DNA of 64,000 nt, taken from a bacterium. GTDB taxonomy: Bacteria > Patescibacteriota > Patescibacteriia > UBA10025. The notes under the pieces are model-generated. The model ran no database searches. It was given only the letters and a program-made list of their open reading frames with translations, and was not told where the DNA came from. The stretch is from assembly GCA_021815445.1 (NCBI GenBank), contig JAKAGM010000002.1, forward strand, positions 225,345 to 289,344. Direction: 5' to 3'. Shown here piece after piece: positions 1-64,000 of this stretch. The translations under genes were made by a program, and so were the position numbers. How positions within the stretch are numbered: position 1 is the first letter of the stretch; each line of letters starts with the position of its first letter.

Positions 1-47
1 CTCCGTGTCCTGACACCCGCACAGAGCTGAATCAGGTCTTTACAACC

Positions 48-1973
48 ATGCTGCGAGTATCTGAGGCGTATCTCTCCTGGTACCTCCAGTGGCTGAAGGA
101 TGTCGGTGAAATGTTCTTCGATTGTTCATTCAGAGTGTCGAAGAACCGGAGAGCCGTACGGCGCCTCACTCTGGAGAATGACGGAAGGTTCGTTCACCGG
201 GGACTCCTAATCTTTCAAGAGGAAGTGTCTGTGTCATTTTTCGGCTTTGACAAAAAAGAATACTTCGCAACAGTGATCTCAGTGAGTGATGAGGAGATTG
301 TGGTCAGCTTCACCACTCCGCTTACACGGAGTGAGGCCCAGGGCCTGATGTCGTTCACGCGCAATGTGGATGAAGACATACCCAGGATTCAACGCGACTT
401 GTGTTGGAAGGCGCTTTCGCGAGATTCTGCGGATCCTTGTCCGCTCAGCGTGATGGCCGGTGACACCGTCAATCATGATGATGATGACGAACATTGGCTT
501 GCTGATCTTGAGCTGAGTGGTGAGAATGCTCGCCGCATACGCCAAGATGAATCACAGGCGGTTGCACTTGCCACGGTCACCGACCGGAGGTGGGTGAGCC
601 TCATCCACGGTCCTGCAGGTACCGGCAAAACATTCCTCACATCACTGGCGATACGGCAGTTTCATTCCCAAGCACGGGTGATTCTGCTCGTGTCCCACTC
701 TAACCAGGGGCTTGATAACCTCCTCGCCTTCGTCGCACAAAGTGTAGGGAATCCGGGAGCAATCTATCGCCTAGGAAATAATGCCAGGAACATTTCCAAA
801 TCCGCAGAGCAATTTCATCGGACGGCACGTTACGGCGGGTCGATGTCCGGCCAGAGGCTCAGTACTGAGGAAGCCAGCGACATAACGACGACGCTGATGT
901 ACGGGAAAAACGTCATTCTGGCGTGCACCATGACGTCATTTCTCATCGACCATACGATGGATATCTTGCGTCAGAAAGGTTTCCGGGCAGATGTCGTCAT
1001 TATCGATGAGGCTTCACGCGGACTCTTCTTTGAGGTTCTCCCTGTCATCGAAACTGCCAGCGGGCGAATCATCTTCGTCGGCGATCCGGATCAGCTCGGT
1101 AATATCGGCATCTCTCCGGACGCAAAGCAGTATCTCAATGAAGGCGGGTTTTCCCGTGAAGATATCGATCGTTTCACTGACGGTTGGTTCACGACGGTGA
1201 TTAGAGAGGGTCTCCTGCCCGTTGATCTTCTCCGGATCAATAGAAGGTCGCTCCCGGCCATCAGCGAACTTGTAAGCCGACTGTTCTACGGCGGGAGGTT
1301 AATCTCTGGACGGTTCGATCCTGAGAATCCCGGCCGGTTTGAATTTCTCGATACGAGTGCGGCCCAAGACGCCCATGACGAGCAGGTCGGCACCTCGTGG
1401 ATCAACCGTCGGGAAGCCAATCTCGTGGTCAGACAGATCGTGAAACTTCTGGCACAGGGAGTGAAGCCCGAGGATATCGGTGTGATTACCCCCTATCGAG
1501 GTCAGATTGCTTTGATTCGGCAGAAGTTGCGGGGAGAACTGGTCTTTCACCCCGCGCTGAAAAGTGTTCGCCTTGGTCTGCCAGGTGGAATGTCCATCGA
1601 TTTTTCCAATCAGCCAACAGATGGCGTTCAGTCTCCTGTCACCGAAGACAGTAAGATGACGCCGATCTTGCAGGCGCTCGGGCGGAGAATTGATACGTTG
1701 CTTCAGTCGTTAGTCAACACCGTTGATGCGTTTCAGGGATCGCAAAGGAAAGTCATTATCCTGAGCATGGTGCGCTCTAATGACGAGGGTGCGATCGGTT
1801 TCAACAGCAACGTCAGCCGGCTTCGGGTAGCATTTTCCCGCGCTGAAGACCGCCTCATCGTCATTGGCAGCTCTCGCACATTTCTCTCTAGCGACGTTCC
1901 GGAAGTCCGGAGCATTTTCCGGCAGTCAGTGGAATATGCCCGACAGCTGGAGTCGTACAGAGAGATCGAGTAA
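48..1973 (+). CDS. Superfamily 1 helicase, Upf1/DNA2-like (AAA_11/AAA_12), with ~190 aa N-terminal region of unknown function
   Basis: Walker A GPAGTGKT, Walker B VVIIDEAS, C-terminal VDAFQGSQRKVIILSMVRSN motif typical of Upf1-like SF1B helicases. Confidence 0.7.
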   Translation: MLRVSEAYLSWYLQWLKDVGEMFFDCSFRVSKNRRAVRRLTLENDGRFVHRGLLIFQEEVSVSFFGFDKKEYFATVISVSDEEIVVSFTTPLTRSEAQGLMSFTRNVDEDIPRIQRDLCWKALSRDSADPCPLSVMAGDTVNHDDDDEHWLADLELSGENARRIRQDESQAVALATVTDRRWVSLIHGPAGTGKTFLTSLAIRQFHSQARVILLVSHSNQGLDNLLAFVAQSVGNPGAIYRLGNNARNISKSAEQFHRTARYGGSMSGQRLSTEEASDITTTLMYGKNVILACTMTSFLIDHTMDILRQKGFRADVVIIDEASRGLFFEVLPVIETASGRIIFVGDPDQLGNIGISPDAKQYLNEGGFSREDIDRFTDGWFTTVIREGLLPVDLLRINRRSLPAISELVSRLFYGGRLISGRFDPENPGRFEFLDTSAAQDAHDEQVGTSWINRREANLVVRQIVKLLAQGVKPEDIGVITPYRGQIALIRQKLRGELVFHPALKSVRLGLPGGMSIDFSNQPTDGVQSPVTEDSKMTPILQALGRRIDTLLQSLVNTVDAFQGSQRKVIILSMVRSNDEGAIGFNSNVSRLRVAFSRAEDRLIVIGSSRTFLSSDVPEVRSIFRQSVEYARQLESYREIE

Positions 1974-1984
1974 ACGAAAAAATA

Positions 1985-2016
1985 GGGGTCGACCACGATG
2001 GTCGCCCCTTTTTTCT
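1985..2016 (+). terminator. Rho-independent terminator after helicase gene
   Basis: GC-rich hairpin GGGGTCGACC..GGTCGCCCC followed by TTTTTT. Confidence 0.6.
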
Positions 2017-2607
2017 TCTCTCCCGGGATTAGACCCGGCGGTGGGTACCCGACCTTAGCCCAACATCCCATTGGAATTGGGCGTTCAGGTTTCAGTAAGG
2101 GGCCCCACCCGAGGCCTATCACGCATCATGAGTTCGCCCGAGTCCGCACGGTATCCGCCGCCATGATACGTGAAATGGGTGGCAACTTCCGTCAGTGCGA
2201 GAAGCAGTACAATGGAAGTCGCCATCTGCCTGCCCACCGGGGCTGTTGCCCTGGCAAGCAGGAATGGCCTCGGAGAAGAAATGGTTTGTCCGACAAAGAA
2301 CGATCGTAGAAGCATCCAAACCCTCCTTGCTTCGAGGAATATAGAAGTTTTACTCGATTCTGATAAGAAAGTCAAGAGAGCTATTTTTTGTATTGTAAAA
2401 AGCTCCCCTCTGTCATCCTGCCTTCGGCCCTGACCATTCGGCGTTGAGGCCTCATGGCCGAAAAGGGGCTCAGGCCCAAGGGGAGCGAAGCCCCGCAATT
2501 GCGGGGCGAGATTCTTCCCCCGCCATCCGGCGGGGGAAGAATGACAAGAAAAAGCCTCATCATGAGCATTGTCAAAATCCATAGATTGTTTTACATTGTT
2601 GAGACCC

Positions 2608-2740
2608 GGAAGGGTCGCCCCGTCATGCGACGGGGCAGGCATAGTTGGTCTAGTGCGCTTGTTTAGCCACCCGCCGTGGCGGGGGGTACCGCCTCGTGCC
2701 AGAGGCAGATCAACCTCTGGCTGAAAAGGCGGGAAAAGCA
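2608..2740 (+). pseudogene. Degenerate tRNA-Ser-like element, copy A (pseudo-tRNA / tRNA-derived fragment)
   Basis: GGAAGGGTCGC and GCATAGTTGGTCTAGTGCGC match acceptor/D-arm of downstream tRNA-Ser; no complete cloverleaf can be folded; shares conserved 3' block AAAGGCGGGAAAAGC with copy B. Confidence 0.4.
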
Positions 2741-2778
2741 GTTTAATACATTATTTCAAACTTGGTTAAGCCCAGAGC

Positions 2779-2854
2779 GGAGAGGTCGCATAGTTGGTCT
2801 AGTGCGCACGCTTGGCCACCGCCTACGGCGGGGTCCCGCCAAAGGCGGGAAAAG
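2779..2854 (+). pseudogene. Degenerate tRNA-Ser-like element, copy B (pseudo-tRNA / tRNA-derived fragment)
   Basis: GGAGAGGTCGCATAGTTGGTCTAGTGCGC..TTGG parallels 5' half of tRNA-Ser (acceptor, D-arm, start of anticodon arm) but 3' half is not tRNA-like. Confidence 0.4.
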
Positions 2855-2869
2855 CTGTTGGTAAGAATT

Positions 2870-3115
2870 ATGTATTCAGTATATATTTTACAAAGTCAAT
2901 CTACTCAGCGTTACTATATAGGAGTTACTCAAGAAATTGATCAACGCATTCGCCATCATGAAAGCGGAGCGAATCGATCAACAAAAGGAAAAGGACCGTG
3001 GAAGCTAGTGTATAAAGAAGAATACCGGGATAGTAAATCTGCATGGCGGAGGGAGCGTCAGATCAAGAAGTATAAAGGTGGCAGAGCCTTCAAAAAGCTA
3101 GTTGGCAGAGAATAG
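2870..3115 (+). CDS. GIY-YIG nuclease family protein (YhbQ/UPF0213-like)
   Basis: MYSVYILQSQSTQRYYIGVTQEIDQRIRHHESG...KGKGPWKLVYKEEYRDSKSAWRRERQIKKY closely matches the small YhbQ-type GIY-YIG proteins. Confidence 0.75.
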   Translation: MYSVYILQSQSTQRYYIGVTQEIDQRIRHHESGANRSTKGKGPWKLVYKEEYRDSKSAWRRERQIKKYKGGRAFKKLVGRE

Positions 3116-3126
3116 TAGTGTAGTGT

Positions 3127-3213
3127 GGAAGGGTCGCATAGTGGACGAGTGCGCTTGCTTGGAAAGCAAGTAAGGGGTAAAACCCTTCGAGGGTTCGAAT
3201 CCCTCCCCTTCCG
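3127..3213 (+). tRNA. tRNA-Ser (anticodon GGA), class II with long variable arm
   Basis: Acceptor GGAAGGG/CCCTTCC, D-arm with GG, anticodon stem CTTGC/GCAAG and loop TTGGAAA, 18-nt variable arm, T-arm GAGGG-TTCGAAT-CCCTC, discriminator G; CCA not encoded. Confidence 0.8.
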
Positions 3214-3290
3214 GATCGACTATTTTTTATCGGATGCGATCAAAGTAAATCTTTAATTATAACCAACCTATACACAACATCATAAACAAC

Positions 3291-4493
3291 ATGGATAGGA
3301 ACATTTATATATTAGGCGCTGGTTTTAATCAAATTGTTTCTGACTGGGATGGCCTTAAACCCCCCATGTCTAAAAATTTTTTTCAAACCATTCTTAGATC
3401 TAGAAAATACTCTGAAGAATTTTACTTATCAAAAGTAAAAAATGTCTTTGATTATATTGAAAAAAATTGGGGGAAAACAAAAAACGACCTTTTAAAACAA
3501 GAGTTTAACCTGGAAGATGTTTTTACAAAATTACAATCAGAATTGCGATTAGAGTTACAAAAGAAAAGAACGAAAAAAGATATAGTAAATGAATTATTCC
3601 TTACAAACTTTCGCTTAGAAATGATGCTGGCGGAGTTCCTTTCAGAATTTGAAATACATAGCGTAAGAGATAAAACTGGTTTATTAAAAGAATTTGGTAA
3701 AAAAGTTCTAAATGAGAACGCAATTGTTATCACCTTTAATTATGACTGTATTTTAGAAGAAGCCATCGAGTCGGCATCGGGAGTGAATGTAAATGCCCCT
3801 AATAGTTACCTAAATCCAGAGGGACCATTTCAGAACAAAGAGGTGCCTGAGGAAGAGTTACCATACAGTCATCATAATTGGAATCGGCCCCTGGGATATG
3901 GGATAAAATTTGATGAAATTCAACTTCAGAGAGCTGGGATATCAACTTTTGAAAAAGGGGGTAGGTTTTATGGACATCACAAAAATAAACTATACGATTC
4001 GAGAATATTAAAATTGCATGGATCACTTAATTGGTTTCAATACTGGCCAATTCGAAAATTTCCTATTTTCCCAGGACAGCCTGATAAGCTTTCTCCAGAA
4101 AAAATGCAAGAAATTATCCTTGTGGATGGACACTGGCATTTTAACGATCCCCCAGACATAAATGGTTGGATAATTAACCCTTTAATAATTACTCCGGTAC
4201 TTTACAAAAATGAATTCTACCAAAATCAACCATTTATTGAACTCTGGAAACAAGCGAAAAATTATCTTTCTGAATGTGATAAATTGACTATTATCGGTTA
4301 TTCTTTCTCTAAAACTGATACAAGTATTCTGAGGTTATTGAGGAGTGTATTCAATCAACACCAGCTGCGAGAATTAGTGGTTGTGACTCGACACAAAGAA
4401 ATTGCTAATATAGCTCAAAAAATAACGAACTTTTCTAAACCTGCAACCAGGTATAATGATACAGAAAAATTCTTAAAAACTTTAAAGAACTAA
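3291..4493 (+). CDS. SIR2_2-domain (SIR2-like) protein, probable defense-associated NADase family
   Basis: N-terminal YILGAGFN Rossmann motif, TFNYDCILEE and KLHGSLNWF motifs typical of SIR2_2; gene is strongly AT-rich relative to flanks. Confidence 0.65.
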   Translation: MDRNIYILGAGFNQIVSDWDGLKPPMSKNFFQTILRSRKYSEEFYLSKVKNVFDYIEKNWGKTKNDLLKQEFNLEDVFTKLQSELRLELQKKRTKKDIVNELFLTNFRLEMMLAEFLSEFEIHSVRDKTGLLKEFGKKVLNENAIVITFNYDCILEEAIESASGVNVNAPNSYLNPEGPFQNKEVPEEELPYSHHNWNRPLGYGIKFDEIQLQRAGISTFEKGGRFYGHHKNKLYDSRILKLHGSLNWFQYWPIRKFPIFPGQPDKLSPEKMQEIILVDGHWHFNDPPDINGWIINPLIITPVLYKNEFYQNQPFIELWKQAKNYLSECDKLTIIGYSFSKTDTSILRLLRSVFNQHQLRELVVVTRHKEIANIAQKITNFSKPATRYNDTEKFLKTLKN

Positions 4494-4530
4494 AGCTAAT
4501 GATAGAATCCCGACCCACGTGCCTCAAATT

Positions 4531-4614
4531 CGCCCCTAGAAAAATTATCAGAAAGCCCTCATATTGTTGCTCAAGCGTGGGCACCTAACCCAAGTGGCCC
4601 GTACTTCAAAAAAC
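4531..4614 (+). repeat. Intergenic repeat element, copy 1 (~85 nt)
   Basis: GCCCCTAGAAAAATTATCAGAAAGCC...GGGCACCTAACCCAAGTGGCCCG..TTCAAAAAACC about 75% identical to copy 2 at 5531-5612. Confidence 0.6.
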
Positions 4615-4726
4615 CAATCGGAGGTTTTCCGCCTCTGCCCTGGAAACTAAAAATTTTAAGCCTGCCTTTGGATAGGCGGATTGCCACCCTGCCAGTATTA
4701 TTTTCTATTGGAGGCTAAGACGATGT

Positions 4727-5503
4727 ATGAACATATATTCTTGGAATGTATGGGACGACAATAAGACCCCGGAGCTCGTATTGAAGTTCATCCAGCAGCT
4801 TGATTTTGACATCTTGTGTCTTCAGGAAGTTCCAGAATCACTTTTGCAGAAACTCAGCGTCTTACCCTACGCGCAGGTTCACTTCGTGGACCTTACAAGA
4901 CTGCGACCAGAAAAAGAGGAAACGTGCTATTTGGTAATTCTTACTCATTATCACATTATTCATCATAGTTCGTTCTTGACGTGCCCAAAGCCAGTCTACC
5001 CTTTGCGTACCCGAGCTTTCCTAGGTCTGGGGTTATTTGGATTTACGAGGCTCAAGGATCATGGCGCACTCTATGCAGACATACGAATCCCCGGCAGTGA
5101 ACATCCCATTCGGGTTTTTTCGCTCCATCTACGTCTTAGCGGGCCCGTAGAAAGACAAAAAGAACTGGCTCTAGTCTCCAGCCATATGAATAAGGCCTAT
5201 CCGACCATGGTGTGTGGAGATTTCAATATTATTGATCAACCATTACAAAAATCCTTTAGTTGGCTTCTCGGTTCTTCCATACGCGAGGCCTTACCCTGGT
5301 ATCCCGAGAGGCGACGCATGGAACAGCAATTCGACGGCCTAGGTTTGAAGAATGTCTTGCGCGGCAAGAAAACGAATACCCGGTTCGCAAACCAGCTGGA
5401 TCATATTCTGGTACCAAAAGAATTCTCGGTTACGGCCGCCGGCGTATGCGAAAATTCATTTGGCTCAGACCATTACCCTGTTTACGTAACTATCAAGTCT
5501 TGA
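4727..5503 (+). CDS. Endonuclease/exonuclease/phosphatase (EEP, DNase I-like) family protein
   Basis: ILCLQEV, CGDFNI and GSDHYPVYV motifs characteristic of EEP superfamily. Confidence 0.7.
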   Translation: MNIYSWNVWDDNKTPELVLKFIQQLDFDILCLQEVPESLLQKLSVLPYAQVHFVDLTRLRPEKEETCYLVILTHYHIIHHSSFLTCPKPVYPLRTRAFLGLGLFGFTRLKDHGALYADIRIPGSEHPIRVFSLHLRLSGPVERQKELALVSSHMNKAYPTMVCGDFNIIDQPLQKSFSWLLGSSIREALPWYPERRRMEQQFDGLGLKNVLRGKKTNTRFANQLDHILVPKEFSVTAAGVCENSFGSDHYPVYVTIKS

Positions 5504-5530
5504 TAAACACAACCTGTGTTCCTCACAATT

Positions 5531-5612
5531 GCCCCTAGAACTATTATCAGAATTTCCTTATAATATTTGCATGACTTGGGCACTTAACCCGAGTGTCCCG
5601 CCAATTCAAAAA
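5531..5612 (+). repeat. Intergenic repeat element, copy 2 (~85 nt)
   Basis: GCCCCTAGAACTATTATCAGAATTTCC...GGGCACTTAACCCGAGTGTCCCG..TTCAAAAAAAT, paralogous to 4531-4614; lies immediately upstream of hydrolase start. Confidence 0.6.
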
Positions 5613-5618
5613 AATATT

Positions 5619-6242
5619 ATGCCTAAGCAAAAGCTTCAAATATTCATTATCCATGGTGGCAACACGCACCGAAGCCATACGAATTTCCTACGATACTTAA
5701 GAACCAGGAAAATTGACATACAGAAAAAAGCCGGGTGGAGCGGCCCGTACTTAGATAAAAAGCTGGGAAGAAAATTTCATATCATCAGACCTCGGATGCC
5801 TCTGCAAGATAATGCTAAATACAAAGAGTGGGCGCTCCACTTTGAAAGGCACATCCCGTATTTACACAACAACCTTATCCTGATCGGCGCATCTTTGGGC
5901 GGTATTTTCTTGGCCAAGTATCTCTCCGAGAATAAATTTCCCAAAAAGATACTTTCAACTTTTCTTGTCTGCCCCCCATTTGATGATACTCTCCCCAGTG
6001 AACATCTCACGGGCGGTTTTAAATTAAAATCAGATTTGTCATTACTACAAATAAATACGAAAAATTTGCGTCTGCTTTTTTCAAAGAATGATGATGTTGT
6101 CCCCGTATCGCATGCGAAAAAATATGCGGCTAAATTGCCCCATGCTCATATTGTAGTGTATAAGAACATCAACGAGCATTTTCGGATTCAAAAATTCCCA
6201 GAAATTATCCGGATGATCAAGCGGGATTATAATAATTTATAG
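5619..6242 (+). CDS. Alpha/beta hydrolase, YdeN/RBBP9-like serine hydrolase
   Basis: IFIIHGG near N-terminus, nucleophile elbow GASLGG, C-terminal His; start chosen at MPKQK because upstream in-frame extension overlaps the repeat element. Confidence 0.5.
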   Translation: MPKQKLQIFIIHGGNTHRSHTNFLRYLRTRKIDIQKKAGWSGPYLDKKLGRKFHIIRPRMPLQDNAKYKEWALHFERHIPYLHNNLILIGASLGGIFLAKYLSENKFPKKILSTFLVCPPFDDTLPSEHLTGGFKLKSDLSLLQINTKNLRLLFSKNDDVVPVSHAKKYAAKLPHAHIVVYKNINEHFRIQKFPEIIRMIKRDYNNL

Positions 6243-6352
6243 TCATAAATTTTCCCTCTTTACCACGGCCATTAGTATCGATTCGTGGCCTTTTGAGCAT
6301 ATCTAGCAATGATAGACTTCACACACCCATTCAACAGAGGTAATATAGAATT

Positions 6353-6928
6353 ATGAATGATGTAAAGAACGATAAAAGAGTGTTGCCGCAAAAACAGCGT
6401 GAAGAACTCCTCAGGGTGTTAAAGACCCGTTTTGAGAAAAACATGGATCGCCATAAGGGTGTCGCATGGGCTAAAGTACATGCACGGATTGAAGCTCGTG
6501 CTAAGAAACTGTGGTCGCTCAATGAAATGGAAAGAACCGGGGGTGAACCGGATGTTGTCGGTCATGATAAAAAGACGGGCGAATACATTTTTTATGATTG
6601 CTCAGCGGAAAGTCCTCGAGGCCGCAGAAGTATTTGTTACGACCGTCAAGCGCTGGAGTCCAGGAAAGAACATAAACCGAAAAATAACGCTCTAGATATG
6701 GCTGCTGCCATGGGCATTGAAATGTTAACTGAAGCACAATACCGGGATTTGCAAAAGTTCGGAAATTTCGATGCGAAGACGTCGAGCTGGGTGAAAACAC
6801 CCTCTGACATTCGAAAGCTCGGCGGCGCCCTCTTTGCTGATTACCGCTACAATAATGTCTTTGTGTATCACAACGGCGCAGAATCTTACTATGGCGTCAG
6901 GGGATTTCGCGGCTCGCTCAGGGTGTAA
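6353..6928 (+). CDS. Hypothetical protein, DUF4256-like
   Basis: Sequence (YDCSAESPRGRRS..NGAESYYGVRGFRGSLRV) recalled as DUF4256 family; no function known. Confidence 0.4.
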   Translation: MNDVKNDKRVLPQKQREELLRVLKTRFEKNMDRHKGVAWAKVHARIEARAKKLWSLNEMERTGGEPDVVGHDKKTGEYIFYDCSAESPRGRRSICYDRQALESRKEHKPKNNALDMAAAMGIEMLTEAQYRDLQKFGNFDAKTSSWVKTPSDIRKLGGALFADYRYNNVFVYHNGAESYYGVRGFRGSLRV

Positions 6929-7015
6929 ATTTGCGCCGACTGCTAGTTTAAAGGTGATACATCGTGTGGGCACAAGACCCGCCTGGCTCTCTAAAAGAAT
7001 GAATTACATCAACCT

Positions 7016-7573
7016 ATGAAAAAAACCACAAAGGCAACTCGCTTCAAAGCAGTTATCCTTACCGCTGATCAGTTTGAGGATATGGAAGTCTTTTTCCCGC
7101 TCTTTCGTCTCTTGGAAGCGGGATGGCAGGTAGATGTCGCCGCGCCGAGCAAGGAGCAAATTGGCGGGGAGCACGGGTACGCTTTACAGCCGGACAAAAC
7201 TATCGCTGAGGTTGATCCCGCCGAGTATCACATGCTCATTATTCCGGGCGGTTTCCCTGACGGTGCGCCGGCAACAGTCCGAAAAATAAAAAAGGCGCAG
7301 GAAATAACTAAGTCCTTTTTTGACGCGAACAAGCCCGTCGCTTCGATTTGCCACGGGCCGTGGACGCTTGCCTCGGCAAACGTAGTCAAAGGCAGGCACC
7401 TCACCTCATTCTGGCACGACGGCGTACCCGAGGATGTAAAAGCCGCCGGCGGGATTTGGGAGGATAAAGAGGTGGTTGTCGACGGCAACCTCGTCACTTC
7501 ACGTTGGCCTTTGGATCTCCCGGCATTTATGCGGGAGGTGATGAAGATGGTTGAACGGATTGAGAAAAAATAG
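7016..7573 (+). CDS. DJ-1/PfpI family protein (type 1 glutamine amidotransferase-like)
   Basis: ICHGPWTLASANVVKGRHLTSF with nucleophile Cys-His; typical length ~185 aa. Confidence 0.75.
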   Translation: MKKTTKATRFKAVILTADQFEDMEVFFPLFRLLEAGWQVDVAAPSKEQIGGEHGYALQPDKTIAEVDPAEYHMLIIPGGFPDGAPATVRKIKKAQEITKSFFDANKPVASICHGPWTLASANVVKGRHLTSFWHDGVPEDVKAAGGIWEDKEVVVDGNLVTSRWPLDLPAFMREVMKMVERIEKK

Positions 7574-7639
7574 GGCAGGTGTATTGCACATATAGGTGGG
7601 GATAGTGGTGTCGGAATACACTCGCGCACCCACGGCGGG

Positions 7640-7996
7640 GTGCGCTATACTACATATATACCAACTATGTTTTTCCGCGCACACCTAAACCCAACACCCG
7701 CCAAAAGAGTCATTTACCTGTGCAGCACCGTTGTTCTGGGCATTTTATTGAGTATCCTGGCACATGTCGGGATTGAATCACTGTATCTCAACTGGGCGCA
7801 GGACAAGGGAATCGGGATTGTCTGGCACTCGGCTTTCGGGTTAACCAGTGCCGCGTGCGCCCTGCACCCTATCATTCAGTGGGGCCTTGTGGCTCTCGGC
7901 GCAGTGGGCGGATACATGCTCGGCAGGTTCTGGTGGAGGATGGTGTATATCGAACGGTGGTGGAGCAAAGATGATATTCGACGACAACCGAAATAA
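7640..7996 (+). CDS. Hypothetical membrane protein
   Basis: Three predicted hydrophobic helices; no recognisable motif. Confidence 0.35.
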   Translation: MRYTTYIPTMFFRAHLNPTPAKRVIYLCSTVVLGILLSILAHVGIESLYLNWAQDKGIGIVWHSAFGLTSAACALHPIIQWGLVALGAVGGYMLGRFWWRMVYIERWWSKDDIRRQPK

Positions 7997-8001
7997 CCCA
8001 C

Positions 8002-8370
8002 ATGATCTTTTTTAGGGCACACCGTCAACTGCTTCTGCGTAAGGAGCTTATTTTAGAATTCATAACGTTTGCACTGGCTATCGGATTCATCTCAGCGTTG
8101 AAGGGTCAGGTGATTTTGCTTACTATCGTACTTATTTTATTATCAGTGATTGCTAATCGTGTGTGGCACCAGAAGCATGACATCTTTTTTTATATCACCG
8201 GTGCCATTCTCGGGCCGTTATCAGAGATTGTCTGTACCAACTTTGGTGTTTGGCGATACGCTCATCCGACTTTTTTCAGTATTCCCTTATGGCTTCCATT
8301 CGCATGGGGTCTCGCCGCAGTGTTGATTACGCGGATTGCGGAGACGTTTGTGAAGATTGAAAAGAGGTAG
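8002..8370 (+). CDS. Hypothetical membrane protein
   Basis: Multiple hydrophobic segments; no recognisable motif. Confidence 0.35.
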   Translation: MIFFRAHRQLLLRKELILEFITFALAIGFISALKGQVILLTIVLILLSVIANRVWHQKHDIFFYITGAILGPLSEIVCTNFGVWRYAHPTFFSIPLWLPFAWGLAAVLITRIAETFVKIEKR

Positions 8371-8383
8371 ACGAAATTCGGCA

Positions 8384-9055
8384 ATGAAGGCACGCTCCGT
8401 TATCGCCAAACTTAAGACTCACGCAAACGCCAAGAACGTTGCCGGTATGGCGAGGTTCGGCATCAACCCGCACACAACGCTTGGTGTTTCTATACCGGTG
8501 TTGCGAGGCATGGCCCGGGATATCGGGAAAGACCATGCGTTAGCCCGGCAACTTTGGAGCACGGGAATCCATGAAGCGCGTCTCCTTGCGGCGTTCGTCG
8601 AAGATCCGAAGCTGGTAACGCAGGCGCAGATGAATGTGTGGGTGGCGCAGTTCGACAGCTGGGACGTGTGCGACCAAGTGTGCAGTAATGTCTTCGACAA
8701 GACGCCATTCGCTATTCAAAAAGCCAAGGAGTGGGCACGGGACAGGCGAGAGTTTGTTCGGAGGGCTGGCTTTGTCCTTATGGCGTGTTTGGCTGTCCAT
8801 GACAAAAAGGCCGGCGACACAGTGTTTACAAGCTTTTTTCCGCTTATCAAAAGCATGTCAGTGGACGAGCGCAACTTCGTCAAAAAAGCTGTTAACTGGG
8901 CACTTCGACAGATTGGCAAAAGGAATGTAAGATTACAAAAAGCAGCTATCAAAGTCGCTGAAGACATTCTCAAAAAAGATTCGCCATCGGCTCGCTGGAT
9001 TGCCGCTGACGCGCTCCGTGAACTGCGTGCCAAAAAGTTCAAAAAGCATACCTAA
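8384..9055 (+). CDS. DNA alkylation repair enzyme (AlkD/AlkC-like HEAT-repeat glycosylase family)
   Basis: ARFGINPHTTLGVSIPVLRGMAR...WDVCDQVCSNVF matches DNA_alkylation family; start at internal ATG to avoid overlap with upstream ORF. Confidence 0.6.
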   Translation: MKARSVIAKLKTHANAKNVAGMARFGINPHTTLGVSIPVLRGMARDIGKDHALARQLWSTGIHEARLLAAFVEDPKLVTQAQMNVWVAQFDSWDVCDQVCSNVFDKTPFAIQKAKEWARDRREFVRRAGFVLMACLAVHDKKAGDTVFTSFFPLIKSMSVDERNFVKKAVNWALRQIGKRNVRLQKAAIKVAEDILKKDSPSARWIAADALRELRAKKFKKHT

Positions 9056-9058
9056 CCT

Positions 9059-9685
9059 ATGGGCATTACCGCATTTCTCATTCATTATTTTACCCTGATT
9101 ATTTCAGCAACAGGATACCCCGGCATTGCCTTGCTTATGGCGCTTGAGAGCATGGTGGCGCCCGTGCCGAGCGAGGCGGTGATGCCGTTTACGGGATTTT
9201 TGCTCTATGAACACAAAATGGCGCTGATTGGCATCATCATCGCGAGCACGCTGGGCAGTATCATCGGTTCCCTCATTTCATACTACATCGGCATGTACGG
9301 CGGGCGAGCAATCGTCAGGAAGTGGGGAAAGTTTCTTTTGCTTAATGAACACCATCTGGATCTCACGGAAAAGTTTTTTTCACGATATGGAGATAAGACC
9401 ATTTTTTTCAGCAGGTTCATCCCCGTCGTGCGGCACTTCATCTCGATCCCCGCGGGTGTGGGGGAAATGAAGGTATGGAAATTCACCGTCTATACCGCCG
9501 TCGGGGCGGCAATCTGGAATAGTTTCCTCATGTACGTGGGATATTATCTGGGCAGCAACTGGGAGTCGATCAGGAAATACAGCGAAATCATCGATATGGT
9601 CATTGTCGCAATGATTGTCGCCGCAGTGGTATATTTCTTTGTCCGCAGGCGCAAGGCTGTTTTACCGCCGGAGAATCCTTCGTAA
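9059..9685 (+). CDS. DedA family membrane protein (SNARE-associated/TVP38)
   Basis: YPGIALLMALESMVAPVPSE..GFLL and FIPVVRHFISIPAG motifs. Confidence 0.7.
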   Translation: MGITAFLIHYFTLIISATGYPGIALLMALESMVAPVPSEAVMPFTGFLLYEHKMALIGIIIASTLGSIIGSLISYYIGMYGGRAIVRKWGKFLLLNEHHLDLTEKFFSRYGDKTIFFSRFIPVVRHFISIPAGVGEMKVWKFTVYTAVGAAIWNSFLMYVGYYLGSNWESIRKYSEIIDMVIVAMIVAAVVYFFVRRRKAVLPPENPS

Positions 9686-9892
9686 AATACGGCAAACAGG
9701 CGGTGTGAGGCAAAGACAGTTTTCACGAACAGTCTAGACCCAACCCCTACCCCATTAATGAAGTTTTCACAAAGCAGTCCGCCAGTACTTCCGAATTCCC
9801 GGGTATGGGCTTCGCTCGGTTTTTTACAGTTGAGCCAGTCTCTTGCAGACTTTTGAGAGATAGGGTACGTTACAGACACCCACGCAGACACT

Positions 9893-11692
9893 ATGCCTCC
9901 ATTTTCAAGCTCTTCCCCAGTGGAAGAAATCAAATCCCGGATCGACATCGTTGACCTGATCCAGGAATATATCCAGCTCAAGCCGGGCGGGGCGAATTGG
10001 CGTGCCAATTGCCCCTTTCACCAGGAAAAAACGCCTTCGTTTATGGTATCCCGCGACAAGCAGATCTGGCATTGTTTCGGGTGCAACGAGGGCGGAGACA
10101 TTTTTACTTTTGTGCAAAAAATTGAAGGGATGGAATTTCCCGAAGCGCTGCGGGTCCTGGCAAAAAAAGCGAACGTCCAGCTCCCCTCATTCAACCCCGA
10201 GCTCCAAAATCAGAAGACACGGCTGCTTGACCTCATGAAGTCCGCCGTTCAATTTTACCAGGCGGCGCTCCAAGAGTCGGCGGACGGCAAGATTGCGCGG
10301 GAGTACCTGGCCCGTCGGGGCGTCAAAGCTGCCGCCGTAGAAACTTTCCAGCTCGGCTATTCCCCGGATGCATGGAGCAAGCTGAACACATACTTAGTTC
10401 AACAGCATTTCACCGACCAGGAAATATTTCTTGCCGGCCTTACCATCAAACGCGAGAGGGGGCAGGGATACTATGACAGATTCCGCGGCCGGTTGATGTT
10501 TCCGCTCCGGGATATCCACGGCAACGTGATCGGCTTCGGCGCGAGGAAACTCAAAGAGGACGACGACTCCGCGAAGTATATTAATTCCCCGCAGTCCGCC
10601 ATTTATGACAAGGGCGGTTTTCTCTACGGTCTCGACCAGGCAAAGCAGTTTATCCGCGAGCAGAAGGTCGCCGTCATCGTCGAGGGCTATATGGATGCCA
10701 TCGCGTCGCACCAAGCCGGTGTCTGCAACGTCGTCGCCTCTTCGGGTACAGCCCTGACTGACCGGCAGGTCAAGCTGCTGAAACGGTTTACCGCGACCGT
10801 CGCCCTGGCTTTTGACGCCGACCTCGCAGGCATGGACGCGTCCCAGCGGGGCATCGATATAGCCTTGCGAGAAGAAATGGACGTCAAAGTCATCACCCTT
10901 CCTTTCGGCAAGGATCCCGATGAGCTGATTGCCAAAGATCCTTCCGCATGGAGCAAGGCAGTCGGCGCTTCGCAAGGGATCATGGAGTATACTTTTGACC
11001 GTGCGACGAAAGGCAAAGACCTCACCCAGCTCGCGCATAAGAAAGAGCTCGTGCGGGCGATCCTGAGGGCGCTTTCACAGCTTCCCGATCCCATTGAGCA
11101 GGTACATTATCTTCAGAAGCTCTCGGCAATCGTCGGCGTCGATGAGCAGGTATTGCGCGAAAAATTCGCGGTACTGCAGGGCAAAAAAAAGTCCGTCGTC
11201 ACCGCAAAAACCGTCCCTGAGGCCCGCCAACCGCAATCGCGTCTCAACGCATATGCCGAAAGGCTTATTTCCGGCCTTCTCAAAGACCCTTCCTCGCTGA
11301 GCGAGGTGATGGCGCAGTTGACGCCGGAGGTGTTCGAGGACCCCCATTATCGCGAGCTTTACAACAGGCTCATCCTTGCGTATACTTCAAATAATACCTT
11401 TGATCTCAATGCATTCACCGAAGAGGTCAAGAAGAACGACCCACAGGCAGCGGACTCTGTAGCCCTCTTGCTTATGCGTGCTGAGCGCGAGTTCGAAGAC
11501 CTCGGGGAAGAGGCTTTCCGCAAAGATATTATCGCTACGTCACAGCTGCTCCTGCGGGAATTCTTGTCCCGGGAAGTCCAGCGCGTCTCGCAGCATATCG
11601 GAGAAGCCGAGCGCCGCGGCGACAGCCAGGAAATGAGCCGGCTGACAACCGCTCATCGCGTGCTGACCGACAAGCTGGTTAAACTTTCCTAA
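9893..11692 (+). CDS. dnaG: DNA primase DnaG
   Basis: CHC2 zinc finger CPFHQEKTPSF..HCFGCNEGGD, TOPRIM VIVEGYMDAIA, followed by rpoD. Confidence 0.9.
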   Translation: MPPFSSSSPVEEIKSRIDIVDLIQEYIQLKPGGANWRANCPFHQEKTPSFMVSRDKQIWHCFGCNEGGDIFTFVQKIEGMEFPEALRVLAKKANVQLPSFNPELQNQKTRLLDLMKSAVQFYQAALQESADGKIAREYLARRGVKAAAVETFQLGYSPDAWSKLNTYLVQQHFTDQEIFLAGLTIKRERGQGYYDRFRGRLMFPLRDIHGNVIGFGARKLKEDDDSAKYINSPQSAIYDKGGFLYGLDQAKQFIREQKVAVIVEGYMDAIASHQAGVCNVVASSGTALTDRQVKLLKRFTATVALAFDADLAGMDASQRGIDIALREEMDVKVITLPFGKDPDELIAKDPSAWSKAVGASQGIMEYTFDRATKGKDLTQLAHKKELVRAILRALSQLPDPIEQVHYLQKLSAIVGVDEQVLREKFAVLQGKKKSVVTAKTVPEARQPQSRLNAYAERLISGLLKDPSSLSEVMAQLTPEVFEDPHYRELYNRLILAYTSNNTFDLNAFTEEVKKNDPQAADSVALLLMRAEREFEDLGEEAFRKDIIATSQLLLREFLSREVQRVSQHIGEAERRGDSQEMSRLTTAHRVLTDKLVKLS

Positions 11693-11749
11693 GCACGCTC
11701 AGGCCGTGACCCTCTCCATTCGTTTTCATTATGTTTCTTTATCATAGGC

Positions 11750-12943
11750 ATGACGAGTATCATGAAGAAAAAAAAGCGCATAGAGAAAAAACCGCCAAAA
11801 ACTAAAAAGCAGACACCGAGGAAAGCCAGACAGCGAAAAGCCGAGGTTGAAACGATCCCGGAGGACGTAATCCGCAAACTCATCCAAAAAGGACGGTCGC
11901 GGGGATTTATCACCGAGACTGAAATTCTCTACGCGCTTCCCGATGTCGAGGAACACCTCCTCGAGTATGAGGAACTTCTCGACACGTTCGAGCATGTGGG
12001 CATCCAGGTCGTCGAGCACCAGGCGTCTCTTATCAATCTCCCTGAGCCCGTAGAGGTGGAAAAGAAAAAAGGAAAGAAAAAAGCCGCCGATGCCCGTTAC
12101 CTCGACCTTTCTGACATCTCAAACGATTCTATACAGATGTATCTCAGGGAAATCGGCAAGGTGCCTCTCTTAAATGCGGAAGAAGAGGTCTCGCTGGCAA
12201 AGCGGAAAGATCGCGGAGAAGTCGAAGCAAAAAAGAAACTTGTCGAAGCCAACCTCCGCCTTGTCGTAAGTATCGCAAAGAAATTCACCGGCAGGTCGCT
12301 CTCTCTCCTTGATCTTATCCAGGAGGGCAACATCGGCCTGTTCAGAGCCGTCGAGAAATTTGATTACCGCAAGGGCTACAAATTTTCCACCTATGCCACG
12401 TGGTGGATCCGCCAGGCGATCACCCGTTCGCTTGCCGACCAATCACGGACTATCCGCATTCCCGTCCACATGGTAGAGACGATTAACAAATTCCAGCAGG
12501 TAGAGCGCCAGCTCATCCAGGACCTGGGCCGGGAGCCGCTCCCAGAGGAAATTGCCGCTGAGATGGGCGAGGAGGTTGACAAAATCCACCATATCATTAA
12601 GATTTCACAAGACACCGTCTCCCTCGAAACCTCTGTCGGCGACAGCGATGACGAGGATTCGGTTCTCGGCGACTTCATCGAAGACGTCAAATCAATGACG
12701 CCTGATCGCGTCGCCGCCATGCAACTCCTCAAAGACCACGTGCAGGGGATTATCCAGGAACTTTCACCGCGTGAGCAGAAGATTCTCGAAATGCGCTTCG
12801 GACTGATCGACGGCGTCGCGCATACCCTCGAGGAAGTCGGCCATGAATTCGGCGTCACCCGGGAGCGCATCCGCCAGATTGAAGCCAAGGCGCTCGAGAA
12901 GATTGAGGAGCATGAGGGCATGAAGCGGCTAAAGGATTACTAG
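11750..12943 (+). CDS. rpoD: RNA polymerase sigma factor RpoD (sigma-70)
   Basis: Region 2 [39 protein letters not shown], region 4 HTH; conserved dnaG-rpoD order. Confidence 0.9.
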
Positions 12944-12964
12944 ATAGCATGTAGCATAGCGCTC

Positions 12965-13297
12965 ATGGCAGGAAAAGATAAAAGAAAGTACAAGGATCGG
13001 GCAGTATATCTGATTCAAGCCGTCACGCGGAGGAGAAAGAGGGTCCGACAGATGGCCCTCGAGCACAAAGGCGCGAAGTGTGAAATCTGCGGATATCGAC
13101 GATGCCCTGAAGCCCTTGAATTCCATCACCGATCCGGAAAAAAAGATTTTGGAATTTCACAAAAAGGATACACGAGGAGCTGGGAAAGGGTAAGAGCGGA
13201 ATTGAATAAATGCGTGCTTGTATGTGCTAACTGCCACCGGGAAATACATACAGGACTTGTCCGACTTCCAAAAATAAGGAAACAGACCGTAAATTAA
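12965..13297 (+). CDS. HNH endonuclease
   Basis: CEICGY..FHHRSGKKDF...CANCHREIH HNH motif with zinc-binding Cys pairs. Confidence 0.65.
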   Translation: MAGKDKRKYKDRAVYLIQAVTRRRKRVRQMALEHKGAKCEICGYRRCPEALEFHHRSGKKDFGISQKGYTRSWERVRAELNKCVLVCANCHREIHTGLVRLPKIRKQTVN

Positions 13298-13314
13298 TAA
13301 GTTACGCGCTGCGC

Positions 13315-13604
13315 TCCGGAGTAGCTCAATGGTTAGAGCAACCGGCTGTGAACTTTAAACGCAGCTCCCGACGGAAACGTCTGGATGAACTCTCCGGGAT
13401 AACGGTGAAGGCTAAGTGCAAATGTAATTTGGATACGCTAACACCGTGGGAACCCACCTGCGCTAAAGCTTCGGTGGGGCGCCGTAGAGACTAGATACCG
13501 GAGTACCCAAAAAGCAATATGGGTAAAGATATAGTCCGTGCCGTATGGAAACATATGGAGTATACGTAACCGGTAGGTTGTCGGTTCGAGTCCGACCTCC
13601 GGAG
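13315..13604 (+). tRNA. tRNA-Asn (anticodon GUU) interrupted by a group I intron in the anticodon loop (exons 13315-13349 and 13567-13604)
   Basis: Acceptor TCCGGAG/CTCCGGA, D-arm GCTC-AATGGTTA-GAGC, anticodon stem ACCGG/CCGGT, spliced loop CTGT|TAA, variable AGGTT, T-arm GTCGG-TTCGAGT-CCGAC, discriminator G. Confidence 0.7.
13350..13566 (+). ncRNA. Group I self-splicing intron (no ORF) within tRNA-Asn anticodon loop
   Basis: 5' exon ends in U (GCUGU) that can pair with internal guide GCAGC at intron 5' end (U-G wobble), conserved R-like GAGACUAGA and S element AAGAUAUAGUCC forming P7, terminal G before 3' exon. Confidence 0.7.
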
Positions 13605-13696
13605 CATAGCGCGTAATAAAAATAGAGCATGACCCGAGAATCCCGAGGGTCAGTTTTAGGTATCTTAATTAATCATTCTTATGTGTATATACTATT

Positions 13697-13793
13697 GACC
13701 CCGTTAGAAAAATTAGAATATTAACCTTGAATATAAGGAGAATGGTTTTCATAACTAGCATTTAACAGTTAATTAATTTTTCTAATGGGGTTG
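13697..13793. repeat. Imperfect inverted repeat (~19 bp arms, ~58 bp spacer) in AT-rich intergenic region
   Basis: TTGACCCCGTTAGAAAAATTA ... TAATTTTTCTAATGGGGTTGAC. Confidence 0.4.
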
Positions 13794-13819
13794 ACTATTT
13801 TAATAAAATCATTTATACT
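13791..13819 (+). promoter_or_regulatory. Sigma-70-like promoter upstream of ABC exporter
   Basis: TTGACT - 17 nt - TATACT, about 130 nt upstream of the 13948 start. Confidence 0.4.
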
Positions 13820-13947
13820 CTTGAGCATCATGAAATATTCATTATTTGTTTTATCAGCGAATGAACAGCTACACCGACCGGCGTGATTGGCATATTCCTT
13901 TATTGCAGAAACTTCCCGCCGATCAAGCGGGATTTTTATTTTAAAAT

Positions 13948-15708
13948 ATGAAGCAAAATACCCGACAAACGTTGCACATGTACTGGCAGAGCGTCTGGAA
14001 ATATAAGACGAGTCTTTCGTTTTCCCTGGTGACTATTGTCGGCGCATCGGTGTTGAATGTCCTTACGCCGTTATATTACAAAAAGTTTTTTGACGGCTTG
14101 GCCGGCGGACGATTTGGTGACTCCATTGTTCAACACCTGATTTCTATTTTGGTGATTATCGCCGGTCTCCGCATGGCGCAGTGGGTCTGCTGGCGGATTG
14201 CCACCTTCACGGCAAATTATTTTGAATCAAAGGCCATGACCGACCTGACGAATTATTGTTTTGCGTTTTTGCACAGGCACTCTTTCAGCTTTTTTAACGA
14301 TAATTTCGTCGGTTCCCTGGTCAAGAAAGTTAAATGGTTCGGCCGTTCGTTCGAAATTATCGCTGACCGCCTGTTGTGGAATCTCCTGCCCTTGGTGGTG
14401 AATATCGGCGTGATTATTATTGTCCTTTTCCGGCGGAGTACGGGCTTGGGCTTCGGGGTCGTGGTATGGGTGGTCGTTTTCCTGGTCATCAACAGTCTGT
14501 TCGTCAGGTACAAGCTGAAATATGATCTTAAGCGGAGCCTGGCGGAAACTGAATCAACGGGTTTTTTATCTGACTCCGTCACGAACCACAGCACGGTTAA
14601 GCTTTTTGGCGGGTACTTGCGCGAGATCGCCGGTTTCGCAGGCATCAACGAGAAACTTCGGCTTCTCAGGAAGCTGACCTGGGACCTGGGATCATTTTTT
14701 GAGGCCGTGCAGGGATTTTTGATGATTTTTTTAGAGGTGGCAATCTTTTATTTTGCCATCGGCTTATGGAAAAAAGGGCTGCTCACTATCGGCGATTTTG
14801 TCCTCATCCAGGTGTATTTGATAAACATTTTTGACCGGGTGTGGGACTTCGGCAAATTTATCCGTCAGATATATGAGAGCTTGGCCGATGCGGACGAAAT
14901 GACGGAGATTCTCCGGAGACCGCTGGAAGTGCAGGATATGCCCGGAGCAGGAGAATTGTCGGTTACGGGCGGACGGATTGTATTCAAAAAGGTTGATTTC
15001 TACTATCGCCGGGCGCGTGAAATTTTTTCAGGATTCAACCTGGAAATCGCATCGCATGAACGCGTGGCTATCGTCGGTTCATCGGGCGCTGGGAAGACCA
15101 CGCTGGTAAAAATGCTGCTGCGCCTGCACGATATCGGCGCCGGCGCCATTACGATTGACGATCAGGACGTGGCCAGGGTTACCCAGGAGAGCTTGCACCG
15201 GAGTATCGGCCTGGTGCCCCAGGATCCCATACTTTTTCATCGCAGTTTGATGGAAAACATCCGCTACGGGCGGCCCGAGGCGACTGACGCGGAGGTGATG
15301 GCCGCGGCACGGGCTGCGCATTGCCACGAGTTCATTTCCGGAATTCCTGAAGGTTACAATACGTACGTCGGTGAACGCGGGATCAAATTATCCAGCGGCG
15401 AGCGCCAGCGGGTGGCTATCGCCCGGGCAATCCTCTACAATGCGCCGATTCTGATTTTGGATGAGGCGACCTCCAGTCTGGACTCCGAGTCGGAGCGGCT
15501 GATTCAGGACGCGCTGGAAACATTAATGAAGGGTAAAACGGTGATTGCCATCGCTCACCGCCTTTCCACCATAAAAAAAATGGACCGTATCATCGTGATT
15601 GAGAACGGGGAAATTGCAGAGCAGGGGACTCACGCCGCGCTCATCCGGCGGCAGGCGGGAGCGTACAAGCATTTATGGGGATTGCAGGCGGGCGGATTCA
15701 TCCAGTAA
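13948..15708 (+). CDS. ABC transporter, fused permease/ATP-binding protein (MsbA-like exporter)
   Basis: Six N-terminal TM helices, Walker A GSSGAGKTT, signature LSSGERQRVAIARA, Walker B ILILDEATS. Confidence 0.85.
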   Translation: MKQNTRQTLHMYWQSVWKYKTSLSFSLVTIVGASVLNVLTPLYYKKFFDGLAGGRFGDSIVQHLISILVIIAGLRMAQWVCWRIATFTANYFESKAMTDLTNYCFAFLHRHSFSFFNDNFVGSLVKKVKWFGRSFEIIADRLLWNLLPLVVNIGVIIIVLFRRSTGLGFGVVVWVVVFLVINSLFVRYKLKYDLKRSLAETESTGFLSDSVTNHSTVKLFGGYLREIAGFAGINEKLRLLRKLTWDLGSFFEAVQGFLMIFLEVAIFYFAIGLWKKGLLTIGDFVLIQVYLINIFDRVWDFGKFIRQIYESLADADEMTEILRRPLEVQDMPGAGELSVTGGRIVFKKVDFYYRRAREIFSGFNLEIASHERVAIVGSSGAGKTTLVKMLLRLHDIGAGAITIDDQDVARVTQESLHRSIGLVPQDPILFHRSLMENIRYGRPEATDAEVMAAARAAHCHEFISGIPEGYNTYVGERGIKLSSGERQRVAIARAILYNAPILILDEATSSLDSESERLIQDALETLMKGKTVIAIAHRLSTIKKMDRIIVIENGEIAEQGTHAALIRRQAGAYKHLWGLQAGGFIQ

Positions 15709-15810
15709 CCTTCGGTGGTAGGCGCTATGCAGGTGCGCAATAACGAACTGCACTCAACGACGTACTTTACCTGAGGTTCACAGTCGGTACGATAGCAGGA
15801 TCTGGCAGCA

Positions 15811-16452
15811 TTACTCAGTTTTTTTGCTGTTGTTTTTTTCAGCAACTACGACCAGGGTCATGCCTTTTGTGAGAAGTGACGTAAAAGCAGTTTCATGGAT
15901 CTGTATTTCACAGCCGCTAAGGTAGTTCTCAAGCTGTTTTTTAGTATATCTGTAAATGCTGATTTTTTGTTCCCTGCGGGCAGCTAAAGCATAGATAGCG
16001 GACCATATGCCCTTTTGCGGCGCCGTAAAAATCACGGTTTTCTTGGCTAGTCCGAGACACCGTTCAAGAAAGTTTTTCCCGTCCCGCACATAGTCGAGGA
16101 CGCCAATGGCAACGACATGGTCAAATGTCGATTTCGAATGGTAATTTTCAAAGCTTGAAGTAATGATGCGAATATTTCCTATTGCCTCCGCGCTGATTTT
16201 TTTCTCCAAAAAATTTGACATGGCGGCGGAGGGTTCCAGCGCGACCAACGATTGAACTCTTTTCGCCATATTCATGGAATAATGGCCTGTTCCGGAGCCA
16301 ATTTCCAAAACAGTATCGTTCACGCGCAAATACTTCTCAAATAGATTGTTGAGTATTTGGGATTCCTTTTTGCGCACCGTTTTGATTATCGGAAAGCCGA
16401 GGAGCCTGTCGTACTCCTGGGCTGTTGTGTGCTCCAAAAAAGGGTTATTCAT
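15811..16452 (-). CDS. Class I SAM-dependent methyltransferase
   Basis: Motif I VLEIGSGTGHYS. Confidence 0.65.
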   Translation of the reverse strand: MNNPFLEHTTAQEYDRLLGFPIIKTVRKKESQILNNLFEKYLRVNDTVLEIGSGTGHYSMNMAKRVQSLVALEPSAAMSNFLEKKISAEAIGNIRIITSSFENYHSKSTFDHVVAIGVLDYVRDGKNFLERCLGLAKKTVIFTAPQKGIWSAIYALAARREQKISIYRYTKKQLENYLSGCEIQIHETAFTSLLTKGMTLVVVAEKNNSKKTE

Positions 16453-16601
16453 ATGCTTATTGTACAGTAAAAGTGGCCGGCCTCAAAACTTTTCGCAATC
16501 CCTTCAAAAAGCTCTTATCCGTAACGATGAGTCCGGCTCATTCGCGGAACGGTTATTCAAGGGGGATTGCCTTTTTGTTCGAAATACGAAACACTATTCT
16601 C

Positions 16602-17132
16602 ATGACTGATATCAGACCAGCACCTGAAGACTACCAACATATCAAAGAGAAAATTATCGGCTATCTTGCCCGCCAAGGATTTTCGGAACGGAAATTATTA
16701 CAAAAAGTTACCGATCTGAAACGGCGGTATCCGCATGTCAGGCGCTACCGCTTTTATACCCCCGCGCACGTGCGAATGGTCCTCGACGAGCTGAAGGCCA
16801 TGGGTCTCGTCGATGACATGAAATATGCCAGGGAAGTATTGCGGCAGTTGCGGGACGGGCAAAACGGCCTATACCGGATTAAAGACAAGATGTTCCGTCG
16901 GCTCATTCCGACTGCCATCATTAATGCGGTACTGCGGGAGTGGAAGGAATCCGGGGAAGGACAGGATTATACGGCAATCATCAGGGAGACAAAAAGAAAA
17001 AATAGCCGGCTCAAAGAAAAACATCCGTCGCCGAATGAACACTACATCGTGAAAAGGAAACTCTACGCATTCCTCGGACAAAAAGGATACGGGTCGGATG
17101 AGATCAGGGAAATACTCCGCCAGTCAAGTTAA
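16602..17132 (+). CDS. RecX-like regulatory protein (tentative)
   Basis: Repeated helical modules IIGYLARQGFSERKLLQKV and LYAFLGQKGYGSDEIREIL resembling RecX repeats; start at MTDIRP to avoid overlap. Confidence 0.35.
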   Translation: MTDIRPAPEDYQHIKEKIIGYLARQGFSERKLLQKVTDLKRRYPHVRRYRFYTPAHVRMVLDELKAMGLVDDMKYAREVLRQLRDGQNGLYRIKDKMFRRLIPTAIINAVLREWKESGEGQDYTAIIRETKRKNSRLKEKHPSPNEHYIVKRKLYAFLGQKGYGSDEIREILRQSS

Positions 17133-17264
17133 CTGCTTCAGAAAGAGGCGGAACCCTCTATTGATGCGGCATCCAGGCATGTATCAAAAGGTGAGGGAGC
17201 CCTGCAGAGTTCCGGAATTTTTGCTATACTCTATCAACTAAAAAAACTTTTAGACTCCATTGCT

Positions 17265-18737
17265 ATGTCCAATGATTCGGTAGTTCTCCGATTTTCCGAT
17301 GTCACCTTCGGCTATGAAGAAGGCAAAAAACTTCTCGATGAGGCAAACTTCTCAGTCCGCGCCGGGAGCCGCATCACCCTCATGGGCCAAAACGGAGCGG
17401 GGAAAAGCTCGATTTTCAAGCTTATTACGGGCGAGCTCAGCCCAAACGACGGACGCGTGTCTCGTACCCCTCCGAGCGCCAGTGTAGCCATCGGCCGCCA
17501 GGTCATGCCTGCGGCGGCGCTCGACCTTACCGTGCGGGACTATTTTGCCACCGCGTTTTCTGAAGTGCAGTACAAGCTCGACAAAATGATCCAGGCCGTG
17601 TTCGATATCGTCCACCTGTCACTGCCGCTGGACAGGGTCATCCGACAGTTATCCGGCGGCCAACAGGCGCGCCTTCTACTCGCGCACGCTCTCATTCAGA
17701 ACCCGGACATCCTCCTCTTAGACGAGCCGACGAATAATCTCGACCAGTACGGCATAGACCATCTGACCGAGTTTCTCGTTATGTACGAAAAAACGTGCCT
17801 GGTAATCTCCCACGACGCTGATTTCCTGAACGCCTTCTCTGACGGCGTGCTCTATCTGGACGTGCATACCCAGAAGGTTGAGCAGTATGCGGGGAATTAT
17901 ATTGATGTCGTCGAGGAAATTGCCCAGCGCGTCGAGCGTGAGAACTTGCAGAATGCCCGGATGCAGAGGCAGATCAGGGAAAAGCGGGCGCAGGCAGAGG
18001 TCTTTGCCCATAAAGGCGGCAAACTGCGCGGCGTTGCCAAACGCATGCGCGAGGCGGCGGAGACAGCGGAAGAAAACATTGTGCGTGTCCGTCAGGAAGA
18101 TAAGACGATACGAAGTTTTACCATTCCATGCCAGGAATTCAGCCCCCACTTCGGCGGGACAATCCTCCAGTTGCATGCGGCGACGGTCATCCGCGACGGA
18201 CAAGCCATAGAGAAAAAGCTCGACGTCACAATCCGGAAGGGCGCTCATGTGGTGATAGCCGGGCCCAACGGGATCGGCAAGAGTACGCTGGTGGCAAAAA
18301 TTGCCGCCGGATCGTCTGCACAGGCCACGGTGGCTCCGGAAGCCATCATCGGGTACTACCAGCAGGATTTTGGGAATCTGGAGGGCGATCAAATTGCCTT
18401 CGACGCACTGAGGGAGATAATGGCGGGCGAGGACGAGCACCTGCTCAGATCGACCGCAGCCGGGTTCTTGCTTGATGGCCGGCTGCTGGCTCGGCCGATT
18501 CGCGCATTGTCCGAGGGGCAAAAGGGCCTTCTGCTATTCTGCCGGTTCGTTTTGCAAAAACCCGGTTTGCTCATACTTGATGAGCCGACCAACCACATTA
18601 ACTTCCGCCATTTGCCGATTCTCGCCAAGGCACTGGATGAGTACAGGGGCGCATTGATCATGGTGTCCCACATCCCCGACTTTGTCAGCCAGGTCCGGGT
18701 CGATACGGTGGTAGATCTGGGCCGGGTGCCTAAGTAG
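17265..18737 (+). CDS. ABC-F family ATPase (two tandem ABC domains, no TM domain)
   Basis: Two Walker A (GQNGAGKSS, GPNGIGKST), two signatures (LSGGQQARL, LSEGQKGLL), two Walker B (LLLDEPTN, LILDEPTN). Confidence 0.8.
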   Translation: MSNDSVVLRFSDVTFGYEEGKKLLDEANFSVRAGSRITLMGQNGAGKSSIFKLITGELSPNDGRVSRTPPSASVAIGRQVMPAAALDLTVRDYFATAFSEVQYKLDKMIQAVFDIVHLSLPLDRVIRQLSGGQQARLLLAHALIQNPDILLLDEPTNNLDQYGIDHLTEFLVMYEKTCLVISHDADFLNAFSDGVLYLDVHTQKVEQYAGNYIDVVEEIAQRVERENLQNARMQRQIREKRAQAEVFAHKGGKLRGVAKRMREAAETAEENIVRVRQEDKTIRSFTIPCQEFSPHFGGTILQLHAATVIRDGQAIEKKLDVTIRKGAHVVIAGPNGIGKSTLVAKIAAGSSAQATVAPEAIIGYYQQDFGNLEGDQIAFDALREIMAGEDEHLLRSTAAGFLLDGRLLARPIRALSEGQKGLLLFCRFVLQKPGLLILDEPTNHINFRHLPILAKALDEYRGALIMVSHIPDFVSQVRVDTVVDLGRVPK

Positions 18738-18885
18738 AAAAAATACGATTCTATCCTTATACCACCCGAGGCCAGGAGATGTTTTTCGCGTAGTTCATGT
18801 CGCATAAGACAATTCGTTAATTTGCGGGGCTAGTGTATTGACGATGTAGCATGCATCACTTATACTTCCTATGCTATAAAAGGAT

Positions 18886-19374
18886 ATGATCACCGCAAAT
18901 ACATTCGATGAACAAATAAGAATAGCGGCGGTCCGAAGATTGAAGCTCCTCGATACCGAGCCCGAGGAGCGGTTTGACCGCATCACCCGGCGCGCCGTAG
19001 AGAAACTGCACGTGCCTATCTCGACCATCACTATCATGGATGAGAAACGCGAGTGGTTTAAATCCTGCCAGGGTATGCCTCAACGGGAGGGCGATCGTAC
19101 AATAGCTTTTTGCGATTACGCACTGCATGCTCAGGATGTATTCATTATCGAGGATACGCTTTTGGATGAAAGATTTGCTACGAATCCGTACGTCGTGGGT
19201 TCGCCCCATATACGATTCTATGCCGGAGTAGCACTATATGAGGCCCACAGCAGAATGCCGGTCGGCGTATTTTGCATTAAGGACACGAAACCGCGGCATC
19301 TTTCGATGCCGGAAATTGACATCTTCCTGGAACTGGCGAAAGAGGCGTCGCACGAAATCAACAAGGGCGCCTAA
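18886..19374 (+). CDS. GAF domain-containing protein
   Basis: Single ~150 aa GAF-like fold sequence pattern (RFDRITRRA..ISTITIMDE..FCIKD). Confidence 0.5.
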   Translation: MITANTFDEQIRIAAVRRLKLLDTEPEERFDRITRRAVEKLHVPISTITIMDEKREWFKSCQGMPQREGDRTIAFCDYALHAQDVFIIEDTLLDERFATNPYVVGSPHIRFYAGVALYEAHSRMPVGVFCIKDTKPRHLSMPEIDIFLELAKEASHEINKGA

Positions 19375-19509
19375 AGAATATCAAATAAGACCGGCCGAAA
19401 CCGCCCGGCCTGTTTTGGTTTACACCGAACCACAATACGCGCTACACTATCTTAGTAAACTTGGTGAAGATACGATGCGATTTCTTTATTTCATTGAATA
19501 GCGTTTCCA

Positions 19510-22008
19510 ATGCTTGCAGAGTCCAGTGAACATCAAAATATCCGGGGGCTTTCCTCCGCGGAGGCGCAAAGCCGCCTGAGGCAATACGGCGAAAATACAG
19601 TCGTTACGAAGAAAAAGCTGCGACCGCTTACCGCATTTGTCAAGAAGTTCAACAGTCCTTTGCTGTTAATTTTGATGGCAGTTTCCCTGATTTCATTTGT
19701 CATGGGGAACCGCACAAACGCGATTATCCTTATATTCATGGTATTGCTCTCTGTGACGCTGGACTTTGTCAATACGTACAGATCGCAGAAAGCCGTCGAC
19801 GAACTTGCTTCGCGGGTAGTGACGACCACAACGGTAATTCGCAACGGAAAAAAGCAAGAAATCGACCTCAAGGAGGTCGTACCCGGAGACATACTTTCTT
19901 TATCCGCAGGGGATGTGTTGCCGGCTGATTGCCGTGTCATAGAGTGCCGGGACCTTTTTATCAATCAATCAGCCCTGACCGGCGAGTCTGTCCCGGTAGA
20001 AAAATCGCCGGATATCAAATCCGCCAACAATAAAAAACTTTCCCTCGACCAGACCGACGCAGTGTTCATGGGGACGAGCGTCGTGACCGGATATGCGACT
20101 GTGGAAGTAATGTCGACAGGAAGGCAAACAGAGTTCGGCAGGATTGCCGAGCGGCTTTCGCAGGAAGAACAGGACACGGATTTCGAACGCAACATCAAAA
20201 AATTCAGCACCTTTGTCATGCGCCTCACCATTATCATGGTGAGCTTTGTATTCATCATTAACCTCCTTTCGCACAGAGGATGGCTTGATTCATTCACTTT
20301 TGCCATCGCTATCGCTATAGGGCTCACTCCGGAACTCTTGCCTGTCATCATGTCAGTCTCACTCAGCCGGGGAGCTATCCGCATGGCAAAAAAGGGAGTC
20401 ATCGTTAAACACCTGCCGGCGATACAGAACTTCGGCCGCATGAACGTCTTGTGCACCGACAAGACGGGAACGCTCACTGAGAACCGGATCACCGTGATGA
20501 AGTATGTCGATGCATTCGGTAAAGTATCCGATGATGTTCTCCATATCGCCTATGTTAGCAGCTTTTTCCATACGGGCGTTTCTAACCCGCTTGATAAGGC
20601 CATCCGGGATTATAAATCGTGGGAGATGCAAGGCGTGACCAAAATTGACGAAATTCCGTTTGACTTTGAGCGGAGAAGGGAGTCAATTGTTTCAGGGGCA
20701 AACGGTTCGCAGCAATTAACCACAAAAGGCGCTCCCGAAGCCATCTTTCCTATCTGTACGACCTACAATGCGCAGGGAAAAACTTTGAACGTTGATTCGA
20801 AGTTCCTTGAAATCGCTAACAAGCAGTTTCAGGCGCTGAGCAGCGACGGATTTAAAGTATTGGCCATCGCAAAAAAAGATGTCACCGGCAAGAAACATCC
20901 TTTTGAAAAAAGCGAGGAACAAGGGATGGTTTTCCTCGGCTTCGTTGCCTTGCTTGATCCGCCAAAGGCAACGGCCTCCGAAGCCATCCGTGAACTCGAA
21001 GGTTTGGGAATTGAATTCAAAATCCTCACAGGGGACAATGAACTTTTGACCCAGAAGATTTGCCGCGATCTGCGTGTCCCCGTAAAAGGTATTGTCTTGG
21101 GGTCGCATCTCAGCACGCTCTCAGATGCGGAGTTGCAGAAGCTTGTGCTCTCAACGACAATATTCGCACGCATAGATCCTGAGCAGAAGGAAAAGATTAT
21201 TGCGCTGATCCAAAAAGGCGGCCAGGTCGTGGGTTACCTCGGAGACGGCATCAACGACGCTCCGGCGTTAAAAGCGGCTGACGTCGGAATTTCAGTGAGT
21301 AATGCCGTCGACGTGGCCAAAGAAACAGCCGATATTATTCTATTGCGAAAAAGCCTCCGCGTACTCAAGGACGGGGTCGCCGAAGGAAGGAAAACTTTCC
21401 GTAACACGCTCAAATACATTCTCATGGGTATGAGCTCAAATTTCGGCAATATGTTCTCCATGGTGGCCGCTTCGGCTTTCCTGCCCTTTTTGCCCATGCT
21501 CCCTACCCAAGTTCTCCTTAACAATTTCCTGTATGATATTTCACAGTTATCCCTCTCCGCCGATACTGTGGATCCTGAGGATGTTGTCCGGCCGTCAGTA
21601 TGGAACCTCAAATTTATCAGGCGGTATATGATTATCTTTGGCTCAATCAGCTCGCTGTTTGATTTTATCACCTTCGGCGTCCTCTACCTTGCCTTCAGCC
21701 ACTCGCAACACCAATTCCAGACCGGCTGGTTCATTGAATCAATAGCCACGCAGGTATTCGTTATCTACGTCATCAGGACAAGGAAAATTCCATTTTTACA
21801 GAGCAAACCCAGCGCCATCCTTATGTTTAATACCCTCATAGCCGTCATTATCGCATGGGCGCTGCCGCTGATGCCGTTCGCGAAAATATTCAATTTACAG
21901 CCCCTGCCCGTCATATTCCTCGCGGCCATACTCGGTATCGTGCTCGTGTATCTGGTGCTCGCTGAGTTCGTGAAACGCATTTTTTACAGGAAATACGTCG
22001 AGGCGTAA
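19510..22008 (+). CDS. mgtA: Magnesium-translocating P-type ATPase
   Basis: CTDKTGTLT phosphorylation site, TGES, GDGINDAPAL, 10 TM arrangement and MgtA-like length (832 aa). Confidence 0.8.
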   Translation: MLAESSEHQNIRGLSSAEAQSRLRQYGENTVVTKKKLRPLTAFVKKFNSPLLLILMAVSLISFVMGNRTNAIILIFMVLLSVTLDFVNTYRSQKAVDELASRVVTTTTVIRNGKKQEIDLKEVVPGDILSLSAGDVLPADCRVIECRDLFINQSALTGESVPVEKSPDIKSANNKKLSLDQTDAVFMGTSVVTGYATVEVMSTGRQTEFGRIAERLSQEEQDTDFERNIKKFSTFVMRLTIIMVSFVFIINLLSHRGWLDSFTFAIAIAIGLTPELLPVIMSVSLSRGAIRMAKKGVIVKHLPAIQNFGRMNVLCTDKTGTLTENRITVMKYVDAFGKVSDDVLHIAYVSSFFHTGVSNPLDKAIRDYKSWEMQGVTKIDEIPFDFERRRESIVSGANGSQQLTTKGAPEAIFPICTTYNAQGKTLNVDSKFLEIANKQFQALSSDGFKVLAIAKKDVTGKKHPFEKSEEQGMVFLGFVALLDPPKATASEAIRELEGLGIEFKILTGDNELLTQKICRDLRVPVKGIVLGSHLSTLSDAELQKLVLSTTIFARIDPEQKEKIIALIQKGGQVVGYLGDGINDAPALKAADVGISVSNAVDVAKETADIILLRKSLRVLKDGVAEGRKTFRNTLKYILMGMSSNFGNMFSMVAASAFLPFLPMLPTQVLLNNFLYDISQLSLSADTVDPEDVVRPSVWNLKFIRRYMIIFGSISSLFDFITFGVLYLAFSHSQHQFQTGWFIESIATQVFVIYVIRTRKIPFLQSKPSAILMFNTLIAVIIAWALPLMPFAKIFNLQPLPVIFLAAILGIVLVYLVLAEFVKRIFYRKYVEA

Positions 22009-22060
22009 AAACCCCGATAGGTAAAAGGTTCCTGATTATAGCAGGCGGCAAATATAATGA

Positions 22061-23821
22061 TCAGGCCTGCAGCAGCTTCTCGTCGTGGCGGCGCCAATTT
22101 TGCATTGTCGGCAGATCGAGCCGCCCGCCTTTAATGAGCGAGCTCAGATGTTTGCCTCCCACAAAATGCGGAAGGACGACGTAGTCCGCTCCCGCGCGGT
22201 AACATTCCACAGCTTCCCAGCGCGTGTATGCTGTCACGATAATTTGGGGAGCTTTGCCCCAGGTTTTTTTCAACTCATGGATTTTCTTAAGGAGAAGCAG
22301 GCTGTCATCAAGGTCCGGGATCGTGGAGACGATGAGGTAGGCGGTGTCGAGGTGGACATGCTGCTGGATGTCGGTGTCGGTAATGTCGCCGAATACTACT
22401 TTGTATTTTTGCTCTTGCAGGCGCTTGACAATCTCGGGGTCAAAGTCGACGACGACAAGCTTCTGCTTGTCTATCGTCTGGAGCAGGTGGCTCCCGAGGC
22501 GGTGGGCTCCCACGAGGATGATAGGGCCTTTCATGACTGCCGGAAGGGCGAATTCCTCCGTTATATTTTTCTTTTCAAACATGGTGAGATATTTTCCGAT
22601 CTTTTCATAGAGCGCATGCGTGTGCTGGATGGCGTATGTCGAGATGATGAAAGTGACGATGCTCACCGCGGTTATCAAAGAAACATCGTTATTTGTGACG
22701 TGTCTCAGGCTCAAACCCATCGCCATGAGGATAAGGCTGAATTCTGAGACCTGCGTCGACGTGATGCTCGTGGAGAGGTTCGTTTTTCGGCTGAATCCCA
22801 GCAGCCCCATGATGGCAAGCATGACCAGGGGCTTGATAATCAGGACAAAAAGCGAAAAAACGATTGCGGGCAGTATAATAGACTTCATGTCCCCGAAGAC
22901 CAGTGAGGAACCGAGGACGACAAAAAATATCACGATAAAAAAGTCCCGTAACGGGCGAAGCTGGGCTTCAATCTCGAATTGTTCCAGCGATTTGGCCAGC
23001 GCTATGCCCGCGAGGAATCCGCCTATCTCCACCGAGAGGCCCACGTATTTGCTCGAAACCACGAGGCTCAGCCCAAGCGCCCATGCTATGCTGGTGACAA
23101 AGAGGAGCTCGCGCGACCTCGCGAGTCTCTCAAAAATCCACGGGAAAACTTTCTGTGACAGCCAAATGATAATCCCGAAAAGCACGACGCTTTTTGCAAA
23201 CGTGATAAGAAAGGCAAAAAGATTGAGGGACGAAGGATCCTGCTGGAACCCGGCAAGGAAAATGAGCAGGAAAATTGCCACGACGTCCTGGACTATCAGA
23301 TATCCGACAACTATCCTGCCGTAGAGGGTTTGCAGGTCGCGCTTTTCCGACAGCAGTTTGACGACTATGATTGTGCTCGAGAACGTGAGCGCAAAGGCGA
23401 TGTACAGGGCGGCAAGGTTCGAGAACCCGAGCGCTTTAACCGCGAGGAAGCCAATTCCGGCTGTAAGCGCTATCTGCCCGAGCCCCAGGCCCACAGCGGC
23501 CCTGCTGATGGTGCGGAGTGTATTGAAGCGCATTTGCAGGCCGACAAGGAAGAGCAACAACGTGATCCCGATAGTCGCCATAACATGAAGCACGTCCCTG
23601 ACCCCCGTCGTCAGCACCCCAACGCTGCCGACAACGATTCCGGTGACAAGGTAGGCGACGATAGTCGGCTGGCGCAAAAAGCGCGCAACGATGCCAAGTA
23701 CGGCCGCTATGACGATGACGATGGTAATGTTGGCGAATGCTTGAGTCATGCCTACAGTATAACAAAAAAACCCGATCAGGACGATCAGGCGGGTGAACGA
23801 ACAATTCTGATAAGTTCCCAT
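22061..23821 (-). CDS. Monovalent cation:proton antiporter (CPA2/Kef-type) with C-terminal TrkA-N/RCK domain
   Basis: ~12 TM Na_H exchanger-like N-terminal region, C-terminal Rossmann IILVGAHRLGS..VVDFD. Confidence 0.7.
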   Translation of the reverse strand: MGTYQNCSFTRLIVLIGFFCYTVGMTQAFANITIVIVIAAVLGIVARFLRQPTIVAYLVTGIVVGSVGVLTTGVRDVLHVMATIGITLLLFLVGLQMRFNTLRTISRAAVGLGLGQIALTAGIGFLAVKALGFSNLAALYIAFALTFSSTIIVVKLLSEKRDLQTLYGRIVVGYLIVQDVVAIFLLIFLAGFQQDPSSLNLFAFLITFAKSVVLFGIIIWLSQKVFPWIFERLARSRELLFVTSIAWALGLSLVVSSKYVGLSVEIGGFLAGIALAKSLEQFEIEAQLRPLRDFFIVIFFVVLGSSLVFGDMKSIILPAIVFSLFVLIIKPLVMLAIMGLLGFSRKTNLSTSITSTQVSEFSLILMAMGLSLRHVTNNDVSLITAVSIVTFIISTYAIQHTHALYEKIGKYLTMFEKKNITEEFALPAVMKGPIILVGAHRLGSHLLQTIDKQKLVVVDFDPEIVKRLQEQKYKVVFGDITDTDIQQHVHLDTAYLIVSTIPDLDDSLLLLKKIHELKKTWGKAPQIIVTAYTRWEAVECYRAGADYVVLPHFVGGKHLSSLIKGGRLDLPTMQNWRRHDEKLLQA

Positions 23822-24537
23822 GGCGACTCGATGATGCGACGTTTTGGGACGCCCGCCGCAATGAAATCATCAACCGTGCAAGGCCCCGTCGCGACACCGA
23901 TGAAAGGAATACCGAGCTTCTGCGCAGCTTCATAATCAATCAGCGTATCACCGGCAAGGGCCGTGTCAGTTCGTCTGACGCCTGCCTGCGCAAATTTCTT
24001 CAATGCCGGCTCGAATGCGCCCGGGTGGGGCTTGCGAAACGGAGTGTCACGGGACGTAGTGACGACGGTGAACATCCTCGGCTTGATTCCGACCTCTTTC
24101 CATCGTCTCAGCGTAGATTCCCTGTCGCGATTGGTAACTACGCCAAGGTGCATCCCGCAATCCCGAAGATCTTTCAGCGTATCAAGAAGCCCCGGAAAAG
24201 TCGGAACCTTAAGATTCCCGTTGTGCTTCGCCAGATATGCTTTCCGGAATCGCAGATGGTCATTCGGCCAAAGGTATGGGAGCATCTCTGACTCCCACTG
24301 CATTCCGAATGCGCGCCTGAGCTGTCCGGGTGTCGGGACGCGAAGCCGGAGTTGCCGTGCCATCGCGATGTGCGTGGCAACCGCGCCGGGATAGGAGTCA
24401 AGGAGTACTCCGTCATTATCTACGAACAACCCGCGGATATATAGAACTTTGCCTGACATTTCATACCTCCACGTGGGAAATAAAAAGAGCTGTTGTTTGA
24501 GAGAACAACAGTAACAAAAAAGCGCCCCCGATGTCAA
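23785..24537 (-). CDS. HAD family hydrolase
   Basis: Motif I LFVDNDGVLLDS; start overlaps 3' end of antiporter ORF by ~37 nt, true start may be downstream. Confidence 0.55.
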   Translation of the reverse strand: MTSGALFCYCCSLKQQLFLFPTWRYEMSGKVLYIRGLFVDNDGVLLDSYPGAVATHIAMARQLRLRVPTPGQLRRAFGMQWESEMLPYLWPNDHLRFRKAYLAKHNGNLKVPTFPGLLDTLKDLRDCGMHLGVVTNRDRESTLRRWKEVGIKPRMFTVVTTSRDTPFRKPHPGAFEPALKKFAQAGVRRTDTALAGDTLIDYEAAQKLGIPFIGVATGPCTVDDFIAAGVPKRRIIESPWELIRIVRSPA

Positions 24538-24558
24538 ATAGCCCGTGTTTGCAGAGCC

Positions 24559-25368
24559 CTAAAGAAGAGAGATCTTCTCCCGTATTCGGGTGGCTACTCC
24601 GTCTTTCTGAAGCCCGTTTGCCGCTTTTATGACATCTTCCGCTGTCCTATTGAGTTTGTTGGCTACGCTAGAAATAGTTATGTATTTGTGTTGAATCAGT
24701 TGCCTCACGATCTCTCCGCGGATTTGCCGCAGGGATCCTTCAAACTTTGACTGCTTGGAAAGCGCCGGAATACGTTCAATTCTGTTCGGCAGGGCGAGTC
24801 TGCTGTAGTCCATGAGCGCATTGTGCCAGTCACGTGAACGCCGACGTGGCAATAGTTGCCATGCCACTTGTTCTATACGTCTTAAAGATGTTGATGCGGG
24901 CAAATTGAGTTCATGGAGGATAACCCGCCGGATGTTCGTATCCACAGTGATGAGCGGCTTATTAAAAGCAAAAATAAGTAATGCGTTCGCTGTGTATGGT
25001 CCGATGCCCGGAAGCTGTTGTAAAAGCCGGGGGTCATCGGGGAATTTGCCGCCGTACGCGTGAACGACAGACTTGGCTAGTTTGCCGAGGTTAATAGCGC
25101 GGCGATTGTATCCCAAGCCGGACCACATCCCCAGAAGCTGTTTATTCGTCGCATGTGAAAGACTCCTCCAATTTGGCCATTTCTTTATCCATGCGAGGTA
25201 GACGGGGACGACGCGGTCAACCTGTGTCTGCTGGAGCATAATTTCAGCGACAGCGATTTTATAGGGGTCGGTGGTATCGCGAAAGGGAAGCTTGCGGCCG
25301 TGCAAACGGTAGAAACGGAGAATTCTTCCCCGGAGCATAAGAACCTTTTTTTTCGGGATTTTTTTCAT
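24559..25368 (-). CDS. MutY-like HhH-GPD DNA glycosylase lacking Fe-S cluster motif and NUDIX-like C-terminal domain
   Basis: DPYKIAVAEIMLQQTQVDRVVPVY and LPGIGPYTANALL (HhH-GPD) closely parallel E. coli MutY N-terminal domain; no Cys-x6-C-x2-C-x5-C cluster. Confidence 0.65.
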   Translation of the reverse strand: MKKIPKKKVLMLRGRILRFYRLHGRKLPFRDTTDPYKIAVAEIMLQQTQVDRVVPVYLAWIKKWPNWRSLSHATNKQLLGMWSGLGYNRRAINLGKLAKSVVHAYGGKFPDDPRLLQQLPGIGPYTANALLIFAFNKPLITVDTNIRRVILHELNLPASTSLRRIEQVAWQLLPRRRSRDWHNALMDYSRLALPNRIERIPALSKQSKFEGSLRQIRGEIVRQLIQHKYITISSVANKLNRTAEDVIKAANGLQKDGVATRIREKISLL

Positions 25369-25488
25369 GACGTCAGTATATCAGATTGTTGTTGATTTAT
25401 CAGTGTTTTTTCTCTACAATGCACGAGGAGGGTGTTTACTATAACGCGGCGGAGTTCTGACACCGCTTAGCCATGATATCCCGGTGAC

Positions 25489-27714
25489 ATGATAAAGAAT
25501 AACATACTTAAAACAGCGCTGCTTTCTTTTTTGTTTTTGGCTCTTCTCGGGGTCTATTTTCTGCCGACACTGAGTGCGGGGAATTTTTTGATCCCCTCGG
25601 ACATTTACGCGCAGTATGACTCCGTGTTCCGCGTCAACGGATATACAGCGTACAACAATCTTTCGAGCGACCTGGCGCTCCAGTTCCTTCCATACCGAGC
25701 CGTCGCGCAACAGTCGATTGTACCCACGTTTTGGAACCCTTACTCGGTGGGCGGATTACCTTTTTTCGAGGATATCCAGGCCAGATCATTTGAGCTGACA
25801 AATCTTCTCGCCGATCTCGCGAGGATTCCTCTCCAGTATTTCTTCATGTTTTCAGCCGCGGCTCTCTTACTCTTTGCTGGTTTATCAATGTTTTTCTTTA
25901 TCAAAGAGCTGCAGCTCTTTGACAGCGATGCGCTTTTTGCCGGTATAGCGTACATGTTTTCGAGTCCCATCATCATTTGGATAAATTACAGCCTCGGCAC
26001 CGCGTTTCTTTGGCTTCCGTTTCTATGTTTGTGCATCGAAAAGATTTTCCACGGCAAAAAAATATTCCTGCCCCTATTGTCAATTGCCGTATGTTTTCTG
26101 CTTTTTGCCGGGCATCCGCAGGCGGCTATCATCAATCTTGCGTTCGTTGCCATGTATTCAGTATATGCTTTCCTGAGAAACCAAAAACCAAAGAAAGTTC
26201 TTATACTGTTTATTGTCCTTTTTCTACTTCTCGGGATCGGATTGTCGGCGGTTCAAACCCTGCCCGCGTACAGCTTCATCAAACAAAGCGACGTATACAC
26301 CCTCGGCAGGAGCGCGAACCACGGTGAGCTTCTCGCCACAGCCAAAGACCAAGCCGCGCATTTTTTTACCAATGCAAAGCTTTTTGGGCAACGGCTGTTG
26401 CTGAGAGCAGTGTTCCTTGTCGCGCCGAACCACTTTGGAAGCCCGGTTGCCCGGAATTACCATTATCCCGAGAAACCGCTTTCGAATAATTTTTTTGAGA
26501 CAACCTCATATGCCGGTATTGCCACCGTCCTCTTGGCGCTCGCTGCATTATTTTTTATTAGAAAAAGAAGCCTGACATTTTGGGTGGTATCAGCCGCCGT
26601 CGCTTTTGCATTTTTTGCCAATCTGCCGTTTTTCAATTTATTTTCTTTACTGCCGATTATCAACAAAGTCAATCTAGGAAGACTGACGTTCATCTTCATA
26701 TTCGCTGCCATTGTGCTTGCTGCTTACGGCTTCCATGAGCTTCAGAAGATTGCGCGAAAAAAAATCTCCAGCAATAAAATATTTTACGTCCTCGTCATTC
26801 TTGTTATCGCCTCCGTGTTCGTTGATCAAACCGTCAACTTTACCTCTCTCGTGGACAGGCACGACTACCCATTGAAAAAGTTCGCGGATAACGACATCGT
26901 CGCTTTTCTGCAGGGTGATCCGACGGCCCGGTTTATTGCCCTCGGCAAAGGCGGCGGCAGTATTAAAACGCCGCTTATCCCCAACCAATCGATGATGTAC
27001 AGGATTGACGACCTGCGAGGGTACTTTGTCATGATCCCCGGGGACTTTTTTCAGCTCGCAAACAGATATTTAAACAGGCAGAATAACTATTACTTTGCGA
27101 GCGACATTATCAACCGCAATTTCCTCAACATCTACGGTGTGAAATATATCATCTGTGAAAAAGACATGTGCGGGAAATATACCGGCGATTTCCCGGTGGT
27201 CAAAGAAAGCGCGAACGTCCAAATTCTGCTTAACGCGCAGGCGCTTCCTCGTGCGTATATTTCATATGCGTATCGCGGGTATACCGGCATGGACCAGGTG
27301 TTCTCAGCGTTCGATGACAAAGGATTCGATGTCTCCAAGGTGTCGCTTGTCAAAAATGCTCAAAACAAGGACTCTCAGACGCCGAAGAGCGCCGCCAGTG
27401 TTCGAAACGGCAAGGACAGTATTTCAATCTCGGCGACGGCAGTGGAAGACGGCGTACTCGTCGTATCGAGTAATTATTATCCCGGCTGGAAAGCCACGGT
27501 CAACGGTACCCCTACTGATGTTCTCACTATTGACGGGGCTTTAATGGGCGTCCGTGTGGCAAAAGGCGCAAACGATGTCGTGTTTACATACCGGCCGCGA
27601 TTGTTCACCCTGTCTCTCATAATAAGCCTCGTGTCATTTTTTCTCATGCTTGCCTTTTCCTATTTTATTCTTCGACGGCCGAAAAAGATGGAAGCCGGCA
27701 ATGTGACTTTATAA
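25489..27714 (+). CDS. Large polytopic membrane protein, YfhO-like
   Basis: ~14 hydrophobic helices plus C-terminal extracytoplasmic domain and final TM; architecture like YfhO family. Confidence 0.45.
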   Translation: MIKNNILKTALLSFLFLALLGVYFLPTLSAGNFLIPSDIYAQYDSVFRVNGYTAYNNLSSDLALQFLPYRAVAQQSIVPTFWNPYSVGGLPFFEDIQARSFELTNLLADLARIPLQYFFMFSAAALLLFAGLSMFFFIKELQLFDSDALFAGIAYMFSSPIIIWINYSLGTAFLWLPFLCLCIEKIFHGKKIFLPLLSIAVCFLLFAGHPQAAIINLAFVAMYSVYAFLRNQKPKKVLILFIVLFLLLGIGLSAVQTLPAYSFIKQSDVYTLGRSANHGELLATAKDQAAHFFTNAKLFGQRLLLRAVFLVAPNHFGSPVARNYHYPEKPLSNNFFETTSYAGIATVLLALAALFFIRKRSLTFWVVSAAVAFAFFANLPFFNLFSLLPIINKVNLGRLTFIFIFAAIVLAAYGFHELQKIARKKISSNKIFYVLVILVIASVFVDQTVNFTSLVDRHDYPLKKFADNDIVAFLQGDPTARFIALGKGGGSIKTPLIPNQSMMYRIDDLRGYFVMIPGDFFQLANRYLNRQNNYYFASDIINRNFLNIYGVKYIICEKDMCGKYTGDFPVVKESANVQILLNAQALPRAYISYAYRGYTGMDQVFSAFDDKGFDVSKVSLVKNAQNKDSQTPKSAASVRNGKDSISISATAVEDGVLVVSSNYYPGWKATVNGTPTDVLTIDGALMGVRVAKGANDVVFTYRPRLFTLSLIISLVSFFLMLAFSYFILRRPKKMEAGNVTL

Positions 27715-27718
27715 TTCC

Positions 27719-28246
27719 ATGAAAGTTCCTACAATCGTCACGAAGAGATTTATTCTCCGCCCGCACACGAAATTCGACGCGCAAACTTTGGCCCGAAATA
27801 TAAACGATCGGATGATAGCGCGAAACACCATGCGAATTGTCTATCCGTACAGATTAAAAAATGCGAAAGAGTGGATTGCGAAGCTGACCAAGGATGCAAG
27901 GAAAAAACAGCCGACATGGCGTCATTTTGCAATCGACATCGGAGGGGAAGTTGTCGGAGGTATCGGATTCGACGGGATTGAACCGGCCCACAAAGCCGAG
28001 CTTGGGTATTGGCTTGCCAGGAAATATTGGGGGCGGGGGATAATGACCGAAGCGGTGCGGGCGGTGGTGAGATACGGCTTTACCACGTTGAGGTTCAAAA
28101 GGATATCCGCCTACACCCTGACTTTTAACACCTCTTCACAACGTGTGCTTAAAAAGAACGGTTTTAAACAGGAGGGGTATTTGCGAGAAAACGTGAAGAA
28201 AAACGGACGATTCGTCGACAGCTATCTTTACGCAAAGACACGCTGA
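27719..28246 (+). CDS. GNAT family N-acetyltransferase (RimJ/RimL-like)
   Basis: FILRPHTKFD..IGGEVVGGIGF..YWLARKYWGRGIMTEAVRAVVRYGF pattern. Confidence 0.7.
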   Translation: MKVPTIVTKRFILRPHTKFDAQTLARNINDRMIARNTMRIVYPYRLKNAKEWIAKLTKDARKKQPTWRHFAIDIGGEVVGGIGFDGIEPAHKAELGYWLARKYWGRGIMTEAVRAVVRYGFTTLRFKRISAYTLTFNTSSQRVLKKNGFKQEGYLRENVKKNGRFVDSYLYAKTR

Positions 28247-28300
28247 TTTCGACGGTGTTGATTATTTCCTGATTTTCTGCTTATACTGAAGTATAACACT

Positions 28301-28765
28301 ATGGAAACGCCGTCAAACAAACTATATCGGTCCCGTCACGACAGGATTATCGCAGGTGTCTGCGGCGGTCTGGCAAAGCATTTTGACTTAGATCCGGTCA
28401 TTGTCCGCGTGCTTTTTGTCCTTCTTTTCCTGGCAAAGGGCGCCAGTTTGCTCGTGTACATCGTGCTGATGATCGTTATCCCCGAGGAACCCGGCCCGGA
28501 AGTGGAAATACATCGTAACGAAAAAGCCAAGGAATTTGTGCGTGAGGTAGGCGAGAAAATACGTTCTGTGGTGGGCGGGGATGCAGCCGGTTCTCAGAAA
28601 CCTTTTGATACGCGGACGATGTTTGCGCTTATTATCATATTCGTAGGTCTGTTGCTGCTCGTACAGCAATTCACTCCGTTCGTATGGCTGCAATGGAGAT
28701 TTATTTGGCCCGCCCTCATTATCGTGATGGGCGTGTTGCTTATTTTCAACCATAAAGAAAAATAA
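28301..28765 (+). CDS. PspC domain-containing membrane protein
   Basis: LYRSRHDRIIAGVCGGLAKHFDLDPVIVRVLFVLL PspC motif. Confidence 0.75.
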   Translation: METPSNKLYRSRHDRIIAGVCGGLAKHFDLDPVIVRVLFVLLFLAKGASLLVYIVLMIVIPEEPGPEVEIHRNEKAKEFVREVGEKIRSVVGGDAAGSQKPFDTRTMFALIIIFVGLLLLVQQFTPFVWLQWRFIWPALIIVMGVLLIFNHKEK

Positions 28766-28766
28766 T

Positions 28767-29807
28767 ATGGACGACCAACAAACTCAAAAAACTGCCAGCC
28801 AAACTCCCTCCAAACATGAGGAGCAGGATCCTTCCGCGGAGTCCAAAGAGCGCGGGCAGGGCAGTGCCCAGCAGCAAAAAACCGAGATTCACCATCATTA
28901 TCACTATGACAGGCAAGGCGGGATGAATTTTGGCAGGATTTTTCTCGGCCTCATCATTCTGGTGATTGGCATGATGTATTTGGCGAACAATCTCGGCTGG
29001 ATGAATCTGAGCCTCCATTTCAACGCGAGCATGATATGGCCCCTCGTCCTCATTTTTATCGGTCTGTCACTATTCCAGCGCCGGGGCTGGTTTGGCGGGG
29101 TATTCGGCATCCTCCTGACTCTTTTGGTCGTTGTCGTCATCGCGATAATGGTATTCGGCGTAGACATGACCGGTACCACAACGGTATCGACTACCAGGTC
29201 AGTTGAAATCCAAAAAAGCGCGGATATTACCTCCGCGCGCGTTGCCATATCATCCGGCGCCGGAAAATTGATTGTCAAAGGCGGTTCATCCCAGCTGGTT
29301 TCCGGAACATTCGCATCGAACTTTCTCACCCTGTCACAGAGCTCGCAGGTTGCGGACAAAATCCAGGATGTCTCCCTAAAAACTGAAGGAAAGTGGACGG
29401 GGTTCGGCCACAAAGTCAACACGTTCGACCTGCTCTTGAATTCCATGACGCCTTTCGCGCTTACATTCGATACCGGCGCTATCGATATGAATATCGATTT
29501 GCGCACTGTGATGGCGACGTCAGTCGATATTTCCACTGGCGCCTCAAAGCTTACTCTCGTATTGGGAGACACCGTAGCATCATCAGCCGTGTCCATAGAT
29601 GCGGGAGCGAGCTCCATAGACATCACCGTCCCGAAAAGTGTCGGGACCCAGGTAAAGATAGATTCGGGGGCATCATCGAAACAGCTTGACGATTTCACCA
29701 AAGTTGACGACAAGACTTATGCCACTGACAATTACTCAACGGCGGAAAAGAAAATTACCATAGACCTTACCGTGGGGGCGACAAGCCTCAACGTCCACAG
29801 GCAGTAA
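28767..29807 (+). CDS. LiaF-like / toastrack (DUF4097-like) membrane-anchored protein
   Basis: Low-complexity N-terminus, TM helices, beta-rich C-terminal repeats (GAGKLIVKGG, SIDAGASSIDIT, KIDSGASS); adjacent to PspC. Confidence 0.5.
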   Translation: MDDQQTQKTASQTPSKHEEQDPSAESKERGQGSAQQQKTEIHHHYHYDRQGGMNFGRIFLGLIILVIGMMYLANNLGWMNLSLHFNASMIWPLVLIFIGLSLFQRRGWFGGVFGILLTLLVVVVIAIMVFGVDMTGTTTVSTTRSVEIQKSADITSARVAISSGAGKLIVKGGSSQLVSGTFASNFLTLSQSSQVADKIQDVSLKTEGKWTGFGHKVNTFDLLLNSMTPFALTFDTGAIDMNIDLRTVMATSVDISTGASKLTLVLGDTVASSAVSIDAGASSIDITVPKSVGTQVKIDSGASSKQLDDFTKVDDKTYATDNYSTAEKKITIDLTVGATSLNVHRQ

Positions 29808-30128
29808 TTTTGTTGAGATATTAGTAGATACGCGGGACACTTTAGTTATCGTGTCTTTGTTGGGTGCGGGAAGATCGCAGCTCCTCCGGAGGGGCTCCAC
29901 TTTTCTTTGCTTGTCCAAAGAAAAGTGGAGAGAAAAGAAAGGACAGCGTGGCGCAAACTCCCCCGTCAGTCGCGACTGACGGGGTCAGACAGTGCGCCCC
30001 GCGATGGGAGAGTGTTTTTCTGGTTTTGTGCAAACCAGCCATCTTCAAGACTGCAACATAGAAACTACCAGCGTGAACTGGTGGTAATTTATTTATTACA
30101 AACTTATTGTGGTGGTCTTCGGAGGAAA

Positions 30129-31145
30129 TTAGAGTGTTGTGATTGGTCGGGACTGTACGATATAGAATTTACCTTTTTCGAAGGCCCACTCTATGTCCTG
30201 AGGGAATTTGTAGTGTTTTTCTATTGAGAGACAAAGTGAGGCAATCTCCATTATCTGTTTGCCGGTGAGTTTTTGTTTGTCGCGCTTTACCTTCGGTACG
30301 GCGACCAGCTTTGATCCGCTCGCCCCTTTTTTGACTATCATGTCTTTTTGCGACGAGACATTAATATCGAGGATGGCGCCGGTTCTTTTGTCAAAAATGT
30401 ACGTATCGGGGGTTATCCTTCCCGAGACGATTGATTCACCTTGGCCCCATCCGGCCTCTAGCACCATCTGATCGCGATCTTTCGTCACGGGATGCGCGGT
30501 AAAAGTTATGCCTGAAATTTCAGAGCTCACCATTTTTTGGACTACGACGGCGACGGACACTTTCTGCTTGTGCATTTTTTTCTCGAAGCGGTAAAAAATT
30601 GCGCGCGGGGTAAAAAGGGACGACCAGCATGTTTTGATCATGCCCAAAAGTTTGCTGCGCGTGACGAAGAGATAGCTCTCAAGCTCGCCGGCCCATGATG
30701 CCACGGAGGAGTCCTCAGCTGTTGCTGACGAACGGACGGCGACAAACGGCGCGCCGAGCTTGTCGAAATCAGCCAGAAACTCCCCGCCCAAGTCTTCTGG
30801 AAATTTTGCCAGGCGTATTTCATCGCGGAGCTCGTGCGATGCCCTGTCAACGGATGAGATATCCTTCGGATTCACCTTGTGAAGCCACTTGTCTATCTCG
30901 ACGTCTATGTCGGTCTCCTCAATGAACCGTTCAAAAGCGTCAGCAAGCACGACGAATCCCGGCGGGACGGGGATTTTTGCCTGGGTCATTTCACCAAGCG
31001 ACGCGCCTTTACCGCCTGCTATTGCCACGTTCTTTTTTGATATTTTAGAAAAGGGGAGAGAGTAGATCATAGGACAATGATAGTATAGCATATGGCTTAT
31101 GGCGAATAGAATGCATGGAACCTGCCGGAGTTTGACGAAGGCCAT
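30129..31145 (-). CDS. Stand-alone PEP synthase/PPDK N-terminal ATP-binding (ATP-grasp, PPDK_N) domain protein
   Basis: FSKISKKNVAIAGGKGASLGEM matches PpsA N-terminal nucleotide-binding motif; 338 aa with no His swivel or PEP-binding domain. Confidence 0.75.
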   Translation of the reverse strand: MAFVKLRQVPCILFAISHMLYYHCPMIYSLPFSKISKKNVAIAGGKGASLGEMTQAKIPVPPGFVVLADAFERFIEETDIDVEIDKWLHKVNPKDISSVDRASHELRDEIRLAKFPEDLGGEFLADFDKLGAPFVAVRSSATAEDSSVASWAGELESYLFVTRSKLLGMIKTCWSSLFTPRAIFYRFEKKMHKQKVSVAVVVQKMVSSEISGITFTAHPVTKDRDQMVLEAGWGQGESIVSGRITPDTYIFDKRTGAILDINVSSQKDMIVKKGASGSKLVAVPKVKRDKQKLTGKQIMEIASLCLSIEKHYKFPQDIEWAFEKGKFYIVQSRPITTL

Positions 31146-31196
31146 GAGCCGTGATAGGGTAACTCTCCAAAACAGGGCCCTTTTCAGGAGGATAAC

Positions 31197-31679
31197 ATGA
31201 AGTTTCCTTTAGCAATCGAGCTGGTGTCATTCAGCCATGCCAACGCTGAGGCGGCTGGGGTATATCCATTCTGTTCGCCAGACAGCAGAACCTTCCAGCA
31301 CATTTTCGATGTGCGGTATTTGCCGAATCCGTTCAATGAGCCGACTCTGCGCGATTTGAACGGACTGGACAAGGCGGTGCGGCAATATGTGCTCCAAAGT
31401 CTATCGACGCACCTCTGGACCTTGATGAGCGAGGTTGTCCGCACGTTGCTCAAAAAGGCGGCAGATGAGCCGGCCGATGCCGCGCCTCTGACTGTCCGGT
31501 TCTGCTTCGGATGTACCGGCGGAAAACACAGGTCAGTCGCTCTTGCCGCAGAGTTTCACGATTGGCTGATGAACACTCACGGTGATGAATGTCTGTCTAT
31601 CTCAATCCGCCATCTGGCGCTTGAGACTCTCGGTGTCACGACACCGCCACTTGGCCAGCCCACAGGGGCAATCGTCTGA
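31197..31679 (+). CDS. RapZ (YvcJ/YhbJ) C-terminal domain-only protein
   Basis: FDVRYLPNPFNEPTLRDLNGLDKAVRQYV and FGCTGGKHRSVALAAEF match RapZ C-terminal domain; N-terminal P-loop kinase domain absent. Confidence 0.7.
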   Translation: MKFPLAIELVSFSHANAEAAGVYPFCSPDSRTFQHIFDVRYLPNPFNEPTLRDLNGLDKAVRQYVLQSLSTHLWTLMSEVVRTLLKKAADEPADAAPLTVRFCFGCTGGKHRSVALAAEFHDWLMNTHGDECLSISIRHLALETLGVTTPPLGQPTGAIV

Positions 31680-31943
31680 CCGGGTCAACAGCATGCGAAC
31701 CCGCCCATCTATCGAGATGAGGCGGTTTTTTTAACCAATCAGCGCACCCGCGCCTGCCCGCCGCAGGGCTTCGGCAGGCGGGGAGGGGTTCGCTGGGAAG
31801 TTGGTAAATTCTTTATTGGTTTAATCCAGCATGTCGGGTTGACAAATGCCCCCGCCCGTGCTAATATGCGAGGTCAAAATCGGACATTGATATCCATGTA
31901 AACACATACAACAGTCGAGCTCAGCTCGACAAGGAGGATTGTA

Positions 31944-32585
31944 GTGAGCATTATTCCAGTTCCAGAGGGGAGTTCCCGTTGCCGTATTTTGGTGCGGCAC
32001 TCGAAATCGGTCCAAGACGGACCGCAGAAGACACGAACACTCACACCCGAAGGCATCCTCCTCGCGAGGAGGATTGCACCGGCATATCGGGGCATCTTTG
32101 CCGACCTTACGGAGAGCTTCGGTGCTCCGCAATTTCGCTATAGCGGTCTCATTCGTGCCGCCCTGACAGGGTGGGAAATCTGCCACCCGCTCCAGCTCGC
32201 GGAAGATCCAAGGCTCACACTCGCAGTGAGTCTTAAGAAGATCCCCGGGGAATGGTACGCAACCCAGAAAGCTGCCGGCAGGACCGTACCGGAGATGATC
32301 CGTGCGGTGGCCGCGGATCTTTCACTCCTGGCAGGCCAGCCGATCGATCAGCGCCTCCAAGAGGTGGAGGAGTTCATGGTTGGGCGCGGAGCCGACGAAG
32401 AACACCGTTTGGTAGTGGGATTCGCCCACGAGCCTGAGCCGGGCCTCCTCGTCGCTACGCGCGGGTGGCTTACCGAAGGGGAAGCGGGTCTCAACGAGTG
32501 TGAGGCCTACATCATCTTCACCGATGAGAACCACAAGGTTCTATCAGCTTCCACGCTCATCCCCCTGGATCCTGAGGCCGTCTGA
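31944..32585 (+). CDS. Histidine phosphatase superfamily protein (SixA-like, tentative)
   Basis: ILVRHSKS (RHG-type motif) and VVGFAHEPE second His region. Confidence 0.4.
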   Translation: MSIIPVPEGSSRCRILVRHSKSVQDGPQKTRTLTPEGILLARRIAPAYRGIFADLTESFGAPQFRYSGLIRAALTGWEICHPLQLAEDPRLTLAVSLKKIPGEWYATQKAAGRTVPEMIRAVAADLSLLAGQPIDQRLQEVEEFMVGRGADEEHRLVVGFAHEPEPGLLVATRGWLTEGEAGLNECEAYIIFTDENHKVLSASTLIPLDPEAV

Positions 32586-32759
32586 TAATGGCCAGTGCTC
32601 AAAAGGGCTCTCGTTGAGTCCCGACGAGCCAAAGTACCCGAACCGCCTTTCGTTTTCGTGTTTTTCACGAGCGACTGGCGGTTCTTTTTTTACTTTAATT
32701 ATCGTTGAAAAACTAAATTATCAGAGGTATACTCAGGGTACTATATAACGCAATCATCT

Positions 32760-33668
32760 ATGCCTCGCCATTTACCAGAGCAAGGGATTTCACCCGGCCC
32801 AGAGTTCCGGGAAGCTGAGACGGAGCATCCCGCGCTTACCGTGTTTCTCATGCGGCACGGAGAGTCCGGCAAGGACAAATCATCTCCGACGCGCGGACTG
32901 ACTGACAAAGGCCGTGAACAGGTAGGCGAAAACTTCAACGGCCTTATCAACCAAATCATCAAAGATGAACTTCCTGAGTTCACCGACTTTGATGATCCTG
33001 AGAAACGCCAACAGGCCGCCCAAGAGGCACTGGGAAAAGTTGAAATACACTTAGCCGACTCCGAGACTGACAGAACCATGGAGCAGGCCTGGCAGGAGCG
33101 AGAAATACTCGCCAAGCTTGGTGTACCCCAGGAACGCATCTTTGTCTCACGCGCAGTGCAGGAATGGGCACGCAAGACCGGCCTTCTCGGACCTGAGGCG
33201 GCAGATCAGGGTGGCCCCGGCGTCAAAAGACGGCTTGTCGGAGTACAGGGAATGGATCAGGCGCCGGAATTCAGAAAACTCATCGACAACCCTGAGTATC
33301 AGGCGAAGGTGGGCGCAAGCGATGAAATCGGCGCATGGGCGCGTACCCCTGACGATGAAGTTCCTGCAGGCGTAGAAAAACATAGTGAGATGGAATCACG
33401 CATGGACAGTGATCTTGCAAAGGTCCAGAGAGTCACTGAAGGACGGCTTGCACATCACCAGCAGCGGGTTGTATATGTCGCTAACAGCCATGCTTCGATT
33501 ATCACATTGGCCGCGGCAAAGGAGCTCGGCATCCCCTTGGAAGAGCTTGGCCATGTGGATAATGCCGAAGGACTCCGGATGGATTTCTATGGATCCGGAA
33601 AAAAGAGAGAGGTGACGCCTTTCGGGAAAAATCTTGAGGCAAAGGCAGCAAGCTTAAAGCAGCAGTAG
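32760..33668 (+). CDS. Histidine phosphatase superfamily (PGAM-like) protein
   Basis: LMRHGESG catalytic motif, later ANSHASIITL. Confidence 0.55.
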   Translation: MPRHLPEQGISPGPEFREAETEHPALTVFLMRHGESGKDKSSPTRGLTDKGREQVGENFNGLINQIIKDELPEFTDFDDPEKRQQAAQEALGKVEIHLADSETDRTMEQAWQEREILAKLGVPQERIFVSRAVQEWARKTGLLGPEAADQGGPGVKRRLVGVQGMDQAPEFRKLIDNPEYQAKVGASDEIGAWARTPDDEVPAGVEKHSEMESRMDSDLAKVQRVTEGRLAHHQQRVVYVANSHASIITLAAAKELGIPLEELGHVDNAEGLRMDFYGSGKKREVTPFGKNLEAKAASLKQQ

Positions 33669-33687
33669 TCTGTCGGGACTGTGTGAG

Positions 33688-35805
33688 TTACCGAAGTTTT
33701 TTTACCGTCCCGTGATATCCATCCACTTCGATGATGTCCCCGTCTTTTATCAAAAGCGTGGATATACGAAGTCCAGTGACGCAGGGGATACCCGCTTCAC
33801 GGGCGAGAGTAGCAGGATGGGAGGTAACACCGGTGCCGCCGTCTGCGACCAAACCGGCTGATTTCTGAATCGCCGTGGAAAAGCTGGGTACCGCCTGCAC
33901 AGTGACGATAATATCGCCGGGTTTGACTTTTGACAGCTCGTCGAGGTTAATGACGAGTTTCGCGGGTCCTTTGGCGCGACCTTCGGACACCGGGGTGCCG
34001 TGCAATATCTTCCACGTCGAAGGAATCTGCAAGAGGTTTTTTTTGATATGCTGAGCTTTTTTACCTGTTGTCACGGTTATCTTGCCATGCGTCGCAGTGT
34101 ACAGCGCAAGATTGTATCTCTCGCGGAGGATGTGTGAGTAATCTCGTCCTTTCACGAGCGCCTGGTACGGTTCCTCGCGGAGACACTGACGGAGGTGGAT
34201 GAGCGGGATCGCCAGACGGCGGGAATACTCGAACAGTACGGTATCAAAGTGGTAGAGGGACAGCGAAACAAACCGCTTGCGAAACTCTTTCAGGTAGATA
34301 CCGTCGCGCATTGCCGCGAAAATTTTTCGCTCTATGGGGCGCAGATGGCACGCTCTCTCGGCAAGTGAAACTCGCTCGACGGCATCTGCGTGGAAACGCT
34401 CGATTCTTTGGATGTTCGCCTGGATATTGCCGCGCTTGAGTATGCCCTGCAAACGGAGAATAAAGTCTTTTGGCTCCCAGACCGGGTCCTCGTAGTCGCG
34501 CGTGATCCAAAAGAACTTTTTGCAGTGCGCGCGGAATTTTCGGGCGAATCCCGGATACCTACCTAAAAGTTTTTCGATTTCCTCCGGCTGTTTTTTCAGC
34601 AACTCTCTCAGCGAACTCGAAGATTGTACGTATGCGGCGAGGGTATAGAGTCCTTTTTCTTCCTCCTTAGGGTACATTGCACGCGTATTTGTCGTCAGCA
34701 TGGTGAAGTAGCGTTGGCGCTGTTCTGAGGAGGAGACTTTAAGGAACAGGAGTCCTTTGAGGTAGCTGTACAGCTGTTTTTCGACTGTCAAAATAGTAAA
34801 ATACGGGCCATACATACTTCTGTAGAGATCAGCGTACTTTTGGTAAAGAAGCGCCAAAGCTGTCGGGCTCATGTTGCGCAGGTTTTTTCTCGCTGTGTGC
34901 TGAGCGAAAGCGACGAGCTTCGTGCCCTGCTTCCTGACCCGTGCAATGATGTGCAGGAAAAATTTGGGATCATCTAAAATCTGGCCCAGGATGTTTTGAG
35001 CGGCAAGATACGCATGCTCCTTGTCGGCAAAAAACCACAACATCCGTTTTTCAAGCATCGCAGTGAGGGGGAAGTAGTGCTTGGCAATGTCAGCGGTGAT
35101 CGTTGTAACGGCTTGCAATGAAAAAACATTTGGCAATGGGCTCATGCGCTGCCGCTGGGAGAGTTCCTGCCATTCGTGATGCGGCCTCCGCCACTTCTTC
35201 CCGAGAATTCTGATGACTTCACGTTCGCACTGTTGAAATGTTTTATAGAAAATGCAATGCACGCCCATTTTTTTCGGCACGATGAGATTTTGTTCCTGGT
35301 CCTCAATAAACAGAATTTCGTCCGGCCGCACATCGAAGCGTGCACATATCCACTCCATGGTTTCTTTGCTGGCTTTTGGCAGCCGTAGTTCCTGCGTGTT
35401 TACCGCATTGTCGAAATGCATCCGAAAGTGTAGACGATCTTCTTTGTATTCGAACCACTGGATGAGGTTTTTACTCAGGATAACGCAAGGATATCCCTCG
35501 AGTCTAAGCTGCTTGACCATGTTGATTGCCGGGGGGTTAAACTGTTGTTGGTCGAGGTGCCACTGGCGCATAGCTCTCCAGTCCTGTTTCCATCCAAGCT
35601 CTTTGATCGGCCGCTGCCATCCTTCGACCTCGGAGATCTTGTTTTCGGCGATCATGTTGAAATATTTGGTATACAGAATGTCATACACCTTTTTCCAGGG
35701 AGTGTGGTGAATCCTGCCGAAATGTTTTGCCGTGCTCTTGTGATCTCCGAGGATGACAACCCCGTTGAAATCAAAAAGGATGAGTTTTATCTTAGGATGT
35801 TTCAT
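33688..35805 (-). CDS. PEP-utilizer swivel-domain paralog 1 (705 aa): HAD-like N-terminus + helical region + C-terminal phosphohistidine domain
   Basis: N-terminal LILFDFNGVV (HAD motif I-like); C-terminal GGTGVTSHPATLAREAGIPCVTG..DGDIIEVDGYHGTVKKL. Confidence 0.7.
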   Translation of the reverse strand: MKHPKIKLILFDFNGVVILGDHKSTAKHFGRIHHTPWKKVYDILYTKYFNMIAENKISEVEGWQRPIKELGWKQDWRAMRQWHLDQQQFNPPAINMVKQLRLEGYPCVILSKNLIQWFEYKEDRLHFRMHFDNAVNTQELRLPKASKETMEWICARFDVRPDEILFIEDQEQNLIVPKKMGVHCIFYKTFQQCEREVIRILGKKWRRPHHEWQELSQRQRMSPLPNVFSLQAVTTITADIAKHYFPLTAMLEKRMLWFFADKEHAYLAAQNILGQILDDPKFFLHIIARVRKQGTKLVAFAQHTARKNLRNMSPTALALLYQKYADLYRSMYGPYFTILTVEKQLYSYLKGLLFLKVSSSEQRQRYFTMLTTNTRAMYPKEEEKGLYTLAAYVQSSSSLRELLKKQPEEIEKLLGRYPGFARKFRAHCKKFFWITRDYEDPVWEPKDFILRLQGILKRGNIQANIQRIERFHADAVERVSLAERACHLRPIERKIFAAMRDGIYLKEFRKRFVSLSLYHFDTVLFEYSRRLAIPLIHLRQCLREEPYQALVKGRDYSHILRERYNLALYTATHGKITVTTGKKAQHIKKNLLQIPSTWKILHGTPVSEGRAKGPAKLVINLDELSKVKPGDIIVTVQAVPSFSTAIQKSAGLVADGGTGVTSHPATLAREAGIPCVTGLRISTLLIKDGDIIEVDGYHGTVKKLR

Positions 35806-36887
35806 AGCCTTATTACTATACCATGAGTCGCGTCAACCTCGACACGGTCGCCATCTTTGAGAACTTTTGTTGCAATTTTCGTACTTATCACGCAAGGAAT
35901 TTTTAATTCCCGGGAAACAATCGCGGCATGGCTTAGCATTCCGCCGCCTTCGTCGGTGACCAGGCCTTTGATCCGTCTCAAAAATGGTATTTGGTTAGGA
36001 TGGGTCATGGGGACGACAAGGATTGGGTTCCGCGGCCAAGAAGTTCTTCTGATTCGTTTTACCACCGTGCCGATAATTCGACCGGGTGATGTGGTCGTAC
36101 CGTGCAGTGCATTCACGCCAATGTATTTACGTCCCTCGGCAAAGTGACGTCGGATTGTGGCAAGCGCTGAATGTCCGCTTTGGATAAACTCTTTCCCGTT
36201 AACATAGAGGTATGCGTAGCCGGAAGCTCTTTTCACCAAGGTTTTCTTTGGAACGGCTAGTTTCGCTGCTGTGAGTGTTTTTCTTAGTTCAGACCGCGTC
36301 ATCATAAGGAGGAGCCGAGCAGGGACATGTATTTTTCTCCCAAAACTTTGTATCGCACGGACAATAAGTTTTTCGCATCGGGGATAAATTTCCGCGAGCT
36401 TGTTGCGTTCCACTGACAACGCGCGAAGGCCTTTTCTGGGGAAACGCGGCATATCTTCCGCGGCAAACTCCAGGTAACGCCAGAAAAGATTAAACCCGCC
36501 GATGCCTCCCATGTACCGGGGGTACTCAGCAATGACAAAGCGCAGAAATCGCTCAGGGTCAGTTTGAACGAGTAGGGAGTACTCCTCGAGTTCCTTTTCA
36601 AACCTTTTACACGCTTGAGCTGCGCGTAACCTTGTACGGCTGACCCATGCCGGGTCGCGGCGGATTCTTTGTGCAACGTTCCGAATTACGAGGTCAATAT
36701 CGTAAAACGTGTGCATTGCCCTTGCGTCTCCTAATGCGCCTGACGGGCCATAGGTGAGGTCGGAAATATTCCTGCATAAGTTTCCATAACCCTCAGCGAT
36801 GCAGCTTTCGGTGAAAAGAGGAAGCTTGCGGTACACGCCGCCTCGCAAGGAAAAGTGGTACCTGACAATTGCTGTTGAGACATCCAT
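35802..36887 (-). CDS. PEP-utilizer swivel-domain paralog 2 (361 aa)
   Basis: C-terminal TSPGRIIGTV..DEGGGMLSHAAIVSRELKIPCVISTKIATKVLKDGDRVEVDATHGIVIRL; 4-nt overlap with paralog 1. Confidence 0.7.
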   Translation of the reverse strand: MDVSTAIVRYHFSLRGGVYRKLPLFTESCIAEGYGNLCRNISDLTYGPSGALGDARAMHTFYDIDLVIRNVAQRIRRDPAWVSRTRLRAAQACKRFEKELEEYSLLVQTDPERFLRFVIAEYPRYMGGIGGFNLFWRYLEFAAEDMPRFPRKGLRALSVERNKLAEIYPRCEKLIVRAIQSFGRKIHVPARLLLMMTRSELRKTLTAAKLAVPKKTLVKRASGYAYLYVNGKEFIQSGHSALATIRRHFAEGRKYIGVNALHGTTTSPGRIIGTVVKRIRRTSWPRNPILVVPMTHPNQIPFLRRIKGLVTDEGGGMLSHAAIVSRELKIPCVISTKIATKVLKDGDRVEVDATHGIVIRL

Positions 36888-36890
36888 GTT

Positions 36891-37475
36891 TCAATCAATT
36901 AATCCAAGTTTGAGGTGTTTATTAAAGCCAGACCATTTCCATTTGGATGGATATTCGACGAGACTGTGTTTAACCGGGTTGTGGTGGATGTATTCGATAT
37001 GCCGGTTGAAGTCCGTCTGATTGCGGATTACATGGTCATGGAAGGAAGTTTGCCATATTTTATGACCATGCATCTTTTTATGATGATCAGGCTCGAAAGC
37101 CTGATCTGCGGTTAGGGAAATATGTTTTTCGGTTTGCGATTTATTCTTCCCGCCCCACCGTAGCTCATGCTTTCGAGCATGAGCAATCCCGATGCCATAA
37201 TCTTGATTGAGCATCCAGCTGAAGTTGCCCTTGATGCTTTGCATTATCTGCGAAATGTTCTTCTTTCCAATAACTGCAACCAGCAGGTGAAAATGATCCG
37301 GCATGATTACCCACGCAAAAAGGTTAATATATTTCTCCTTTACTTGGTAGTTGATACAATTCAAGAGTAGAGCCGCCTTTGTTGGATCATTAAAAATTTT
37401 GGCATTCCGAAACGTCTTGCTGGTTACAAATACATATCGGCTCTCCTCGTCATAATATCTTTTTGGACGAGGCAT
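36891..37475 (-). mobile_element. IS200/IS605-type Y1 HUH transposase (RAYT-like), 194 aa
   Basis: YVFVTSKTFRN...WVIMPDHFHLLV HUH motif and C-terminal conserved Tyr region (HHNPVKHSLV). Confidence 0.6.
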
Positions 37476-37480
37476 AATGA

Positions 37481-38701
37481 CTAAATCTTTCTCACAATCC
37501 CTTTTGTAGCATCGACCTCCACTCGATCACCGTCCTTGAGCACCTTGGTCGCAATTTTTGTACCGACAATGCAGGGAGTCTTGAGTTCACGGGCCACAAT
37601 TGCCGCGTGCGCCGTCATACCGCCCTCGTCGGTAACAATAGCGGCGGCTTTGCGAATGGCTCCCATGAGCCAAATAGTGGTCATGGGGGAAATAAGTATA
37701 TCGCCTTTTTTCATTTTTTTCTGATCCGATCGAGTAACCACAATCTTCACCGTTCCCTCGACTTTGCCCGGGTGCGCTGTCGTGCCGGCTATATGGGAAG
37801 GATGTTCCACCTGAACGGGCTCCACGTGCAGCCGGAAATACTGTCGCGCATGTTTTCCGGAGAGGACTCGCCATTTCCCACGCAGCATCTCAATGATGAA
37901 AAAATCTTTTCTGCGTTCAATCTCCTGGGGAGACAATCTGTGGCCTTTGAAATATCGGCGCAGAGAAGCCACGTCGTACCAGATGAGGTCTTTGGAAGTT
38001 TCCCGGGGAAGGAGGACATGGAGCTGGGAGATGAGCAGGGTATAGATCTGATCAGCGATCCGTTCCCCCGCCTCGTAAAAATAAGTAAACCATCGGAGGA
38101 TTTCGACAGCCTCCCTGGCGGTACCGGTGAGCTTCAATCTCCGCATAAGTCGCGTATACTCGCGTTCGGCAGCTTGATGGGTGGTGCGTATCTTTTGAAG
38201 TATCCCCGCTACCGGCTGTGGGGCAGAGAGTACCGAGAGAGCGTGGTCAACCTTGTTTGCAGGCAGTTTCCTCGCAAGGGCCGCCCGTACCTGGCGTGAG
38301 ATGGAAGGTTCACCCCAATATCCATAGAAGATTGCCCCGCGAGCGTGGGAGAGGTGCGTGAGGTATATTGAGAACGTTTTTGCAAAGTTTTTCGGCGTCA
38401 ATCGGTGTGAACGCTGGATCCGGGTCCACCGGTGCGCCGCCTCGAGGTATTGTACAATTTGCCTGGCCATGCGTTGTATTCGCACGCCAGAAAATTCCTT
38501 CGCGATAATTGCGCGCTGCCGTGCGTAATCATCCTGCAAGTAGTACAGCGAGGTAATATTCCCCTCGCCGACAATGAGCGTGTTTGAAATGGAGGCCTTG
38601 CCAATTTCTCGGATGCTTCGATGGTACGATAACACACGCAATGATCTATCAAGCAGGGTGTTTTCACGTGTGAGTTGTTTAACCCAACGCACCTTTTTCA
38701 T
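37481..38701 (-). CDS. PEP-utilizer swivel-domain paralog 3 (406 aa)
   Basis: C-terminal TAHPGKVEGTV..DEGGMTAHAAIVARELKTPCIVGTKIATKVLKDGDRVEVDATKGIVRKI. Confidence 0.7.
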   Translation of the reverse strand: MKKVRWVKQLTRENTLLDRSLRVLSYHRSIREIGKASISNTLIVGEGNITSLYYLQDDYARQRAIIAKEFSGVRIQRMARQIVQYLEAAHRWTRIQRSHRLTPKNFAKTFSIYLTHLSHARGAIFYGYWGEPSISRQVRAALARKLPANKVDHALSVLSAPQPVAGILQKIRTTHQAAEREYTRLMRRLKLTGTAREAVEILRWFTYFYEAGERIADQIYTLLISQLHVLLPRETSKDLIWYDVASLRRYFKGHRLSPQEIERRKDFFIIEMLRGKWRVLSGKHARQYFRLHVEPVQVEHPSHIAGTTAHPGKVEGTVKIVVTRSDQKKMKKGDILISPMTTIWLMGAIRKAAAIVTDEGGMTAHAAIVARELKTPCIVGTKIATKVLKDGDRVEVDATKGIVRKI

Positions 38702-40317
38702 GGTAGTTTTTTCACGATTCCTTTCGTTGCATCAACCTCCACACGGTCGCCATTTTTAAAAATGTCCGTTGCAACTTTCGTACCGATTACGCAAGGGATC
38801 TTAAACTCGCGCGAAACCACTGCGGCATGAGAAGTAATGCCTCCCTCGTTTGTCACAATTGCTCCCGCTTTACGACAGGCGGCAATAATTTCGGGACGCG
38901 TCTGCCCAGCGACTAGTACTTGCCCTTTTCGCATAGCGGCAATCTGTGGAAGGAGGGGCAGATCGTAGGTGAGTACTTTTACCCGGCCAACAAATTTACC
39001 GGGCGAGCCGACTTCGCCGTGTACTTCGTTTGACTGGTGAGCCTGCGTATGAGACTGGACGAACCGGGCGAGCCTCGTCGCCGCTCTCCCTGTGGACAAA
39101 TACAGCCGATAATCACGCATGTGGATAACATACAACGATCTACGCATTCTGATACTTTGAATGTCGGGCCTTTTCTTTTTTTGCAAAAACTGAAGCAATT
39201 CGGTTGTAAGACAGTAATGGGCATCTTCCGCCTGCAGGCCGACTCGTCGTCCGATTTCCGCATAGAGCGGCAAACTATAGTACATTCCCCGCGTCCATGT
39301 GAAACGAATCACAAAACGCAAATGAGCGTACTCCTGGAGCATGCGAAAAAGCCAGCGGTAGTGGAGAGGCAGAGGATATCGTTTTAAAAGCCGCGCATTT
39401 TCACGCTTTGTCCGAGTTTGAGCTACGCGTGTTTGACGGAGCTTTGCACTGAGCTCTGTTGTCGGTAGCCGAAGCAACGCGATGCACTTGTCCGCAACAT
39501 CATCCATCGAGTAGTCAATCAGGTTGCTATCGGCATTAATCCATGCAAACCGCTTTTGATGCCTGTTCAGAGCTTGATAAATCGTGGGAGCCACGCATTT
39601 CAGCATTTGCAAAAAACTCCCACTTTTTACACTCTTTAGCAGCTTGCGGGATCCAGAGAGTCGTCGCATCTTTATTACGAGCGCGATGAGCCCCGCATCT
39701 TCATCCTGAAACTCGAAACGCTTCACCGGCCGGGAAAGAAGCCGCAGGATCTCTTCACGTTTTTCGGCCTTCGCAATATTGACTCGTAAATAGGAACGAA
39801 TGTGTTCTTCGACCTTGCTAAAGTACCAGGGAGCTGTGGTTTGAAAACGTCCATAAACCTCTGTCAGGGCAGCGAAATAACGCTTGGCAAATGAATGTAA
39901 TGCCGTCGTGCTAAGTTCAGCCAGATTTGTTCTTTGTGCCGTGTGGATCATCGCTGCCATCTGATCCAAGACAATTCGCGTATCTCGGATGTCGGAGCTT
40001 ACAAAGCGGCGATTTGTGAAATTCCGGAACCCTGCCGACGGCATCACTTCAAGATCCTGCTCGTTCATGTACGCTTGGATTTTGTTTTTCTTCACTATGA
40101 AGTAAAAATCACGCGAGCCCGCCCCATGGATGCGTTTGTTCCATAACGTATTGCCCCACGCGGCGATCTCCGTGCGAATTATGTAATTTCGAACTTCGAA
40201 CAGCCTTTTATACAGCTGTTTCGACATATTAGACTGTCTCGATTTTTTTAGATCCTGTAGACGTATTCTCGACTCGCATACCAGATAGCGTTCCCGGGCG
40301 GGTAGCGATGCGCGCAA
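38698..40317 (-). CDS. PEP-utilizer swivel-domain paralog 4 (539 aa)
   Basis: C-terminal GSPGKFVGRV..NEGGITSHAAVVSREFKIPCVIGTKVATDIFKNGDRVEVDATKGIVKKL. Confidence 0.7.
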   Translation of the reverse strand: MRASLPARERYLVCESRIRLQDLKKSRQSNMSKQLYKRLFEVRNYIIRTEIAAWGNTLWNKRIHGAGSRDFYFIVKKNKIQAYMNEQDLEVMPSAGFRNFTNRRFVSSDIRDTRIVLDQMAAMIHTAQRTNLAELSTTALHSFAKRYFAALTEVYGRFQTTAPWYFSKVEEHIRSYLRVNIAKAEKREEILRLLSRPVKRFEFQDEDAGLIALVIKMRRLSGSRKLLKSVKSGSFLQMLKCVAPTIYQALNRHQKRFAWINADSNLIDYSMDDVADKCIALLRLPTTELSAKLRQTRVAQTRTKRENARLLKRYPLPLHYRWLFRMLQEYAHLRFVIRFTWTRGMYYSLPLYAEIGRRVGLQAEDAHYCLTTELLQFLQKKKRPDIQSIRMRRSLYVIHMRDYRLYLSTGRAATRLARFVQSHTQAHQSNEVHGEVGSPGKFVGRVKVLTYDLPLLPQIAAMRKGQVLVAGQTRPEIIAACRKAGAIVTNEGGITSHAAVVSREFKIPCVIGTKVATDIFKNGDRVEVDATKGIVKKLP

Positions 40318-40939
40318 AGTCAGCGCGTGCTAACTCGAGGATTTGATTGTCACCGAGTTGTTCGCCCTCATGCTGCATTGCCATGTCGATGAAACGGGAA
40401 AACATGCCGTGAGTAACAAATGCGGGATTCGCACGCGTCTGTGTCCGAATACGCCGCATAAACTTGAGGAAACGTTCAGCGCGCCGGTACACATCGACAA
40501 TACTTTCGTCCACGATTTTCCCGTTAAAAAGATTCTCCGTGAACATCCGGCGAACTGCCTGCCAATCAGGAGCCGCGTCGTACATCTCGCGGCTAATGCC
40601 GTCCATAGATGGATGTACTTCATGGAGCAGGTCTGTAGGTCGCAAATCAGCTGAGAGATGAGCCTCCTCGGCCAAAAGCTCCGCGGTTTGTTTCCCCCTC
40701 AAGGCAGTCGAGTGCATGATGACATTAATATCGTTCGTTTTAATTTCTCCTCGTGACAGCTTATCTTGCAAAATTTGTCGACTCGCTTCTACATCGATCG
40801 GCGGATCAATCGTTCCCTCGATATGCTGGACAGCCACCTCGTAAGGGGGTTTCTGATTCCGTTCGATCATCGCACTCAAATTCTCGATCATGCCATGACG
40901 AAGGATGTCGGCTTGCAGGGATTCACGTTCGTTTCTCAT
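40229..40939 (-). CDS. Histidine phosphatase superfamily (PGAM-like) protein
   Basis: ILRHGMIEN N-terminal catalytic motif, FVTHGMF second His motif; ORF 3' end overlaps paralog 4 start region. Confidence 0.55.
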   Translation of the reverse strand: MRNERESLQADILRHGMIENLSAMIERNQKPPYEVAVQHIEGTIDPPIDVEASRQILQDKLSRGEIKTNDINVIMHSTALRGKQTAELLAEEAHLSADLRPTDLLHEVHPSMDGISREMYDAAPDWQAVRRMFTENLFNGKIVDESIVDVYRRAERFLKFMRRIRTQTRANPAFVTHGMFSRFIDMAMQHEGEQLGDNQILELARADFARIATRPGTLSGMRVENTSTGSKKIETV

Positions 40940-40953
40940 AGATAATAGATAGT

Positions 40954-41946
40954 TTAGTTAGCCCTCCGTGCCGTGGCTCGTCTTTTTACTATACCATTAA
41001 AACCGCTGCTGTTCACAGTTTGCATGTAGCGGATGACTAGCGGAAAAAATTGCTCATGCAAACCCCTTGTTACAGCAAGTGAGATTACCCGTCTGGTATA
41101 CAGAAAGTAACATAAGAGCAGGTGACAACTCACTGCATTCACGAATCCTCGCTGTAGAAGTAACCGCTCACGCAGCGTCAATGGTCGGTACCGTTCATAC
41201 CCGGCCAGTAATGCTTTGATACGGGCAGGAACAATTTTACCATGGTGTGAACATTGGCGCTGAAGCGCCTTGCCAATCTCGAGTATATACGGACCGATGT
41301 GAGCGAAGTCAAAGTCAATAAGTCCCACCAGCCGATTACCCCGCACTAAAATATTGAGCGGTTTAGGATCAAGATGGATAGGCCCGTGGGGCAGATCAGT
41401 AGGCAACGTGCTTAATTGCGCAGCTGATCGGACTGCTAGGTACTGTTGTCGCAAATCACTGGGCAACTTCGGATACACTGTCCGGTTAAACCAGCGAATC
41501 TTTTTCGGCGTAAAAAGATGCGTCAGAGGTTCGCGGTTAGAACGGAAAGTAAACGAGCGGCCAAGACGATGCATGCGCCCGAGGAGACCGCCGAGCTGGC
41601 GCAGCAACGACAGCGACAGCGTTTGTTGGTGATGGCCAACAATATACCTAAACACGATATACGACGAACCCTGATGCCGGAGGATAGCTTGCCGGTTTGG
41701 CAAGTGAACCACCCGGGGCACCGGTAAAGGCTTGAGGTGGTCGAGGAGTCGCACTTCAAAGGCCAGTTTCCTAGATTCTCGTAGACAGCGACGAACCACA
41801 AAATGACCTTTAGGTGTCACAATCATCCAGCTGTCATTGATAAACCCCTTCTTTAAACTACGATGCGACAGCACGAGTTCGAGCCCATACTGAGATGCAA
41901 TGAATTGAAGGAGTTGCCGAGTTTTTTGTCTATTGAATGTTTCCAT
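40954..41946 (-). CDS. APH/HSK2-like phosphotransferase (protein-kinase-like fold small-molecule kinase)
   Basis: HGPIHLDPKPLNILV catalytic loop and LIDFDFAHIG (DFD) motif. Confidence 0.6.
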   Translation of the reverse strand: METFNRQKTRQLLQFIASQYGLELVLSHRSLKKGFINDSWMIVTPKGHFVVRRCLRESRKLAFEVRLLDHLKPLPVPRVVHLPNRQAILRHQGSSYIVFRYIVGHHQQTLSLSLLRQLGGLLGRMHRLGRSFTFRSNREPLTHLFTPKKIRWFNRTVYPKLPSDLRQQYLAVRSAAQLSTLPTDLPHGPIHLDPKPLNILVRGNRLVGLIDFDFAHIGPYILEIGKALQRQCSHHGKIVPARIKALLAGYERYRPLTLRERLLLQRGFVNAVSCHLLLCYFLYTRRVISLAVTRGLHEQFFPLVIRYMQTVNSSGFNGIVKRRATARRAN

Positions 41947-41956
41947 ACATGAACGA

Positions 41957-43027
41957 CTACAGTTTTTTAATCACTCCTTTTGTTGCATCCACTTCTACTC
42001 GGTCACCATCTTTAAGCACCTTTGTCGCAATTTTGGTGCCGACGACGCAAGGTATTCGCAATTCCCTAGAGACTATAGCCGCATGGCAGGTGATACCTCC
42101 TTCATCGGTAATGATAGCGCGCGCTTTTCGAATAGCAACAATACAATCCGGATCAGTCATCTGGGTCACGAGAATTTCTCCGGCTCGGAACGCGCCAACC
42201 TCTTTTTCTGAAAAAATGAGTCTCACTTTGCCCCGCAGAGGTTTGGCACGATAGGAAGGTGTCCCATGTATACCTTTACCCGTCCCTGAGGGTTCCGTAA
42301 AAAAGTAGCCATGCTTTTGGAAAAGACTAGGCATATCCCTTGTAAAAACAAGTTTTCCGTCGATGAGCACGTACCCATGTCGCCGGCGAGCGATAGCAGG
42401 GGCCGAGGGAATGATGTTTGACTTTAGCAAAGCTTCCACCTCACTTTGTAACAACAATGCTGGATCCCGGCTGATTCCGAGCTCCTTCAGCCGCAGAAGC
42501 GTGCATGCTTTGACGAAGTTTGAAAACTCTTTCATGAGCCCCTCAGAATATACCCTATTCACATACAATCTCCGGAGGACTGGGTTCGCTTTTTTTCCAT
42601 AAGTTGACTTGTATACGTCTGCCCACGGTCCGGGAAGAAAGAGAGACAGCGTATACCAAAGGTAAATATTCTCGAGAATTCCGCGCACCTGAGAATATGT
42701 TTTCCACAGGTCGTTATCTTTCAATTTCCTCCCCATGAGTTTCCGCATTCTTCGTACTTGTTTCCGGAAGCTTTGACTGGCTGCTGCGGCATAGAGACGG
42801 TGATCAGGGGGAATAGACACCACTCTTTTTTTCATTTCCTCGACATTTTTAAGCAAACGAAAAAATCTCTGACTTCTGCCGTCATATGCGGCAATTTGGT
42901 CTTTAAAATGAACGTGCAGAGACCTATTAAGAACACCGAGTATCAAAACTTTACGCCAGTAGTCGGCGAGAAAGAGTCTGTATGGCCGGGTAAAGGTTAG
43001 TGTGAGTTCGAGAGGTCGGGGTGGCAT
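41957..43027 (-). CDS. PEP-utilizer swivel-domain paralog 5 (356 aa)
   Basis: C-terminal DEGGITCHAAIVSRELRIPCVVGTKIATKVLKDGDRVEVDATKGVIKKL. Confidence 0.7.
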   Translation of the reverse strand: MPPRPLELTLTFTRPYRLFLADYWRKVLILGVLNRSLHVHFKDQIAAYDGRSQRFFRLLKNVEEMKKRVVSIPPDHRLYAAAASQSFRKQVRRMRKLMGRKLKDNDLWKTYSQVRGILENIYLWYTLSLFLPGPWADVYKSTYGKKANPVLRRLYVNRVYSEGLMKEFSNFVKACTLLRLKELGISRDPALLLQSEVEALLKSNIIPSAPAIARRRHGYVLIDGKLVFTRDMPSLFQKHGYFFTEPSGTGKGIHGTPSYRAKPLRGKVRLIFSEKEVGAFRAGEILVTQMTDPDCIVAIRKARAIITDEGGITCHAAIVSRELRIPCVVGTKIATKVLKDGDRVEVDATKGVIKKL

Positions 43028-43054
43028 ACCTTGTACTATTAAACTTCAAGCCTT

Positions 43055-44272
43055 TCAGCGTTTTTTTGCCTGCCCATATTTCTTTTGATAGGCCTCGATT
43101 CCCGCACGAAGAATTTCCATGGCCCGCTTAATCCTCTTGACGCTCAGCACGTATGCGATCCTGACTTCGTTTTTTCCTTTATTCTTCGTGGCATAAAAAC
43201 CTGCCGCGGGAGCGAGCATGACCGTCCTTCCGCTTACTTGGAAGCTCGTGAGCATCCATCTGCAAAAATGTTCTGCATCACGCACGGGGAGCGCCGTGAT
43301 GATGTAAAACGCTCCTTCGGGAGAATACAACCCCGTCCCCGGTATTTCTTGAAGTTCTTTAACTATGGTATCTCTGCGTTTACGGTATTCTCTGACTATG
43401 GGTTTGATGAACCGGGACGCGTTTTTTAATAAAGGAATAACGGCAAGCTGGCCCAGCGACGGCGATGACAGGCGGCTCTGGGCGAATTTTTCCGCACTTT
43501 CCATTACCCGTTTGTTCCTACTTGCCAGGCAACCGATTCGCGCGCCGCACAGGTTGAAGCGCTTGGAAACGCTGTCGACAAGAACCACCCTATCATGCAA
43601 CGCAGGAAAGCTCATGAAACTCGCGGCTTTTTGCTTTTGAAAAACAATCTCGCGGTACGTTTCGTCGGTGATGATAAAAAGTTTGTGGCGGAGGGCCAAT
43701 GCGGCAATGACCTGGAGCTCGCGGCGGGTAAAGACAGTCCCCGTCGGGTTTGAAGGGTTGCAGAGGATAATCGCCTTTGTCCTGCCGGAAATAGCTTTTT
43801 CTATATCCCGCGTCGGCGGCAGGTGGAAACCGTTCGAGGCGTGCAGCGTGACCGGAGTAAAAGATACGCCTGCGATGCGCCCAAAGGCCAGATAATTCGT
43901 GTACAGAGGTTCAAAAACGACAACCTTGTCACCGGGGTCTGTCACGCTGAGCAATGCAAAAAGTATGGCTTCACTGCCGCCGGTTGTGAGCATAAGGTCT
44001 TCTTCTTTTAACCTGATGCCGAGAGAACGGTAATATGATTGCCATGCGCGTATGACGTGGTGGTACCCTTTTGAAGGGGCATACGAGAGTGTCCCGTGAT
44101 CATATTTTTTCATCTCATCAAAGAATCGTTGAGGAGTGGGAAAGTCGGGCTGGCCAATGTTAAGATGGTACACCGATACGCCCCGTTTCTCCGCTGCATT
44201 TGCAAGCCCCTGGAGCTTGCGGATCGGGGAACTGGGTGTTAATCGGGCCCGTCGTGAAATCGATGGTTCCAT
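43055..44272 (-). CDS. Class I/II PLP-dependent aminotransferase
   Basis: Fold-type I pattern with PLP lysine in SVSKRFNLCGARIG; 405 aa. Confidence 0.7.
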   Translation of the reverse strand: MEPSISRRARLTPSSPIRKLQGLANAAEKRGVSVYHLNIGQPDFPTPQRFFDEMKKYDHGTLSYAPSKGYHHVIRAWQSYYRSLGIRLKEEDLMLTTGGSEAILFALLSVTDPGDKVVVFEPLYTNYLAFGRIAGVSFTPVTLHASNGFHLPPTRDIEKAISGRTKAIILCNPSNPTGTVFTRRELQVIAALALRHKLFIITDETYREIVFQKQKAASFMSFPALHDRVVLVDSVSKRFNLCGARIGCLASRNKRVMESAEKFAQSRLSSPSLGQLAVIPLLKNASRFIKPIVREYRKRRDTIVKELQEIPGTGLYSPEGAFYIITALPVRDAEHFCRWMLTSFQVSGRTVMLAPAAGFYATKNKGKNEVRIAYVLSVKRIKRAMEILRAGIEAYQKKYGQAKKR

Positions 44273-44276
44273 ACAG

Positions 44277-45896
44277 TTATCCTTTCAATTTCCTTATTAT
44301 ACCCTGTCGGGCGTCTACAATTATAGTGTCACCGTCTTTTAATACCTTTGTCGCGTACTCTGTGCCTATAATGCACGGCTTTTTCATCTCCCTCGCGACA
44401 ATTGCCGCATGGCTCGTGATGCCTCCGGCGTCAGTCACAAAGGCCGCCGCACGGTTCATGGCGGGTAAAAGGTCGGGGTTTGTCGCAATAGCCACCATAA
44501 TGTCGCCGTACTTTACCTTACGGATGTCTTTGGCTGATTCGACGATGGCTACGCGTCCGCGAACGATGCCGGGATAAGCTGTCTGGCCTTCGATATGGGA
44601 AGCATCGCCGATTGTTTTTTGCTCGACCATCCCGAGAAACTTCCGTCGGGCAGCGCGACCGGACCAGATGCGTTTTTTACCTCGGATGCACAGCCAAAAT
44701 AGCTCGCGTGACCGTCGCTTCAATTTTATCGGATCCAACCGTTTCCCGGTTCTCAGCATGCGGATTACTTCCTCAGGATCAGCGTGGTGGAGAAGTTTCC
44801 ACGGGATTCCAAAACGCCGCCCGACCTCCCTGAGCAGCTTGTCCAAGATGAAGTTTGCGCGACAGCGAACCTCAGCGCGATATGCCTTCAAATACCAAAA
44901 CTCCTGCGCCACGGTAATGATAAATTTTTCCTGCCTTGAGAATTTTAGACTTCGTACGACACGGCGCTGTTCTTTGGCCGTGACGGCGAGCTCACCCTTG
45001 AACTGGCGCGCGGCCAGAGCAGGCCGCTTCGCAGATATCAGAAAGTGACCGATGCGATCGACAAGCACTTCAGTATTCCACGCAGGTCCCTGGTAGTTGT
45101 AGGGGAGCCAGGCGTATTTTTTGAGATGCGCGCCCAGTTTTTTTTCAATCGAGGGCATCCGCTTCATCACCCGTTCAACCGCCCCGGCAGTCGGTCGGAC
45201 ACCTTTTAATTTCCCGGAAATCTCAAGCGCGATCTCATACAATCGCATCTGCTCTTCGCGATTGATGGTCATTCGAGTCGATACCATCAGGAGATTCATT
45301 AATTCCGGAACGCGCGCCTCGTGTAGGTGCGATCGGAGAAGCGTCAGCATTCGCCTGGTAAACAGCGAATGGCCGATATCGCTGGCGGGCGGGATAAGGC
45401 CGATGTCCGAAATGCGGTAGGCAAGATTTCGAAGCTCAACAAATGAATGTCGGATACTCTCAGGAGAAATCATGCCAAACGATTGGCGGGAGAGCAGGTC
45501 GCAGAGGACAAACGTTTTGGTCCCGTACTCAATTGTTTTGGTCTTTAACGTCTTAATATCAAATGTGCCGTGCCCGATCCTCGACATGATTGACGTTCCG
45601 GCGGCGTCCCACATCTTTTTAGGCACGCCCCAATATCCGTGATCGCCCTTCAGGTAAATGTACATAGTATCTACCTTTGCCCCGGCAAGCGCCCTGTGGC
45701 GACCCAGGAGGAAACCATTTACTATCAGCGACCACATTAAGAGGTTTGCGCCGGTTTCTTCTATATAGATGGGCATGCGTTCTCTCATAGTTTCTTTACT
45801 ATTCCTTTTGTCGCGTGAGATCCTTCTCCGCCTCTGGCGGATCAGGATGGACTTGGCACGATTGAGTATTTCCAAATTAACGTAGCAATTCTTCAT
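44277..45896 (-). CDS. PEP-utilizer swivel-domain paralog 6 (539 aa)
   Basis: C-terminal TAYPGIVRGRV..DAGGITSHAAIVAREMKKPCIIGTEYATKVLKDGDTIIVDARQGIIRKL. Confidence 0.7.
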   Translation of the reverse strand: MKNCYVNLEILNRAKSILIRQRRRRISRDKRNSKETMRERMPIYIEETGANLLMWSLIVNGFLLGRHRALAGAKVDTMYIYLKGDHGYWGVPKKMWDAAGTSIMSRIGHGTFDIKTLKTKTIEYGTKTFVLCDLLSRQSFGMISPESIRHSFVELRNLAYRISDIGLIPPASDIGHSLFTRRMLTLLRSHLHEARVPELMNLLMVSTRMTINREEQMRLYEIALEISGKLKGVRPTAGAVERVMKRMPSIEKKLGAHLKKYAWLPYNYQGPAWNTEVLVDRIGHFLISAKRPALAARQFKGELAVTAKEQRRVVRSLKFSRQEKFIITVAQEFWYLKAYRAEVRCRANFILDKLLREVGRRFGIPWKLLHHADPEEVIRMLRTGKRLDPIKLKRRSRELFWLCIRGKKRIWSGRAARRKFLGMVEQKTIGDASHIEGQTAYPGIVRGRVAIVESAKDIRKVKYGDIMVAIATNPDLLPAMNRAAAFVTDAGGITSHAAIVAREMKKPCIIGTEYATKVLKDGDTIIVDARQGIIRKLKG

Positions 45897-47338
45897 AACT
45901 TTCTCACAACTCCTTTACTAGCGTCCACTTCAACTCTGTCTCCATTCTTCAAGGCCTTTGTCGCAATCTTTGTTCCGATGATGCAGGGCTTTTTCATTTC
46001 ACGAGCAACTATGGCCGCATGGGAGGTAATGCCTCCCTCGTCAGTGATAAACGCAGACGCGAGCTTCATGGCAGGAACGTATTCAGGCTTAGTGCTCGTC
46101 GCGACCAAGACTTCCCCTTTTTGGAAAGAGCGCAAATTATCGACTACATTATCAAGCCGTATGATTCGCACAGTTCCTCGAACATGTCCGGGGTAAGCGG
46201 TGGCCCCTTCTATGCTATCTGACAGTAGATGCGTTTTTTGCTCGAGGTTTTGTTCACGAAGAATTTTTCTGATACTCTCCCGTGAAGTGATAACCTCCTG
46301 TTTGCCGCTGATATAGATGTAGAGGTACTCTTTTTTTCGTTTTTGAACTTCAGATGCTTTAAGCGGCCTTCGAGATTTCAAAAACATTTCCATTTCAGGA
46401 ACCGTATACGTAAGAATATCATGTAAAGCAACACCGTATCGTCGGGAGATTTCGGCGTATAACGGAACACCGAGATAGTAGCCCTCTCCGCGATACACAT
46501 CCCTTGATTGACGAAGATAGCTATAGAGATTGACAAGGCGGGCAAGCCGACGATGTGTCACCGACAGGTCTTTGATCAACACGTTAAATGACCGACGATG
46601 CAATTGAGTTTGTTTTTCATGTTTCGCGAGTCGCTTCCTCCAGTGTGTCCGCCTGGCTAACCGTGCCTGTTTCATAATATCAGCAATGGCGATGGGGTGA
46701 CTGTCAGTGAAGCGCATACCACTCCAGCGATACCTACGAAAAAATCGTTTTGCCGCCCGTTTAAGATCAGCTTCTCCGTATGCCGCAAGTTTGATGAGAT
46801 CAATTTCTTGTTGTAAGACCGGGGTCGGTCTTACTGGGGTTATGATTGCTTTCCATTCACGTTCGCGACTGGAGGCTGGGACATGAGCGAGAAGGATCTT
46901 CTGGGCGTAGGGAACGAGATGCGTCTCAATAATAGCCGGTGGCCATAAGATAGCGTTCATTTTTTGTATTGCATGCAGATAGGCCTCATATAATAGGAAA
47001 AGCTCGCGGTCAGTCACGCTGGTCCAACAAACTTGCTCAAAATGCTTGATCTCCTTGAGACCTTGCTTCGCGTACGCCACGATTCTCTCCTGGTGACTTT
47101 GAGTCCGTCGCATATCCCTGAGCGTTTCATCGAGGATTGCCTTCCCAAACTCTTGCCATTGTTTGCTGTCAATGTACCAGCTGCCGCTCATACCGCTGCC
47201 ATGCATGATGAAGTGGTCGAAGGTAACGGGGAAGAATTTTTTAATAACCCGCTCTACCCCCAGAAAGTATAAGTCAAGTTTATTAATACTAAATCTCCTC
47301 TGTAACCCTTCTCCCCATTGTATCTTTGGAATTTTCAT
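45893..47338 (-). CDS. PEP-utilizer swivel-domain paralog 7 (481 aa)
   Basis: C-terminal TAYPGHVRGTV..DEGGITSHAAIVAREMKKPCIIGTKIATKALKNGDRVEVDASKGVVRKL. Confidence 0.7.
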   Translation of the reverse strand: MKIPKIQWGEGLQRRFSINKLDLYFLGVERVIKKFFPVTFDHFIMHGSGMSGSWYIDSKQWQEFGKAILDETLRDMRRTQSHQERIVAYAKQGLKEIKHFEQVCWTSVTDRELFLLYEAYLHAIQKMNAILWPPAIIETHLVPYAQKILLAHVPASSREREWKAIITPVRPTPVLQQEIDLIKLAAYGEADLKRAAKRFFRRYRWSGMRFTDSHPIAIADIMKQARLARRTHWRKRLAKHEKQTQLHRRSFNVLIKDLSVTHRRLARLVNLYSYLRQSRDVYRGEGYYLGVPLYAEISRRYGVALHDILTYTVPEMEMFLKSRRPLKASEVQKRKKEYLYIYISGKQEVITSRESIRKILREQNLEQKTHLLSDSIEGATAYPGHVRGTVRIIRLDNVVDNLRSFQKGEVLVATSTKPEYVPAMKLASAFITDEGGITSHAAIVAREMKKPCIIGTKIATKALKNGDRVEVDASKGVVRKL

Positions 47339-48864
47339 AACTTTTTTACCAGACCTTTATTCGCATCCACTTCCACCTTGTCTCCGTCTTTGAGCACTTT
47401 CGTGGCAATTTTCGTTCCGATGACGCAGGGGATATTCAATTCCCGTGAAACAATTGCCGCATGCGACGTCACTCCGCCCTGTTCAGTGACAATTGCCGCA
47501 GCTTTTTTCATCGCTGGAACGATGTCAGGGTTGGTGGCGATTGAAACCAAGACATCTCCAGTTTTCATTTTCTTGAGATCGGCGATAACATTTATTATTC
47601 TCACATTGCCCTTAGCCTTGCCCAGGCAGGCAGTCTGGCCACTTAACTCTTTTATTTGTGCTGAATATTGTCGACTGACCTTTTTCTTCCAGGCTCTGGC
47701 CTTCGCCCCGTAAAAAAATTGATCAAATCCTTTTTCTGCGTAATAAATGCAAAAGGTCGCTCTTTTTTTAGAATCGGATCTCAGTGTATTGCTCACGCGC
47801 TCGCGTAACGAATGCATTACTTCCTCAGGCCGCAGATACCGAGTCTGAATCAGGGGAAGTTTTAAGCGGCGGCTTAATTCCGCAAAGATAAAATCCATTT
47901 TATAGGCCCAGTAAATTTGTGCGTCTCGGCGATAGGCCTTAGTTACCGCAAACTCAGCATACACATCAAAAAGTGTTTGCTCTTTTTTACTCAGCGCGAG
48001 CAGTTTTGCCAACTTTGTTTTTTCTTGCATCGCCTGGCGCCTCACTACTTCCTCTTTCTTAACTATGTTTGCCGCCAGTTCACCCGATTTCGTCAGCTTG
48101 CGTATTTCTTTTGTAATATCAGCCCGAGTATATACGCCCTGCAAACCGAACCATAAATGCTTTAGGTGGAAAAATCTCTGCAGGTGTTTTTGGACCGCTT
48201 TCTCCAGTCCTGCCGCTGGATGCTTTGCTTGTTTGAGCGCTGCCAGTCTCAGGAGTGATTCGTGCTCCTGATTAAGGATACTTTTTTCCGCAGATACCGA
48301 CATGGTTACCAGCGCTGCGCTTACCTCATCGAGCGGTAATTTTTCTCCCAAAAGAGATTTGAGGTAGCCGGTAAAATTGTTGTGAAACATGTCAACCGCG
48401 TTCGGCAGCCAGCCCCAGGTATAGAGTGTCGTGTGCAATCTGTCGAGATCAACATAGATCCGCGCTAGCCGTTCGTTTGAGAGCAGTTGAAGCGCCTGGG
48501 GTGAAATTGTACCTGCCGCGCGCTTTAACTTATCTGAATACTCTCTGATATGGGCATTCACTGTTACGCCAAAGCGAGGACTCTGTATGAGCAAGTTCAG
48601 TAGATGTTGGCCGAAGGCAAAAGAATCCTTTTCGCCGTAATAAAATTTCAAATCGCGGCCATGGTATACGCAAAGAATTTTTTTGTAATTTCTGCCGCAA
48701 GTTTTTTCCAGATCATTGACAAAAGACGTAAGCCAAATTTCCGAAAACTGGAAATCAAGCTCGGGAATGTCTTCTGCGAGCATCCAAGGGTCTGTATCAT
48801 TGAGAAATTTGGGCCGTCGTCGTGCCATACCCTTACTATACCCGTTTTTACGCAATAAAATCAA
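47335..48864 (-). CDS. PEP-utilizer swivel-domain paralog 8 (509 aa)
   Basis: C-terminal [49 protein letters not shown]. Confidence 0.7.
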   Translation of the reverse strand: [509 protein letters not shown]

Positions 48865-48902
48865 TGGTCGTCGTTTGGGTTGCGGCGATTTTTTGAGCTG
48901 TC

Positions 48903-50501
48903 TTAAGAGATTTTTCGTATCACGCCGTTTGTTGCATCAACCATTACTTTGTCCCCGTCTTTCAGTATTTTATCCGCGCCCGGAACGCCGACGATGCACG
49001 GCGTACGAAGTTCCCGAGCCACAATAGCTGTGTGGCAGGTGAGTCCTCCGGATTCGCTGACGAGGGCGGCAGCTTTTTTCATGGCAGGAACGAGGTTCGG
49101 GTTCGTATTATGCGCGACGAGAATATCGCCTTTATGCATCTTTCCCATATCTTCGGGGATGTTGATGATTTTTACTGTTCCCCGCACTTTCCCGGGGCAT
49201 GCCGGTGTGCCCGACAGTTCATCAGTCTTGTGTAGGTGCAATTTCTCTTTATGGATCCGTTGAAAAAGCTTTTTGGCGCGATTGCCGCTCACGATGTTAT
49301 GACTGTGACGGTCGATATACGCGAGCGCAAAAAGCTGCCGCTGGTTGAGCTCATGGACGTTAAACTTTCTGTGGAGCAATGCGGGTACGATCTCGCTGGT
49401 CTTCATTGCCCATAGCTGGGCGATGGTGAGGCCGAGCCGCTTTCCGATTTCACGCAACAGCGGGTCGTACCCGTACATGCCATGGTAGATTGTTTCTTTC
49501 CGGAACCCTTTAATAAAGACCATCTGCTGCGCGAGATAGAGGAGTTTGCGCAGTCGCGGCGTGAGCGAAAGTTCCCCGGCGAGCACCCGCTGTGTATGCA
49601 GGAGCCGCAAGCGTTCAGCCGCCATCTTCCTCGCCATACTGCGCGGTGATGCCGCGCTGCGCATGAGCTGTTGCCACCGCTCAAGATATTCGCTCACGGG
49701 TGTCGCCGGCCCGCGGTACTGGTAATTGAGCCAGCAATATTTCCGATGGTGCGCGGTGATGGCACGGACCAATGCAGAATTTTTAACCCTGAGTTTTCCA
49801 AGTATGTGGTTGATGCGGGATGTCCTGAAGGTGTTTCGCGCGAACTGATTATCGTCTATCTTGACCGCTATGTTCAGGAAATCTTTTTCTTCGCGCGTTA
49901 TTGTGCTTTCCTGCCGGGGAGTGGTGAGGATGCTGAATACATCCGCGATGTGCCTCGGACTTCCGCACATTTTAAGATGCTGGTTGAGTTCATCCCATAT
50001 ACCTTTGGTTACGCGCTCATTTTCTGCATCAGCCAACCAGCTCACTGATGCGCCGTAGCCATTTTGCTTCCCGTGGGGAATCAGGCATGCTTTATACAGT
50101 GCGATAAGCTGATTGTCGGTTTTTTCGTTGAGTCGGCTTGTCAGTATCCGCTTTGACGCGCGCACAAAGTCTTTTGACCATCGCTCTACTTTAGCTATCC
50201 ATCGCAGGGCCCAGTCAGGATCCCGCAGCATCTTCGTGGCAAGGAAATCTGCCTGGGCGTCAAATTCTTTCCGCAGAAAGTACATCCGGCAAAAATCTCC
50301 CTCGAGGTACGAGAAGTAATGAGTGATATGGTTTCCGAGCGCCGCCTGGGGCCATTTCCATACCATGTACTCGGTCGGCTCGCTCATAAAAAAAACGCTC
50401 GTCTGAGCAACCTCAGCCGTACACGCCCATACTTGCCTGTAGGGAAGATTTTTCATAACGGTACAGATGGTATTTTCCCTCTTTTTTCGCAAAAAAGTCA
50501 A
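48903..50501 (-). CDS. PEP-utilizer swivel-domain paralog 9 (532 aa)
   Basis: C-terminal [61 protein letters not shown]. Confidence 0.7.
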   Translation of the reverse strand: [532 protein letters not shown]

Positions 50502-50536
50502 TCAATCGTCACCTATCCCCGGATATCCTGCGAGAT

Positions 50537-50565
50537 CCCAAAAGACCCTCGATATTCGAGGGTCT
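50537..50565 (-). terminator. Rho-independent terminator downstream of HU gene
   Basis: Palindrome GACCCTCGATATTCGAGGGTC followed by U-run on minus strand. Confidence 0.55.
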
Positions 50566-50590
50566 CAGGTATTGTCGACAATACTCGGTA

Positions 50591-50875
50591 TTAGAGGATT
50601 GCCTCTTTTGCAGCCTTTGCCACCCGGAACTTCACGACCGTCTTGGCCGGAATCTGAATGGTTTCGCCTGTCGCAGGGTTTCGACCCTGGCGTGCAGCGC
50701 GATTCTTTTTGACCAGTTTCCCGAATCCAGGCACGGTGAATTCACCGTTTGCCTTAACCTCTTTGTAGGCTGTTTCAGCCAAGAGATCCAGGAGACCAGC
50801 CACATCTTTCCGTGAATGCCCTGACTTTTCGGCGAGGTAGCCGATCAGAGCTGACTTGCTCATGCCTTTTGCCAT
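50591..50875 (-). CDS. hup: HU family DNA-binding protein
   Basis: MAKGMSKSALIGYLAEKSG..GFGKLVKKNRAARQGRNPATGETIQIPAKTVVKFRVAKAAKEAI. Confidence 0.85.
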   Translation of the reverse strand: MAKGMSKSALIGYLAEKSGHSRKDVAGLLDLLAETAYKEVKANGEFTVPGFGKLVKKNRAARQGRNPATGETIQIPAKTVVKFRVAKAAKEAIL

Positions 50876-51190
50876 AGGTGTAAGATGTGCCTTAATGGTT
50901 AGGACTGGTGAAAAGTATAGCAAATCCCGCGAAAAGGCGAAAGAGAGCGGTCAAGATTGATTTTTCCACAGGAGATTTTTGCCCTAAGAACGGCTAAAAT
51001 TTGCCGTTATCTTTCCCGAATCAACGATTGCACAAAGGATGTGCTATACTGCATATACGAGTCTCATTTAAACATTCATTTTCCTAAGAATTCCATATAT
51101 TTCTATGAATAAAAAAAGAAAGGTGGCGCTCAAGAAGCACCGAAAAAGCGCGAAGAAAAAAATCCTCTCTCTCCGATACAGATAACCGCT

Positions 51191-52399
51191 ATGCGCCGGG
51201 GGTTGATTGTCGCCGCAGTACTCGTTGCGGGTTTTTTTGTCATCCGGCCGGTGCACGCGGAACTGATTGACCGCGTAAGCGGCATGGTCCTCCTCCAGGT
51301 CCAATCCCACAGCGAGATGTGGTACGTCGATCCGGTGACAAAGTACAGGAGTTTCCTCGGGACATCTGACGATTATTATTCGCTGATACGGACAAAAGCT
51401 TTGGGTGTTACCAATGAAACTCTTGCCAAAATCCCGACGTCAGACAGTACGGCGACGGGAGATCTCGCCCTGAGGAAACGCCTCTCGGGCAGGATTCTCT
51501 TGCAGGTGCAAGACGGGGGGAAGGCCTGGTACGTCTGGCCGACGACGCAAAAGCGATATGCTCTCGGCAAGCCGAGCGACGCGTTCGCGACATTTTGGCG
51601 CCTGGGGCTTGGCATCACCAACGCCAACCTCGCGTTGATTGCCAGCGAAGGATCGCCGGTGAATACATATACATTTAAAAGTATTGCAACGTCGCGAGGA
51701 AGCTTCGTGGTCCATCTGATGACTATCGATCTCGCCAATTCAGGATTGACCGTCCTGACCGACACCGGCAACACTGTTAACTGTACAGATGCGTGCCCTG
51801 TGAGATCACTCCTGAGTTATGTACAGTCGGACAGGGGGTTCGCGGGCATCCACGGGACGTATTTCTGCCCCCCGGACTATGCGTCATGCGCGGGCCAGGT
51901 GAATTCATATTTGTATCCCGTCTATAATTCCAATCTCGGTTATTTCATAAATAATGAACGGCTGCCGTACACCAACAGCCCGCTTCTTGCCTTTGACGGT
52001 AACAATACGCCGTACTTCTTTTTGCGCACGCACGATTTCTATTCCAAAGCCCAGTTTGAATCAAGATACAATACCCGCCTCAACGCGGCGATTTCCAACG
52101 GCCCCGCGCTTATATATAACGGGAGCAATGTCGTCGCAAGCGAGCCCATGGACACGAAACAGCTGACGGTCAAGGGCAACCGGGGCGGCATAGGCATGAA
52201 AGGGATGACTATGTATCTCATCATTGCCCAAAACGCGACTGTTCCGGATCTCGCCGCTGTGATGGAGTCGCTGAAAGTCGATAACGCCATGAATTTGGAC
52301 GGCGGGGGATCCAGCGCGATGTATTTTAACGGGAGCTACAAAGCGGGGCCGGGGAGACTGTTGCCGAATGCCATCGTAATTAAAGAGAGAGGGATATAA
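51191..52399 (+). CDS. Secreted phosphodiester glycosidase (NAGPA/DUF2233) family protein with N-terminal tandem repeats
   Basis: Signal peptide; two LLQVQ..WYV.P..R..LG repeats; C-terminal NLDGGGSSAMY motif. Confidence 0.55.
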   Translation: MRRGLIVAAVLVAGFFVIRPVHAELIDRVSGMVLLQVQSHSEMWYVDPVTKYRSFLGTSDDYYSLIRTKALGVTNETLAKIPTSDSTATGDLALRKRLSGRILLQVQDGGKAWYVWPTTQKRYALGKPSDAFATFWRLGLGITNANLALIASEGSPVNTYTFKSIATSRGSFVVHLMTIDLANSGLTVLTDTGNTVNCTDACPVRSLLSYVQSDRGFAGIHGTYFCPPDYASCAGQVNSYLYPVYNSNLGYFINNERLPYTNSPLLAFDGNNTPYFFLRTHDFYSKAQFESRYNTRLNAAISNGPALIYNGSNVVASEPMDTKQLTVKGNRGGIGMKGMTMYLIIAQNATVPDLAAVMESLKVDNAMNLDGGGSSAMYFNGSYKAGPGRLLPNAIVIKERGI

Positions 52400-52500
52400 T
52401 CGACTTTTTTTAAAGCGGGATCCTGAATTGAGTTCAAGATGGTTTGTATAACCCGCTGAAGTTATTACGGTGCAATTTGAAAATAATTATTTGATACGAT

Positions 52501-52537
52501 AAAAAAACTCCCAGCTCTACCTATTCAGAGCTGGGAT
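52501..52537 (-). terminator. Rho-independent terminator (minus strand)
   Basis: Hairpin CCCAGCTCT..AGAGCTGGG followed by U-run on minus strand. Confidence 0.55.
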
Positions 52538-52896
52538 GCGCATGACCCCGTCTACGCTCGGAGTGTTTCATGCGCTCATAGTGGATGAAGGTATCGTACT
52601 TGGCGTTTTAATGTTCCTGTCCCCGTTCAGGTCGTATACCAGGCGACGCAGGCCAGTACACATTCCTGTTGCCCTCGCGAAAGTAGAAATAGAGGAGTAT
52701 CGCGAAGGGGCCGCCCGTTGCGATCATGACCACCCACTGCCACAGTATTACCAGCGGTGTGGCAACCAACTTCCATGTGAAAAAGCGCACTTGACCTCCC
52801 TTCTGTCAGTTGCCCGGCACACGGTGTCGTGCGGCAGGTAAAAAAAGATCAGGCGGACTGCAATGCCTGATCATATTTTCGCTCCGCACTCGCGTG

Positions 52897-53295
52897 CTAT
52901 TCCTGGGTCGTTTCGACCCAGATTTCTTTGACCGGAGTTCTCCGGAAATCCGACTCGCCTTTCCGAAGGTCCCCGAGGCCGAACTTTTCGCCAGGCTGGA
53001 TGGTCCCAATCTGTACCTTAGAGGTGTGCTCCAGGATCTGCATCTGTCGGAATCCATCCGTGGGCCAGCCGGCAAATACATCGTCAATCGAACGCGGAGA
53101 TCGCGAACTCAGCCGTTGTATCTGGACGGAAGTGTCCGCCGAGACTGGTCCCTGGATAAGGTACATGGCGCCGCTTTCCACCACCACGATGGCGCGGAAG
53201 ATTCCCCCGTAGTAGTCAACGGGGTCAAATTTCGCCACCTTTCCTCGACTCGGCTGCTTCTGCGCGCGAACCTTTTTTACAACGAGCGTTGGCAT
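52897..53295 (-). CDS. Hypothetical protein (132 aa)
   Basis: Minus-strand ORF preferred over overlapping plus-strand ORF because of downstream minus-strand terminator and more protein-like composition. Confidence 0.3.
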   Translation of the reverse strand: MPTLVVKKVRAQKQPSRGKVAKFDPVDYYGGIFRAIVVVESGAMYLIQGPVSADTSVQIQRLSSRSPRSIDDVFAGWPTDGFRQMQILEHTSKVQIGTIQPGEKFGLGDLRKGESDFRRTPVKEIWVETTQE

Positions 53296-53836
53296 TGTAG
53301 TGCCTCCTTACTATCGGAAGAAGAACCGTTTGTATTTCGTTACTCAACCTTTCCTTCTGAATCGTACATAACGTTCTATCATGAATCAATGAAGGTGTCA
53401 ATAGGCGGTGAGGGGTGCTGAATAAACCCTGAAGAATGGTGCGGGAAGCTCGACATTTTTTATTGTGATACAGCATACAAAGTCCGCTTGACAAAGAAAA
53501 ACATTGCGAGGAAGATTAATCTATAATCGACCTTTTACACCAACCGCCACGGTTTTTCCGTGGTATGGAAAAAAGACCCGTATTCGCGAACATTCGTGCA
53601 AGGAGGTGATGCCATGGCATGAGAATACCGACGGTTACGTAGCACCTGTCTCACTCACGGAGTACTTTCGGATCCGGGGGATCTGTCCTTGTTTTTTCAA
53701 GTATGGATAGTTGGATCCAGTATTACACGGTGAGAATGTCAGTCTCTTAGCCGCCCCTTTTTCCGGCTCGGGACTGAAGGGGGGATCAACACCAAACTCT
53801 CTCCCCTTTTTTTCGGGGAGAGGAAGGCTGGTAACA

Positions 53837-54304
53837 ATGAGGAAGTGGATTCTTGTTGGAGTCGTGGCAGTGGCTTTCTTGGCGCTTGTGGTGGGTTGCC
53901 AGAGTGACCAGAAGATCAACAGCCCGGCCTCAGCATTCACCGCGATGTACATGGGCGGCACCACCTATCAAGTCCGTGCGCCCGATGCATCTCTGCACAT
54001 GTACACCTTCAGGAGTTATGAAGGGACATCAACGGTCGATCATCTGTCGATGGCCAACAAGGTGGTGGCATTCTTCAATGACCGTAGCCTTGCGAGAATG
54101 CGACCCGGCCAGGATGTTGCACGTGATGGTATTACGGCAATCGGCATCGATGGACACGCCGAGGCCGCAAAGTTGTACGGAGATCCGACGCTATTTACAT
54201 CCTTTGGTCTGAATCAACCCGTAGCCGGGCTGGAAGATGTCTACCTGGCTACTCTGGCGCAGGCCGAAGACCTCGCACAGATGGTCAAGACATACGCGGG
54301 GTAG
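53837..54304 (+). CDS. Putative lipoprotein
   Basis: Signal peptide with lipobox LVVGC after RBS AGGAAGG; start at MRKWIL. Confidence 0.5.
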   Translation: MRKWILVGVVAVAFLALVVGCQSDQKINSPASAFTAMYMGGTTYQVRAPDASLHMYTFRSYEGTSTVDHLSMANKVVAFFNDRSLARMRPGQDVARDGITAIGIDGHAEAAKLYGDPTLFTSFGLNQPVAGLEDVYLATLAQAEDLAQMVKTYAG

Positions 54305-54415
54305 TCTCGCGAGATCATAGTGTGTTCCCCTTGCCTCCTCATCGGTGGCAAGGGATTTTCTTATGGAATGAGCATAGACGAAGGCGGGTAATTTTGTTAC
54401 AATCGTTTCGCTTGT

Positions 54416-55417
54416 ATGAAAGTCCTTCTTGCACAACCCAGAGGATTCTGTGCCGGAGTCGACAGGGCAATCGACGTTGTTGAGTTAGCGCTGAAAGTAT
54501 ACGGCAAGCCCGTCTACGTCAAGCACGCCATAGTGCACAATGACCACGTTGTTCGCGGTCTCGAGGACAAAGGCGCTGTGTTCGTCGAAAATGTTGTTGA
54601 GATTCCCGAGGGTGCACACGCCGTGTTCAGCGCTCACGGGAGCCCGCCGTCAGATTACGAAGCGGCGAGAGCCAGGCACCTTGAGCTGATTGATGCGACC
54701 TGTCCGCTTGTCACCAAGGTACACCTCGAAGCGAAACGGTTCGGCAAGGAAGGATACACAATCCTTTTAGTCGGCCACAAAGGTCATGTTGAGCTGGTTG
54801 GAACTGGCGGGGAGGCGCCAGGGAAGGCGATTGTTCTCGAGACTGTCGACGATGTCCAACAGCTGCAGCTCCCTGCGGATGTCCGAACAGTTATCCTCAC
54901 ACAAACTACGCTCTCGGTGGATGATACGCGAGAGGTGATTGAGGCGATTAGGAAAAAGTTCCCGCAAACAGTCTTGCCTCCGTCGTCTGACATCTGCTAT
55001 GCGACGACAAACCGCCAGCGCGCCGTGAAGGAGCTGGCGAAACATGTTCAGCTGGTCTTAGTCGTCGGGTCGCAAACAAGCTCGAATACTAATCGGCTTG
55101 TTGAAGTGGCAAAAGCGCACGGCGTGGCCGCGTACCGGATCAACTCGTCGGACGACATCAATCCTGACTGGCTCAAGGGCGTGGAAAGTGTCGGTGTGAC
55201 ATCAGGCGCGTCGGCGCCCGAAGACCTCGTGCAATCTGTTGTCCAATATCTACGGACACGCGGCGCGGCAGCAGTTGAAGATTTCACTGTACTTCAAGAA
55301 CGCGTATGGTTCAATCTTCCTCAGGAAATTCGCGACGCCGCGAAAAAACGGGGAATTGATACTTCCCTGGTTCAAAAGCATCATATAGCCTCCGATCACC
55401 GGATGGGGACCGCCTGA
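54416..55417 (+). CDS. ispH: 4-hydroxy-3-methylbut-2-enyl diphosphate reductase
   Basis: MKVLLAQPRGFCAGVDRAI N-terminus and overall LytB pattern with three conserved Cys regions. Confidence 0.85.
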   Translation: MKVLLAQPRGFCAGVDRAIDVVELALKVYGKPVYVKHAIVHNDHVVRGLEDKGAVFVENVVEIPEGAHAVFSAHGSPPSDYEAARARHLELIDATCPLVTKVHLEAKRFGKEGYTILLVGHKGHVELVGTGGEAPGKAIVLETVDDVQQLQLPADVRTVILTQTTLSVDDTREVIEAIRKKFPQTVLPPSSDICYATTNRQRAVKELAKHVQLVLVVGSQTSSNTNRLVEVAKAHGVAAYRINSSDDINPDWLKGVESVGVTSGASAPEDLVQSVVQYLRTRGAAAVEDFTVLQERVWFNLPQEIRDAAKKRGIDTSLVQKHHIASDHRMGTA

Positions 55418-55559
55418 AGGCTGCTTTGGTGGGGAAGCGAAGCTGTACTGCTGACGTTGCGCAGTGGGTTATTTATTAAATATGCGCACCGTAATACAAT
55501 TCCGCTCCCCGCATATGTTACTCGGAGAGCCGCAGGAAGTGTTACACTAAATCCTCCGG

Positions 55560-56264
55560 CTATTTCGGTGGAGGATTTTGCGGTCCGTACGTAGCTTCCT
55601 CGTCCAGCTCGCTTACGGCGACAAACCGCTTCAGCGCCGTACCGACAGGCCAGGAGGTTTGGAGCGTCAAAAGTTTTCGCTCGTTGTTCTGTTGGTCAAG
55701 AACCGACGTGTCCTTCGGACCGACGATTTTTGTTTCAGTCACCTTGTATATGAAAAGTTTGCCTTCATGGTTGGTTATGCGAACAACAGTGCCGATCGGA
55801 ATATCGACAAGCGGTTTAAATACCTGCTTATAGTTTCCCGGCTTCCATTTATAATCTGACGAATGGCCGAAGATGTACATGTTTCCCGCTTCACCCGGCA
55901 GGGCGGTATCCGGGTAGTGGACAACGCCTTTTGTCAGGGCATCCTGAAAAGTCTTTTCATCCGCTCCATCTATATATACGATCGGGGCGTCAATTTTTCT
56001 GTCAGCAATGACTAGGTGGTCGGGCGTCCCTTTTTCAAGAGGGATGCGGGGCGGAGCGGGCTTGTCGCCGCTTGCCGGGAGCTTTCCCGAACCGTTCATA
56101 TTCGAAGTCAGGACAATATCAGTTTGTCCCTGCCAACGGGCAAAGACGATGCCCCCGGCAATAATTACCGCTCCAAGAGCCGCCATAACAATGAAGTACT
56201 GTTTCTTACTTAATCTCAATTTCATAGTAGGGTTGATTGTAGCAGGAGTTTCTGGCGTGTTCAA
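55560..56264 (-). CDS. Sortase-family protein with Ser in place of the TLxTC catalytic Cys
   Basis: N-terminal TM; sortase fold motifs (VHYPDTALPGEAGNMYIFGHS, KIVGPKDTSVL, KLLTLQTSWP, downstream Arg); codon TCC encodes Ser where Cys is expected. Confidence 0.55.
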   Translation of the reverse strand: MNTPETPATINPTMKLRLSKKQYFIVMAALGAVIIAGGIVFARWQGQTDIVLTSNMNGSGKLPASGDKPAPPRIPLEKGTPDHLVIADRKIDAPIVYIDGADEKTFQDALTKGVVHYPDTALPGEAGNMYIFGHSSDYKWKPGNYKQVFKPLVDIPIGTVVRITNHEGKLFIYKVTETKIVGPKDTSVLDQQNNERKLLTLQTSWPVGTALKRFVAVSELDEEATYGPQNPPPK

Positions 56265-56453
56265 TAGGCGGGCGGATCATGTGGAGAGCGCAGGCGCAGC
56301 GGCCTGCGCTGGGCGTTTTTTATATGTTTATCAAGGATTTTCATATATTCTGACTCCACATTGGAGAAAAGGGCATCTTGACAGTACTGCTACTGTGGCG
56401 TAGAATCATATGAAAACTTCAAAACGCACACTTTCCATGAGAAGGAGTCAAAG

Positions 56454-56897
56454 ATGACGTCTGGAAACTGGAAGAGGGTTGTTGCTTTGGACCCGTCGCA
56501 ACTGAAAGAGGGCGGCGGGGTACTCATTGCGACCATCAATGGAGTCGTGTACCTTATAACACCGCATGAGAAGAAGAAAGGTATGTTCAGGATGGACCAC
56601 GCCTTCTCCATTCATGAACTCTACGACGAGGAGGCCCTCGTACAGAAGATTCGCGACCATGAGAGCGGTGATCCGCCGCACGGGTGGCATGCGGGGCGTG
56701 TGGAGGTTTCCTTCGTCAGGAATGAGATTCCTCTCAAAATCGACATTACTGCCCCGATCGAAGTTGCCCGTCCGATGCTCTATGTCGTCTACTTCGACCC
56801 CGATGCTGCCAGCTGGGACTCACTGCATCTTACACAGGAAGTCGCGGAGATTCGAGTGAGTGATGGCCCTATCGTGTGGGCAAAAGAAACGCGATAA
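56454..56897 (+). CDS. Hypothetical protein (147 aa)
   Basis: Intact ORF with plausible composition; no recognisable motif. Confidence 0.4.
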   Translation: MTSGNWKRVVALDPSQLKEGGGVLIATINGVVYLITPHEKKKGMFRMDHAFSIHELYDEEALVQKIRDHESGDPPHGWHAGRVEVSFVRNEIPLKIDITAPIEVARPMLYVVYFDPDAASWDSLHLTQEVAEIRVSDGPIVWAKETR

Positions 56898-56975
56898 CAC
56901 CGACTAAGCTGTTTAAACAGCTGAGGGCAGATAGCGATATCTGCTCTATTTTCTTTTTCATGGTATTCTATCAGT

Positions 56976-57632
56976 ATGCCGACTCCTCGGATGGAAAAAA
57001 TCATTCCCGTACTCAAACGCGAAGTGAAAAAATACCAGACGCCGATTGTTGAAGTCATTGCCGCCGAGCGAAATGACCCGTTCACGATCCTCATTTCGAC
57101 TATGTTGAGTTTACGCACTAAGGATACGACGACTGCCGAGGCCTCCCGGCGGCTGTTCCGTGTTGCCAACACTCCGAAAAGTATGTTGGAGCTTACCGCA
57201 AAACAGATTGAGAAGCTCATCTACCCGGTGGGTTTCTATAAGACAAAAGCAAAAAGCATTCTCAGGACATGCTCGATACTTAGAGAACAGTATGAAGGCA
57301 AAGTTCCGGATACCATAGAACAGCTTGTCGGGCTTCCCGGTGTGGGGAGGAAAACGGCAAACTTGGTGGTGAGTCTCGGCTTCGGCAAAGACGGCATCTG
57401 CGTCGATACGCACGTCCACCGAATTTCGAACCGGCTAGGGTATGTCGAAACGAAGACTCCTTTTGAAACCGAGATGGCACTTCGCAAGAAACTTCCCCGA
57501 AGGTACTGGAAGGATATCAACGTCCTTTTGGTCACGTGGGGGCAGAACGTCTGCGCGCCTATTTCACCACATTGCTCTGCCTGCGCAATCCGGAAATGGT
57601 GCACAAGGAGAGGGGTGACTACAGCCAGGTAA
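56976..57632 (+). CDS. nth: Endonuclease III
   Basis: HhH LPGVGRKTANLV, catalytic Lys/Asp regions, C-terminal 4Fe-4S motif C-x6-C-x2-C-x5-C. Confidence 0.85.
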   Translation: MPTPRMEKIIPVLKREVKKYQTPIVEVIAAERNDPFTILISTMLSLRTKDTTTAEASRRLFRVANTPKSMLELTAKQIEKLIYPVGFYKTKAKSILRTCSILREQYEGKVPDTIEQLVGLPGVGRKTANLVVSLGFGKDGICVDTHVHRISNRLGYVETKTPFETEMALRKKLPRRYWKDINVLLVTWGQNVCAPISPHCSACAIRKWCTRRGVTTAR

Positions 57633-58050
57633 AACTTTGCTTCTTGTGCAGGTCATTGTTACCTTTGACGGAATTATTATCTTTGGTACCATTTACTCGT
57701 CCCCTTGAACGCACTGATAATTTCTTAGTAAGCAACCGGGGGATGTCTCGCACCTTTTACCCCCTGGTCCAATACCGGACCAATGGAGGAGCTCTATGAA
57801 TCGCCGTAGCTCGTCGTTCTGTGGTTACACCGCGTGAAGCCGGCAGAACTGTCGCGAAAAGAGCCGCGGGCATAACACTTCCATGAGCATCTTCTCAAGA
57901 TGGTGGCGCGTCAGAACGAAAGCAAGGCCTTTTCATTCCTGCTGTTCTTCACGGGGACCACAGAGCGACCCGTAATCGGGTCCGAAACTTCGTGGAGCGT
58001 TCGGAGGTTGTTTCCTCTGGATTTGGCCAACTCGCGCAACTCTTTCGCAC

Positions 58051-58106
58051 CCGTCTTTCTAGGTTACTTCCCCAGCGGGGATTTACGGAAAGACGGAGTT
58101 TTTTTG
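58051..58106 (+). terminator. Rho-independent terminator at end of 540-nt gene-free region
   Basis: CCGTCTTTC..GGAAAGACGG stem followed by TTTTTTT. Confidence 0.5.
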
Positions 58107-58183
58107 AAAAGGTATTTTGTGGCATCCTGAAATTAGATTGCACTTGGAGAATATTCCGAAACGTTTTATACTAAAGCTACTCT

Positions 58184-59689
58184 ATGCCACTTTTTCTCCG
58201 AGCAAAAAAGCTTGATTTCACCTCTGACAGTTCTCCGCCGATTGTAGTACTCCGCGAGGAGGAGGGAGCGATTTTTGGCATCCAGCTTGGCGACATGGTC
58301 GAGCTTTTCGTGGGCGGCCAAAAGATTATCGCCCGCGCCTTTTTTAGCACGCGCAAAGTAAACCGGGGACAAGTGGGTCTTTTCCGTGAAACGTGGTTCC
58401 ATAAAAAAGAATCCATCAAGAACGGGGATCTCGTCGAGATCCACGAACTTTCCCGCCCGCCCTCCATCCAAGCCATCAAGAAAAAACTTCTCGGCAAGCA
58501 TTTAAACTATTCAGAGATTCATTCCATCATCCGCGACCTTGTGGACCACCGCTTGAGCCACGTCGATGTGACCTACTTCGTCGCTTCAAGTTTCGTTAAA
58601 GAATACACTGACCAAGAACTCTATTATCTGACCAAGGCCATAGCCGAGACGGGGGAACAGGTCAGGTTTCCAGCCAAGATCGTTTGCGACAAACATTCGG
58701 TAGGCGGACTGGCAGGCAATCGTACGACGATGATTATTGTACCCATAGTTGCCTGTACGGGTCTCACCATCCCCAAAACATCCTCGCGCGCGATCACTTC
58801 ACCCACAGGCACTGCCGACACCATGGAGGTATTAGCGCCCGTCAGCTTCGGTGTCCAGCGTATTAAGCAAATCGTCAAAAAGACCAAAGCATGCCTCGTG
58901 TGGGGAGGGAGCCTCGAGCTTGCCCCCGCCGATGACGAAATTATCCACGTCTCCCGTCCTATTTCTCTCGAGCCATTCACCAAAATGATTGTTTCCATCA
59001 TCGCGAAGAAGGTCGCTATGGGTATCACCCACCTGGTTATCGATATTCCCTACGGTCCGACGACCAAAGTCCCGCACAGATCCCAGGCAGAGTGGGTCGC
59101 GAAAAAATTCCGCTTTCTAGGCAGGAAATTCGGCATTAAAATGAGGATACTCATGACTGATTCGCGAGAATCTGTCGGGCGCGGCATCGGGCCGGCTCTC
59201 GAGGCGCGGGATGTGCTGAGAGTTCTCCAGCAGAAAGAATGGCGCCCGAAGGATTTGGAGGATAAATCCATCCGTCTCGCGGGGATTATTTTTGAGCTCA
59301 CAGGAATCGCCAAGCGCGGGACCGGGAGCTCTCTCGCCAGGGACATTCTACTCTCGGGCAAAGCGTGGAAAAAAATGCAGGAAATAATCCGCGCGCAGGG
59401 CGGCAAGGCGTTGATAGATTCAGAAGACGTGACACTCGCCGCAAAGCGCTACCGCGTACACGCGGGGATCCAGGGGATAGTCCGCAAGGTAGACAATCAT
59501 GTCATCAACGATATTGCTCGGATTCTCGGCGCTCCCTACGACAAACGCGGCGGCATTTTCCTCAATAAGCGCATCGGCGATAGGTGCCGTGTCGGGGACC
59601 GCCTATTCACGCTGTATGCATCAAATGCAGAACGGATAAAACTCGCGCTTGATGCACTCCAGCGGGTCCATATCTACACCGTTCGATAA
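58184..59689 (+). CDS. AMP phosphorylase (thymidine phosphorylase family, archaeal-type DeoA)
   Basis: ~500 aa with N-terminal extension, KHSVGGLAGNRTT phosphate-binding motif of thymidine phosphorylase family. Confidence 0.7.
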   Translation: MPLFLRAKKLDFTSDSSPPIVVLREEEGAIFGIQLGDMVELFVGGQKIIARAFFSTRKVNRGQVGLFRETWFHKKESIKNGDLVEIHELSRPPSIQAIKKKLLGKHLNYSEIHSIIRDLVDHRLSHVDVTYFVASSFVKEYTDQELYYLTKAIAETGEQVRFPAKIVCDKHSVGGLAGNRTTMIIVPIVACTGLTIPKTSSRAITSPTGTADTMEVLAPVSFGVQRIKQIVKKTKACLVWGGSLELAPADDEIIHVSRPISLEPFTKMIVSIIAKKVAMGITHLVIDIPYGPTTKVPHRSQAEWVAKKFRFLGRKFGIKMRILMTDSRESVGRGIGPALEARDVLRVLQQKEWRPKDLEDKSIRLAGIIFELTGIAKRGTGSSLARDILLSGKAWKKMQEIIRAQGGKALIDSEDVTLAAKRYRVHAGIQGIVRKVDNHVINDIARILGAPYDKRGGIFLNKRIGDRCRVGDRLFTLYASNAERIKLALDALQRVHIYTVR

Positions 59690-59835
59690 AAACTGTACCG
59701 AGTAATAGCCGATTTTCCTGCCCTTTTTACCTAGGGTTGACGCGTTTTAGGTAGAATGATAATCTGTTAATAGGAATGGTTCTCATTAATATTTTCATGA
59801 CTCCGGTAAAAAAGCTTAAAAACGGCAAATATCGG

Positions 59836-60342
59836 ATGAGTAGCCAGCGGCGCTTAATCTTAGAGTATTTGCGCACTCATAAAGGCCATGCCACGGCAGA
59901 GGAAGTTTTTGCCGCGCTGAAAAATCGGTGGCGCTCGATGGGTCTCGGTACCGTGTATCGCAATCTGAATTTTCTTCACGAACACGGGTATATTGAGGAA
60001 ATTTTTGCACCGGGCCACATCGCTATGTACAGCGGGCGGGTAGATCCCCATCTGCATTTCCGCTGCGACAACTGCGGGACAATTTATGAATTCGACATGC
60101 CCAACGTTTTTCTCGGTGAACGCAACAGACTGCGGGACGAAGGATTTGCCATCAGGCAGGAGCTCTTTGAGTTTTCCGGTATCTGCCAAAAATGCAGCGA
60201 GAAGGAAACGCGGGAATTGCGCGTCGCCCCGATTCTCTGCCAGGCCCACATGAAGTTTTCCGACGGCCTCCCTTTGGATCCCGTGATGTGCGCGCCATGC
60301 GCATTCCAGGAAACGTGCCTGTACCAAGTTCCCAAAAAATAA
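59836..60342 (+). CDS. Fur family transcriptional regulator with Cys-rich C-terminal extension
   Basis: RRLILEYLRTHKGHATAEEVF..GLGTVYRNL..HLHFRCDNCG; alternative upstream starts at 59776/59797 possible. Confidence 0.65.
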   Translation: MSSQRRLILEYLRTHKGHATAEEVFAALKNRWRSMGLGTVYRNLNFLHEHGYIEEIFAPGHIAMYSGRVDPHLHFRCDNCGTIYEFDMPNVFLGERNRLRDEGFAIRQELFEFSGICQKCSEKETRELRVAPILCQAHMKFSDGLPLDPVMCAPCAFQETCLYQVPKK

Positions 60343-60375
60343 ACTAATTTAATTACCTAAATACTAAAAAAATAT

Positions 60376-60591
60376 ATGAAGGTTGAAGTCAAACGAGACC
60401 TCTGTATCGGAGCCGCAAGCTGTATAGCGGTAGCTCCGGATGTGTTCGAACTCGATGGTGAGAATAAAGCGATTATTAAGAACCCAAAGGGCGCTGATGA
60501 CCAGACTATGCTTGATGCCGCCAAAGCATGCCCGACACAGGCGATCATAATAACGGATGACAACGGGAAACAAATTTTTCCCGAAGTGTAA
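60376..60591 (+). CDS. Small ferredoxin (single [3Fe-4S]/[4Fe-4S] cluster)
   Basis: CIGAASCIAVAP...ACPTQAI cysteine pattern, 71 aa. Confidence 0.7.
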   Translation: MKVEVKRDLCIGAASCIAVAPDVFELDGENKAIIKNPKGADDQTMLDAAKACPTQAIIITDDNGKQIFPEV

Positions 60592-60603
60592 TATATTTTT
60601 AGT

Positions 60604-61059
60604 ATGCCAACCTTGTCTGTCGGCGACCAGGCCCCACTTTTTCGTCTTTCGGATGCAGAAGGGCGCGACGTTTCGCTCGCAGATTTTAAGGGAAAGCAGA
60701 AAGTCGTGCTGATTTTTTATCCCGGTGATGACACTTCGGGATGTACGAAGCAGCTTTGTGCCGTCCGCGACGATTGGAAAAAGTTCCGGAAGGCCGATAT
60801 AGCCGTTTTTGGAGTCAACCACGCTGATGCGGAAAGCCACCAACAATTTAAAGATAAATACCATCTCACGACACCACTGCTTATCGATGAGGGGCATAAG
60901 GTGGCAAAGGCCTACGGTGCCGTACGACTCTCTTTTAACCCGTTAAAAATTAACCGAACTGTTGTCGGTATCTCGAAAGAAGGTACTATTATATACTTCC
61001 AACCCGGCATGCCGACAAATGACGAAATCCTGTCAGCCATGGGGGCACGCGAAGCATGA
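60604..61059 (+). CDS. bcp: Peroxiredoxin, Bcp-type thiol peroxidase
   Basis: FYPGDDTSGCTKQLCAVRD with peroxidatic and resolving Cys. Confidence 0.8.
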   Translation: MPTLSVGDQAPLFRLSDAEGRDVSLADFKGKQKVVLIFYPGDDTSGCTKQLCAVRDDWKKFRKADIAVFGVNHADAESHQQFKDKYHLTTPLLIDEGHKVAKAYGAVRLSFNPLKINRTVVGISKEGTIIYFQPGMPTNDEILSAMGAREA

Positions 61060-61802
61060 AAGAGCTTTCAGTTGACAATCTTCATGTCGCCATAGACGGA
61101 AATGAAATTCTCAAAGGACTTTCGCTTGTCGTAAAGCCCGGCGAAGTGCACGCGCTGATGGGGCCCAACGGGTCAGGGAAATCAACTCTGGCATCGACGT
61201 TGATGGGGCATCCACGGTATGAAATCACAGAGGGCTCGGTCAACCTCGGGGGAGAGGATATAGCTTCACTGAGCCCTGACAAGCGCGCGAAAGCCGGACT
61301 TTTTTTGTCTTTTCAATATCCCGCCGAGCTCTCCGGAGTCAGCCTCCAAAATTTTTTGCGCACGGCATACAACAATGTGAAACGGCCGAGCGGCAATCCC
61401 ATCCCCGTGCTTGAATTCCGCAGAATGCTTCTCGAGAATATGAAAAAGCTGGGCATGGACGAAAAATTTGCCGGCAGGTCCGTCAACGAAGGGTTCTCCG
61501 GAGGAGAAAAGAAACGCGCTGAAATAGTTCAGCTCGCCGTCCTCGATCCGACAATTGCCATCCTCGATGAAACTGATTCGGGGTTGGATGTAGACGCGCT
61601 CAAAGCTGTCGCCCAGGGCATCGAGGCGTTACGCGGGCCCAGCCTCGGCATTGTATTAATAACCCACTATTCCCGGATTTTAAAATATATCGAGCCCGAT
61701 TTTGTTCACATTATGGTCAATGGGAAGATCATCGCTTCAGGAAAAGCTGATTTGGCGCACCAAATTGAGGAAAAAGGGTATGAAGGAATGGGTAATAGAT
61801 AA
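61056..61802 (+). CDS. sufC: Fe-S cluster assembly ATPase SufC
   Basis: Walker [10 protein letters not shown], signature FSGGEKKR, Walker [11 protein letters not shown]; overlaps bcp stop by 4 nt. Confidence 0.9.
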
Positions 61803-61834
61803 TTTTCGCGCACCCTCGGAGTGGTGCGCTTTGT

Positions 61835-63292
61835 ATGGATAGGAGCGCAGGTTTCCGTGCCTGCGCGAAGCAGAAAATACCAATGCCTGCAGCTACCAAA
61901 CAACCCGTTATCAACGACATAGCCTCCCAACAATTCGGCGCAGACCCGATAGCGTATTCCTTCATGTCCAAACCCGGCCTCTCAGAACGCGTGGTGAAGG
62001 AAATTTCACATTACAAAAACGAGCCCGAATGGATGCGGGCCCAGCGTTTGCGTGCGCTCAAAATTTTCGACAGCAAGCCCATGCCGACATGGGGAGCCGA
62101 CCTTTCCGATATCGACTTCCAGTCTATTTATTATTACCTGCGACCGACAGACAAAGTGGCGAAAACCTGGGATGATGTTCCCGATTCAATCCGCAAGACC
62201 TACGACCGCCTCGGGATCCCTCAGGCCGAGCGCAAATACCTCGCCGGCGTCATGGCGCAGTACGAGAGCGAGGCCGTGTATCATTCGCTCAAAAGCCAGC
62301 TGGAAAAGCTCGGGGTTATTTTCCTCGATATGGACACGGCGTTGAAGAAACATCCCGATATCGTGAAAAAGTATTTCGGTACGGTGATCCCCGCCGGCGA
62401 CAACAAACTTGCCGCGCTGAACTCAGCGGTCTGGTCAGGAGGCAGTTTCGTGTATGTTCCTTCCGGAGTTCGTGTGGAAATCCCGCTGCAGGCATACTTC
62501 AGGATCAACGCCGAGCGCGCGGGCCAATTCGAGCGGACGCTGATTGTTGCCGAGGAAGGCAGCTATGTGCACTACGTTGAAGGGTGTACGGCGCCTATTT
62601 ACACCGCAAATTCGCTCCACGCTGCCGTGGTGGAAATCATAGTGAAAAAAGGCGCGAGAGTCCGTTACACCACAGTCCAAAACTGGTCAAAGAACGTCTA
62701 TAACCTCGTCACTAAGCGGACATACGTGTATGAAGAAGGAACGATGGAATGGGTGGACGGAAACTTCGGGAGCAAAGTAACTATGAAATACCCCTCCGTG
62801 TATCTACTCGGTAAAGGGGCAAAGGGGGACGTGCTGTCGCTAGCTTTCGCCGGTGCAGGCCAGCACCAGGACGCGGGCGGCAAAGCAATTCACGGGGCCC
62901 CGTATACGAGCTCGAAAATAGTTTCAAAATCAGTGTCAAAAGAATCAGGCAGGACATCATACCGTGGGATGGTATTCATTCCCCACGGCATGAAAGGGTG
63001 CAAGTCCACGGTGATTTGCGATGCGCTGCTGCTGGACGAACATTCTCGTTCTGACACTTATCCCACGATGGATATTCGCGAATCAGACACGCAAATTACC
63101 CACGAAGCGACTGTCGGAAAAATAGGTGAAAACCAGTTGTTCTACTTAATGTCGAGAGGTTTGTCGCAGGCCGAAGCGATGAGCATGGTGGTATCAGGGT
63201 TTATAGAACCGATAGCCAAAGAAATTCCGCTTGAATACGCGGTAGAAATGAACCGCTTAATTGAAATGGAAATGGAGGGAAGCGTCGGTTAG
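61835..63292 (+). CDS. sufB: Fe-S cluster assembly protein SufB
   Basis: Typical SufB conserved blocks ([48 protein letters not shown]). Confidence 0.85.
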
Positions 63293-63381
63293 CAACTTTT
63301 GTAATTCGTCACCCTGAACTTGATTCAGGATCTTTACAGAGTTTGTAAAGATTCCGGGTCAAGCCCGGAATGACTTTACCT

Positions 63382-64000
63382 ATGTCTACCTTTCTCACAA
63401 CTCCACGTCCAAAAAAAGATCCGTTACGGCCGTACCCGGAGAACCTTGCTGCGCAAACTATGAAACACAATGTTCCAGCTGGCGAAGAAGTTGTTATTCC
63501 AATTAAACTTGTCTCCGGATTTGTTGATATCGATGTACAAGTTGCGGAAGCCGCGCACGCAACCGTGATATTGCAAGTAAAGAATCGAGTGGATTTTTCA
63601 CGAGTCCAGCTTCATGGTATCCTCAAAAAAGACGCTAAGTTCCATCTGGTCGGCGACATTTCCGGAGGACAGCGGATCGAAGTGAAAGCATGGATTGAGC
63701 TCCGTGAAAGCGGCAGTGAGGCGAAGGTGTCGGGGATGTTTACTGGCGCGGGCGCAGAACACCAGGGTATGCATGTGCTGATGGAGCATATGGCGCCGTC
63801 CACCAGAGGAGATATTTTCCTCCGCGGTGTGTACAAGGAAGAATCCCGCGGCGTATTCACCGGCCTCATCCGCGTAGCCAAGGACGCACAACAGACAAAT
63901 TCGTACTTTAAAGATGACGTACTTCTGTTCGATGACGCGTTAGCTGAGTCGTTGCCGACATTGGAGATTCTCGCCAACGACGTGAAAGCGTCGCACGGCT
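63382..64000 (+). CDS. sufD: Fe-S cluster assembly protein SufD (partial, runs off window end)
   Basis: Open frame to window end with SufBD-family motif LEILANDVKASHG; not in ORF track because no stop codon within window. Confidence 0.6.
   Translation, partial: MSTFLTTPRPKKDPLRPYPENLAAQTMKHNVPAGEEVVIPIKLVSGFVDIDVQVAEAAHATVILQVKNRVDFSRVQLHGILKKDAKFHLVGDISGGQRIEVKAWIELRESGSEAKVSGMFTGAGAEHQGMHVLMEHMAPSTRGDIFLRGVYKEESRGVFTGLIRVAKDAQQTNSYFKDDVLLFDDALAESLPTLEILANDVKASHG

Follow-up and report, generated by a model that had tools for sequence, protein, structure and literature searches.

Kinase, histidine phosphatase and aminotransferase genes in a patescibacterial array of dikinase modules: ordinary enzymes that are probably not a conserved functional part of the array

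Introduction

Do enzyme genes that are packed tightly into a tandem gene array belong to the same pathway as that array? The question is raised by a locus in a Patescibacteria genome, where genes for a kinase, a histidine phosphatase, and a pyridoxal phosphate (PLP)-dependent aminotransferase are embedded in an array of genes for swivel-domain paralogs. The window, that is, the whole stretch of DNA that was analyzed, has a length of 64,000 nucleotides. A preliminary description took the three enzymes to form, with the array, a small-molecule tailoring pathway that might be aminoglycoside-like, and it saw in their chemistry support for the idea that the array itself acts on small molecules.

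Results

Gene content and packing of the locus

The segment at 40229-44272, on the minus strand, contains the kinase, the histidine phosphatase, and the aminotransferase where they had been described, with the motifs named for them (HLDPKPLNILV and IDFDFAHIG in the kinase, SVSKRF in the aminotransferase). A fourth gene, the swivel paralog sw5, also lies inside the interval, so that the order is aminotransferase, sw5, kinase, and histidine phosphatase. The genes of the locus are as follows.

48903-50456, minus strand: swivel paralog sw1 (PF00391)
47335-48828, minus strand: swivel paralog sw2 (PF00391)
45893-47338, minus strand: swivel paralog sw3 (PF00391; E values for sw1 to sw3, 5e-26 to 2e-26)
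44277-45776, minus strand: swivel paralog sw4, 499 aa when counted from the ATG called as its start (N-terminal domain similar to a rifampin-binding domain, and swivel His domain)
43055-44272, minus strand: class-I PLP aminotransferase of the PRK07568/TM1698 type, 405 aa (PF00155, PRK07568, PDB 2gb3)
41957-43027, minus strand: swivel paralog sw5, short form, 356 aa, between aminotransferase and kinase (PF00391, 4.2e-26)
40954-41946, minus strand: APH-fold (protein-kinase-like) kinase, 330 aa (PF01636, 6.5e-31)
40229-40939, minus strand: very divergent branch-1 protein of the histidine phosphatase superfamily, 236 aa (PF00300, 1.7e-10)
38698-40227, minus strand: swivel paralog sw6 (PF00391)
37481-38701, minus strand: swivel paralog sw7 (PF00391)
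36891-37475, minus strand: REP-associated tyrosine transposase (RAYT), IS200-like Y1 (NF047646, 121 bits, cutoff 80; PF01797)
35802-36887, minus strand: swivel paralog sw8 (PF00391)
33688-35805, minus strand: HAD-phosphatase-swivel fusion, 705 aa, the last gene of the run (PF00391, PF00702, PF13419)
32760-33668, plus strand: second histidine-phosphatase-family protein, 302 aa, RHG at residue 32 (PF00300, 1.7e-05, 25 bits, cutoff 21.7)
30129-31145, minus strand: stand-alone ATP-grasp nucleotide-binding component, PPDK_N, 338 aa (PF01326, 7.7e-95, 318 bits)

The three enzyme genes and the swivel array are contained in one co-directional run of 13 genes, and the RAYT transposase gene lies inside the array in the same orientation. 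Consecutive intergenic gaps from sw4 to the HAD-swivel fusion are 4, 27, 10, 14, 1, -4, 5, 3, and -4 nt. The long TTG open reading frame of sw6 (38698-40317) would run 89 nt into the phosphatase gene; the start called is the ATG at 40227. The common strand and tight packing noted earlier are thus real, and gaps of 1 to 27 nt on one strand leave too little room for the usual promoters or terminators between genes. As we infer from strand and packing, it is plausible that the kinase, phosphatase, and aminotransferase genes are transcribed together with the array. A consensus scan of the locus for promoters and terminators gave counts equal to the shuffled expectation, with nothing beyond chance. 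In GC and GC3 content the kinase and phosphatase genes stay inside the range of the array genes, with no compositional mark of recent foreign origin. A PADLOC scan that covered the kinase, the two phosphatases, sw4, the HAD-swivel fusion, the PPDK_N protein, RapZ_C, and orf213 returned zero matches and so gives no indication of a known defence system. Domain searches of the co-directional run found no scaffold-building genes (synthases, glycosyltransferases, or cyclases).

The swivel array

All nine swivel paralogs have kept the catalytic His. In most of them the motif around it is GGxT[SC]H, with a Thr two residues before the His; in sw5 this motif is GGITCH. A confident structure model of sw4 matches rifampin phosphotransferase (RPH) over 417 residues, covering the rifampin-binding and His domains, and the catalytic R666 of RPH (PMC4844700) aligns with the near-invariant R300 of the swivel family, which has 1688 homologs at an E value of ≤1e-10. 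The ATP-grasp gene is the sole copy in the window. An ortholog that is 81% identical lies beside the related array L022, a further homolog (phmmer, 8.8e-122) lies beside the swivel genes of L023, and a homolog in which PPDK_N and the swivel domain are fused also exists (P0386). The locus has both components of a two-component dikinase: proteins with an RPH rifampin-binding-type domain and a swivel His domain, which resemble HpeH (PMC12167813; PMC4844700), and a separate PPDK_N protein of the ATP-grasp type, which resembles HpeI (PMC12167813).

As judged from the structure model and the sequences, the locus is a multi-module version of the characterized two-component dikinases HpeHI, CreHI, and PpsAB (PMC12167813). 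It differs from these and from RPH in that a reduced Patescibacteria genome here carries nine tandem substrate modules and, beside them, one ATP-grasp gene. In addition, and again unlike HpeHI, CreHI, and PpsAB, one module forms a fusion protein with a HAD phosphatase, and the locus has no aromatic-catabolism genes. Because the paralogs have an RPH/HpeH-type fold and are accompanied by a separate ATP-grasp gene, the array very probably acts on small molecules; this had been proposed before, and the proposal holds on these grounds and not on that of the chemistry of the three embedded enzymes. By analogy with HpeI and PpsB, the stand-alone ATP-grasp protein is presumed to be the common partner of all swivel modules. 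It would load the swivel His with the β-phosphate of ATP, converting ATP into AMP and Pi, and the swivel domain would then hand the phosphate to a putative substrate, which each paralog would bind in a pocket of its own.

The aminotransferase

The aminotransferase matches PF00155 with an E value of 1.7e-51 (176 bits; cutoff, 19.7), and its set of PLP-Lys, Asn, Asp-Tyr, and Arg residues is complete: NPSNPTG is found at residue 172, DETY at residue 203, the PLP-Lys K237 in SVSKRF (residues 234 to 239; window positions 43556-43573), and GARIG after the Lys. It falls in the subfamily PRK07568 (NCBIfam NF005744; 541.9 bits; cutoff, 389) and matches the Thermotoga maritima aspartate aminotransferase TM1698 (PDB 2gb3) over its full length (E value, 4e-105). 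This is a housekeeping subfamily. At least 7999 homologs are found at an E value of ≤1e-60, and those from Patescibacteria, Bipolaricaulota, Zixiibacteriota, and Ignavibacteriae are 50 to 59% identical. Orthologs with 56 to 59% identity in four other Patescibacteria lineages (L011/L012, L019, L020, and L021) lie directly upstream of a glutamate dehydrogenase gene, with no array, whereas the gene in the window lies between dikinase modules. A housekeeping ortholog that occurs elsewhere without the array is the very finding that the preliminary description had named as counting against its pathway. The pairing with glutamate dehydrogenase is suggestive of aspartate/glutamate specificity, and from these comparisons the protein appears to be the lineage's ordinary aspartate/glutamate-family PLP transaminase, with a housekeeping function. 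Within the window there is no glutamate dehydrogenase gene and no second aminotransferase is visible. A scan with the aminotransferase of a collection of genome contigs that does not include the source genome gave only chance pattern matches (22 to 28% identity). In this sublineage, the gene would have come to sit between the array paralogs sw4 and sw5.

The kinase

The kinase is a member of the APH, protein-kinase-like families, with a PF01636 match of 6.5e-31 (108.4 bits; cutoff, 23.2), an HxDxxxxN catalytic loop (in HLDPKPLNILV, at residue 191), and a metal-binding DFD (in IDFDFAHIG, at residue 210). In an alignment of the 25 best relatives, residues H191, D193, N198, and D211 show little or no variation. 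The two motifs are shared with homoserine kinase II (ThrB_alt; PDB 2ppq), which has the APH/choline-kinase protein-kinase-like fold and is the top named family (NF003558, 4.6e-28; PDB 2ppq, 8e-12), but the scores are far under the equivalog cutoffs (98.1 versus 271 bits for NF003558 and 66.1 versus 255.9 bits for TIGR00938), and hence the protein is no ortholog of homoserine kinase II. The same two models are the best matches for all 25 nearest relatives (best E value, 3.1e-48). The other models matched, SrkA/YihE and CotS, are also far under their family cutoffs. None of the NCBIfam matches at an E value of ≤0.01 was an aminoglycoside-resistance APH model; the kinase is not an enzyme of that kind, and the suggestion of an aminoglycoside-like pathway loses its footing.

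A word-based homolog search found only the query itself, and in an exhaustive search of 1.84 billion representatives the nearest relative was 34% identical and just 6 matches reached 1e-30. Scanning metagenome contigs with a reduced kinase alignment gave 6 loci, of which 3 had a context that could be used. The neighborhoods of four relatives are unrelated (SMC/S16/TrmD; a surface protein and a nucleoside phosphorylase; an NTP-transferase/CDP-alcohol/radical-SAM cluster; and MgsA/EamA), and in none of these four contexts does the relative adjoin a swivel gene. By its sequence, the kinase seems to be a near-orphan, divergent APH-fold enzyme that resembles homoserine kinase II. It would transfer the γ-phosphate of ATP to a hydroxyl of a probably small substrate.

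The histidine phosphatases

The embedded phosphatase matches PF00300 (His_Phos_1) with an E value of 1.7e-10 (41.3 bits; cutoff, 21.7) and has the RHG nucleophile motif (residues 14 to 16; not covered by the Pfam alignment and assigned by inspection) as well as a second catalytic His in THG (residues 176 to 178). These features it has in common with branch 1 of the histidine phosphatases (CobC, GpmB, PspA, and SixA), but against all named subfamilies it scores far under the cutoffs (25 versus 163, 18 versus 261, and 18 versus 350 bits). Of the earlier label PGAM-like, the superfamily branch is therefore right, whereas a cofactor-dependent phosphoglycerate mutase (PGAM/GpmB) is rejected at 18.3 bits against a cutoff of 261. 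About 13 residues are apparently inserted after RHG, as estimated from the Pfam match coordinates. PDB sequence searches gave no meaningful match, a single-sequence AF2 model was unusable (pLDDT, 37.5), and no homolog occurs in any of the comparison loci. A branch-1 phosphatase would hydrolyze phosphomonoesters via a phospho-His15 intermediate. The flanking phosphatase (32760-33668) matches SixA weakly and has a positional counterpart in L022. Recent paralogy of the two phosphatases was considered and rejected, as their blastp similarity is not significant.

Comparison with sister arrays

The comparison covers three close arrays (the window, L010, and L022, with 9, 11, and 6 swivel genes, respectively) and the four kinase contexts. 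In L010 the gene order is sw4', aminotransferase', x, sw5', followed further on by sw8' and the HAD-swivel fusion'; its orthologs of the aminotransferase, sw5, and the HAD-swivel fusion are 83, 84, and 86% identical to those in the window. L022 shares a LytB-NAGPA-HU left flank with the window and lacks orthologs of both the aminotransferase and sw5. The kinase and the embedded phosphatase are missing from both sister arrays, as is the RAYT transposase, and blastp mapping gave no clear ortholog of sw6 or sw7 in either. The adjacency of sw4 and the aminotransferase is kept in the window and L010, with a gap of 4 nt in both. Phosphatases recur with arrays: both the window and L010 have the HAD fusion, L024 has a separate HAD gene, and in both the window and L022 a His_Phos_1 gene adjoins that for the ATP-grasp protein.

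Discussion

We conclude with moderate confidence that the locus contains three intact, ordinary enzyme genes, that these very probably share a transcript with the tandem dikinase modules, and that they do not form a conserved functional module of the array. What the analysis shows directly is which domains the proteins contain, their catalytic residues and fold, the order of the genes, and where each gene is present or absent in the related loci; a common transcript, a common ATP-grasp partner, and all substrates are deduced. The kinase and phosphatase genes may be strain-specific additions in a hypervariable stretch of the array, from sw5 to sw8, which also holds the RAYT transposase. On the other side, the aminotransferase gene is embedded in two of the three related arrays, at 83% identity and beside the same sw4 ortholog, and its common pattern of presence and absence with sw5 could also reflect a true connection between the two.

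That the aminotransferase, kinase, phosphatase, and swivel paralogs form one biosynthetic pathway of amination, phosphorylation, and dephosphorylation, as the preliminary description had it, now seems improbable. The common strand and short gaps agree with it, as do the RPH-like, small-molecule-binding nature of the modules, the later dephosphorylation step in known two-component dikinase pathways (PMC12167813), and the recurrence of phosphatase domains in related arrays. However, the trio is not conserved across the sister arrays, both of which lack the kinase and phosphatase and one of which also lacks the aminotransferase, orthologs of the aminotransferase have a housekeeping context elsewhere, relatives of the kinase never adjoin swivel genes in the four contexts, and nothing in the run would build a scaffold. 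It is also unlikely, if slightly less so, that the aminotransferase alone was recruited in the sublineage of the window and L010, where it would work with sw4, sw5, or both, with the kinase and phosphatase as passengers. Its substrate might, for instance, have an amino or keto group and be phosphorylated afterwards. The conserved adjacency to sw4 and the joint presence with sw5 in two arrays and joint absence from the third speak for such recruitment, and the aminotransferase and sw5 are among the array's most conserved genes. But this pattern comes from three arrays, the score of the protein is well inside the housekeeping subfamily with no sign of divergence, and the window shows neither a glutamate dehydrogenase nor a second aminotransferase gene as a sign of duplication. 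Moreover, unrelated genes are often mixed in Patescibacteria operons.

A regulatory role for the kinase and histidine phosphatase, acting as a pair on the swivel domains themselves, is a speculative reading and appears very improbable. Such a pair would be comparable to PDRP, which acts on a Thr next to the catalytic His of PPDK and PEP synthase, or to SixA, which removes phosphate from phospho-His. The Thr two residues before the His fits this idea, and so do the kinase matches to the protein-kinase models SrkA/YihE and CotS, the inclusion of SixA in branch 1 with its weak match to the flanking phosphatase, and the His_Phos_1 genes that adjoin the ATP-grasp gene in two genomes. On the other hand, there is no homology to PDRP, the similarities to protein kinases and SixA are all far under family cutoffs, and the sister arrays presumably work without the pair.

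A broader possibility, which we hold only tentatively, is that one ATP-grasp protein charges nine or more interchangeable RPH-like modules as a combinatorial phosphorylation toolkit with rapid turnover between close Patescibacteria relatives, and that the kinase, phosphatase, and aminotransferase extend this chemistry for particular substrates, such as that of sw5. Regulation of the swivel domains by the kinase and phosphatase would be a smaller sub-case. If the toolkit is real, it might be used to trap host-derived metabolites or to inactivate xenobiotics.

Returning to the reading of the three genes as ordinary enzymes outside a conserved module, in a reduced genome such as this patescibacterial one, tight packing like that of an operon says little about shared function, and two sister genomes sufficed to tell core genes from passengers at this locus. 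As divergent members of well-known families, the three enzymes matter little by themselves, and the array is the more valuable object; it would extend the recently defined two-component small-molecule dikinases from the aromatic catabolism of free-living bacteria to widespread tandem arrays in Patescibacteria. Since phosphatases recur with these arrays, the one inside the array may not be there by accident, and as true partners the recurrent HAD and His_Phos_1 phosphatase genes are more promising candidates than the genes for the aminotransferase and the kinase.

Organization of the gene run

The three enzymes that the preliminary description placed within a swivel-domain array, a kinase, a histidine phosphatase and an aminotransferase, are all present there, as Pfam matches were obtained (PF01636, PF00300 and PF00155, respectively) and the quoted motifs were located. 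They are contained in a run of 13 co-directional genes on the minus strand (50456 to 33688), in the order sw1, sw2, sw3, sw4, aminotransferase, sw5, kinase, histidine phosphatase, sw6, sw7, RAYT transposase, sw8 and HAD-swivel fusion, where "sw" denotes a protein ending in a PEP-utilising-enzyme mobile (swivel) domain (PF00391). The interval 40229-44272, which had been assigned to the three enzymes, also encodes sw5. The nearest named relatives of the aminotransferase and the swivel proteins are found in Patescibacteria (Parcubacteria, Doudnabacteria, Kerfeldbacteria, Falkowbacteria and others).

Genes in and next to the run
43055-44272, minus strand, aminotransferase (PF00155, 1.7e-51)
40954-41946, minus strand, kinase (PF01636, 6.5e-31)
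40229-40939, minus strand, histidine phosphatase, 236 aa (PF00300, 1.7e-10, above the gathering score)
36891-37475, minus strand, RAYT (REP-associated tyrosine transposase; NF047646, 121 bits versus a cutoff of 80)
33688-35805, minus strand, HAD-swivel fusion, 705 aa, last gene of the run
32760-33668, plus strand, second His_Phos_1 protein (PF00300)
31197-31679, plus strand, RapZ_C protein, 160 aa (RapZ C-terminal domain, PF22740, 2.6e-21)
30129-31145, minus strand, ATP-grasp (PPDK_N) protein, 338 aa (PF01326, 7.7e-95)

The tight packing on one strand was confirmed, with gaps from sw4 to the HAD-swivel gene of 4, 27, 10, 14, 1, -4, 5, 3 and -4 nt. This leaves no space for conventional intergenic promoters or terminators, and co-transcription, as proposed earlier, is therefore plausible; in a consensus scan, promoter-like sites (17 versus 17.6 expected from shuffled sequence) and terminator-like sites (24 versus 22.7) stayed at shuffled expectation. 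The GC and GC3 values of the kinase and phosphatase genes fall inside the range of the array genes. PADLOC gave no match to known defence systems for the kinase, both phosphatases, sw4, the HAD-swivel fusion, PPDK_N, RapZ_C or orf213. The longest sw6 open reading frame (38698-40317) has a TTG start and shares 89 nt with the phosphatase gene; the start chosen by the gene call is an ATG at 40227, 1 nt past the phosphatase stop codon, a position that suggests translational coupling of the two genes. RAYT carries an HUH-like HFH motif, is apparently intact and lies 3 to 5 nt from its neighbours, co-directional with the array.

A probable split RPH-like dikinase

Judged from sequence, the array and the stand-alone PPDK_N gene can be considered a split dikinase system of the rifampin phosphotransferase (RPH)/HpeHI type. 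A model of sw4 based on a 50-sequence alignment of its homologs was confident (pLDDT 93.6, pTM 0.89). Family-profile positions 106-487 align with RPH residues ~453-880, that is, the rifampin-binding and His domains (limits from PMC4844700), and the nearly invariant Arg300 of the family aligns with the catalytic Arg666 of RPH. The histidine of the GGxT[SCA]H motif is kept in all nine window paralogs. Whereas RPH has its ATP-grasp domain at its own N terminus, the window encodes it as a separate gene, the only copy there, 2.5 kb past the last array gene; a fused PPDK_N and swivel homolog (P0386) also exists. The swivel family counts about 1,700 members (1688 homologs at E<=1e-10). This architecture is that of the characterised two-component dikinases HpeHI, CreHI and PpsAB, in which an ATP-grasp component and a rifampin-binding-like/swivel component jointly phosphorylate phenolic substrates via phospho-His (PMC12167813). 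The proposed action of the array on small molecules therefore gains support from the architecture and not from the three embedded genes, which had earlier been cited in its favour. By homology, the ATP-grasp protein would pyrophosphorylate or phosphorylate the swivel His of each module, converting ATP to AMP and Pi, and the swivel domain would then hand the phosphate to a substrate hydroxyl in the RPH-type pocket of that module.

Multi-module and split, the array in Patescibacteria would be a new form of a known kind of dikinase. Apart from a mention of rph-like matches in CPR genomes (PMC8651080), we found no published description of such arrays in the literature searched. It merits its own follow-up, apart from the three enzymes.

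Comparison with other arrays

Two sister arrays, at loci L010 and L022, are about equally far from the window: each has an sw4 ortholog of 67% identity. The order in L010, with primes for orthologs, is sw2'-x-sw4'-AT'(83%)-x-sw5'(84%)-x-x-sw8'(54%)-x-x-HADsw'(86%), where AT' is the aminotransferase and HADsw' the fusion; besides the fusion it holds 11 swivel genes, and the kinase, phosphatase and RAYT are missing. L022 has a LytB-NAGPA-HU left flank in common with the window and six swivel genes, including sw2'', sw4'' and sw8'', followed by a 290-aa gene without a Pfam match, opposite-strand His_Phos_1 and RapZ_C genes and the ATP-grasp gene (81% identical). It contains no aminotransferase, kinase or embedded phosphatase. 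RAYT is absent there as well. The kinase and phosphatase thus occur in one of three arrays and the aminotransferase in two, the same presence/absence pattern as that of sw5. The kinase and phosphatase, like RAYT, sit in the sw5-sw8 stretch, to which nothing in the sisters is orthologous.

The more distant arrays L023 (Doudnabacteria; one ATP-grasp gene, two swivel genes) and L024 (five called swivel genes, six open reading frames by phmmer count, and one stand-alone HAD gene) lack all three embedded gene types. The ratio of swivel modules to ATP-grasp genes is 9:1 in the window, 6:1 in L022 and 2:1 in L023. Turnover is fast among relatives with 67% identical sw4, which have 9 (window), 11 (L010) and 6 (L022) swivel genes. 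Orthology can be traced only for sw2, sw4 and sw8, in all three loci, and for sw5 and the HAD-swivel fusion, in the window and L010; the remaining swivel paralogs resemble each other mainly within the swivel domain.

Phosphatases in and around the array

The embedded phosphatase is very divergent. Residues 14-16 form an RHG motif and residues 176-178 a THG motif that holds a second His, and because these catalytic motifs are present by inspection the protein is probably active on a phosphomonoester. The label "PGAM-like" does not hold (phosphoglycerate mutase model, 18 versus 261 bits); the top named NCBIfam models are CobC (25 versus 163 bits), GpmB and PspA. No PDB sequence matched even at E 10, no homolog occurs in any locus fetched for comparison, no similarity to the second His_Phos_1 protein was found, and single-sequence structure prediction failed (pLDDT 37.5).

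Phosphatase domains recur with the arrays: the HAD fusion (window, L010), a lone HAD (L024) and His_Phos_1 adjoining the ATP-grasp gene (window, L022). The recurrence points to dephosphorylation as a regular step in the array chemistry, and the embedded phosphatase could be a further, strain-specific member of this set. The kinase and aminotransferase have no comparable recurrent link. The fusion combines an N-terminal HAD phosphatase domain and a swivel module, thus a phosphatase-type and a kinase-type domain within one protein, and the L024 HAD gene lies between swivel genes. Between the array and the ATP-grasp gene, the opposite strand carries the RapZ_C and second His_Phos_1 genes, each with a positional counterpart in L022 (17606-19095); the 514-aa gene called "PPDK_N" in L022 runs into the RapZ_C reading frame of the opposite strand, and its call is probably too long.

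Kinase and aminotransferase: pathway genes or passengers

The three enzymes are divergent, new representatives of known enzyme families. The kinase motifs quoted earlier start at residues 191 and 210, and H191, D193, N198 and D211 are conserved in its 25 best relatives. In a word-indexed search, the kinase itself was the only match among 5.8 billion proteins; exhaustive HMMER searching of 1.84 billion cluster representatives gave 6 matches below 1e-30 and 2278 below 1e-3, the best at 34% identity. By NCBIfam comparison the kinase is not an aminoglycoside-type APH; homoserine kinase II models are the top match for the kinase and all 25 nearest relatives (best E among the 26, 3.1e-48), with the kinase itself far below the cutoff (98 versus 271 bits). 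Among solved structures, Agrobacterium homoserine kinase 2ppq (8e-12) and YihE/SrkA (1.4e-05) come nearest. Four relatives lie in the contexts MgsA-kinase-EamA-VTT (L025, the 34% relative), SMC, S16 and TrmD (L013), a surface protein and nucleoside phosphorylase (L014), and an NTP-transferase/DHQS/SDR fusion, CDP-alcohol transferase, second nucleotidyltransferase and radical-SAM enzyme (L015); the last is compatible with a small-alcohol-activating kinase. All four lack a swivel gene, a His_Phos gene and this aminotransferase, and nothing links the kinase family to the arrays. That kinase and phosphatase, neighbours in the run, form a regulatory pair at the protein level, with the swivel Thr or His as its target, is very improbable.

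The aminotransferase, with SVSKRF (residues 234-239), NPSNPTG and DETY motifs, scores above the NCBIfam cutoff for the PRK07568 subfamily (541.9 versus 389 bits), and its nearest solved structure is T. maritima aspartate aminotransferase 2gb3 (4e-105, full length). It has at least 7999 homologs with E<=1e-60 (7999 of 8000 scored candidates), with 50-59% identity across Patescibacteria, Bipolaricaulota, Zixiibacteriota and Ignavibacteriae. In the four Patescibacteria examined (56-59% identity; L011/L012, L019, L020, L021), glutamate dehydrogenase directly follows the ortholog, thioredoxin and thioredoxin reductase usually precede it, and there is no swivel array. The window contains no glutamate dehydrogenase and a single copy of this aminotransferase type, which by its orthology is a housekeeping enzyme. 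This context without an array therefore argues against the aminotransferase as a pathway gene. Its recruitment alone, acting with sw4 or sw5, is unlikely, the pattern common to aminotransferase and sw5 being the sole observation still pointing to a functional connection within the locus. The tailoring pathway first proposed, in which all three enzymes work with the array, fits the tight packing; with the kinase and phosphatase in one of three arrays and a housekeeping aminotransferase, it seems quite unlikely. We consider it probable that a housekeeping aminotransferase and two accessory passengers lie within a dikinase array. Upstream of the aminotransferase-glutamate dehydrogenase pair of L019, in another Patescibacteria genome, a gene at 2508-2831 (plus strand) encodes a 107-aa swivel-domain-only protein (PF00391, 3.3e-27), ~4 kb away and flanked by two genes without a Pfam match.

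Follow-up and report, generated by a model that had tools for sequence, protein, structure and literature searches.

Ultra-small Patescibacteria (CPR) bacteria encode a large family of membrane-anchored sortases in which the catalytic cysteine is replaced by an invariant serine, and many family members sit next to surface proteins carrying an LPRTG sorting signal, which points to an apparently undescribed serine-based version of the enzyme that attaches proteins to bacterial cell walls. The family was identified from a gene in the 64,000-nucleotide stretch of DNA analysed here (hereafter the window), which lies on the minus strand at positions 55560-56225 and encodes a protein of 221 amino acids from an ATG at 56225 to a TAG at 55560-55562. 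The mechanical open reading frame extends further, to a TTG at 56264 (234 amino acids), whereas the database annotation starts 13 codons later, at codon 14 of our reading. We favour the ATG because a sigma-70-like promoter match (TTGAAC, 17 nt, TGnTACAAT; 56264-56236, minus strand) lies just upstream of it and because homologues start with the same basic and then hydrophobic N terminus. The promoter is a consensus match only and would give a very short or leaderless 5' end. On the opposite strand, at 56287-56322, a strong GC-rich hairpin followed by a T-run (AGCGCAGGC...GCCTGCGCT GGGCGTTTTTT) lies between the divergently transcribed sortase gene and a 147-aa ORF. No plus-strand gene ends there, and its role (antisense or bidirectional terminator, or regulatory element) is unexplained.

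To assess whether the protein is a sortase, we compared it with profile and structure databases. It matches the Pfam Sortase family (PF04203, MEROPS C60) with E=5e-21 and 75 bits against a cut-off of 26.6, and the generic NCBIfam model sortase_fam above its cut-off. The AlphaFold2 model (mean pLDDT 89.5) shows an N-terminal helix at residues 7-33 (56127-56207; pLDDT 94-97 over residues 11-30), preceded by the basic stretch KLRLSKK, then a short low-confidence linker and a beta-barrel catalytic domain at residues 66-208 (55602-56030), which Foldseek matches to solved sortases of classes A, C, D and E at probability 1.0. The N terminus thus has the features of a signal anchor, although the extracytoplasmic topology itself is inferred. 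HMMER alignments to solved sortases place TLQTS on TIVTC of Clostridium perfringens SrtD (PDB 4d70) and LLTLQTSWPVG on LLTLVTCTPLG of A. oris SrtC2 (8t28), so that Ser191 lies exactly where sortases have the TLxTC cysteine. The protein contains no cysteine at all.

The preliminary description of this gene had reported a sortase-fold protein with an N-terminal anchor, the segments GNMYIFGHS, KIVGPKDTSVL and ALKRF, and the codons ACC TCC TGG (T190-S191-W192) at the position of the nucleophile, and this observation is confirmed in every detail. The Ser191 codon TCC lies at 55653-55655 and Gln189 at 55659-55661, within the motif T187-L-Q-T-S191-W-P193 (55647-55667). His121, corresponding to the sortase catalytic His, lies at 55863-55865 at the start of H121-S122-S123-D124 (55854-55865), the end of a GNxYxFGHSSD motif, and Arg200 of ALKRF, equivalent to the conserved sortase Arg, lies at 55626-55628 (all on the minus strand).

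The same description had left two possibilities, a natural Cys-to-Ser variant or a single-base error in which TGC was read as TCC, and had named conservation of the serine in orthologues as a way to separate them. The ORF, TCC included, is base-for-base identical in the NCBI MAG GCA_027341205.1 (contig DAIENG010000002.1) and in a Logan assembly of run SRR13299515. A homology search returned 542 hits, of which all of the 120 best, 40-67% identical and from many samples and sources, have Ser in TLQTS[YW]P (121 of 121 close homologues). An exhaustive HMMER search of 1.84 billion cluster representatives, which is not biased by any motif, gave 5351 hits at E<=1e-3. Of the 149 best aligned representatives (50%-identity clusters), 111 carry TLQTS[YW]P and 37 carry TL[MI]TC. 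A scan of one genome per species found 175 genomes with relatives; those with an informative label are named as Patescibacteria/CPR lineages (Kerfeld-, Doudna-, Uhr-, Yanofsky- and Veblenbacteria, Kazan and Parcubacteria), while a few carry other or generic labels. The pattern used in that scan contained the Ser, and it was therefore used for context and codons only and not for frequency. In 83 serine-sortase domains from 80 loci fetched from these genomes, the Ser codon is TCT in 24, TCC in 21, TCG in 18, TCA in 18 and AGC in 2, which indicates that the third position is saturated while the amino acid never changes, and that two lineages have even crossed to the other serine codon family. Although TCC is one transversion away from TGC, sequencing or assembly error is effectively refuted. 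The interpretation as a natural variant is confirmed, and it extends to a whole family rather than a single gene.

To investigate whether the active site is degenerate or re-tooled, we compared the Ser and Cys groups position by position. His121 (149 of 149) and Arg200 (148 of 148) are invariant in both groups, and Thr190, Pro193 and the GN..x.GHSS motif are conserved. In contrast, Gln189 is found in 99% of the Ser clade and 0% of the Cys clade (Met/Ile instead), Asp124 in 95% versus 19% (mostly Tyr/Asn), Tyr117 in 86% versus 3% (Phe/Val instead), Tyr192 in 89% (the rest mostly Trp, as in this protein) versus 3% (Trp commonest, 57%) and Ala197 in 90% versus 8%. Residue 189 is two positions before the nucleophile, and so on the same face of the strand, and corresponds to Ile182 of Staphylococcus aureus SrtA when the LTLITC and LTLQTS motifs are aligned. 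Of 111 Ser-clade catalytic domains, 91 contain no cysteine, so that no alternative thiol is available in most of them. A neighbour-joining tree built without the nucleophile column puts all 37 Cys sequences in one pure clade, and a single branch therefore separates the two types; because all other sortases use Cys, the Ser state is the derived one. The accompanying changes trace to this one evolutionary event, and their co-occurrence is suggestive rather than statistically independent. Asp124, which is nearly specific to the serine clade, is replaced by Asn, Arg or Gly in some distant members, so that a strict Ser-His-Asp triad is not established, and a Ser-His dyad assisted by Arg200 and Gln189 is equally possible; active-site distances were not measured. 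Ser191 and His121 nevertheless occupy the positions of the sortase Cys/His pair, which by itself leaves it undecided whether the protein belongs among the Ser-His(-Asp) acyl-transfer enzymes.

The strongest functional evidence comes from genomic context. We called and clustered ORFs in the 80 fetched loci (up to 20 kb each), numbered with the prefix L. In 43 of the 80 loci, the nearest upstream gene of at least 150 aa lies on the same strand and ends in a classical cell-wall sorting signal; among the assessable loci outside the subclade of the window's gene, the count is 40 of 59. The median intergenic gap is 50 nt, and several of these genes overlap the start of the sortase gene. Across 46 such proteins the motif counts are L46, P46, R42, T46 and G46, and the extended consensus is P-x-P-x-V-L-G-A-[AT]-[TD]-E-LPRTG-[LF]-P followed by about 20 hydrophobic residues and an Arg/Lys tail. 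The proteins are 199-1550 aa long and carry SpaA-type prealbumin-like, SdrD B-like, DUF642 or DUF11 domains, which are typical of Gram-positive adhesins and pilins. In 21 loci (e.g., L015:6357-7682, minus strand, L017, L019, L022 and L024), a membrane protein of about 435 aa with a CAP/SCP/PR-1 domain (PF00188) and a His-rich N terminus (HFIPHxGNxHxPH) converges on the 3' end of the Ser-sortase gene, often overlapping it by a few bases, giving a recurrent module of LPRTG adhesin, Ser-sortase and, on the opposite strand, the CAP protein.

Four family proteins from different assemblies (P0140, encoded at L051:8876-10429, P0269, P0148 and P0169) are natural single-ORF fusions, in the order surface domains, [E/D]LPRTG, TM helix, RRLK, second TM helix and Ser-sortase domain. 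This hairpin topology places both substrate and enzyme outside the cell. A homologue search with the fusion protein was swamped by low-complexity words and returned only 8 hits, but it yielded P0269, which is 74% identical to P0140 over its whole length, showing that the fusion has persisted through 26% sequence divergence. To see whether LPRTG docks in cis, we modelled P0140 with AlphaFold2; the segment came out disordered (pLDDT below 50) and was not placed in the groove, which neither supports nor contradicts recognition. No Cys-type sortase domain occurs in the fetched loci (about 1.4 Mb) or in the window. The only extra sortases are additional Ser-type copies, with two loci (L037:9794-11812 and L043:9791-11111) carrying two tandem Ser-type paralogues, and no locus pairs a Ser-type with a Cys-type sortase.

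The window's own gene belongs to a subclade (L001-L014, 51-65% identical) in which the sortase is flanked by housekeeping genes. In the window these are ispH, convergent at 54416-55417, and the 147-aa hypothetical protein and endonuclease III, divergent at 56454-57632, and the relatives show the same ispH/nth or ruvB neighbours. A search of the genome for LPXTG-type substrates had been suggested in advance, and we performed a six-frame scan for [LIV]P.[TSA]G followed by a helix and a basic tail. The scan found no genuine signal in the window, none was present in the 10 kb beyond each end, and none of the 14 loci of the subclade has an adjacent sorting-signal protein. A Big-domain surface protein just outside the window ends in a plain TM anchor without LPxTG, and apparent LPFAG/LPFAS signals near the closest relatives (L002 and L008) turned out to be the GMN-motif C terminus of CorA magnesium transporters. 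Cognate substrates are thus evident for the family but not for this gene, which leaves the question undecided in its case; its substrates, if any, lie elsewhere in the genome, beyond the sequence examined. Three genes from the sortase, a NAGPA (PF09992) protein (51191-52399, plus strand) carries two copies of a short module, LLQVQxxGExWYVxPxxxxRY, that Pfam does not cover, and the same module, together with bacterial TSP3 repeats, is fused N-terminally to several Ser-sortases from other genomes (proteins P0134, P0149, P0150, P0158 and P0178).

Elsewhere in the window, a tandem array of about ten paralogous genes (33688-50501 together with 30129-31145, both on the minus strand) encodes proteins that each end in a PEP-utilising-enzyme mobile (phospho-His swivel) domain (PF00391) with near-identical C termini (TSHAAIVSRELKIPCVIGTK...DGDRVEVDATKG). 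One is fused to a HAD hydrolase domain (33688-35805), and an aminotransferase-like gene and a transposase-like gene are interspersed; this is an unusual expansion for a small genome. An Rfam group I intron match (13346-13558, plus strand; 54 bits, gathering score 50) lies in an intergenic stretch just downstream of a 110-aa ORF with an HNH-like CxxCH motif (12965-13297). ARAGORN finds no tRNA there, so the host gene of the intron is unclear. A stretch of about 1.3 kb (52400-53700) has only short, mutually overlapping ORFs on both strands, with no Pfam hits in the public annotation and no Rfam match, and may be non-coding or hold degraded genes.

By profile, predicted fold, predicted N-terminal anchor, conserved His and Arg and the substrate type of the family, the protein is a sortase, but by the defining chemical feature, the catalytic cysteine, it is not a canonical member. 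The canonical cysteine sortases nearest by score are class D and E models, SrtD (4d70) and SrtC2 (8t28). These share the eight-stranded beta-barrel, a His at the end of the GH strand, a TLxT-nucleophile-xP strand with an Arg on the next strand and, with the family as a whole, genetic pairing with LPxTG proteins on SpaA/CnaB-like adhesins. The protein has Ser in place of Cys, its extended motif is GNxYxFGHSSD...TLQTS[YW]PxGTAxxR, and the family's substrate motif is (E)LPRTG. It reaches no curated cut-off among the NCBIfam models for classes A-F, the best being class D at 53.1 bits (cut-off 165) and class E at 46.1 bits (cut-off 160). All 80 family members tested behave alike, none doing better than E of about 1e-17 to 1e-18. 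The nearest relatives are the Cys-type sortases of the sister clade (TL[MI]TC[WT]PxGT...R; e.g., P0211, P0235 and P0268), which share GN..x.GHSS, Thr190, Pro193, Gly195 and Arg200 and are 40-54% identical in the catalytic domain, but keep Cys and have M/I, F/V and Y/N/D at positions 189, 117 and 124. Six sampled contexts of this clade (L081, L082, L088 and L090-L092), mostly short contigs, showed no adjacent sorting-signal protein and are too few to conclude anything. Databases label family members simply as sortase, class E sortase or hypothetical protein, which hides the difference. The literature contains the general statement that more than half of CPR genomes encode a sortase family (PMC6744442), but searches on serine sortases, pseudo-sortases, loss or replacement of the catalytic cysteine, natural LPRTG systems and CPR sortases found nothing relevant, although subscription-only papers were not covered and prior description cannot be fully excluded.

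Of the two outcomes that the preliminary description had allowed for a natural variant, an inactive pseudo-sortase or a serine-based acyl-enzyme transpeptidase, the evidence favours the latter, and we consider an active serine-nucleophile sortase somewhat more likely than not. A residue kept invariant under synonymous saturation, an otherwise intact His/Arg apparatus, a re-modelled neighbourhood around the nucleophile and operon-like and fused linkage to proteins that retain a complete cleavable sorting signal together fit a working enzyme much better than a decayed one. What the analysis itself demonstrates is the fold, the position and strict conservation of Ser, His and Arg, the single Cys/Ser split in the family tree and the linkage and fusion to LPRTG proteins, whereas the catalytic competence of the serine, the roles within a triad or dyad and the acceptor are inferences from sequence and context. 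In this view, a type-II membrane-anchored, extracytoplasmic enzyme would recognise the C-terminal signal P-x-P-x-VLGA-[TA]-[TD]-E-LPRTG with its hydrophobic helix and basic tail. Ser191, activated by His121 as general base, would attack the Thr-Gly bond, possibly helped by Asp124 and Gln189, while Arg200 may stabilise the oxyanion or position the substrate. The resulting acyl-(oxy)ester would be resolved by an amine of the peptidoglycan precursor, anchoring SpaA/SdrD-B/DUF11-type adhesin-like proteins on the cell surface, with the window's copy acting on substrates not encoded next to it, in the manner of a housekeeping sortase. There is no biochemical evidence for any member, and transpeptidase activity through an acyl-enzyme was not tested here. 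Serine acyl-enzymes resolved by amines have a precedent in the DD-transpeptidase penicillin-binding proteins, and Ser/Cys exchange within one fold in chymotrypsin-fold serine proteases versus picornaviral 3C cysteine proteases; these families are unrelated to sortases, and no such exchange in the sortase fold turned up in the literature searched.

A catalytically dead pseudo-sortase that still binds LPRTG signals as an escort, retention factor or regulator, with processing done by another enzyme or not at all, appears unlikely but possible. Serine is a much poorer nucleophile than a thiolate, simple Cys-to-Ser swaps usually inactivate cysteine enzymes, Asp124 is not absolute, and a Cys sortase elsewhere in these genomes cannot be excluded, as whole genomes were not examined for one. 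However, pseudoenzymes normally lose constraint on the former catalytic residues, and no such relaxation is seen here: Ser, His and Arg are invariant over hundreds of divergent sequences with synonymous saturation at the Ser codon, the linked substrates keep a complete, highly conserved cleavable signal, and the fusions would leave an adhesin permanently tethered to a dead domain. An active serine hydrolase that releases or matures surface proteins without ligating them to peptidoglycan is, in our view, slightly less likely still. It rests on the same evidence for catalytic competence, an oxy-ester intermediate can partition to water, the fusion architecture only requires cis-cleavage, and the acceptor in the Patescibacteria envelope is unknown, but the substrates retain the full three-part signal typical of wall-anchored proteins and look like adhesins or pilins, for which release would defeat the purpose, and serine acyl-enzymes are fully capable of transpeptidation, as in penicillin-binding proteins.

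Sortases are defined in textbooks and reviews as cysteine transpeptidases (e.g., PMC8225981, PMC8703055), and a natural, strictly conserved serine version with identifiable substrates would add a new catalytic type to a heavily studied and heavily engineered enzyme family. A thiol-free, oxidation-insensitive sortase recognising LPRTG would be of interest for protein-ligation chemistry, and thiol-directed sortase inhibitors would be predicted not to act on these enzymes. The family also offers a natural experiment in how a fold re-tunes its active site when Cys becomes Ser, with Gln189, Asp124 and Tyr117 as candidate residues. It identifies the likely machinery and cargo, SpaA-, SdrD-B- and DUF11-domain proteins, that uncultured, host-attached Patescibacteria use to decorate their surface. 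If a large, Patescibacteria-wide clade has indeed switched its nucleophile from cysteine to serine and remained active, which we consider slightly more probable than not, it would sort (E)LPRTG adhesins through an oxy-ester acyl-enzyme and would possibly be the main or only surface-protein anchoring enzyme in many CPR lineages.
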